Positions 1 to 64,000 of a DNA stretch of 64,000 nt are shown in pieces. The stretch covers positions 46,934,001 to 46,998,000 of the forward strand of contig NC_073385.1 of the NCBI RefSeq assembly GCF_028641065.1. Reading direction: 5' to 3'. How positions within the stretch are numbered: the stretch's first letter is position 1; the number at the start of each line of letters is the position of its first letter. This stretch comes from Leucoraja erinacea (lineage: Eukaryota). The position numbers were made by a program, and so were the translations under genes. Below the pieces are notes generated by a model that was not told the origin of the DNA, did not search any database, and worked only from the letters and a program-made list of their open reading frames with translations.

Positions 1-12640: not shown

Positions 12641-12989
12641 TGGTACTATAGTGTGTTTAAAGAGCATCGACGAGGATGGTGACAGGATTGAAAGACTGCA
12701 ATTGTGAGAGAGGTTGGTTAGGCAAGGGCTGTTTTTTTGCAATGGCTAAGTTACATTAAATTATATAGTCATATCAATGATCAAATAATTGACAGGTCAT
12801 AATAATTCCTAAGGCTTGGAGCAATAATGCAATGGAGCCGAACTGCATAATGTGTGAGTGAGAGGAGAGGGTGTGAGTGAGGAGGCAGGATGGCGAGGGA
12901 TGGAGGGGGTGAAGAGGTGACGGGAGGGTGGAGGGGAAGGGGACTGGTGGTCATAGTGATACAGCATAGAAACAGTTGGGTGTGTTCCA

Positions 12990-13280
12990 ACTTGCTCACA
13001 CTGTCCCAGCTACTCGTCTCATCTGCCCCCGTTTGGTCTATATCCCTTCAAGACCTGTCCTATACATATACCTATCCAACTGTTTCTTCAATATTCAGAC
13101 TCAACTACCTCCTCTGGCAGCTTGTTCCATGCCCTTTGTGTGGAAAGGTTACGCCTCAGATTCTTATTAAATCTTTTCCCCTTCACCTCAAACCTATGTC
13201 CTCTGGTCCTTGATTCACCTACTATGAGCAAGAGACTCTGTACATCTACCCGATCTCTTCCTCTCATGATTTTATACATC
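12990..13280 (-). mobile_element. CR1 LINE 3' fragment
   Basis: YKIMRGRDRVD..GESRTRGHRFEVKGKRFNKNLR..WNKLPEEVVE. Confidence 0.75.
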
Positions 13281-13289
13281 TGGCTGATG

Positions 13290-13925
13290 GTGTTAGGCGG
13301 TGTGGGGGCTAGAAGAGCTGGGGCATTAGAGGGGTATGGATTTGGGGCGGGTTGTTGGATGTTAGAGGGCGTTAAGGGGTTATAGAGGGGGTATAGGGCA
13401 TTATAGAGGGGGTGGGCTTTTGAAGGTGGGGTTGTAGGAGATGGGGCTGTGTAGGGGGGGTTAGTGGCGGGCTATGGGGGTTAGTGGCTGTATATGAGGG
13501 TTAGTGGCGAGATATGGGAGTTAGTGGCGAGGTATGGCTGTTAGTGGTGGGGGGGTGGGGGGGGGTTAGTAGGTGGGGTTAGGAGCAGGGTAAGGGGGTT
13601 AGGAGCGGGCTAAGGGGCAGGGTAGTGGGGTTAGTGAGGGAGGGGGGTAAGGGGGGTTAGTGGAGGGGTAGGGGAGGTTAGAGGCAGAGTAGTGGGATTA
13701 GTGGAGGGGTAAGGGGGGTTAGTGGTGGGGTAGAGGGGTAAGAGCGGGGTAGGGGTGTTAGGGGCGGGGGTAAGGGGGATTAGTGGTAGGGTAGGGGGTT
13801 AGTGGCGGGGTAGGGGGTTAAGAGCGCGGTAAGGGGGGTTAGTGGTGGGGTAAGGGGGTTAGGGGCGGGGTAAGGGGGGTAGGGGCGGGGGGTAATGGGG
13901 TTAGTGGCGGGGTAAGGGGGGTTAA
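13290..13925 (+). repeat. G-rich degenerate minisatellite (approx. ggggttagtggcggggtaa) in AVEN intron 1
   Basis: Repeated ~20-nt units with GGGG runs and ttag/taag spacers. Confidence 0.85.
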
Positions 13926-13949
13926 TGGAGGTATGGGCCATTAGACGGG

Positions 13950-14450
13950 AGGGTGGGGGTTGAGGGGCACAGCCTGGGGGGCCGGGTGTGGGGATGGGGA
14001 GGCAATAACTGCCGGCCTGGTCCAGCTGCCCGACACCCGCTTCCCCCGGCCTCTGAACGAAGACCTACCTGCAGCTCCGGCGGCCTCGGGGGGAAGCAGC
14101 GACCTCGGGGCGGGCGGCAGCCGCGTCCCTGCCACCCTCGCTCGGCCTCCACCGGCCGCTGCTGCCGCTCGCTGGGCCCGCGCGCTCCTCGTCCCCCGCG
14201 GCCTCGCCCGCCTCCTCCTCCCCGGCGGCCGCGGCCTCGGCCCCGCGTCCGCTCCGACGCCTCCTCCATGGCCGGCGCGGAGAGTGACGGCGAGGAGAGC
14301 AGGGGGGAGGGAGTCAGAGGGAAGAGTCGCGGAGAGAGGGAGGAGAAAATCAAGGCTTGAGAGCAAAGATCTTTGCTTGAGAGGGGCGAGAAGAGAGAGT
14401 CACAGGCAGCTCACAGACAGCAAGGGGAGCGGAGCATCACAGGCGGTGAG
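13950..14450. promoter_or_regulatory. CpG island over AVEN exon 1 / promoter
   Basis: Very high GC and CpG density around the start codon. Confidence 0.7.
14069..14269 (-). CDS. AVEN: Cell death regulator Aven, coding exon 1 (RGG/RG-rich N-terminus)
   Basis: gccATGG Kozak at 14269; MEEASERTRGRGRGRRGGGGGRGRGGRG...PPELQ; donor CAG|gtaggt, phase 0, in frame with exon 2; synteny with CHRM5 and EMC7. Confidence 0.85.
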
Positions 14451-15189
14451 GGGAGAGAGCAAAGATTATATTGGGAGAGATTAGTACAGGTGTCAGGGGT
14501 TATGGGCGAAGGCAAGAGAATGGGGTTGAGAAGGAAATATAGATGGTAATACTTGTACTGAACTGTGTACAAAAATGAATTTCACTGGACCTTGGTACAT
14601 GTGACAAATAAAGTACCATACAACGCCACACATGTGAAGCTGGAGCTAACGTGAATCAAACGGTAGAGATGGATCACTAGTGATAAAAATACGAAGGGTT
14701 CATTAAGACGTGGAATGCATGGAGAGATAGCTGAATGGATAGAAAATTGGTCTCATGGAAGGAAGCAGAGGGTGATGGTGGAAGGTTGTTTCTCAGACTG
14801 TACACAAAAATGCTGGAGAAACATCAGCGGGTGAAGCAGCATCTATGGAGCGAAGGAGATAGGCAACTGTCTCAGACTGTTGGCCTGTGACTAGTGTTGT
14901 GCCCCAGGGTTTGGTGTTGGGGGGTTGCAAGCAAAGATTATAGATTCTAATATAAAACAAAGATTATAGAAACATAGAAATTAGGTGCAGTAGTAGGCCA
15001 TTCGGCCCTTCCTGCACCGCCATTCAATATGATCATGGCTGATCATCCAATCAGATCCCGTAGGTGCCTTCTCTATATCCCCTTAGAGGTGCCACATCTA
15101 ACTCCCTCTTAAATATAGGAGACTGGCCTCAAATGTGGCAGAGGTTCCAGAGATGCACTCTGTGTGAAAATAGAGAGTGGGAATCTGGA

Positions 15190-15545
15190 GCTCAGGAGGA
15201 TGAGAGGTGATCTTATAGAGGTGTACAAGGAGAGAAATAGATCGGTGAGATGCACAGAGTCTCAGTGGGAGAATAGAGAACCAGAGGGCATGGGTTTAAG
15301 GTGAAGAGGGAAATATATAGGAATGTGCGGGATAATTTTTTCACGCAAAGGGTGGTGGGTGTGTGGAACGAGCTGCCGGAGGAGATAATTGAGGCTGGGA
15401 TTATCGCAACGTTAAAGGAGCAATTAGACATGGACATGAACAGGTCAGGTTTAGAGGGATGTGGGCCAAATGAAGGCAAGTGGGACTAATGTAGATGGGA
15501 CATGTTGCTTGTTGTGGGCAAGTTGGGCCAAAGGCCCAACTGTAT
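15190..15545 (+). mobile_element. CR1 LINE 3' fragment (tail resumes ~16320-16380)
   Basis: FFTQRVVGVWNELPEEIIEAG; caagttgggccaaagg.ccaa is repeated on both sides of the nested minus-strand copy. Confidence 0.7.
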
Positions 15546-16310
15546 AGAAACATAGAAAATAGGTGCAGGAGTAGGCCAATCGGCCCTTCAAGCCTGCACC
15601 GCCATTCAATATGATAATGGCTGATCATCCAACTCAGTATCCTGTACCTGCCTTCTCTCCATAACCCCCTGATCCCTTTAGCCACAAGGGCCACATCTAA
15701 CTCCCTCTTAAATATAGCCAATGAACTGGCCTCAACTACCTTTTGTGGCAGAGAATTCCAGAGATTCACCACTCTCTGTGTGAAAAATGTTTTCCTCATC
15801 TCGGTCCTAAAAGATTTCCCCCTTATCCTTAAACTGTGACCCCTTGTTCTGGACTTCCCCAACATCAGGAACAATCTTCCTGCATCTAGCCTGTCCAACC
15901 CCTTAAGAATTTTGTAAGTTTCTATAAGATCCCCCTCAATCTTCTTAATTCTAGCGAGTACGAACCGAGTCTGTCCAGTCTTTCTTCATATGAAAGTCCT
16001 GACATCCCAGGTGAACCTTCTCTGTACTCCCTCTATGGCAAGAATGTCTTTCCTCAGATTAGGAGACCAAAACTGTACGCAATACTCCAGGTGTGGTCTC
16101 ACCAAGACCCTGTACAATTGCAGTAGAACCTCCCTGCTCCTATACTCAAATCCTTTTGCTATGAATGCTAACATACCATTCGCCTTCTTCACTGCCTGCT
16201 GCACCTGCATGCCTACTTTTAATGACTGGTATACCATGACACCCAGGTCTCGTTGCATCTCCCCCTTTCCTAATCGGCCAACATTCAGAAAATATTTCCT
16301 AATCGGCCAC
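15546..16310 (-). mobile_element. CR1 LINE 3' part (young subfamily, also at 39255-40900)
   Basis: QAVKKANGMLAFIAKGFEYRSREVLLQLYRVLVRPHLEYCVQFWSP..; GKSRTRGHSLRIRG; (atgtttct) tail. Confidence 0.88.
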
Positions 16311-17604
16311 CATGTATCGCATGTTGCCAAGTTGGGCCAAAGGACCAAGTTTCCATACTGTATGATTCTATGACTGTATGACAAAACTCCACGGGGATGC
16401 ATCAACATAAACGCAGGTAGGACCAGTAGAAATGCAGACACTACTGGGGCAAACAGCTACCTCTGACACAGGACTGTGTTAGAAAATTTAAAAACTATTT
16501 ATTTTGTCACATTTTTGATGTTTGGCAATCTAATGCTTTTCACAACCAATCAAGTTGTTGAAATGCTGTCATTATTTTAAGGTAGGAAACGCAACAGTCA
16601 ATTTAAGTACCGATCAATGTGACATATACAACAACATTTTTTATACTGGTATTGATAACTAATAACTATTGGGTAAGTCACCCCCAAGAATTCCTTTCAA
16701 GAACACCACGAGGACTTTCACATTCTGCTGATTGAATATGCAATTGGAAAGTTTAGTTTATTATTGTCACATGTACAATGGTATAGTGAAAAGCTTTTTT
16801 GTTGCATGCTATCTAAGCCACAAATAGGCTATATGTGATTACAATCAGGCTGTCCACAGTGATAAAGGGTATATTATTTAGTGCAAGATAAAGTCCAATT
16901 AAATATAGTTCAAAGGTCTCCAATGGGGTAGATGGGAGGCAAACACCACACTCTAAGTGGGACGTCGGTTCAACCGCCTGATTACAGCTGGCTCTCCGTA
17001 ATGGCTTTTGAACCATTGCCTTTCTGATTTTCCTGCTGACAGTTAAATGAGGGACCAGTGTTGAGATGGATGCCATCAACTGCACATAGGCCCTTGGGAA
17101 AGCCTGCACTTTTATAAAAAATGTATGCTCTTATCTTGCTGCTTGTGTGCTGTTATGCGAGCCGGATTAATTCTCCAGCTTGACAGACTAGTGTTTTGGA
17201 GCAGCTGACAAATATATGCCTGGGTGGCAGCTTGAGTGATTTCATACAAATCCCTACGTCGGAATGAAATGGGATGTGGTGCCATAAAAATCGATAGACT
17301 TCGGCTTTCACAGTCACCTACCAATGTTGATAGAGCAGAGAGTTGCTTCTGCAGATCTGCATCGCTTCATTGATGCAACGAAGATTTATAAAAAACAAGC
17401 TCAACTGTAAGTTCCTACTGGACTGCGTTTGTATGTTCTTTGGGGGCTTCCCTTTAATCTGAACTGTGCTTCTGTTACTTCCTTGGTAATAACATAGAAA
17501 AACATTCCTCCTGGGATTCTCAATGTGGAGCAAAATATCCTGCTGACTTGCACACTACAACAACTTCTCTCTCTAGGGTTAAAGCAAAATTGAAGCAAAA
17601 GGTT

Positions 17605-17820
17605 CACTCAGAGAGTGTTGGGTATATGGAATGAACTGACAGAGAAGGTTGTTGAGGCTAGTGCTATAACAACATTTAAAAGACATTTGAGCAGTTACAT
17701 GGATAGGAAAGGTTTAGAAGGTATGGGTTTATTGCAGGCAAATGGGACTAATTTAGATGGGGCATCTTGGCCGGCATGGACGAGTTGGGCCAAAGGGCCT
17801 GTTCCCATGCTGTATGACTC
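17605..17820 (+). mobile_element. CR1 LINE 3' fragment
   Basis: GIWNELTEKVVEASAITTFKRHL..MDRKGLEG and tail. Confidence 0.7.
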
Positions 17821-18179
17821 TAAATTGTTCCTGGCTGCAGAATGAATTTTGTAAATATATAATCTTAAACAAACATTTCACTTCCATCAATCTCAGCAAA
17901 TATTAGCAAAATTCTCCTCCCCTCTACTAAATTGCAGCTCAATAATTCATATAATAGCGAAGATAGACACAAAAAGCTGAAGTGACTCAGCGAGAGGCAG
18001 CATCTCTGGACAGAAGGAATGGATTCTGATAATGGTTTTGGGAATAATGTAAATTTGATAGAGGGGGATTATTCATGCCCATCACTAGATCATGCAAGTT
18101 GTGATTGTGAAATCTTAGCTATCAATTCTGGAGCAGAATTTTCTTCTGTCCCAACTTGCTAAGTGGTAAAATAAATAGT

Positions 18180-18452
18180 GCGGCACAGTGGCGCAGCATT
18201 AGAGTTGCTGCGTTACAGCACCAGAGATCCGGGTTCGATCCTGACTACGGGTGCTGTCTGCATGTTCTCCCTGTGACCATGTAGGTTTTCTCCAGGTGCA
18301 TCGGTTTCTTCCCACATACCTTAGACTTGCAGGTTTGTAGGCTAATTGGCTTCTGTAAATTGTCCCTAGAGTGTAAGATAAAACTAATGTACAGTGTGAT
18401 TGGTGGGCAGAATGGCGTGTTTCCCCACTGTCTCCTTAAACTAAACTAAACT
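18180..18452 (+). mobile_element. HE1/V-SINE-like SINE
   Basis: ggcacagtggcgcagc..agagttgctgc..gggttcgatcc (A/B boxes) and (taaac)n tail. Confidence 0.8.
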
Positions 18453-18453
18453 A

Positions 18454-19467
18454 CAGTTTTTCCCAGCAATAAATTATTTTACCCTAAAATAAGGCCCGAA
18501 CATTTACCTGCGTCTTGGAGGCCGAAGGTTAGTTTGTTAGCCTAGAACGATAGACTTGGGCCAGATCGCTTTTAAAACATGGGGAGCACACAATGAGGCC
18601 TAACACCGTAGTCGGCAACCTACGGCCCGGATCCGGCCCGTAACCCGAACTCATCCAGCCCGCAGGCGTATTTTTTTTCAATTAGTTTTCGCGACCTGGG
18701 AACTGCAGCCAGTCCCAGGGCACTTAGCCGACCTGGGTGCTACAGCCAGTCCGGGGCAGGCGAGCCGACCTGGGTGCTACAGCCAGTCCCGGGGCAGGCG
18801 AGCCGAGCTGGGAAGTGCAGTCAGCCCGGGGCAGGCGAGTCGACCTGGGTACTGCAGCCATTCGTGGGGCATGCAGCCGACCTGGGCGCAACAGCCAGAC
18901 CTGGGACAAGCGAGCCGACCTGGGTGCTACAGCCAGTCCCGTGGCACGCAGGCGACATGGGAACTGCAGGCAGAACTGGGGCAAGCAAGCCGACCTGGGA
19001 ACTGCAACCATTCGCAGGGCACGCAGCCGACCTGGATGGCTGCAAGCGGCCGCCGGGACCGGACAACGGAACCGGCCGCCACCTCAGCACATTCTGCCAG
19101 CCGGCCCGTCAGCCAGCCACGGTGTCCTTTGGCACAGGCGCAACCGGTGGAGGTGGTGGTTGGCGGGTAGCTACTGGGCGGAAGGCTGGCTGCTCCGTCG
19201 CAGGCTCTATCTCTCCCCCCGTTATGTGATCTCCCTGAGCCAGGAAGTCCCCGTCCCTCAGACCTGAACCGCACAACTCATTGTGGGACATGCAAAGATG
19301 GAGGCTCCCCGGTCCAGATTGCCTCCTTGAAGGAGTTTCACATTTTCCTTTCTACTGACTAAATCAAACCCTTGATCCGGTACCGCCAGCATTTTTTCAA
19401 AATTTAGCACCTCAAAATTGGGGTGCTTCTTCGACGCAGGTGCGTCTTCATTGCCGGGAAATACGGG
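18454..19467. mobile_element. Tc1/mariner (Tc2-like) non-autonomous composite with internal hAT-like end and minisatellite
   Basis: TA-flanked imperfect TIRs cagtttttcccagcaat and attgccgggaaatacgg; internal gtcggcaacctacggcccggatccggcccg (hAT-like terminus, ~18610); ~40-nt tandem repeat 18690-19040. Confidence 0.55.
18690..19040 (+). repeat. ~40-nt GC-rich minisatellite (gccgacctgggtgctacagccagtcccggggcaggcga)
   Basis: About 9 degenerate tandem units visible. Confidence 0.85.
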
Positions 19468-20234
19468 TAAATAATGCTGGACATTCAGAACAGGGTCAGC
19501 AGTGATCTGCAAATCCAAAACTGAAATGTGCATCAACCTTTCTGCTGACTGAATAACTTTAGGAATGAACATTTGTGAACAGTCAGAAATCGACCACTGA
19601 AGATTGTGCATGACTGCCTCTGAGAACCAATATATGTTATGACGTAATCTATGTGTGCACGACAATGCAAATAACTAGGACACAGAATTAAATGGCCACA
19701 AAAATCATTTGCTGAATCAATACGCAATTGACTTTAAATTTACCTTAAATTACATAAGGCAAAAGTAAAATTAAAAATAACCTTTATTCAACATTATGTC
19801 CCATATTCAAATATCTGAAAGAAATCATATGTAATCAGCATTACAGTGTGAACTGTAATGTAAACAGAAATATCAACATAGTACGTCAAGCCTGATTAGG
19901 ATTTTTAAAGAAGCAAGGAAGGAACTGAACAACCATCCAGTTACAGAGATCAGGCCACTAGCAATCCTAAGATGCAGGTAAAACATTTGTAACTCCAATG
20001 GTGAGATGCAGCTAAAGGCAGCCCATAAACAGAGATAGGTTACTATATTTTTTTTTTAACAGTGGGGAAAATAGTGCCTATAAAGAGTATCAATATTTTA
20101 TGCAAAATATTAGAAAAAAAGGCTACATTCCACCAACCCTTAAGTAATTCAGTGGAGAAAATAGTGCCTATAAGCTTCAGAGAAAGTGCAAATTTTAAAA
20201 ATGCTGCAATGAGGTAGATTGGAAGATCAAGGAT

Positions 20235-20935
20235 CCTTACAACATATAATCTTCTGACATTTTCATCACCTCTAACGGGATCCCACCACTGGCCACATCT
20301 TCCCATCTCCTCCCCTTTCTGCTTTTGGCAGAGACCGTTCCCTCCGTTACTCCCTCGTCAATTCGTCCCTTCCCACCCAAACCACCCCCTCCCCGGGCAC
20401 TTTCCCTTGCAACCACAGGAAACATTTACACTTGTCGCTTTACCTCCCCCCTTGACTCCATCCAAGGACCCAATCAGTCTTTCCAGGTGAGGCCCAGTTC
20501 CTGCACCTCCTCCAACCTCATTTACTGCATCCGTTGTTCCCAGTGCCAACTTCTCTACATCGGTGAGACCAAGCGCAGGCTTGGCGATCGCTTCTCCCAA
20601 CACCTTCGCTCAGTTCATACTAACCAGCCTGATCTCCCGGTTGCTCAGCACTTTAACTCCCCCTCCTATTCCCAATCTGACCTTTCTGTCCTCGGCCTCC
20701 TCCATTGCCAGAGTGAGGCCCAGCGCAAATTGGAGGAGCAGCACCTCATATTTCACTTGGGTAGTTTACACCCCAGTGGTATGAACATTGACTTCTCCAA
20801 TTTCAGGTAGTCCTTGCTTTCTCCCTCCTTCCCCTCCCCTTCCCAGCTCTCCCATAGCCTACTGTCTCTGCCTCTTCCTTTCTTTTTCCCTCCCACCCCA
20901 CATTAGTCTGAAGAAGGGTCTCGACCTGAAACGTA
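20235..20935 (+). mobile_element. Penelope-like element 3' end (GIY-YIG endonuclease and pLTR start)
   Basis: CTSSNLIYCIRCSQCQLLYIGETKRRLGDRFSQH..PVAQHFN..RKLEEQHLIFHLGSLHPSGMN, followed by ctgaagaagggtctcgacctgaaacgt. Confidence 0.88.
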
Positions 20936-23445
20936 AGCACAAAGTAGTGATTGTGGGAGATTTCAACTTTCCACAAATAGACTGGGAAACACATTCGGTA
21001 AATGGGCTGGATGGTTTGGAGTTTGTAAAATGTGTGCAGGATAGTTTTTTTGCAGCAATACATAGAGGTACCTACTAGAGGAGGGGCAGTGTTAGACCTC
21101 CTGTTAAGAAATGAGACGGGACAGGTGGCGGAGGTATGCGTTGGGGAGCACTTCGGGTCCAGTGATCACAATACCATTAGTTTCAATATAATTATGGAGA
21201 GGGTCCGAACTGGACCTAGGGTTGAGATATTTGATTGGAGAAAGGCTAACTTTGATGAGATGCGAAATGATTTAAAAGGAGTGAACTGGGACATATTGTT
21301 TTATGGGAAGGATGTAGAAGAGAAATGGAGGCCATTTAAAGGGGAAATTTTAAGAGTACAGAATCTTTATGTTCCTGTTCGGTTGAAAGGAAACAGTAAA
21401 AAGTGGAAAGAGCCCTGGTTTCCAAGGGAAATTGGACATCTTGTTTGGAAAAAGAGGGAGATCGACAATAATTATAGGCAGCATGAAGTAAATGAGGTGC
21501 TTGAGGAGTATAAGGAATGTAAAAAGAATCTTAAGAAAGAAATTAGAAAAGCTAAAAGAAGACATGAGGTTGCTTTGGCAAGTAAGGTGAAAGTAAATCC
21601 AAAGGGTTTCTACAGCTATATTAATAGCAAAAGGATAACGAGGGATAAAATTGGTCCATTGGAGAGACAGAGTGGACAGCCATCTGCAGAGCCAAAAGAG
21701 ATGGGGGAGATATTGAACAATTTATTTTCGTCGGTATTCACCAAGGAGAAGGATATTGAATTATGTGAGGTAATGGAAACTAGTAGAGTAGCTATGGATA
21801 CTGGGTTACTACAGCATATTAATAGCAAAAGGTTTAAAAGGGATAAAATTGGTCCCTAGGGATTATACAGCTTGTGGACAGCCTTCTGCAGTGGTGGCCA
21901 AAAGAGATGGAAAAGATACTTAGAGACAATTTATTTAAGTCGGTATTCACCAAGGAGAAGGATATTGATTAGGTGAGTCAATGGAAATTAGTAGAGTAGA
22001 GGATTGGCGTACTACTAATGTTGTTGAATTGTTTAAAAAGGATTCTAAGAGTAAACCTAGCAAAATTGACGAGGTTAGTTTGACTTCAGTGTTGTCTATA
22101 GTTAATTTAAAGATACTTAGAGATAAATATATAAGCGTCTGGATAAACGGGTTGATTAAGAAGGTCAGCATGGATTTGTGGGTAAGGTCATGTTTGACTA
22201 GTCTTCAAGATTTTTTGAACAGGTTACTAGGGAAAATGGGAGGGTAAAGCAGTGGATGGGTCTATATGGTGGAGTAAGGCCTTTGACAAGGTTCCTCATG
22301 GAAGGTTGGTTAAGAAGGTTCAACTGTTGGGTATAAATGGAGGAATCGCATGATGGATTCAACAGTCGCGGATTGGGAGAAGCCAGAGGGTAATGGTGGA
22401 TGGTTGTTTGTCGGGTTGGAGGCAGGTGACTAATGGGGTGCCTCAGGGATCGGTGTTGGGTCCTTTGTTGTATGTCATGTACATCAATGATCTGGATGAA
22501 GGTGTGGAAAATTGGATTAGTAAGTATGCAGATGATACCAAGATAGGGGGTGTTGTGGATAATGAAGAGGATTTCCAAAGTCTACAGAGTGATTTAGGCC
22601 ATTTGGAAGAATGGGCTGAAAGATGGCAGATGGAGTTTAATGCTGATAAATGTGAGGTGCTACACCTTGGCAGGACAAATCAAAATAGGACGTACATGGT
22701 AAATGGTAGGGAATTGAAGAATACAGTTGAACAGAGGGATCTGGGAATAACCGTGCATAGTTCCTTGAAGGTGGAATCTCATATAGATAGGGTGGTAAAG
22801 AAAGCTTTTGGTATACTAGCCTTTATAAATCAGAGCGTTGAGTATAGAAGCTGGGATGTAATGTTAAAATTGTACAAGGCATTGGTGAGACCAAATCTGG
22901 AGTATGGTGTACAATTTTGGTCGCCCAATTATAGGAAGGATGTCAACAAAATAGAGAGAGTACAGAGGAGATTTACTAGAATGTTGCCTGGGTTTCAACA
23001 ACTAAGTTACAGAGAAAGGATGAATAAGTTAGGTCTTTATTCTCTGAAGTGCAGAAGGTTAAGGGGGGGACTTGATAGAGGTCTTTAAAATGATGAGAGG
23101 GATAGACAGAGTTGATGTGGATCAGCTTTTCTCTTTGAGAATAGGGAAGATTCAAACAATAGGACATGACTTCAGAATTAAGGGACAGAAGTTTAGGGGG
23201 AACATGAGGGGGCACTTCTTTACTCAGAGAGTGGTAGCGGTGTGGAATGAGCTTCCAGTGGAAGTGGTGGAGGCAGGTTTGTTGGTATTTAAAAATAAAT
23301 TGGATAGGCATATGGATGAGAAGGGAATGGAGGATTATGGTATGAGTGCAGGCAGGTGGGACTAAGGGAAAAAAGTTGTTCGGCACGGACTTGTAGGGCC
23401 GAGATGGCCTGTTTCCGTGCTGTAATTGTTATATGGTTATATGGT
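20936..23445 (+). mobile_element. CR1 LINE ORF2, 5'-truncated and frameshifted
   Basis: APE motifs VIVGDFN, PTRGGAVLDLLL, EHFGSSDH; RT motifs GVPQGSVLGPLL and YADD; (atatggtt)n tail. Confidence 0.92.
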
Positions 23446-23544
23446 TATCCTTCGAGATCTTTATCATTAGCTCATGTTCCCAATCTTCTCTTAGTGCTTC
23501 TGTTGAGGGTAATTCTCTATTTAATATATTATTATAAAAGTCTT

Positions 23545-24047
23545 TATAGGGAGGATGTCAACAAAATAGAGAGAGTACAGAGGAGATTTACTAGAATGTT
23601 GCCTGGGTTTCAGCAACTAAGTTACAGAGAAAGGTTGAACAAGTTAGGGCTTTATTCTTTGGAGTGCAGAAGGTTAAGGGGGGACTTGATAGAGGTTTTT
23701 AAAATGATGAGAGGGATAGACAGAGTTGACGTGGAAAAGCTTTCCCCACTGAGAGTAGGGAAGATTCAAACATGACATGAGAATTAAGGGACTGAAGTTT
23801 AGGGGTAACATGAGGGGGAACTTCTTTACTCAGAGAGTGGTAGCTGTGTGGAATGAGCTTCCAGTGAAGGTGGTGGAGGCAGGTTCATTTTTATCATTTA
23901 AAAATAAATTGAATAGTTATATGGATGGGAAGGGAATGGAGGGTTATGGTCTGAGCGCAGGTATATGGGACTAGGGGAGATTATGTGTTCGGCATGGACT
24001 AGAAGGGTCGAGATGGCCTGTTTCCGTGCTGTAATTGTTATATGGTT
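23545..24047 (+). mobile_element. Second CR1 3' end, closely similar to 22930-23440
   Basis: YREDVNKIERVQRRFTRMLPG..; same tail. Confidence 0.85.
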
Positions 24048-24078
24048 AAGTACGGTTCTCACAAATAGGGAACTGAGA

Positions 24079-26266
24079 TCATAACATCAAGACATAACCT
24101 CTGACACCCTCACTAATCAAGTATGATATTAGTTTTTGTGAATCAGCCTTAATATTCATTGCTTCTTCTAAAGGGTCTAAAAATATAGTTTGAAATCTAT
24201 GTGTATATTTCTTCATAAAGTCACATATCTGTATATATTTAAAATATTGATTATCCTTCAGTTTAAATTTTAATTGGTGAAATGATAACAGTTTGCCCAA
24301 TTCATACATATTCCCTACTTTCCTAATCCCCAGTCTATCCCATTGTTGATATGTTTTGTCGATGAGAGATGGTTTGAATGCGGGGTTGTTCAATAGTGGG
24401 GTTAGTACTGATAGATTATTTAATTTCAAGGATACTTTTATTTGTTTCCAAATTCTTATTGTATTGTGAATAATTGGGTTTTTCTTATATATTATACTAT
24501 TCAATTTTATCGGTGAGAGCAAGATCGTTCCTATATCGTGCGGATAGCACTCCTCTTTCTCCATTCTTATCCACTCCAACTGCTGAGTGGAACTATCCAA
24601 CCAGTACATTATGTTCTTAATATGCACTGCCCAGTAGTAATACATATAGTTAGGTAATGATAAACCCCCAACTTCTTTAGGTTTACACAAATGCTTTCGT
24701 TGAATTCTGTTTGCTCTGTAATCCCATTTAAATTTAGTGATAGTAGAATCTAGTTTTTTGAAAAAATATTTTGGAATATATATTGGGATCGTTTGAAACA
24801 AATATATTAATTGTGGTAAGAAGGTCATTTTTATAGCGTTAATTCTACCCTTCAATGAGAGCGGGAGCGTTTTCCAAAATGCAATCATATCATTCAGTTT
24901 ATTTAATAGTGGCATAAAATTGGCACTAAATAATGATTTGTGTCTTCTCGTAATTGGAATACCCAGATACTTGAATTTTTCTGTTGCAATTTTGAAGGGG
25001 AATTTTAGTAAATGTCTCGAATCCTGTGGTTTTAAAGACATAATTTCGCTTTTATTCCAATTTATTCTATATCCTGAAAAAGAGCCAAATTCCTCAATTA
25101 GTGTTAATAATAATTATTAATTTGGGTATACTCGTTTGTGTATTAGTAATATATAAAAGGATATCATCAGCGTATAATGAAATTTTATTCTTTGAGTCCT
25201 TAGTGTTATATCCGTGAATATTTGGGTGATTTCTAATCCTTTCGGCCAGCGGTTCTATCATAAGGGCAAATAGCAATGGTGATAAGGCACAACCTTGCCT
25301 ATTACCCCTTGATAAGTAAAATTTTGGAGATAGCATATTGGTAGTTAATATTCTTGCCGTAGGTCTATCGTAAAGTAGTTTAACCCATCTAATAAAATTC
25401 TCTCCCGTATTAAATTTTTGGAGTACCTTGTATAAATACTGATCAAATGCCTTCTCTGCATCCAGCGTAACAACTGAAATATCTTCATTGTCCTCATTGT
25501 GAGAGTACATTATATTGAAAAGCCTTCTCAAATTATTAAATGATTGTCTTTTTTAAATCCCGTTTGAGTATAGAATCTTTGCTAAAATCTGATCCGTATT
25601 TTTGATCCGTTCAACTATTTATTAAGCAATTGTTGCTTCTGCTTGTTTATTTTCGGTATAAGCCTGCATGTATAAATATAATTACTTTTTTAGTCCTCTA
25701 GCTCCTAGAATCAATTTTTTGCTAAAATTTTCTGATCCGTATTTAAAAGTGAAATAGCTCTATAAGAACCCGGTTCAACTAAATCTTTATCTTTTTTTGG
25801 TATAAGCATTATATGTGTGCGTTGAATCTCCAAAAAGGTTTTATACCCGGCATTCCCTCAATTTTAAGTATAAAAGTCAATGGTGAATGATCCGCAGTTC
25901 TCTTTTATTTTCCTTATTTTGAAAACTTTGATAAGAGATTATGATGCCGCGAATATATGCCTTGAAGGTTTCCCATAATAGCGGTGCAGAAATACCCGGC
26001 GTGTCATTTATTTCGAAAAAAAATTTTGTTTGTTCTTTTATATACTCATAGCCCTGCGGGTTATTTAATATGTGTGCATTGAATCTCCAAAAAGGTTTTA
26101 TACCCGGCATTCCCTCAATTTTAAGTATAAAAGTCAATGGTGAATGATCAGAAATAATACTATTATGATATGATGGTTTATTCGTATACGGGATTAATTT
26201 TGTGTCCAATAAGAAATAGTCAATTCGTGAATAAGTTTTATGAACTGATGAGTAAAATGAATATTC
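24079..26266 (-). mobile_element. L1-clade LINE ORF2 fragment (endonuclease end and RT), internally rearranged
   Basis: SRIDYFL..IISDHSPL; LDAEKAFD; RGNRQGCALSPLLFALMIEPLA; SLYADDILLY; LPLSLKGRINAIKM; GGLSLPN. Confidence 0.88.
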
Positions 26267-26807
26267 ACTACCACTTGTGAAGGTTATTTTGTCACCTCTC
26301 TTTGCTGATTACAGTCTATGGGTCAGCAAGTCAATAATCCAGTTGGAGAAGTAAGGTGCTGAGTTTGGGACTCGATTGTATAATTATCGAAAATATGATA
26401 GGTGTGATAGTTCAGATCAAATAAACAGTAACGGCTTATGATTACCATGTGGAGCTTTGAGCATCAACAGTTCACATTGCTAGGGTGCAATATTCAAATA
26501 AAAGTTGAGTTCAAGTTCAAGTGAGTTTATTGTCATGTGTCCCTGATAGGACAATGAAATTCTTGCTTTGCTTCAGCACAACAGAACATAATAGGCATTG
26601 ACCACAAAACAGATCAGTGTGTCCATATACCATTAATAAACACATGAATAAATAAACGGATAAAGTGCAAATAACAGATAATGGGCTATTAATGTTCAGA
26701 GTTTTGTCCAAGCCAAGTTTAATAGCCTGATGGCTGTGTGGAAGTAGCAACATTTAATTAACATTTAAATAAAACTCTTTATATGCCATGTTTTTTTTTG
26801 CAGAACA

Positions 26808-27015
26808 GTTCTCCCTGTGACCGCGTGGGTTTTCTCCGGGTGCTCTGATTTCCTGCGGCATTCCAAAGGCATGCAGGTTTGAAGGTTAATTGGCTTCAGT
26901 AAATTGCCCCTAATGTGTACAATTAAAAAGTAGGATAACATAGAACTAGTGTAGGGTGATTGAAGATCGCTGTGGACTTGGTGGGCTGAAGGGCCTGTTT
27001 CCACACTGTATCTTT
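26808..27015 (+). mobile_element. HE1/V-SINE-like SINE, 5'-truncated
   Basis: gttctccctgtgaccgcgtgggttttctccgggtgctc..gggcctgtttccacactgtatct. Confidence 0.7.
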
Positions 27016-27491
27016 GTTTTTTTTCCCCAAATATTTCAGAAATGAGTTGTACTCCAAATATTTATATAGGCCTGTACTGCATTTTATTTTATGACTATTA
27101 TATTCATTTTGTGGTAAAATCCTAATCCTGTGGATTACTGCTGGTCATTCTGGGATTAGTTAACAAAATAGAACTAGAGTTGTAATCTTATGGGCAATCA
27201 GAAGATTGCAGTTCAAGTGTACAGGAAATTGGGCAAGTTACTCTGGTTCCTTTTCTTCAATCTGTCAAGTCATTCTGAATGATTAAATCATGTGAATTCA
27301 GTATTTATTACAGGAGGCCAACAGGCAAGATACTTAATGAGATAAAATTGGTAACTGCGTGTTTTCTTCTACAGAAGAACCAGAGGAGCTAAGGGGAAGA
27401 ATACCTACAGAAGCCTCTACTCCAGCATCACCACTGGTTCATATCGTCAAACACCCATTGCTAACTGAGTATTTCTCCAGTTCCAGAAATC

Positions 27492-29018
27492 ATGGGATCA
27501 GATCCTTTCCGGAATGGATCTCTGACTGGTAACAGCTCCAACCAACAGGAAGGGCACAGCCTTTTGAAAGTAGTATCAATTGCCACTATTACTGCTATAG
27601 TAAGCTTCATAACAATAATAGGCAATATTTTGGTAATTGTGTCATTTAAAGTGAACAGCCAGCTAAAAACTGTGAACAATTATTACCTGTTAAGTTTGGC
27701 CTGTGCTGATCTCATCATAGGAGTGTTTACAATGAACCTCTACGCTTCTTATATATTGATGGGTCACTGGTCACTGGGAAATTTGACGTGTGATTTGTGG
27801 CTTGCACTGGATTATGTGGCCAGTAATGCCTCCGTCATGAATTTGCTCCTTATTAGCTTCGATCGGTATTTCTCAGTCACACGGCCATTAACCTACAGGG
27901 CTAAACGAACCCCGAAAAGGGCTGGTATCATGATTGGTCTGGCATGGTTAATATCCTTTATATTGTGGGCACCTGCTATTTTATGCTGGCAATACCTAGT
28001 TGGAAAAAGAACTGTCCCTTCAAATGAATGTCAGATACAATTTTTGTCTGAACCTATTATTACATTTGGTACTGCGATAGCCGCTTTCTACGTCCCAGTG
28101 TCGGTGATGACGATACTGTACTATCGCATCTATAAAGAGACTGAAAGACGCACTAAGGACCTGGCGGAACTGCAAGCATCGAATCTCGCCTCGGAAGATG
28201 AAGTTCACGTTTCCAAAATGATTCGATCTACATCTTGCTTCGGATGTGTAAGCCACAAACTTTCACGCAGGGAAAGGTCCCAGGTATCGTGGTCTTCAAA
28301 CAGAAGCACAACAGTAACCCTAAGATCCACACAGGCCAAAAATGTCACAGACGAATGGTTAGAAAGCGACAACAAAGACTCCTTTGCAAATTACCCCATG
28401 TCTGAAGAAGATGGAAGGCTCACTCCAAAATCAACCTCTTCAGTGACTCAAGGGGAAGAACAGATTGACGAGTATACTGGGGAGGATGACGCCAATGTTT
28501 CCTTGGAAGAAGAGGCTTCGGCAATAAATAATTATGAAAATCAAAATCATTTGGCGATTCCTGTAAAAAAACAGAAGGATAAAAATTACATTTCTTACAA
28601 GGGTCATAAATTAGCTGTCAAAAATGGCAGTTCCTCGTCAACCTCAGACACGAGTAATGGGTGCACCGGACTTAAAGGAACACCCCCTGAACCAGAAGTT
28701 CCATGTATGAGAAATATGGATCAAAACCTGAGGCTGCAGATCACCAAAAGAAAACGGCTGGTTTTGATAAAGGAAAAAAAGGCAGCGCAGACACTTAGTG
28801 CCATTCTACTGGCGTTCATCATTACCTGGACACCGTACAATATTATGGTGTTAGTCTCGACGTTTTGCTCGGACTGCATCCCACAATCACTGTGGCATTT
28901 GGGATACTGGTTGTGTTACGTTAACAGCACAGTCAACCCCATGTGCTATGCTTTGTGCAACAAAACCTTCCGCACCACCTTCAAAATGTTGTTACTATTT
29001 CAATGGAAGCGGAAATGA
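27492..29018 (+). CDS. CHRM5: Muscarinic acetylcholine receptor M5 (508 aa, single coding exon)
   Basis: 7-TM GPCR with [88 protein letters not shown]; M5-diagnostic residues; splice acceptor ttttcttctacag at 27374; syntenic between AVEN and EMC7. Confidence 0.97.
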
Positions 29019-29056
29019 ACTACCTAGCCGACAACAAGACACACTTTTAACAAGTG

Positions 29057-29205
29057 TGTAGACAAAAATGCTGGAGAAACTCAGCGGGTGAGGCGGCATC
29101 CATGGAGATGCTCCTTCGTTCCATAGATGCTGCCTCACCTGCTGAGTTTCTCCAGCATTTTTGTCTACCTTCGATTTTCCAGCATCTGCAGTTCCTTCTT
29201 AAACA
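29057..29205. mobile_element. Palindromic Penelope-derived short repeat in the CHRM5 3' UTR
   Basis: 49-bp inverted arms 29058-29106 and 29120-29168; 12-bp TSD ttttaacaagtg at 29045-29056 and 29206-29217. Confidence 0.8.
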
Positions 29206-31469
29206 TTTTAACAAGTGGGAGTAAAGTGGTTATTACATCGTTCTTTCTATACTTCATAATGTGATTATTGACTATCATTCAGCAATTGTTCCGTTGCATA
29301 TATGGGGATTGGAATGACATTCAAGAAATGGATCACCAAATACATCAAATAAAGGCCAAGAAGCAGAGCTAAATTCTTTCTGGGCCGCCCCTTCAGTCAA
29401 TCATGCGGTACAGCTGATCAGGTCTCGTTAATTCTCAACCCATGTTAAGTTTCCCTTTAGCAATGATAAACACGTTACTGTTGGAAAGTGAAAAAAATGT
29501 ACACAAACCCCAATCATAGTGCTAACAACCAGTGCTACAAATCAATTAGTACTAGAGTGCACATCCCGTGTCATTAAAACGCTCCAGGGAAAGTTTTATT
29601 TAACTTATGCTGGGATACCGACTTCTTTCAGCAATGTGTTTCCCCCTCGTTGCCTTCCTTAAAAGTAGCAGCTAGCTATTGGCGGGTACAACTTCACAGG
29701 CATCCGACTTGCTTCAACTGCAATGGTGACTGAGTGGCAGCAGATTGCGGAGAAATGTGAACCCATCTCAACCTCATTACAAGTGTGCAAAGCTGGTCTC
29801 TCTCCTACAAGAGGCAGCCAGGAAAACAAAACCGTGGGTGAGTTTCCTTTCGCTGCACCGCTGATCTTTGCTTTCAATCATCCGTGACGGATGCCGTGGC
29901 CCAGAACTTGAACGTAAGTTAATTTAACCGCCCACAATTGGAAAACGCTGTGAGCCAAAGGCCGGGCCGGGACTGAAGGAGAGATTGGATTCGGAAATAC
30001 CTTTAACATTTAATACCTAAAAGTCATTGTTTTAGGCCGCTTAAAACATTTTTGAATTGAAAGACAAATAATGAATACAAACCTGACTGAAGTCTTCTTC
30101 TGCATTTTCTTCCCTTGCAACTTCCCAATGGCCATTGAAACGGATGGGCGGGCCGACGGTGATCTTTTGGTCTGACGGCGCAACATCGCCGCAGCCTCGC
30201 CCGGGAACTCCAGCTCCTCTACCGGACGCCGGGGCGGCATGAAGCTGTGGCTGGGGAATTCGGGTGGAAATCCCACAACTGGCGCTGGCGGCAGTTTGGT
30301 CCGTTCACCTGCAGAATGCGGGTTTTTACGTTAAAGGAATCCGCCCATAATGAAACATAGTCATCCTTGGCGTGGTATATCCAACACAACATAATATCAT
30401 GGTCTGAAGAAGCGTCACCTATCCATTCGCTCCAGAGATGCTGCCTGGCCCGCTGAGTTACTCCAGCACTTTGTGTCTATCTTTGGTATAAACCAGTGGT
30501 GTTTTATTGTCATATGTGCAAACACACAATGCCATTCTTTCTTGCATACAGTCCAGTGAAATATTGCCATGCCTAAATATCATCTGCAGTTTCTTTTTAT
30601 TTTATTGTAATATCGATGTTTGTATTTGTTGAGCTCCATCGTGTTGGCTCGTTGTGAAATAAAGCACTTTATTTTGTATATGTACACATCTTACTTCAGA
30701 TTTCTCGAGCGGTAAGATTTGGAGAGGCATGGAAACGGTGGTGGGATTGAAGGTTGTGCAAGACGCATAGGTCTATGCTGATTGCAATGCTCCAACGTTG
30801 CTGTGCCTGGGTTCATATTTGGCAAAGTGAGAACAGAGAATCTCACAGCGTGGAAACTGGTCCTTCGACTCATTGTATCCGCACGGACCGTCAAGCATCC
30901 ATTTACATCTCCCCAGAGTCTACCACTCACTGACTCAAGCACCAGGGGGCATTTACAAAGTCCAATTTACCAACCAACCGGAATACCCGGAGAACACCAA
31001 GGACCTCACTGTGGATTAAACCCACATCGCTGGAGCTGCGGAGCAGCAGCTATATCAGTTCTATGAGGAACATTACCTTAAAATGTTGTTCCCCATACAT
31101 TAGCTAAATGCAATGTAACCTTGATAATTATAATTATATTTCTGCTCAATTATGGAGTTAGAGGTCACAATTGTTTGCAATTGGCATGTCCCCCAGGAAA
31201 TTCTCAAGGACGGATGGTGTGGAATGTGTAGAGGATTGCTTTGAAACTAAATGCAATGGTTTCCGCTACCAGGGTGGTTGAGACACATGAGCAATTTCTT
31301 TTAAACCTGCTCTCGACATGTGTTCTTGTTTACGTCATGCAGATTAAGATTGGATATTAAAGTACAATATGTTCAATTTTCCACTTCTGTTAACACAAAT
31401 CAATTACGCCAATAATGATTGAAATGGGAATGTGCAATATGTTCGGACACTGGCTGACCATCCTGCTTA

Positions 31470-31911
31470 GTAGGCCCCCCTCGGTCATGACTGACCATGG
31501 GTGATGCATCCTAGTTTTCAGGTGATGTGTGGTCGGATGCAAGCCTGGGCGATGTCATATGGAGGACAGGCTGTTGCCCATGCAGCACGTCCCCCCTCCA
31601 TGTCGCTGATCGATCCAAATGAACAGCAGGGCCGTTACAGTTTGGCACCAGCACCGTCGCAGGAGCTGCTAGAGCGAGGTTGTAGACAACGACAAACTGC
31701 CTTAGGGGCTCTGACTCCGGATGTTCTTGAGGTTTACTGCAGGAGCTTTTTCCATGACTGGATATGGCCACAAGGCAGTGGAGGTTTTAAATCAGAGTTT
31801 TCCCTCTCCTAGATGGACCGCCTTCCCAGGCTGACAAGCCCCATCTGCCCGAGACTCATGGAGGCAGGAGCGTCTACCTTCCCGTTCAGGTCTATAGCAC
31901 CTGCCCACTGC
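31470..31911 (-). mobile_element. RTE-related short non-autonomous retroelement
   Basis: Minus strand carries catctaggagagggaaaactctgatttaaaacc (RTE 5' UTR-like); flanked by ccatcctgctta and ccaacctgctta (12-bp TSD, 1 mismatch). Confidence 0.6.
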
Positions 31912-32279
31912 CCAACCTGCTTACAACTTTGTTAAAAAAATGCCTTACAACATGCTGTTCCCATCAAGATCTTAGTTAAGGTGCTAGTTATATTTTGTTG
32001 CTCACAGTCCTGAAAGTAGAATGTTTTTAGTAATCTTTGTTAAAATACATTTGCATTTATAGATGTTATTAAACATAAACATATTTTAAAGGGCAGCATG
32101 ATGTGTTGTACTGCCATGTCTGTTGAAGTACTGGCTTCTTTCAGTTTGAGCATCAGTCAGTCGTTGTCATACTTACTCCTGTATTTTGCTTGGCATGGTT
32201 GTTTAGTACTTAAAATACATCCTCCACAAGATCAGGAAGTACAATGACGACTAACTGATGCTCAAACTGAAGAAAGCCA

Positions 32280-32610
32280 GTACAGGCAAAAGGAATAGAA
32301 GTGTGAAAACACACCTCACCAGATTTGGGGACAGTTTCTTCCCAGCTGTTATCAGGCAACCTAATCATCCAACCACAACCAGAAAGCAGCGCTGAACCAC
32401 TATCTACCTCTTTGATGACCCTCGGACTATCCTTGATCAGACTTTGCTGGCTTTACTTTGCACTAAACGTTATCCCCTTATCATGCATCTATACACTGTA
32501 AATGGTTCAATTGTAATCATGTTTTGTCTTTCCACTGACTGGTTAGCACACAACTAAAGTTTTTCACTATACCTCAGTACGTGGTAATAAACTAAACTGA
32601 ACTGAACTTC
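32280..32610 (+). mobile_element. Rex1/Babar-type LINE 3' end
   Basis: aatagaagtgtgaaaacacacctcaccagatttggggacagtttcttccca (RSVKT..RFGDSFFP) and aataaactaaactgaactgaac tail. Confidence 0.6.
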
Positions 32611-32629
32611 AACAAACATGATAATGCAG

Positions 32630-33210
32630 CACAGTGGCACAGTTGGTAGAGCTGCTGCCTCACAGCACCAGAGACACAGGTTTGATCCTGACCTCGGATG
32701 CTGTCTGTGTGTAGTTTGCAGATTCTCCCTGTGACCGCGGGGGTTTCCTCCGGGTGCTTCGGTTTCCTCTCACACTACAAAGACATGGATTTACAGCTTA
32801 AATGTGTAGGAAGGACCTACAGATGCTGGTTTATACCGAAGATATACTCAAAGTGTTGGAGTAACTCAGCTGGTCAGGCAGTATCTCTAGAGGAATAGGC
32901 GACGTTTTAGGTTAGAACCCTTCTACAAACACAAAGAAGGGTCTCATCAGTCTAAAGAAATGTTCCAAGTCAAAACATCACCTATTCCTTTTCTCCAGAG
33001 ATGCTGCCTGACCCACTAAGTTACTCCAGCACTTTGTGTCTATCTTTGATGTTTAGCTTAATTGGGCCTCTGTAAATTGTCCCTGGTCTATAAGGAGTGG
33101 AAGAAAAAGTGGAATAACATAGAATTAGTGTGAACAGGTGAATGACGGTCGGCGTGGATTTGACGGGTCAAAGGACCTGTTTTCACTATTTCTAAATGTA
33201 TAACTAAAAC
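32630..33210 (+). mobile_element. HE1/V-SINE-like SINE with nested palindromic Penelope-derived repeat (~32803-33047)
   Basis: SINE head 32630-32790, insert with inverted arms, SINE tail resumes ~33050. Confidence 0.7.
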
Positions 33211-34572
33211 ATTTATAATGAATTTATAAAGTTTGGACATTCATTCACATTTCTTGCAAAGCTAAAGCTTTATTTAACCATACTCGCTTTGATAACTGTT
33301 TTCTAAAAAAACAGAAAAGTTGTCCAATGGAACATCTAATGATTTTGATAATTAAGAGAATCATACGATTCATAAGACATAGGACATTGAATTAGGCCAT
33401 TTGACCTATTGAGTCTACTCCGCCATTAAATCATGGCTGAGCTATCTTTCCCTATCAACCCCATTCCCCTGCTTCTCTCTGTAATCTTTGACACGGTTAC
33501 TTATCCTATCAAAACTCTGCTTTAAAAATGCCCAGACTTGGCCTCCATAGCCGTCTGTGGTGATGAATTCCACAGATTCTCCACCATGTGTTATGCACAT
33601 ACATAAAAAGTAGCAAGACCTGGGTTTCTCGTGACTGATCTGATCAATAGCGGTGGTGTCAGTGATAAATCAGTATTGTTGTAATTTAAATAATCCTTTC
33701 TCTGCCGTGACTTAAAAAGCTCAGTGACAATGTGCGTTGATTGTGGTTTGCTTACATGCTAACTATTGCCATGGCCTTTAGGCCTTGTATGAAGATTACT
33801 GAACATTAAAAAAACCCGATTCATAATTTGACAAATTGAATGAAAAGGCTTTGTTACTAAAATGTTGGCATTGCGGATGTGCATCAGGTTTGTAAATGTT
33901 TGTACAACTATTGTATTGGTTCAGCTTATTATTTTACCACAAATGTTTCATATTTCTTGACAATAAAGTTTGACAGCTTGCAGCCATATGTGCATAATCT
34001 TCAAATAGATGTGTTTTCAAGATTCATGGATTTTTTCATTTAAATTTGGAAAAAAAGAGTAACTCAATTGGTTTTCTTTTTATGGTAACAACTTACCAGG
34101 ATATGTGGTCCAAGAATGTTTTTGGTCCAAAAGGTCAGTCACCCGAAAAGGACAATTCTACTGTTGAATAGCCACTGAAACTCTCACAATGGGGTCTCGC
34201 ATCCCACAAAGATATTCATTTAAAAATAGGAGCTGAATCCCACCGATTTTACCACTTTGAAAAGCTTGGGAACAGAATCAAATTGATTTTATTGCAAAAC
34301 TGAATTGAATGGAGACCTCCTCAATATCCATGATAAATGTTTAAAAATAATTGAAATCAAATAATGCCCGACTAAAATGAAACCAAATTATTTGAATCAA
34401 AATCAACAAAAACACAAGTTTTAAATCTTTAAAAGTATTGAACAAACCAAAAATAATAAAAGAATCCTACCACTTTATAATTTTTCCACGCTAGCCTCCA
34501 ATTCACACCAGTGGGTGATGGGATAAACCTGGACTCCAGTGGTAGATCTTAGTGAAAGACATGGTAATTTAT

Positions 34573-34752
34573 GTGTAGGAAAGAACTGCAGATGCTGGTT
34601 TAAATCCAAGGTAGACACAAAATGCTGGAGTAACTCAGCAGGGCCAGGCAGCATCTCTGGAGAGAAGGAATGGGTGACGTTTCAGGTCAGTCTGAAGAAG
34701 GTCTCGACCCAAAACGTCACCCATTCCTTCTCTCCAGAGATGCTGCCTGTCC
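34573..34752. mobile_element. Palindromic Penelope-derived short repeat
   Basis: ggcagcatctctggagagaaggaatgggtgacgttt ... aaacgtcacccattccttctctccagagatgctgcc inverted arms around ctgaagaaggtctcgaccc; similar copies near 4927, 7972, 42730, 50472/51340, 55985, 63871. Confidence 0.75.
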
Positions 34753-35884
34753 CACATGTACTGCACGGATGTGCACATTTGTGACTTCCATGTTTGACAA
34801 CTGTGGAAGTCCTAGACTTGATGTCATTTAAACAAGCAAATGCTGGTGGCTCAATTAAGAACTTGATATGCAAGGTTATGGGGAGAAGGCAGGAGAATGG
34901 GGTTGAGAGGGATAGCTAGATCAGCCATGATGAAATGGCGAAGTAGACTCGGTGGGACAAATAGCCTAATTTGGCTCCAATGACTTCGGAATTTATGAGA
35001 ACTGTGGTATTTGACAACAAAATGGGAACAACTGAAGCAGATACTCTTTAGCCAAATCACAAATTTTATAACCAAAGTATTTATTTTATTGGTAAAGAAA
35101 AGTAAATAATTAGATTTTATCTACATTTTAAACCAAATCTATGTTGCATATAAAATACTTCCTCTGAGAATAATCAAATTTATAGTACAGGCTATAAATT
35201 GAGGACAATTTTTTTGTCAATCTAAAGAGGACAAAGGGTCCATATGATATTATATAGGCTATCTTGAATTTATTGTTTTGATTTGCTTTATCTACACCTC
35301 ACAATGTCAGTGGGTTTCTTGATCAGATTTTTTTAGTTGGCAGATTATTTGTCCTGACAAGAGATATTCTCCTTGAACCCAGCATCAATATTGTATACTC
35401 GATTGATCTGCAGATAAGATCTATTTATTCAGCTTCATACACCAGCCCAAAGTCAGTCTGAATACATTTTCTCAGATATTTAATTCACTGAACAAATGAC
35501 AGCACGATGGCAAATTTTGAATATTTCTACATTATAATTAAATTTCAAGCATTAACACCCATCATACCAAAAATATCTTACTTCCATCTGGAAGAGATTT
35601 TGGCACAAATCTCAAAGGGAAATATTGGCATTCCAAACAACTGAGACACCCAACATTAATCATGACTTGAGTATTTAACAATTTTTCCACATAACATTTT
35701 GTTCATGCAGACTGTACCAAGTAGTACAACAAATAACAAATTTGTTCATTTGCATCAGATATGTTCCTGTAACTGCACTTTCTGGTAAATAAGTCAAGAA
35801 CGTATATAAGCATAAAAATTTAAAGAAATATTTGAACTTACAAATAAACTATTAGATTTATTTCCAGTTCTTTTTGCGCCATTA

Positions 35885-36579
35885 TTATAACTCATCACGT
35901 AAGGTTTTGTGGCATTCGGTTACCTTACTATTAGGTTTTATCATCATCCATGCATACTTGCACATATTTTCTTTATTACAATCATTTTGCCAATAAACAA
36001 CATTTCTTCTGTTCAGATTAGCTCCAGCACAGGCATTATACCACCATCCACCACCTGGGACCCCATTAAGTTCCAATTTGGCACAGTTCTGGGAATAGTT
36101 GTCATTATCACTATCCTTTGTGGTGAATTTTTGGTTGTCATGAACATAAGCCTCTGTATCTTTTGTCAAAGCATCAGTTGCAGTTCCATGATAAAGACCA
36201 AGTCTAATTTTATATCTAGATTCTTCATTTTCAATGAGAAAGGGGTCATATTCTCCCCACTTCATATCACCATTAATGTTGATTAGTTTAATTCCCAACT
36301 TATATTCATTCGGTTTACTTGTGATTCTATGCATGAACTCATTGCCCAACCAGTGATCACCATTAACAAAGCCAAATCCTTGCTTGTAGTCCTGCCATGT
36401 TCTATCAAAGTCCAAGGAGCTGTTAACAGTGATGTGCTGGATTATTGTCCATCCACCTTCTGCACTTTGCATGTCGCAGAAAACAACTATAAGACCCTTC
36501 ATCAATTGGATGACATACAGACCATCTTTAGCCTTGCCCTCTGACTGCTGAAAAATTTCATAACAGTTACTCAGAAAAC
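35885..36579 (-). CDS. Fibrinogen C-terminal domain (FReD) protein, exon 2, ends ...KTLRDEL*
   Basis: Acceptor ttttgcag|GT; GFLSNCYEIFQ..DGLYVI..VFCDM..GGWTIIQ..DFDRTWQDYKQGFG..HWLGNE..KFTTKDSDND..NCA..GGWWYNACAGANLN; intact ORF, TAA TAA stop. Confidence 0.93.
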
Positions 36580-36829
36580 CTGCAAAACATAAAGGAAGAA
36601 TGAATACAATATTACAACCAGTTTAGACATTTTACATTTTTGCATCTAGCTAAAACTCATTGGAAGAAAAATTATCAAGTTCACTGTGAATCAAAAGGTC
36701 AAGTATGCAATCCAATGTCAATTTGCTTTTAATTTTTATCTAATGGCCAATGTTTGTGGTTTAATAAATGTTAAATTAATATTACTAATATTGCAACAGC
36801 AGTATTTTGTTATGTCATATTTTACCACT

Positions 36830-37100
36830 GTAAAATCAAGAACCAGAGGTCGTAGGTTTAAAATAAGGGGGAAAAGATTTAATAGAAACCTGAGGGGTAA
36901 TCTTTTCACACAGAGGGTGGTGGGTGGATGGAACGAGCAGGTACTATCGCAACATTTAAGAAGCATTTTGACAGGTACATGGATACGACAGGTTTAGAGG
37001 GATATGGGCAAATGCAGGCAAGTGGGACTAGTGGGGAGGGGACATTGGTCGGTGTGGGCAAGTTGGGCCGAAGGGCCGGTTTCCACACTGTATGACTATG
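36830..37100 (+). mobile_element. CR1 3' fragment in the FReD-gene intron
   Basis: KSRTRGRRFKIRGKRFNRNLRGNLFTQRVVGGWNE. Confidence 0.75.
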
Positions 37101-37204
37101 TGTAATAGGGATACAGTGATTATAGAGATCAATATAAGGATTGTCACATCTATAATTATCGATTCACAAGGAAGTACACAATATCCAAACTAATTGAAAC
37201 TCAC

Positions 37205-37358
37205 CATCTTGCCATCTCAAATTGATTATATGAGCATAATCTCCTGGGGTTAGAAGATGTGCATTCTTCAGTTCTACTGACGATTCAGTGCTTATCAAAA
37301 TGGTACATTTCAGCAACATTAGAAGGGTAACGCTGAAAAGGTTCCTCAAATTCATCAT
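37205..37358 (-). CDS. FReD protein exon 1 (signal peptide)
   Basis: MMNLRNLFSVTLLMLLKCTILISTESSVELKNAHLLTPGDYAHIINLRWQDG; hydrophobic N-terminus; donor G|gtgagt, phase 1, matches exon 2; alternative in-frame ATG at 37379; about 282 aa in total. Confidence 0.8.
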
Positions 37359-37643
37359 TACTGTTGTGTTGAAATTCATCAAGAAAATTAAAAGTACAAT
37401 AAAAGTTACATAAATCTTGTGTCAAAAATATGGATTCAATTATTTCCTGTTTATGCATCTTTCTTGGCCCACATAACACTCTCATTGTAAATTTGAGCAG
37501 ACTGGCTGGCAACGCAAAGGTAACAGCTTCAGCCTCATCACCAGATGGTGACAAATGGAGTCTAGAAGCTCGCCGTCGGTCCAAATTAACTGCTACAGGT
37601 ATGATGAGTTCCTTTTGTTCTGGCAAGCGTTCTATGCAAAATG

Positions 37644-37720
37644 CTTTATAGAGCGGCACACCGAGATTGGGAAGAAACAAACCAATTGATATCTCACTAT
37701 GAGACTGTCCAAGCTATTGG
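37644..37720 (-). promoter_or_regulatory. Candidate TATA and CCAAT boxes upstream of the FReD gene
   Basis: Minus-strand TATAAAG at 37650-37644; CCAAT at 37670-37666 and 37720-37716. Confidence 0.35.
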
Positions 37721-39254
37721 CTGATAATAATCAATTTCTGGTTGATTGTGAATTTAGCGATGAATACTGAGAAATCAGTGAACCAACCTAGTCATTTAAT
37801 GGGATTTTTAAAAAGTAAAGACAATTAAACTATGCATAATTCTTAATTCACTTATTCTAAGATATCAACTGGTAAACCAATCAAGTGGTTGATTAGTTCA
37901 AGTTAAAATTATAAAGCAGTGTTAGTTTAAACACCCAGATCCAATCACCTTTATAAATCACACGTCTGTGGGCTTTCTGCATCTAATATCTAAAGCATTA
38001 AGCAGGGAGCAAACTAATTTAAACTGGCTCTTCAATCTTTATACTAATGATTACAATGGGAACCATACAAATGTATCAGAACTTACCTTTCAATATGAAA
38101 TAATTCAATTATACAAACATAGCAAATCTCAGCACAGCTTAAAGAAAGCGCATGAAGCAGCTTGTCAGTACTCTTTCATATCTAACTGTACTTTAGCAAA
38201 TTATGAGATTAAGGTTCAATGTACAATTAGTTCTCGATAGTGAAGGTGCTACCATTAACCAAAGTCTAACATGACAGGTTTGTAGGATTTCAAATGTTAT
38301 CTGTGCTCTTTGAACTATTTTTGACGAAGACAAAAGCCATGTATAATATAACAGCTATCACACCCTTTGAACACCATAATGCCAATCAAGTTCTTTCAAA
38401 GTATGGTCACTGCTGTGACAAGGGAGGTATAACAGTAAATTTGTGGAAAGCAAAGAGCCTACGAACCACAAAGTGATAATGAATAGATCATCTGTATTGT
38501 GATTATAGAGAACGTATTATATATACACAGAAAGTTGTGCAGAACCTCTGGAGACTGAGAGTTAACATTTAATGTTGGAGGAACTCAGTGGGTTGAGCAG
38601 CGTCCCCCGAGGAAAAATGTGCATGACGCCATTTTGGCTTGAGACCCAGCATCAGTTCTGGAATACAGCTTTTGCCTGCACAGATGCTGAATGACTCAAT
38701 GTTTTACTAGTAATTTGCAATTCATTCCTGTATACAGCATCTGCAATCCTTTGTTCAATAATTCTTTGTTGTCACGTATGCACAACACAGTGAAATTATT
38801 TTGCACCACAAATTCAGTTGCCACAATTTTGCACCATTTAGAAAAAGATAGAAAACAGAAAAAATACCAACAGTCCAAAATGCAAAGTCCAGTCCATGTC
38901 TTGGAAGTCCTAGAGCGCTCCTGATCTAGGTAAGCCCAACATCTCGCTCCTCTGCTGACCGCCTCTGTGTCCCGGGAGTCACCTCTGCAGCCGACCTTGA
39001 AGGCACGCTGGAGGTAATACCCTGGCCCCTCTCCAACTGGCCCACTATGAAATAGGTATAATGGCCAGTGAATAATAAAACTACCAGTGAAAGTGTAAAT
39101 TGTCTAATGATTGGAATGTGAAGTTACAGGAGAGGAAAGATATTAGGAAATGAGAAACGAGTCTGAAACAGTTGATTATCTCAAAATGAAGTCAGTGTTA
39201 GGTTTATAACACTATGGATCAAATGCAATCTAATGGGACTAGGTTAACTGGGCA

Positions 39255-40900
39255 TCTTGGTAGACATAGAAACAGGTGAATTGATCATGGGGAACAAGGA
39301 CATGGCAGACCAATTGAATAATTACTTTGGTTCTGTCTTCACTAAGGAAGACATAAATAACCTGCTGGAAATAGCAGGGGACCGGGGGTCAAATGAGATG
39401 GAGGAACTGAGTGAGATCCAGGGTAGCCGGGAAGTGGTGTTAGGTAAATCGAATGGATTAAAGGCCGATAAATCCCTAGGGCCAGATAGGCTGCATCCCA
39501 GAGTACTTAAGGAAGTAACCCCAGAAATATGATAATTTAGTGATAATTTTTCAAAACTCTTTAGATTCTGGAGTAGTTCCTGAGGATTGGAGGGTAGCTG
39601 ATGTAACCCCACTTTTTAAAAAGGGAGGAAGCGAGAAAACGGGGAATTACAGACCAGTTAGTCTAACATCGGTGGTGGGGAAACTGCTAGAATCAGTTAT
39701 TAAAGATGGGATAGCAGCACATTTGGAAAGTGGTGAAATCATTGGACAAAGTCAGCATGGATTTATGAAAGGTAAATCATGTCTGACGAATCTTATAGAA
39801 TTTTTCGAGGATGTAATTAGTAGAGTGGGTAAGGGAGAACCAGTGGATGTGTTATATCTGGACTTTCAGAAGGCTTTCAACAAGGTCCCACATAAGAGAT
39901 TAGTATACAAACTTAAAGCACACGGCATTGGGGGTTCAGTGTTGATGTGGATAGAGAACTGGCTGGCAGACAGGAAGCAAAGGGTAGGAGTAAACGGGTC
40001 CTTTTCATAATGGCAGGCAGTGACTAGTGGAGTACCGCATGGCTCAGTGCTGGGACCCCAGCTATTTACAATATATATTAATGATTTGGACGAGGGAATT
40101 GAATGCAACATCTCCAAGTTTGCGGATGACACGAAGTTGGGGGGCAGTGTTAGCTGTGAGGAGGATGCTAGGAGGCTGCAAGGTGACTTGGATGGGCTGG
40201 GTGAGTGGGCCAATGCATGGCAGATGCAGTATAATGTGGATAAATGTGAAGAAAGCGAATGGTATGTTAGCATTCATAGCAAAAGGATTTGAGTATAGGA
40301 GCAGGGAGGTTCTACTGCAGTTGTACAGGGTCTTGGTGAGACCACACCTGGAGTATTGCGTACAGTTTTGGTCTCCTAATCTGAGGAAAGACATTCTTGC
40401 TATAGAGGGAGTACAGAGAAGGTTCACCAGACTGATTCCTGGGATGTCAGGACTTTCATATGAAGAAAGACTGGATAGACTCGGTTTGTACTCGCTAGAA
40501 TGTTAGAAGATTGAGGGGGGATCTTATAGAAACTTACAAAATTCTTAAGAGGTTCGACAGGCTCGATGCAGGAAGATTGTTCCCGATGTTGGGGAAGTCC
40601 AGAACAAGGGGTCACAGTTTAAGGATAAGGGGGAAATCTTTTAGGACTGAGATCAGGAAAACATTTTTCACAGAGAGGTGAATCTCTGGAATTCTCTGCC
40701 ACAGAAGGTAGTTGAGGCCAGTTCATTGGCTATATTTAAGAGGGAGTTAGATGTGGCCCTTGTGGCTGGAGGGATCAGGGGGTATGGAGAGAAGGCAGGT
40801 ACGGGCTACTGAGTTGGATGATCAGCCATGATCATATTGAATGGCGGTGCAAGCTCGAAGGGCCGAATGGCCTACTCCTGCACCTATGTTCTATGTTTCT
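39255..40900 (+). mobile_element. CR1 LINE ORF2 3' half with stops and deletions
   Basis: GPDRLHPRVLKE, PEDWRVADVTPLFKKG, NYRPVSLTS, YLDFQKAF, GVPHGSVLGP, FADD; (atgtttct) tail. Confidence 0.92.
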
Positions 40901-41350
40901 AAACAAGTTGGGCTGAAGGGCCTGTTTCCACGTTCAATCGTCAATGACTGTATGAGGCGGGAATACTATAATGTGTCTGGTTTCAGACAAGGTGCCATAA
41001 TTGAACTTGCATTCAGATTTCATTCTCTCCGCGCATGCGCAGTGGGCCCGGTTGCACATGCGCAGTTGGGGAAGGCTTACCGGGCCGGGAAATAGCATCC
41101 AGGTAATTTTATATTCTATTTCAGGAAAAAAAATTAAGGTGTGGAAGCACCGTCCTGTCATGCTGTTTAGTACCCAAGCACATTTTCTAAGTAAAGCAGC
41201 ATTCTTTTGTGCTTTTTAATTTAGTATTCTGCACTTCCCGCTTGCAAAGTGGTCATCTCCAGTGTGGAAACCGAATATCTTTTTCTGTTCTTACAATCTG
41301 CTTTTTTGATTTCTTGTGTATTTCTTGTTCCTCTCCCTCTTTCCTGTCCA

Positions 41351-42078
41351 TCTATCTATTATTATATAAAACTCTCGTGCCATCCGACCGGCTGCCGTCC
41401 GGCTGCCTTTCTGCCTTTTGATTTGTTCCATCGTGTGATGTCACAATGCCCAATGCTCGCAGATGTCCAATCGGAATGGCCGATGCTCGCAGATGTCCAA
41501 TCGGAATGGATCCATTTACATGTACGGCTGCCGGCTGCATTTCTTCCTTTGATTCCTTGCCACGCCGAATCCAGACGCACAATCGCCGAGATCTTTTCCA
41601 TTTCGGTAGAGATTTCACTTTCCTTTCTAAGTATCCGCTCCTCATTACATTTCGTCGTGTTTAAGTACACGTTTTTTAATCAAATCCTTCTGACTCCCCC
41701 CCCCAACCCCCCATAATGTGCCTGGTTTCACAAAAATAAACTGGCTTCTCACCAGATTTAGAAGCAGCCATTTGGGTAGACGTTTCACATTTTCCTTCCA
41801 ACTATCCACTCTTCATTAGATTTTGTTATGTTTATGTCCACATTTTTCATTAAATCCTTCCCCCCCCCCCCCAACCTCATCATTTTGTCTCCTCCTGCTT
41901 TTCGACCATAACGGCTGCTGGCTTTTTGCATCTCGCCTCAAAGACACCATTTGCACTTTCCCGCCGCACTGCTCAATCCTGAGCCGCTTGAGTTGGAGGA
42001 CCACGTCTCCCGTGGGGGCTACGGGTAGGGAACGGCTGCGTTGGGGGAGCAGACCCAACGGGTCTGCCCTTGGTCTAG
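41351..42078 (+). mobile_element. Non-autonomous Helitron (~0.7 kb)
   Basis: a|TCTATCTATTATTATATAAAA 5' end; subterminal hairpin gcagaccc-aac-gggtctgc (42049-42067); CTAG|t 3' end; internal 27-30 nt tandem duplication near 41453-41509. Confidence 0.8.
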
Positions 42079-44299
42079 TGGAACGTAAAACTTGCTTTCT
42101 CACAATTTTCCTTGTGCTAATGAAAAACTACTAAACAAATATTAAATGTTTTCTGGTCTGCTAAATATCTGCAGCCTTTTCAACTTGAATTTTAGGGTTC
42201 AAACAGCCATTGCATTTTGTATTTTTGTTTTTATTCATGATCTTGCGTACCAAGTTAAAAAAAGTGGCCATATTACCACCGAAAATCTTTCACCGGAGAA
42301 CATAGACACCCTGACTTGCTGAATATTCCCAGCATTTTCTTTTTTTATATTTATTTGTATGGTGGAGCCCTTTGGCCCACAAAATCTACATTATCAAAAC
42401 TAATCCCATTTTTGTTATTCTCCCCACATTCCCATCAACTCCACACACCATCTCTACCCCTCCGCAAGATTCTACACAAGGTAGAATGTAGATAGCTAAT
42501 TAACCTACCAACTTGGTATATTTTACCTCCAAGGGAAATAGGGTTTTGATTTAATGCACCTCTCAAAAAAACAGCATCTCTGAAGGCCAGCACAACCTCA
42601 ACACTGCACTGAAGTATATTTCAGGCTTAGACAAATTCCTGCAGCTTACTGTATATTTCATGATAATAAGTTTCAAGGGTGGCATTAAAACACTTCAGAG
42701 AGGGAAGCAAGAGTCTTCCTGAGAAAAGGACATCATCTTTGGAGAACATGGATAGGTGATGCTTTTGGTCAGGACCCTTTTTTTACTCCCGACCCGAAAC
42801 ATCACCTAAAACATCCTCCAGGGATGCTGTCTGACCTGCAGAGTTACTCCAGCACTTTGTATCCTTCTTTGTAAACCAGCATCTGCAGTTCCTCGTTTCT
42901 ACCTCATCCTTGTCTGCATTTAGGTTTTCTCGACTCTTTAAAGGACAGACCAAATGCCAAGAGGGTCACTTTGAGGTTGTATAGTATGCACATCTGGATA
43001 CATTCCAATTAGTGGGGTGACTTTACTTACTTGCAAATGGAAATATTACTCTCAAGGTCCGTATACAGTGAGGGTGTGTTTGAAAACAATGTAGCACTAT
43101 CGTGTTTATATGCATCATAAAGATACCTCTGACTGGATCTCAAGGTAATGATATGGTCTGCAACATGTTTTTCCTGTTAGTGGGAGATGGCAGTCGTTGG
43201 ACTTTTACACTAGAATATCATGCCATCTATTAAAGGTATCACACTGCCACTGGGATAGAGGGCTCGTACAAGGGTTCAGTACAAGGAACTTAAGCGATCA
43301 GATTGGAAAATCTGTAAGCCCTGGATAGAATCACAACCAGGAAGTGTCACCCAAAATATTTAACATCAAATCAAGTACAGAATGCAAAATAAACAAAGAT
43401 TGCAGTGAGAGGGATAAATGGGATGCAGGGCGGAACAACAGTTAGTGCTGCTGCGTGATAGCTCTAGGGATTGCAGTTTGATCCTAACCTTGGGTGTTGT
43501 CTCTGTGGCATTTTCAATCTCTTCCAACAATCACATGTGATTCCGTCACGTGCACTACAGTAAATGACTCTTTAACGCACGTCTGAGGCAAGCTAATTGA
43601 AGGAATGCGAATGGGATTGAGAGAATACGCTGTGGGGTAAAGAAAATGACACTAATGGAACTACTTTACCAAGTCACCATGGACCGGAGTGCTTAAACGG
43701 CTTCCTTCTTTATCGTAATCACAAAGTTTATATTCACTGCACGTAAGAATTTCACTGTTCAGTTTCAGAACATATGACAATAAAACACTCTCAGTTCTTG
43801 ACTCCAAAAAATTCCAGGAGCAATTAAAATCTGACAGATTGAGTCAACAGATGAAAGTTAATTTCAGTGCCACAGATGTTATTTAGCAATAAAGTCCAAA
43901 GGTTATTGCAATACTGATCCCTGGCCTGATGTTTCACAATTACTATATTTATTTCAGGCAGGCAAAGAGCCTTTCAGTGAGATACCAATGGAGACAAGAA
44001 ACTGCAGATTCAAAGTGCTGGAGGGAATTGACAGATGTCTTTTCAGGTCAGGATACTCCTTTAAAGTGATTATGGGCAGCATGAAAGGTGAAAAACAGAG
44101 GTTGGGATAAAGAAAGGCATAGATCAGGCAACCATTTCACTAGACACTTGCCAAGGCCTGCTGGAGAACCTGGTTGCTAACCATTTTACCTCCCCTTCCA
44201 CACTGCCAGAGTGAAGCCACAGGCAAACTGGAAAAACACATCATATTCCACTGGGTAGATTACAACCCAACAGTTTGAAGAGTTAATTGTCCAATTTCA

Positions 44300-45090
44300 A
44301 TAATCAATAGTCAATTTTATTCGTCACTTACACCCGAAGGTGCAGTGAAATGAATTTGCCAGCAGCAGTACAATTAAAAAAGAACACACAATACACAATA
44401 AGATTCAACACAAACATCCACCACAGAATTCTTCACTGTATGGTGGAAGGCACAAGGTTCAGTCAGTCCTCCTCTTTGTTCACCCATGGTCGGGGCCATA
44501 AAACCCTCCGCAGTCGCTGCTACGGACGGCCGGATGTACGGGCCCTCTGGTTGGAACGGTCGAACACACTCCGCAGCTTGGAGGTCCCGAATCGAGCACT
44601 TTCTTACCGGAGACCGCGGCTTCAGGATGTTGTAGGCCACAGGCCGGCGGTCAGAGCTCTTCTCTGGCTATCCCCAGCGAGGGATCCCAGGCTCCAGATG
44701 GTAAGTCCACGCCGCGCCCGCGGCTAAAAGCTCCACAGACCGCGGCTTCAGGATGTAACAATCCGCGAGCCAGTGATCGGAGCACTCTATTCTGGCGACC
44801 CCCGGCAAGGGCTCACCCGCTCCACGATGAAAAGTCCATGCTGCTGATACTCCGGGCCCCACTCCAGGAAAGGCCGCTCTAATCCATGCCGTTATGCCGT
44901 GACGGAGGCGACATGGGAAAAGTCGCCTCTCCGTCGAGGAGGCGACCAAATGCAGTTCCCCCCTTCACCACCCCCCCACACAAGACACACCGAGAGACAC
45001 TAAAACAAACATTTGGACACACTAAAAAAAAACAAAAAGTCAAAATAACAAACACGCTGCCGGCAGGGCAGCCATTTCACAGCGCCCCAC
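44300..45090 (-). mobile_element. Non-autonomous retroelement with GC-rich body and LINE-like 3' tail
   Basis: Tail (gccttccac..ctgtggtggatgttt..atttcactg..aataaa) is shared with 50572-51300 and 9930-10045; no intact ORF. Confidence 0.55.
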
Positions 45091-46039
45091 AGACTTACAA
45101 GTGATACATCCAATCTTTTTCTTACTTCCCCACATTCCATGTGCACCCATGTCCCACCAGCCTAGAGCCTTGTTCCTATCCCACCACTGTATGCTCCTCT
45201 TCAGCCACCTAGTCCCTTATTTGATGTTATCTCTTTTTGTCTTCTTCCACTTATATCCCTCCCTCTGGCCTTACATTTCACTTTCCTTCTCAGACACCCC
45301 TTTGTCTCCCAGTCACCCTTTGCCACTATCTGCCAATCAATATCTCCTCCTATCACTTGCCAGGCTTTGTCCCAGCCCATACCTTTCTTTTCCAGATTTC
45401 TTACCCCCATACTCCATCAGTTGAAGAAGGGTTCCGACCTGATGCTGCCTTCCTCAGGAAGTGTGTGGGTTTTTTTTTTACCACTATTGTACAGCTTCTT
45501 GAACATCAACTTCTCCATTTCTGTGATTAACTGAGCACATGTTGTAATCACTTATATTTATATTTAATATACACTTTTATTATAACAAACTCATCACACA
45601 ATTTGGTAAACTGCATCCTTGTCATAGAAAACAAAGCCACAGTGCCACATAGAGGTGTAAGTGGTACTATAACAGATATAAATATCACAGTGCTGGAACT
45701 CCACCTACTGATATTAATTACATGGGGTCAATGACAGATAAAAAGGTATGGAAAAATTTAAGGTACATTAAAAGCCAAGCGTACAAAATAAATGCACAAT
45801 CTTTTCATAACGATTCACTAATGCAAATGCATAATCACACTGGATGATGTTGACAATTCACAATCAAATTAAAAGATTTTAGTAACTCAATGAAATAATT
45901 TAGCAAATAAGACAAATCTCACCACCAAAAAGCATAGCTTTCTATGCACATTTTGGCAAAATATCTCCAGCTAAATGCACTGCAGTGACTTTCCTGAAAC
46001 CTGCACTTCCTGGATTTATGACGTCCTCTCAGGTAACAG

Positions 46040-46250
46040 TTTAGCGGATGCAGAAACGACAACCAAGTTTTCTGAACCGAGTTATTTACACAATCGCTCC
46101 TTGGCAAACAGATCTGATCATAACGGTGGTCAGCAAAACAGCTGGCGCAAAGGCAAAACCGCGAGAAAACAGCAACCCCTCCCGAGTCATGTGGCCACGG
46201 CTTCTGAACGCAGGGTTCAATATCTGCATGCCACAGCAGGCGCCACTACA
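46040..46250 (-). repeat. 3' LTR of the Gypsy element
   Basis: Direct repeat of 50082-50288; termini TGTAG...CTAAA. Confidence 0.9.
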
Positions 46251-49200
46251 TGGTCCAGAATCCGCGGTACGGAAATGCACGGGTAACCAGATGGTTCGAC
46301 TGGAACGCGTAGTCCGATGTCACGGGGCGAGCATAAAATTCGGGGCCAGCAAAACAGAACCGGAGGGACGCGACAAACGCGAACGAGGGATGGGCGTAAC
46401 AGAGGGAACCGGTGAAACATAACCGGGGCTAACAGTTGCAGAGGTCGGCAAAACGGCCGGTGGACGACCTCTACGCCGCGGAGTGGCCACAGCCACCGGG
46501 CTATCCTCATCGATGTAGGCTGGCTTAAGGCGGCTGACGGAGACGAACTCCTCCCTGCCAACCATGTCCAACATGAACGTTGACGTACCGGTCTCTAGCA
46601 CCTTGTACGGACCTTCGTGCACCCGCTGTAATGGCGAGCGATGAGCATCCCTATGAAGGAAAACATAAGCACAATCCCGAAACATAGTAGGCACATGCAC
46701 CGCGGACGACCCGTGTCGGGAAGTGGGAACCGGGATGAACCCGCGCGCCCGCTCGCGAAGGACAGCTAGCACCGCTGAAACCGGGACCTCCTGATCCCGG
46801 GTGGCGGGCAGAAATCCTCAGGTACCTGCAGAACCGAGCCATAAACCAGTTCGGCCGAGGAGGTGTCAAGGTCTTCCTAAGGCGTAGTTCTGATGCCTAG
46901 GAGAACCCAGGGCAACTGGTCAACCCAATCAGGGTCGGTGAGCCGAGCCTTCAACGCCAACTTAAGGCGTCTGTGAAACCGCTCGACTAAACCGTTCGAC
47001 TCCGGATGATACGCGGTTGCCTGGTGCAGCTTCGCGCCGTACAGCTGCGCCATACCACACCACAGGGAGGACGTGAACTGGGCCCCACGATCGGTAGTAA
47101 TATATGAAGGGACCCTGAAACGAGCGATCCAATTGGAGACAATAGCGCGGGCACAAGCCTCAGCGGAGGTATCAGTTAATGGTATTGCCTCCGCCCACCT
47201 GGTGAACCTATCCACGATAATTAGTAAGTGAGTGGCCCCACGTGAACACGGGAAGGGACCCACCAGGTCACCATGGATGTGCAGGAACCTGCCGTCTGGA
47301 ACAGCAAAATCCTCCACGGGCGGGCGCACATGCCTCTGCACCTTGGAAGTCTGACAGGGGATAAAAGCGCGGGCCCATGCTGCGACCTGTTTTCGTAACC
47401 CGTGCCAGACGAACTTGGAAGTAACCAGGGAAGAGGTGGCGCGGATAGACGGGTGAGGCGCCACAAGGCACCTCAGTAAGCTTGAGACCCGATTCAGCAT
47501 TGCGGTAATCCTCCATGCCTGCATCGGCCCGTTGAGCCGCTGCCAGCTCCACATAATCCACACCTAGGTTTAAAACGGAAACCTCAGGGACCGCCGGACG
47601 GGATCCCCGCCACATGCCGAATGTGAGACGTGAACTCATATATGTAGGCGAGGTGCCGCTGTTGCCTGGCAGACCAGGCGTCGGTCACCTTATTTAAAGC
47701 GAACGTGAGCGGCTTGTGGTCCGTGAATGTGGAAAAACACGCAGCCCTCTAGGAAATAACGGAAATGACGGATCTCTAGGTAAAGCGCGAGGAGCTCCCG
47801 ATCGAAAGCGCTGTACTTGATCTCCAGGGTCCGCTGCTATCTGCTGAAAAACGCCAGCGGCAGCCAGCGGCTACCTACCTGCTGATCGAGGGCAGCACCC
47901 ACCATGACGTCCGACGCGTCCACGGTGAGAGCTGTGAGAGCCGTTGCCTTAGCGTGTACCAGCATGGTGGCATTGGCCAGCATGGTCTTAGCCCCCTCAA
48001 AAGCTATCCCTGCCTCCTTGGACCAAACAAGGTCCTTAGGCTTGCCTGCAAGACATTAGAACAATGGCCGCATGATGGCGGCCGCTGACGGGACGAATCG
48101 GTGGTAGAAATTGACCATTCTGATGAATTCCTGCAGGCCCTTGACAGATAGTGGCCTCGGGAAGCGACGGATTGCGTTGACCTTCTCAGGCAGCGGTTGT
48201 GCGCCATGGCAGGTTATCCAATGACCTAAAAAGGAAATGGAGCGCAATCCGAACTGGCACTTCGCGGGGTTGATCACCAACCAGTGCTTACGCAATCGTT
48301 CGAGGAGCAGGCAGCGGTGTCTAACGTGTTCAGCCTGCGAGCTGCTGGCCACCAGAATATCACCAAGATAGATGAATATGAACGGCAAATCCCACCCGAC
48401 CTGATCCATTAGCCTTCGGAACGCTTGAGCGGCATTATTCAGACCAAAAGGCATTCTTAGCCATTTGAAAAGGCCGAAAGGGGTGATGGTGGCCGTCTTA
48501 GGGACGTCGTTGGGATGGGCCAGGATCCGATTATACCCGCGTACCAGGTCGACCTTCGAGAAGAAGGCGGCGCCCTCCGAATGAGCCAAGAAATCTTGGA
48601 TGTTCAGGATTGGGTACCGATCTGCTGTGGTTACCGCGTTCAAATGCCTGTAATCACCGCAAGGTCTCCATCCCCCGGACGCTTTGGGCACCATATGCAG
48701 AGGGGAAGCCCAAGAGCTATCCGACCGCCGGACCATCCCCATGTCTTCAATAAGCTGGAACTCGTCTCGTGCGATGCTCAGTTTATCGGGTGGGAGGTGG
48801 CGCACGCGGGCGTGAACCGGTGGGCCCTTGGTGGGAATGTGGCGGACCACGCCATGACGGGGCAAGGCCCCGTCGAACCAGGGCGTGAGCAACCCTGGGA
48901 ATTCAGTGAGAAGGCCTACGAAAGGTTGCTGGATCTCAGCTACCTCGTCAAGTTGCTGCTGGGGCGTGAACGGATTACGTGGCTTGGCAGGGCACAGGTC
49001 TGACAATGGAACCATTCACCCGCCTCGCACATCAACTAGCAGGGAAAATGCGCGCAAGAAATCGGCCCCCAATATCGGCTGGGCGACATCAGCAACGGTG
49101 AACTTCCACCTATATGGGTGGGAGTCTAAATTTAAGTCCAGGGTCTGCACACCATATGTTTGAATGTCGCTCCCGTTAACGGTCGAGAGGACGGGTCCTA

Positions 49201-50081
49201 CCTTACCGACGCGGATATCTCGGGCGGTCGGTGGCAGGATGCTGGCTAGGGCACTGGAGTCCACCAGGAAACGGTGGCCGGAATGGCGATCACGGACGTA
49301 GAGGCGTTCGATCGGGCCGATGCATTACCCTGAAACGAGCAGGGGCTTCGACATCTTCGGCCTTCCACACCGTAACGGAGATGGTAGTAGCACCAACGCC
49401 GTCGGCTGTACACCTCCGGCTGCGGCGATGCCTTTTCGGCGCTGGGCGGATCCTGACCTTCGTCCCGATGTTGCCTCGGTTGAACCCACGCCGTGGCAGT
49501 GGGACGGGTGAAAGAACAAACGTCCCACCGTCTGTTGGTCCACAGCTCGTCGGCTATCTCCGTGAGGGGATCGCTGAAATCGGCCCGGCGAGCATCAAAC
49601 GGACCTCGTCTGGCATCTGCTCCAAGAACGCCTGTTCGCAAAGCAGACATGGGTGATGCCCGTACATCAGGGCCAGCATCTTCGCCATGATGGTGGATGG
49701 ATGCCAATTGCTGACACTGTCCATGTGCAGGATCTTCGCCACCCTGTCTCTATGGCTGAGACCGAAGGTATGTAACAGCAGGGCCTTCAAACCTTTGTAC
49801 TTTGTGATCGTCGGCGGGTCTCTGATATTTGGCAACAGCCTCGAGGCACAGCCCTGTGGCAGAGCTCCCACCACATGAAATTACATCGTGTCATCCGCTA
49901 TTATTCGATGCAGATGGAATTGTGCCTCTACGTGGGCGAACCACATTTGAGGTTGATCCAGCCAAAAGGAAGGTAGCTTGAAGCCCGGTGAGCCCTGCCT
50001 CGTGCTGGCCGATTCTGCAGGGACGTAGTACTCCTGCATGATCTCCTGTCTGATGACGGCTAGACAGGTCGGGGTCACCAA

Positions 50082-50288
50082 TTTAGCGGATGCAGACGAC
50101 AACCAAGTTTTCTGAACTGATTTATTTACAATCGCTCCTTGGCAAACAGGTCTCTGCAAACACGTCTGATCACAACGGTGGTCAGCAAAACAACTGTGGC
50201 GCAAAAACAGTAACCCCTCCCGAGTCACGTGACCACGGCTTCCGAACGCCGGGTTCAATATCTGCATGTGCCAGCAGGCGCCGCTACA
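50082..50288 (-). repeat. 5' LTR of the Gypsy element
   Basis: Direct repeat of 46040-46250, followed by the tRNA-Trp PBS. Confidence 0.9.
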
Positions 50289-50571
50289 ACAGCTTTAAAT
50301 ATCTTCCTGGAAAATAATCAACAGTTCCATTAATTTACAGTTGATTTCTCAAGCAACCTTAATAAGGCTTGGAACTATAAAGGGGATTTTAAAGTAAATT
50401 TTCTCCAATACCTCACCTATTGACAATGAGTGCATCATTCCACTCGGCACAAAACAGTATGGATCAGGAAAGTAGAAACAAGGAACTGCAGATGCTGGCT
50501 TACAAAGTGCTAGAGTAACTCAGCGTGTCAGGTAGCAACAATTGTCAAGTGATATTTCGGGTCGGGACTTC

Positions 50572-51300
50572 CACCGGGTGGCGGTGTCAGCGATGGTAGC
50601 CTCGCTTACAGTCTGTCTTTTTTGTTATTTTTAGATTATTTTAAAAGTATGTGCTAATGTTCTCTGGTTTGTTTTATGGGGGGGGGGGGGGGGGGTGGGG
50701 TGGGGAAATCGAGCAAAACTTTTTTTCCAATATCTTACCTGCTGGTGATGCGATTTTTTTCCGGATCATATCTCCGGTCGCTCTGTGACCTAACATCATG
50801 GAGCTAGAGGCCTTGCTCGAGATTGACTTTGAGCTCCACCGCGGGACCCTGGACTTGCCATCGGAGACTGCGACCGATCCCTTCCCTGGGATCGACTCTT
50901 CAACCGCGGCCTGTGGATTTCAACATCTAGAAGCTCACAGTCTCGGGTAGAGGCTGATGTCGGGAAGCTCCAAGCCGCATGTTCGACCAGCCCTATTCGG
51001 GAGTTCGATCGCCTGGCGCGAGAGCTTGATCGCCCTAATGCGGAGGGCTCGACCGTCGGTTGCGAGAGCCAAAATCGCCCCTGACGATGGAAAGTTCTAG
51101 TGCCTCGACCGCGAGAGAACAAAGAAGGGAAAAAGATTGAACTTTTTTTGCCTTCCATCAGTGAGGAATGTTGGGGAGTCGCTGTGGTGGATGTTCATGT
51201 TAGAAATTTATTTGGGTGTTTTGTTGCTCTTTATTGGTATGACATTATGGCGATCTGAATTTCACTGTTACCTAAATTGACAATAAACTGGCCTTGACAT
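50572..51300 (+). mobile_element. Non-autonomous retroelement (tail family of 44300-45090) nested in a Penelope-derived repeat
   Basis: Host repeat halves at ~50472-50570 and ~51338-51430; tail ends tgacaataaactggccttgac. Confidence 0.55.
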
Positions 51301-52594
51301 CCTGACCTTTCTCCAGACAGTTTTCCATTATTGAAGTGCCTGAAGAAGAGTCCAGGCCCAAAACATCACCTATCCATGTTCTCCAGGAATGCTGCTTGAC
51401 CCGCTGAGTTACTCCAGCACTTTGCGTCTTTCACGAAGTAAAGACCTGGCCTAAACCCTGACTTAGCCAATAATGATGGAATAAACAGGCATCATTTGAT
51501 GTCCACTAGCCTGTTTCAAATTCTACAAGCTCATATCTAGCAAAGTTTATACTAAAATTGCCAGCACTCATTGAGACAAGTCTGCACGGTCACTATTTAT
51601 ACAAGTCTTGATGGCTGCCAGTATCCAATACCCCTTTCTTTAGACATGGTAAGTAACTAACCACGTGGAGGAAAGAAAAAACAAGTTATTGTTGGAACCA
51701 CAAAATCCATTTTCAAAATTACAAAATTACTCAAAAAGTAAACAAGCAAAACTTTAAAAAAAAAGATTAATCATAGAAAACAAGACCTACATTTACAAGA
51801 TTGGTGTCAGAAAGTTAGTTTTATTCTCCATTGGTTGAAATGTCAATTAGCAATGATACCTTGATAGCTACAAATCAGCCATAAAAGTGACATATATCCC
51901 ATGAGATACATTGACATTTGAGAGCATGAGATACAAATGTTACAACCAAATATATATATATAACTAGACTAAGTGGGACCCGTTGGGTCCCAGCATCACA
52001 CAGGAGGGATGGTCATCCAACGCAATATTCCACCTCTCCACCAATTCTAATATTGGTGGCCAGTTGGGGGGGGGCGCTTTCTGGAGCGCTAGTATGGGTG
52101 TTGTGTGCTGATGGGACTGGTTTCCAGAGGGCTAGTATGCAAATTGTGCGCCAAATGGATTCTTGGGCTGGCGTCTCAGTCAATCAAGCCTGTTGTGCTG
52201 GCAACTCACTCACTCACGGCTGGTGGGCTGGTAGTTGACTCACGGCTAATCCTTGAAATTCTATTTCAAGCAGGGTATAAGGCCACCAAATTCAAGTGCA
52301 GTTTCTTACCACTTCTAGCAGGGTGCAAGGCCACCAAATTCAAGTGCAGTTTCATACCATTTGAAATAGGGTGCAAAGCCACTAAAGACAGCGAGTCGTG
52401 ACCTCTCCCTCCTCCATCTTGCAGAGACTGAGCCACACCCACATTTCCGGGTTTTATAACCCCTCCCCCCACCGGAAAATATGTGGCTTTCATGGAGTGA
52501 TTGACAGGAGAGAGATTCTCAACATTTTTAAAAAAAAACTATTAACACTTTTATTTTTCATTGATGGGAAGAATTCTCTGCACCTGCTCAGCTT

Positions 52595-53755
52595 AACTTC
52601 AAGCCAAAGCACCCAAGCCACCATTTGCAGTACGCAGTGCATTTCACCTTCATGCCACCATTTGCAGTAAGTGGTAGTGCATCTAAAATCAATTCAGTGC
52701 CACCATTTGCATTTACAGTGGTGCCTTTCAACTTCAAGCCCAAAGCACCCAAGCTACCATTTGCAGTACGTAGTGCATTTCAACTTCATGCCACCATTTG
52801 CAGTAAGTGGTGCCTTTCAACTTCAAGCCAATGCACCCAAGCCACCATTTGCAGTAAGTAATGCCTTTTAACTTCAAGCCATTGCACCCAAGCCACCATT
52901 TGCAGTAAGTAGTACCTGTCAACCTCATGTCACCATTTGCAGTAAGTAGTGCCTTTCAACTTCAAGCCACAATTTGAAGTAAGTGGTGCCTTTCAACTTC
53001 AAGCCAATGCACCCACGCCCCCATTTGCAGTATGTAATGCATTTTAACTTCAAGCCATTGCACCCAGGCCACCATCTGCAGTAAGTAGTGCCTTTCAACT
53101 TCAAGCCACACCCAAGCCACCATTTGCAGTAAGTGGTGTTTTTCAACTGCAAGCCACACCCAAGCCATCATTTGCAGGATGTAGTGCCTTTCAACTTCAA
53201 AGCTCCCAAGCCACCATTTGCAGTAAGTAATGCCTTTCAACTTCTTGCCACCATTTGCAGTAAGTAATGCCTTTCAACTTCAAGCCATTGCACCCAAGCC
53301 ACCATTTGCAGTAAGTACTGCCTTTCAACTGCAAGTCAAAGCACCCAAACCACCATTTGCAGTAAGTAATGCCTTTCAAATTCATGCCACCATTTGCAGT
53401 AAACACTGCCTTTCAACTGCAAGTCAAAGCACCCAAGCCACCATTTGCAGTAAGTAGTGCCTTTCAACTTCAAGCCAATGCACCCACACCCCCCCATTTG
53501 CAGTAAGTAATGCCTTTCAACTTCAAGCCACACCCACCATCATTTGCAGAAAGTAGTGCCTTTCAAGCCACCATTTGCAGTAAGTACTGCCTTTCAACTG
53601 CAAGCCAAAGCAACCAATCCACCATTTGCAGTAAGTAATGCCTTTCAAATTCATGCCACCATTTGCAGTGAACACTGCCTTTCAACTGCAAGTCAAAGCA
53701 CCCAAGCCACCATTTGCAGTAAGTAGTGCCTTTCAACTTCAAGCCAATGCACCCA
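52595..53755 (+). repeat. Complex minisatellite (gccaccatttgcagtaagtagtgcctttcaacttcaagccaatgcacccaa and shorter variants)
   Basis: More than 20 variant units of ~35-50 nt. Confidence 0.92.
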
Positions 53756-53791
53756 GAGGGGAGGGGGAGCTTTCTGGAGCGCTAGTATGAA

Positions 53792-54150
53792 CCATTTTAG
53801 AACCAATAGACATTTTTTTTTGCAAGCTTTAGAACCAATAGAGCCACTTTTTTGCAAGCTTTAGAACCAATAGACATTTTTTTGCAAGCTTTAGAACCAA
53901 TAGACATTTTTTGCAAGCTTTAGAACCAATAGACACATTTTTTGCTAGCTTTAAAACCAATAGACATTTTTTGCAAGCTTTAGAACCAATAGACATTTTT
54001 TGCAAGCTTTAGAACCAATAGACATTTTTTGCAAGCTTTAGAACCAGAGACACTTTTAGACATTTTTTTGCTAGCTTTAGAACCAATAGACATTTTTTGC
54101 AAGCTTTAGAACCAATAGACATTTTCTGCAAGCATTTTAGAACCACTAAG
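53792..54150 (+). repeat. ~30-nt tandem repeat (ttttttgcaagctttagaaccaatagaca)
   Basis: About 12 units, most containing CCAAT. Confidence 0.92.
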
Positions 54151-56881
54151 GGCACTTACATTAGAGTAGACATGTGTTCAGTGTTATTCACAGCTCAGAG
54201 AAACGTGACCCTCTGCCTTCCTCCATCTTGAAGAGACTGTGTGGCACACCACTTCCTGGTTTTATAGTCCCTCCCCCCTGCCGCCAGCGGGGGCAGCAGA
54301 GAGAATGGGGAATTTTGTAAAAACATTAATATCTCTGTCATTTTTAATCAACGGGAAAAATCCTCGGCACACATGCGGCGGAGGGGGGCTCTGAGCGAGG
54401 TGGCCAAAAATGACGGCAGTAGGTGGCGGCGTTCTCTTGGAAATCGCAGCACAGATGGCCAAAACCGGTCAAGAACAGACTTTTAGTAATATAGATGAAC
54501 TGATACCACCCAAATTACACTATCAGTGTCAACATTTGTCCAAACAACCAATATTATATTGTTTATATCATTGTTGAAATTTTATTTTACATATTGCATA
54601 GCATTTCTTTGCATTGTTTTTCCTAATTTACCTTTGCCAATCCAGCATCTTCTATACTCTTAAATTGGGATTTTCGGTAAGCAACCAAACGTGCGTGGAA
54701 CCAGAGCCACACACATTAAGTACTATGAGCAGAATTACAAGTAAACTTATTTTAGAGTCGTCAAAAGTGGCAAATAGAAATCATTCCATTCTTATGTAAA
54801 CTCATTTGTTTGGGATGGGCATACGAGATGAGGGGAAAAGTGTAGACAATCAGACAGACTTTCGATTAGCCTCCCAACAGATCTCAGGAGGCACTGGAAC
54901 AGGGAAGGCATAACTTAGCAGAGAGGTTATAAAATGCTGGTTGGGTCATGGTATTTATGCATTTATGGTGACATTACGGGGTAGGTTGCAAGTGCGCTAG
55001 AGTTCAGGATACTTGGTGCCAGGTAAGATATTTTGGCTTGTTTTTGATCTTTAAGCGATAGTGAAGAACACGGAAGATTTAATTGAAATGTGTATTATAA
55101 GAGGTCTTCAGAAAGTGGGTAGGAATACCGAAGCACGGAGGTAAGTAAATAACTTGGGCATACAGATTTAAAATTAATTAAGGAGAATTACCAATACCCA
55201 AGTGGTGACAGTCAATTTAATTTGACAGGGTAGCAGGGGCTAAAGCTGGAAACATCGTAATTGCAAATGCACTTGATTTGAAACTTACATGTCTATATGG
55301 ACCAAGAAAATGGGAAGTTTGCAGCTAACGCAATGGCCAAAATTATAAATTTTCATTTGAATTGAAGACTGATTTCTGCTAGTTAGGATCAGAGCGACAA
55401 GGCTTGTGTCAATATTTGTTTTACTCTATGAACTGAAAACATCTTTCATTATTTTTACTTAGATCTGCTGCTTGCCAGAAAGTTATGCCATGCAGGTTGA
55501 CTGTGGATTATAAGACAATTCAAGAACATCTACATTACATTTTTAAAACCTTGTATTAAGCATGATCATTTTGATGTGTTGCATTGGAAGTCGGTCACAT
55601 TTGTATCTGATTTGCTCCTGTTTCATGAGTAGCCATTACAACACAAAAATTCAGAACAAATAAAAAAAAACCTAATAGTTTATAGAGCCATAGACCTATA
55701 CAGCATGGAGACAAGCCCTTCAGCCCACCTTGCCCATGCCAACGAATTTGGCATTCTGGGCTAGTCCCATTAGTCTGTATTTGGCTCATATCCATTTAAA
55801 CCCTTCCCATCCATAGATCAGATATTAAAATTAGGTTCAAATAACTATAAATACAGCACAAAATGATAAAACAACATTAGTAAAAATAGATTTGCTGTCA
55901 CAGAGGCATGGTGCTTATTGGCAGGTTTACAATCTGAAAAAGTTTGCAAAATTGTGCAAGATAATTCATCTGCAAATGTTGGAATTTTAAGCAAAATGCA
56001 AGCTGCTGGGAGGAAATCTATGGGTCAGGCAGCTACCGTGGAGGGAAAAGGACAGGCGACATTTCAGTTTGGGGGGAAAAGGACACAAAGTGCTGGAGTA
56101 ACTCAATGGGTCAGGCAGCATCTCTGGAGAACATGATAGGTAACATTTCAGGTCAGGACGCTTCTTCAAACAGGGTCTTTCGTCAGACTGACCTATACAA
56201 AATTTCTTTTAGTTGGGATTTAAAACCACTGTCAATCATACATAGCTGCAAGTTCTATAGAGGAAGAAGGACTACTCATTAAACACTCTTATCTGCAATT
56301 AAATATGTGAAATACAGTACTTCTATTAAACTGAAGTAGCACCTTGGAATCAGGAGAATGCACTCCTAATTATTATTGAAAGTGCTTATTAATGCTCCTA
56401 TATGGTCACATCAAAAGTCCAAGCCAAGGTCTATTTGTATTATTTTATTTTGTGCACTTGAAATATACATATCTCTGAAACAAAGTTATCTTGAATATAC
56501 TTTCATTAATTTTGGACCTTCTTGTACAACAGAAAATGAACAGGGTTTTGAAATATTTCACTTTTATATTACTTTCATTTCTCGCACAAAGTTTGAATGT
56601 ATTAAAAATACTTACCAAAAGTTGCAGTAAATAAACTAGGATATTATTTTGCATTACACCTTAATTAAATTATAATAAATCTTCAGAATGTACCAGTCAC
56701 TGCAAGCACACAGAATTTTTGATGTGTCAAAATATACATAAACACCAAAGCCTTGTCTTCAAGAAGTCATATGCAGTTTTCAAATTGTATTTTGCCTTGC
56801 AAGCAGCCCAGTATTCTACTAGTGATTTTTCTTTAGAGCACACATAGGCAGTGTATTAACCTTGAATGAAATTCCGAGGGA

Positions 56882-57028
56882 CTACCTCCTTTTTACCGCT
56901 CCACTCTTGCCAGCCTTATTGCCACTTCCAGATTTAGATGATTTGGAAGTGAAAAGACGAGTCATAAACTCAGAAACATCCGGCAACTCATGATTCGGGT
57001 TCAACATGTTCATGGACTGCTCCATCTC
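56882..57028 (-). CDS. EMC7: ER membrane protein complex subunit 7, exon 5
   Basis: tttcag|[48 protein letters not shown] (TAG). Confidence 0.95.
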
Positions 57029-57999
57029 CTGAAATAGAAAATTACATCACATGCTGTAATAATGCTTCATTAAGTACAAGTAAACACATTCAATAAGTGT
57101 TTAAGTACGCTGAATACGAGAGTTGAGTTTGGGACAGCAACAAGCACACCTCTGTCTCAAGATAACACAAATATTATGAAATATTATTAAGGTGCTTTCA
57201 GAGACAAATGCAAACTAATAACAGAGATAGCAGGTAACCTTCTATTACTCCCAAGAACCGGCATACAATTTACAGAAATAAAGTACACTTTCATGTTTAT
57301 TGGTTCATTTAACAATGCTTCATTTTTGTCCTTATACAGGACATTAACCATTAACCACAAAATTGTATGTTCTGATTCAACAAGGACAGATAGTTACCAT
57401 GAGACCAAACTGGCAGCACAAAACACATTAAATAGTCAAATTAGAATTTAAACTAAAGCTAGGTGTGCAAGGAGCAAATGTTCAAACGGATCTTAAAAAC
57501 TCAACCTTGAACAACCAACCTCAATAAAGTCGATATACCAACATTTTAATGTCTATTTGTATAAATCAACAATTATTCAGGTTTAACGCTCAAACTTTAA
57601 GAATCTCGTAGCCAAGAAGTTTGGGCATCAGTAAGCATATTAGTCAAGCCTTTCAACAATACATTACAAAATAAACAAATTGGGGAAAAATAATATATTC
57701 ATTTTTTCAAATTTACCCTTTTGCTGAATAACACGAATTGTACAATTAAACCCGATTATACATGGATCTATAAATTAGTTCTTGGAAAATCACGTGAATT
57801 TATCAACTAAATTAGCTAACAAAGGATTTTCTGATGAACATCGCCGTGAATCCATTATTTCATATACACTTCAATACTTCACTCAATTTGCATACCAATT
57901 ATTCACCATAATCCGTCAAGTGTCCAGTTCTTTGCAATTTATCATTGACACATACTTTATGGAATCCTGTACTAACCAGTTTTAACTCGGCTTACTCAC

Positions 58000-58080
58000 C
58001 CGTCGCATTTCAGGATCATTAGTGTTAACCACCTTTGGCAACAAGAGGATGATCAACAATGGAAGAACCATCATCATTAC
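58000..58080 (-). CDS. EMC7: EMC7 exon 4 (transmembrane segment)
   Basis: cctcag|[27 protein letters not shown]|gtgagt, 81 nt. Confidence 0.95.
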
Positions 58081-59710
58081 CTGAGGAGGTGCAACAAATA
58101 TATATTTTAAAAGGTTACTATAAACAATGCTGCCATGAGCTTTCAGCACAATGTGAAGGAAATCATCAGGTACAACACTAACATTTAGTTTGAAATAACT
58201 TTATATAACTTTGTAAAAGCCAAGGCAAGCACACTGCAGTAGAAAGATAGAAAAGGAAATTATCAAGGAATAGCATGTGTATAATTTCCCTTTACATTAT
58301 TCTTGTCCTACCAGTTCAACACAAAGTGGCCCTTGCCAAAAATATTCTAGTTGGTTCTTTTGTGCTCTGATCAAAGAAAATATAGGCACTTTCCACACCT
58401 AATCTGAGGAACTTGAAACTATGTGTTTATTTTCATAGGTTTAAGAAAAAAAGAACCCACACACAAGCCACTCTTAAAATAAAACCAACTTGAATCTTAC
58501 CATACAGTTAAGTATGTAAAAAAAAATCAAAACATACAGATAAGTATGTAAAAAAAATCAAAAGCACTTTGCGCTCACATAATTTATAAATCGTTCCCCC
58601 AAAAAATGTAGATAGAAATAGAATTCACTCACATATAATTTGTGTCAAAAATAGTAAATCAAAAGATTTTTTCAACTTTCCTTTCTTGATACGTGTAGAT
58701 TACCTGGCTCAGCCCATCCTCTAGGAACACACTCACCCCCTCCCACTAATTATGCATGGGTCATCTGACTAAGCATATAAAAAATCTACATATCGTGGCA
58801 ATCGGAAATAAAAACAAAAAATGCTGGAAATCCTCTTTCCAATTCGGTTCAAAGGTCTCACACTCAAAACATTAAGTGTTTCCCTTTCTGCTTTGCCTGC
58901 TTCACAAACACTCCTAAGCTTAATACCTGATCTGTAACTGATGGAAGAATTGGGAAGGCAGTCGTGGTACACATAATTGGCTTGTTTTATACAAAAAGTA
59001 GCCTGCAATTGCTTTTGTAGAAAGAGATCTGCTTTATAAATGGACAATTAAACTAGGTATGCACAGATGAACTGCCCCCCCCCCCCGTTATTCTTCCTCA
59101 ATTAGAATACAATTAAGACTTCAAAAAAGTAATTTATTCCAGAACATTTAACACATTCTAAAAATAGTCGCTGTCTAGTATTTCAGAAAAAAACATTTTA
59201 AAATAGTTGGTAGCATCCGTGGAGGGAAATGAACAGGTGACTCTTCGGGTCACGATCCCACTTTAGTCTGAAGGACTTCCTCCAGCAATTTGTTTTTGCT
59301 GCTCAAGATTTCAGAATCTGCAGACTCATATCTCTATCTTAAATTATTCCATTTAAATTATTTTTGACACAGTCTCGGTGTCATTGAAGACAAACTCAAT
59401 TAATTGGTAAAGTAGCAACTTCCCATAAATAGCCCGGAACTAAATGACAGGATACTTTGTTCCAACAATGTTGAGTGAAGCCCAATTATTTGTTGTGTAG
59501 CTTTCCCATCTTTTTCTTGAAAAGTATCCCAAGGTCTTTGTTATCTAACTGGCAAAGCGAAGGATGCTTTGTTAAAGGTCACATGAACAAAATACTCCAC
59601 CTATTTGGGTTTAAAGCCATTTAATAACAGGTAATGCAATCCCAAGTAAAATATGTTGAGTATTTTTTCCTACTGTTAATGTAAAGATTTGCATGATATT
59701 ATTCACTTAC

Positions 59711-59849
59711 CATAGGATTCATGAGGAAGTCTGTCCAACCCCATGTTTCTCGTTTCATAAAGTACGGAGGAGGACCAGAAGATTTGATCTGAATTGGATA
59801 AGGCAGCCTAATGACTTCGGATGCCTTTAAATAATTCACCTGCCTTGCT
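59711..59849 (-). CDS. EMC7: EMC7 exon 3
   Basis: gacag|[46 protein letters not shown]|gtaagt, 139 nt. Confidence 0.95.
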
Positions 59850-60169
59850 CTGTCAAGAAAAACAAATAATAAAATCTACTTTTTGTCTAAAAGGCAGTAA
59901 CTATTTTCTTCACCATTTTAGGAATTGTTAGAATCTTTTAAAATGCTGATTTTACTTATTTCATGTATAATATTGACCACTAAATAGCAATATACCCGGC
60001 AAAGGCTTTGAGCGATTAAAAATAGACTAAATCTCAACTAAACGGTTTGTTTTGGATCTTATGCACTGCCCAGTATCAACAATATAAAATATTAAAAACC
60101 TAACAAAACACATTACGTCATATTGCAATACCAAGGCAATCAAACTTTTATAAGTTGGAGTATTCTTAC

Positions 60170-60289
60170 CTGATTTTACCTTTGGAGGTAATGTCAACTC
60201 TCACAGGTTCAAAACGGTATGCTGGTGAAACAACTTCCACGACATATGATCCAGAAGGGACATCATTCACAGTGAATGTTCCATCTGTT
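60170..60289 (-). CDS. EMC7: EMC7 exon 2
   Basis: tatag|[40 protein letters not shown]|gtaaga, 120 nt. Confidence 0.95.
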
Positions 60290-60409
60290 CTATAAAGCAA
60301 ATTATATTGTATGATATACCTAAATGTATACAATTAAACAGTATAATTTTGTCATGTTCCCAAATGACATTGTAACAAAGAGCAAAATATCTGTTTAATA
60401 TTGAAGCCA

Positions 60410-60760
60410 TGCTTTCCACCAGTGCGACAGAGGTTTACCTGCATCTCTTCCAACCTCATCTATTGCATCCGCTGCTCTAGAAAGCAGCAATTATATCGGT
60501 TGTAGGTTGGGCGATCGTTTCGCCGAACAATGTATACAATGAAACACTTCAATCCCCCTCCCACTCCGTCTCCGACCTCTTGTCCTGGGTCTCCCAATGG
60601 CCACAGCATTGTAACGGAAATTGGAGAACAGCAAAATATCTGTTTAATCTGCATCCTGGGGGCATGAAAACCCAATTTTGTTAGTCCTTGCTGCTCCCTT
60701 CCTCAGTCCCCCTGCTGTCTCCTCCAAGCCTTCGGGAAACATTGTTCTGAAGGGTTTCGG
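60410..60760 (+). mobile_element. Highly decayed Penelope GIY-YIG 3' fragment
   Basis: ttacctgcatctcttccaacctcatctattgcatccgctgctc..ttatatcgg..ttgggcgatcgtttcgccgaaca parallels 20500-20600. Confidence 0.6.
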
Positions 60761-62949
60761 GAACGTTGTTACAATGATAGATATTATTGTTATGAGGGGA
60801 AAAATTGTTTGAAGGGGTGTTCAAAGACTTGTTATGAGGAAATTAAATGGTAAGACTAAAAATGGTAATAAAATAATTCCAACTAAAAAAAAAGACAAGT
60901 CCTCATGGGCTTCACAGGTGGGAGGCAAATATCCTAGAATTCACAATTGTACATATCACTTCACTCTCAGCCCCTTTGTTCATTAACAAGGTTTTTTTTG
61001 TAATCTTAAATAAAAATACACCAAAACAAAATATGAATGTAAAAAAAATTAAGCTCACTCCCAAGAGTTATTCTCTACATTATAGCCCAGAAATAAACAT
61101 CATGAAAAGTACACAAGGGAATTCAAACAAGCAAACAACCTCCAAATCAACGCCACCTGAAGCCAAATTGACACAACAACTGAAGATACAGGGCCTATAT
61201 ATCCCAAGGAATTTTCAACATGCCTCCGGCAACATTTGACACCATGGCTTAAATAATTGTTAGGGCATTGATCAGAAAGATATGCTAAAGGGAAAAGAGA
61301 ACTGTAAAGAGTTAAAGTGGAAATTACAGTCCCCAAGTCAGATGAAGTTATAGACATCAATAGTGTCATATCTGGAGGATTCACAAAATGCCAGGAAAAA
61401 TAGAGCTGATATCTTAGAGGTTTGTAGGAGCAGAAATGACGATTGATGCTACTGGAGGGATTTGAAAACAAATAAACTTATAATCAAGGCGTTGCTAAAC
61501 CAGGAATCAACAGGCAAGTGCGGAAAAAGAGCATGGGATCTGGAGCCATGGTTCCAGTGCTCCCTTTCCACTCATCCAGGCATCGATTCCCACGTTCCTT
61601 TTTGCACTCAGCTAGGCCCTGGTTCCCTTCAGTGTACCTTGATCATTTAAATATTGCCATTACTACATAATTTACTGAAAATGCAAAGTAAAAGTGTGCT
61701 GAGGTATGGTCAGAAATAACATGCAGTCGCCCTGAAAATCTATCATGCTGGATTGTTGGGAGTTTTATTGTAAACGAGAAGCCAGTCAGTAGTGCATTGG
61801 AAAAATCTGGAAGAATTAGAAACAATACAGCCTCAAATGGGAGAAAACTGCCACAATTCAACACAATAGGTTTAGACACATAATTTCATATCAAATTATG
61901 TATCAAATGCACCTTTCCCAACTTTGGTCTCGCAATCACTGTAATTTACGGTAGTTACTTCAGCAAGCAATGTTCTGTCAAAATGGACAGTTTGGTTGCA
62001 ATGAGGAAATCCTTCCAGTGGCTTGGTGGCATCTCATGCTGACCATCCAAGTCCAGGATCTAATTTCTGGTTGTATTGAGTTTCACAAAGGAAGCAATAA
62101 TTAAACTCTGGATTCCACACCCTCGCCAGAGTGATGATCTAGGGGCCCACACCAGTGCAGTGTCTGATGGTAGACCCAGATCCCAATCTCCTGCCTATAG
62201 TTATATAAACAGTATAAATCAGATTATAAGGGCACTATTACATTGCTCTTTGTGGAAGCCTACCCTGGAAAATTTGGCAGCTGTGTTTTCAACACTAACA
62301 CCAAAGTAAAACTACGTAAAAAGGCCATTATGAGTTTCAAAGCTTTGGTATTTATGTCCGAAAATTGATAAACAAATGCAATGGTTTTAATTTACTGAGC
62401 CAGTTAAAGAGGCAAGAGAAACTATAGAAACTCCAAGCAGTACCTCCACCACCATGTTCCACCCGCTGCACAAGCCAGCTGTTTCCCGTTTATGTCAAGC
62501 CCACAACCTTTTAGCCACAGGCAGGTGGAGAGGGCCTAGGGCCCTAACTTTCAGGAATCCTGCTTGGCAGGTTAACCTGCGGCTGAACTGTGGCTCCGAC
62601 CGCCCCCAAACTCTTCTCTCTCCATACTTCCAGCCCCTCAGTCCTGGGGCAGGCTATAACCACAGACGCCATCCCCAACATCCTGGACAAGCCCTCCTCC
62701 CTCCTCCAACTTCCTCCTTTCCCTGGGGGCTACTGATTCATAAATTCTAGGAGCAGAATTAGGCCATTTGGCCCATCAATTCTACTCCGCTACTTTAATC
62801 ATGGCTGGTCTATCTTTCCCTCAACCCCATTCTCCCGTCTTCATCCCACAGCCCCTAACACCTTTACTAATCAAGAATCTGTCAATCTCCGCCTTCAAAA
62901 TATCCATTGACTTGGCCTCCACAGCTGTCTGTGTAATGAACTCCACAGG

Positions 62950-63600
62950 AGTTGAGGAAGCCATTGGGCGCCTCTTCCCCCCCACAAACCCCAAGAAGAT
63001 GGGCCCTGACGCCCACCTCTTCTCATCCCACCCCTCCCTGTACCTCTCCCTGTCCCCGTATCTCTCCCCAGCGGTTACTTGAAAAAGCCGACGTGCTCCT
63101 CTCCCTCCACCAACACCCTGGCCGTGTGGATCCAGTCCTGCGGCTTGATTCCCGGCACGACCGCCCGGCCCTCGATCTTGAACCTCTCCCCGCCGGCGAC
63201 CTCGAACTCGGAACCAGCGCACATCCAGCAGTGAGCCGCCAACAGCAGACACGACAGGAGCTGAGAGCAGCGGCGAAAACCTCCTCGTCCTCGTCCTCGT
63301 CCTCCTCCTGCCGCCGCCGCCATCACGACGCCTCTGCTGAGCAAACGCGCGCAGCCGCACTGTCGCCCTCAACTATGACCCCGACGGCCGTGCGCTCCCG
63401 GGACCAGCTGTCAATCAGCCCGGGGGGCGGGGGCGGGAGATAGTTGAGGAGGAGTCAGGAGTTTTATGAGGAGGTTGCACCGCAGTAGAGGTCACGACAC
63501 GTGACCCGTACTGTTGCCACGCAACGCCTTCTGGAGTACAAGCGTCAGGCAAGCACTTACTATGGCTGCCAGTGCAGCGGGCCCGTCTTCTAGAGTTGCT
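62950..63600. promoter_or_regulatory. CpG island / EMC7 promoter with E-box
   Basis: High CpG density around exon 1; CACGTGAC at 63498-63505. Confidence 0.65.
63079..63323 (-). CDS. EMC7: EMC7 exon 1 (signal peptide)
   Basis: [82 protein letters not shown]; donor AA|gtaacc; five exons total 732 nt = 243 aa plus stop. Confidence 0.94.
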
Positions 63601-63795
63601 GCCTTACAGCAAAGATTTAGCGCCAGAGCCCTGGGTTCGATCCCGACTACGGGTACTGTGTGTATGGAGTTTACGGGTACTGTGTGTATGTTCTCCCCGT
63701 GAAGTTTTTTTCCGAGATCTTCAGTTTCTTCCCACACTCCAAAGACGTACAGGTTTGTAGGTTAATTGGCTTGATAAAATGTAAAAATTGTCCAG
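63590..63795 (+). mobile_element. HE1/V-SINE-like SINE fragment
   Basis: agagttgctgccttacagc..gggttcgatcccgactacgggtactgt..cccacactccaaagacgtacaggtttgtaggttaattggc. Confidence 0.75.
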
Positions 63796-64000
63796 TATTG
63801 TCCAGTATTCTGATGATCCCAGAGACAAAGTCAATCCACCTCTTGCATTAAATGTCACTTGATTTCAACCGTCACCCATTCCATCTCTCCAGCGATGCTG
63901 CCTGTCCCCCTGAGTTACTCCAGCATTTTGTATCTACCTTCGATTTAAGCCAGCATCTGCAGTTCTTTCCTATACAATAAAATTCTTACATGCAGCGGCA

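Follow-up and report, generated by a model that had tools for sequence, protein, structure and literature searches.

The window analysed here is a stretch of 64,000 nucleotides (64 kb) from the skate Leucoraja erinacea. It contains, on the minus strand, a gene for a protein with a predicted signal peptide, a single fibrinogen-related domain (FReD) and a C-terminal RDEL motif (Table 1). The EMC7 stop codon lies 19.5 kb upstream of the ATG of this gene. The muscarinic-type GPCR on the other side is, we assume, CHRM5, and two exons beyond it presumably belong to AVEN, as judged by an SNWDRY motif; the order would then be AVEN–CHRM5–FReD gene–EMC7.

Several other features were seen in the window. 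A degraded retrocopy resembling ZFP36 has a weak CCCH zinc-finger match (E 0.029) and, in another frame, a LPIFSRIS-like C-terminal motif which we take to be that of the ZFP36 family. The Gypsy-like element has matches to DUF7041, protease, reverse transcriptase and integrase in several frames, and similar segments at its two ends may be LTRs. A long simple-repeat tract contains many runs of N, and the assembly is unreliable there. Rfam gave no match in the window.

Table 1. Features of the FReD gene, its neighbours and the rest of the window, in positions of the 64-kb window
Feature	Position	Strand	Evidence or remarks
EMC7, five coding exons	56882..63323	-	tblastn, Pfam; upstream, co-oriented neighbour
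Coding exon 1	37205..37358	-	signal peptide (~residues 1-24) and N-terminal segment with conserved N32-x-H-L-L motif
Intron	36580..37204	-	625 nt, GT-AG, phase 1; RefSeq model and assembled record P0381 cross the junction
Coding exon 2	35885..36579	-	entire FReD, tail, RDEL, stop
Fibrinogen_C domain	35942..36568	-	residues 56-264; Pfam
Predicted calcium loop D207-Y213	36095..36115	-	alignment
Remodelled pocket C217-A236	36026..36085	-	five-residue insertion; Ala for His after second Cys
Tail cysteine C274	35912..35914	-	Cys in tail of 88/90 parsable orthologues
Predicted RDEL ER-retrieval motif	35888..35899	-	C-terminal, flexible tail (pLDDT ~60)
Second in-frame stop	35884-35882	-	directly after first stop
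Putative AATAAA polyadenylation-like signal	35857..35862	-	just 3' of stop codons
Single-exon muscarinic-type GPCR	27492..29018	+	Pfam 7tm_1; convergent downstream neighbour
AVEN-looking exons	6381-6629; about 14000-14275	-	Arg/Gly-rich start; no Pfam match
Degraded ZFP36-like retrocopy	11102-11920	-	
Gypsy-like LTR retrotransposon	about 45900-50300	-	between EMC7 and FReD gene
GIY-YIG (Penelope-type) fragment	20250-20807	+	
Broken reverse transcriptase fragment, presumably LINE-like	24082-26308	-	
Further such fragments	15401-16456; 21029-23775; 39519-40506		
GT/GGGT-rich simple-repeat tract	about 1900-4750		

Gene structure and the encoded protein

The donor at 37205 and the acceptor at 36579 form the only GT..AG pair tested near the junction that yields a 282-aa reading frame with a double stop; the other pairs were rejected, their frames being truncated or skipping conserved residues. 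RefSeq XP_055496709.1 (P0377) of L. erinacea matches the spliced protein at every residue, and tblastn gives 100% identity over both exons. The junction is also crossed, at 268/269 identity, by an assembled record (P0381, a 1534-bp contig), an indication that the transcript is spliced. Two bases 5' of the first ATG, a T-rich stretch (37361-37400, minus strand) terminates in CAG, suggesting an upstream non-coding exon.

Beyond its hydrophobic N terminus, the protein carries eight cysteines and two sequons, of which that at N104 is conserved, and it ends in RDEL followed by the two stops. Residues 4–22 have a mean Kyte-Doolittle value of 1.73 (19-residue window), and the structure model has a signal-peptide helix at residues 7–17. 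Hydropathy predicts this signal peptide and no other transmembrane segment, and 70 of 74 full-length orthologues are hydrophobic at the same place. Pfam finds a single domain, Fibrinogen_C (PF00147; E 5e-47, 161 bits against a cut-off of 22). Splicing, Pfam and the RefSeq identity together confirm the original prediction of an intact frame of about 282 residues, in two coding exons, with a signal peptide, one FReD and a terminal RDEL. The predicted lack of a coiled-coil or collagen region likewise held: Pfam has no collagen match in the skate protein, the spacer between signal peptide and domain is some 30 residues long with just one six-residue helix, and neither the structure model nor Pfam gives a coiled coil before the FReD. 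The spliced protein also matches the PROSITE ER_TARGET pattern, coded as a regular expression.

Taxonomic range and gene neighbourhood

A search with exon 2 returned 225 proteins at E≤1e-20, and the best 100 of the 120 listed have 54–95% identity. Orthologues occur in rays, sharks, bichirs, sturgeon, gar, teleosts, coelacanth, amphibians, lizards, turtles, alligator, birds and lamprey; the zebrafish orthologue is zgc:194887. A profile of 21 orthologues, searched against annotated proteins (3249 candidates), gave no mammalian orthologue at E below 1e-84 among the 120 listed of its 251 matches, while mammalian ficolins and a possum protein are present in the same database. Among annotated proteins, therefore, the exon 2 and profile searches bear out the predicted absence from mammals. 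The matches listed, again annotated proteins, also include no named orthologue from snakes, neobatrachian frogs, caecilians or chimaera. Several losses are therefore possible, and absence, judged as it is on annotated proteins, may extend beyond mammals.

Gene models that join EMC7 to the FReD gene exist in a sea turtle (Caretta, P0394), a bonefish (Albula, P0449) and a skink (Lerista, P0450). A real fusion was rejected, since each model has a different junction; the models are instead probably prediction merges that reveal adjacency. The order EMC7–FReD gene is thus shared by a teleost, a lizard and a turtle, and the predicted position beside EMC7 proves to be conserved. EMC7 is a housekeeping neighbour, and nothing ties the two genes functionally. 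In a Pelodytes model (P0448) the gene is merged with a WAP-domain tail, probably by another prediction merge.

Placement among FReD proteins

In a midpoint-rooted tree of 55 FReD sequences, 13 sequences ending in xDEL form a clade with lamprey (support 100/99), and this clade is sister to faster-evolving, multi-copy FGL1-like paralogues that lack the motif (joint support 100/98). The AU test rejects a single clade with FGL1 (p=0.0006) and likewise one with ficolins (p 0.002); the phylogeny called for by the original prediction places the gene in a distinct xDEL clade. Divergence between hornshark and bird is 0.67, against 1.36 between one paralogue of a chimaera and one of a pigeon, and 1.2 for FGL1.

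The paralogues, found in sharks, chimaera, gar, coelacanth, lungfish, amphibians and sauropsids, likewise consist of a signal peptide and an FReD only. They share a deleted loop with the skate protein and often its N-x-H motif and late cysteine pair. However, they have only 31–45% identity, occur in several copies per genome, evolve faster and never end in EL (0/44). Many records (P0101-P0106, P0265-P0300 and related) belong to this large, fast-evolving set from non-mammalian vertebrates, all named FGL1-like, and two proteins so named occur in green turtle plasma. This paralogue family looks undescribed too. As the original prediction had anticipated, the xDEL proteins are also annotated automatically as FGL1-like; at least two distinct kinds of gene therefore go by the name 'FGL1-like protein'. 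FGL1 itself (hepassocin) resembles the skate protein in its FReD fold, calcium loop and presence in trout liver, but FGL1 retains the Cys-His pair and the long loop, and the skate protein has no coiled coil. Angiopoietins and ANGPTLs give the best sequence matches among solved structures (E 6e-36), yet they differ from the skate protein, which again lacks a coiled coil. Another FReD gene lost in mammals is the non-mammalian angptl9; the accessible part of the paper describing it makes no mention of EMC7, CHRM5 or zgc:194887 (PMC5237311).

The chicken gene FGL1L/LOC428073 is flanked by VPS36 and THSD1 on chromosome 1, which is a different neighbourhood, according to the accessible parts of two reports (PMC10976558, PMC4948856). 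The Swiss-Prot entry O93526 (FGL1L_CHICK, 281 aa), although named for its fibrinogen domain, is labelled cytidine deaminase and carries the corresponding GO terms in the portion seen of a supplement (PMC8084024). Its length is compatible with both the xDEL clade and the paralogues. This label is questionable, and annotation transfer may carry it over to orthologues. Deaminases carry a zinc motif of H-x-E and P-C-x-x-C. Neither element is visible in the skate sequence, in which Pfam, with E allowed up to 0.1, detects no domain other than Fibrinogen_C, and a deaminase identity was rejected; the ESM Atlas returned Fibrinogen_C clusters only.

Conservation of the C-terminal motif

The ending [KRHNFWY][^P]E[LF], an experimentally derived rule, occurs in 151 of 163 close homologues (fetched proteins with at least 50% identity over at least 180 residues) and in none of 301 FReDs below 50% identity, counts that are not independent because the sequences are related. 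The predicted conservation of an ER-retrieval tag in orthologues is borne out by this comparison. Among 95 near-full-length matches, drawn from the 120 listed of 225 after 5 partial or lamprey and 20 distant rows were left out, 91 end in xxEL (KDEL 44, RDEL 26, KVEL 8, NDEL 4 and rarer variants). The count of changes on a tree is more telling than these raw numbers. In the 93 EL-ending sequences selected for this count, position -4 has changed at least 16 times, yet only among K, R, H and N, whereas positions -5 and -7 to -12 accept 12–15 residue types. On this pattern of substitution the tag is under selection. The tail is 21–27 residues long across close homologues. In birds (P0009, P0016-P0031) the tag has shifted to KVEL, KLEL or KEEL, and the tail mostly has two cysteines (C-P-C).

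These endings accord with published motif rules, at least in the part of the source available: K, R, H and N are effective at -4, anything but Pro is accepted at -3, and KVEL and KEEL occur on ER proteins, while NDEL gave no signal with one of three receptors (PMC2140024). The word RDEL is absent from the main text of that paper (PMC2140024).

The motif is missing from 12 of the 163 close homologues, namely three lamprey models and nine others. The motif-less models whose ends were inspected diverge inside or beyond the final conserved strand, suggesting that their ends are alternative or mispredicted. A RefSeq isoform X1 from Girardinichthys lacks the motif and its sister isoform ends in KDEL; a hummingbird model flagged as low quality (P0099) also lacks it. 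In lamprey the orthologue begins with a signal peptide and keeps 68% identity in the P-domain but bears no tag. Most simply, the tag was thus gained on the jawed-vertebrate stem; alternatively, it was lost in lamprey.

A motif of no significance on an ordinary secreted protein of the FGL1-like kind, or on a cytidine deaminase as the label of O93526 would have it, is highly improbable. The database name and the label on this 281-aa entry (PMC8084024 supplement, seen in part) agree with such a reading, but the tag is conserved with constrained substitutions, grouping with FGL1 is rejected, Pfam finds only Fibrinogen_C and no deaminase zinc motif is visible.

Fold, calcium loop and remodelled pocket

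The structure model (mean pLDDT 90, from a 134-row alignment) shows the usual FReD fold of A, B and P subdomains, preceded by an ordered segment, in which residues 28–50 are modelled at pLDDT ~95, and followed by a flexible tail. It aligns with ANGPTL2 over 205 residues (Z 29.7, rmsd 1.5) and is about as similar to tenascins, ficolins and FIBCD1 (Z ~29). Cysteines C57, C86, C217, C235, C252 and C258 are invariant in 21/21 aligned orthologues; the first four form the two canonical FReD pairs, and an additional pair lies downstream of the remodelled pocket. D209 and D211 are also invariant, and their spacing to C217 equals that of D393 and D395 to C401 in FIBCD1. A prediction of a homodimer of residues 26–282, run without an alignment, scored 0.05 against a mark of 0.32 and is informative neither way.

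In FIBCD1, calcium is bound via D393 and D395, and acetyl groups via Y405, H415, Y431, A432 and W443, as given in the part of the source available (PMC3908420). For the corresponding S1 pocket, the skate protein was aligned in sequence with ficolin-1/2 and a techylectin, rather than superposed residue by residue on FIBCD1. The pocket His is Ala236 in all 21 orthologues, the Tyr-Ala loop is replaced by a 12-column deletion further downstream, and the position of Tyr405 falls inside the insertion. With these residues missing in the alignment, the classical acetyl-lectin site is absent, and the suggestion of a lectin was not upheld for the acetyl-binding type of ficolins and FIBCD1. Ficolins, FIBCD1, MFAP4 and tachylectin 5A thus share the fold (Z 28.8–29.4, rmsd 1.4–1.9 Å over ~203 residues) and the calcium aspartates with the skate protein, which differs from them in lacking both the S1 pocket residues and a collagen region.

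The P-domain is nevertheless the best conserved part of the protein, with a mean majority fraction of 0.92 against 0.75 in the rest of the domain (70 rows). Its identity is 80% between skate and zebrafish and likewise between skate and bird, and 29 positions are near-invariant and clade-specific. Such conservation points to a fixed binding partner, and is less easily reconciled with an arms race against pathogens than with a self-partner. Since lamprey keeps much of the P-domain without the tag, the conserved surface appears to be older than retrieval and may serve a function independent of the ER.

One candidate function is that of an ER quality-control lectin, in which the insertion and the extra disulfide loop would have created a new glycan site beside the calcium loop. 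The calcium aspartates are retained and the P-domain is highly conserved, and FReDs use several alternative sugar sites, among which S3 is mentioned in the accessible part of PMC3908420. However, the S1 pocket lacks its His, its Tyr-Ala loop and its Tyr, and general glycan quality control should be hard to lose in mammals; we regard this function as distinctly unlikely.

Proteomic observations

In the accessible data of a trout study, the orthologue XP_021430114 (P0402, ending in KDEL) is detected in each of 11 livers by 3 unique peptides. Its level goes up by 0.71 log2 after Aeromonas infection, and BiP, HYOU1, DNAJB11, calreticulin and complement rise likewise (PMC6167799). We compared its co-variation with six hand-picked ER chaperones and six secreted acute-phase proteins across the 11 fish. 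Within groups, correlations were -0.12 to 0.44 with the chaperones and 0.13 to 0.76 with the secreted proteins, and the best partner was C4 (r 0.76). As the chaperone correlations are no higher than the secreted ones, the trout data do not favour ER residence; as a test of ER against secreted proteins, co-variation was set aside as not discriminating, although it leans to the secreted set. Green turtle plasma contains four fibrinogen-like rows (248, 304, 346 and 316 aa, pI 6.55–7.94), none of which matches the sea-turtle orthologue (281 aa, pI 5.3–5.4). This missing row is weak support for non-secretion.

These data bear on a second candidate function, in which the protein is stored in the ER and released on demand, by calcium depletion, receptor saturation or the acute phase, to act outside the cell as an FReD of innate recognition or signalling. 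MANF and AGR2 are analogues for such regulated release from an ER store. All solved relatives are extracellular, the lamprey orthologues have no tag, and the trout protein rises with complement and has C4 as its best partner within groups. Some members end in KVEL, KLEL or NDEL, the last being silent with one of three receptors in the accessible part of PMC2140024. Against this, the slow evolution of the clade (0.67 versus 1.36 and 1.2) ill suits a pathogen-facing lectin, the acetyl pocket is lost and, weakly, turtle plasma has no matching row. Storage and release is thus a serious competitor but, on balance, unlikely.

A third candidate is a subunit that assembles or retains other FReDs, such as the secreted FGL1-like paralogues or the fibrinogen chains, acting through FReD–FReD contacts or the tail cysteine. 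It is a special case of the escort or retention explanation set out below, and in this specific form very unlikely. The paralogues are the sister clade, and none is mammalian in the search with a paralogue query; the orthologue is present in trout liver, and residues 37–48 align with the segment that precedes the fibrinogen beta and gamma domains. However, teleosts keep the gene, yet no teleost paralogue is among the matches listed, in a search of limited sensitivity, and the paralogues diverge fast where the xDEL protein evolves slowly.

A proposed role in the early secretory pathway

The literature searched, whose coverage is incomplete and excludes supplements, holds no description of the function or the ER tag of this gene. 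Within that literature, FGL1L or 'fibrinogen-like protein 1-like' appears in gene lists only (including a GWAS list), the main texts give no match to zgc:194887 or O93526 (supplements with expression tables being outside this search), and fibrinogen-related or fibrinogen-like domains combined with KDEL or ER retention give no relevant match. On FReD evolution, the angptl paper (PMC5237311) is the only one whose title marks it as relevant. The gene is not mentioned in the main text of PMC13689627, and the literature searched contains no experiment on localisation, secretion, receptor binding or client binding of the protein. The gene is therefore annotated already, under an uninformative automatic name, and is nonetheless undescribed in this literature, with its tag unremarked.

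The reading that we prefer, tentatively and at a little short of an even chance, is that the skate gene belongs to a conserved vertebrate clade, that of zgc:194887, encoding a soluble FReD of the early secretory pathway that would escort or retain a putative client. Its parts differ in strength. Residence in the ER is predicted with considerable confidence, and retrieval by KDEL receptors, judged from the conservation of the motif and the published motif rules, is very probable. The signal peptide would deliver the protein into the ER lumen, where it is expected, from its computed fold and residues, to fold as a calcium-binding FReD. The exposed C-terminal [KRHN]xEL would bind KDEL receptors in the cis-Golgi and so return the protein to the ER. 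The remodelled surface of the P-domain may then bind a specific ER client, protein or glycan, and let go of it downstream, and the tail cysteine may couple the protein with itself or with some partner.

A factor of this kind, dedicated to escort or retention, would act in the manner of HSP47 or RAP. HSP47/SERPINH1, RAP/LRPAP1 and the egasyn-type carboxylesterases are soluble proteins with KDEL-type tails that escort or retain particular clients, and HSP47 is a serpin, from a family that is mostly secreted. The analogy is functional only, as their folds are unrelated to the FReD. A fuller version of the escort reading, which we hold somewhat more loosely still, is that the protein may be the first ER-resident member of the FReD superfamily, having gained its KDEL-type tail on the jawed-vertebrate stem, acted as a client-specific escort switched by calcium or pH and later been lost in mammals. 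If mammals did lose such an escort, a lost or rerouted secretory client is implied.

To our knowledge, FReD proteins are regarded as extracellular. A conserved FReD that cycles through the ER would, if true, mean that the fold has been reused inside the secretory pathway, and its client, if found, could reveal a secretory step of fish, amphibians and birds that mammals have dropped.
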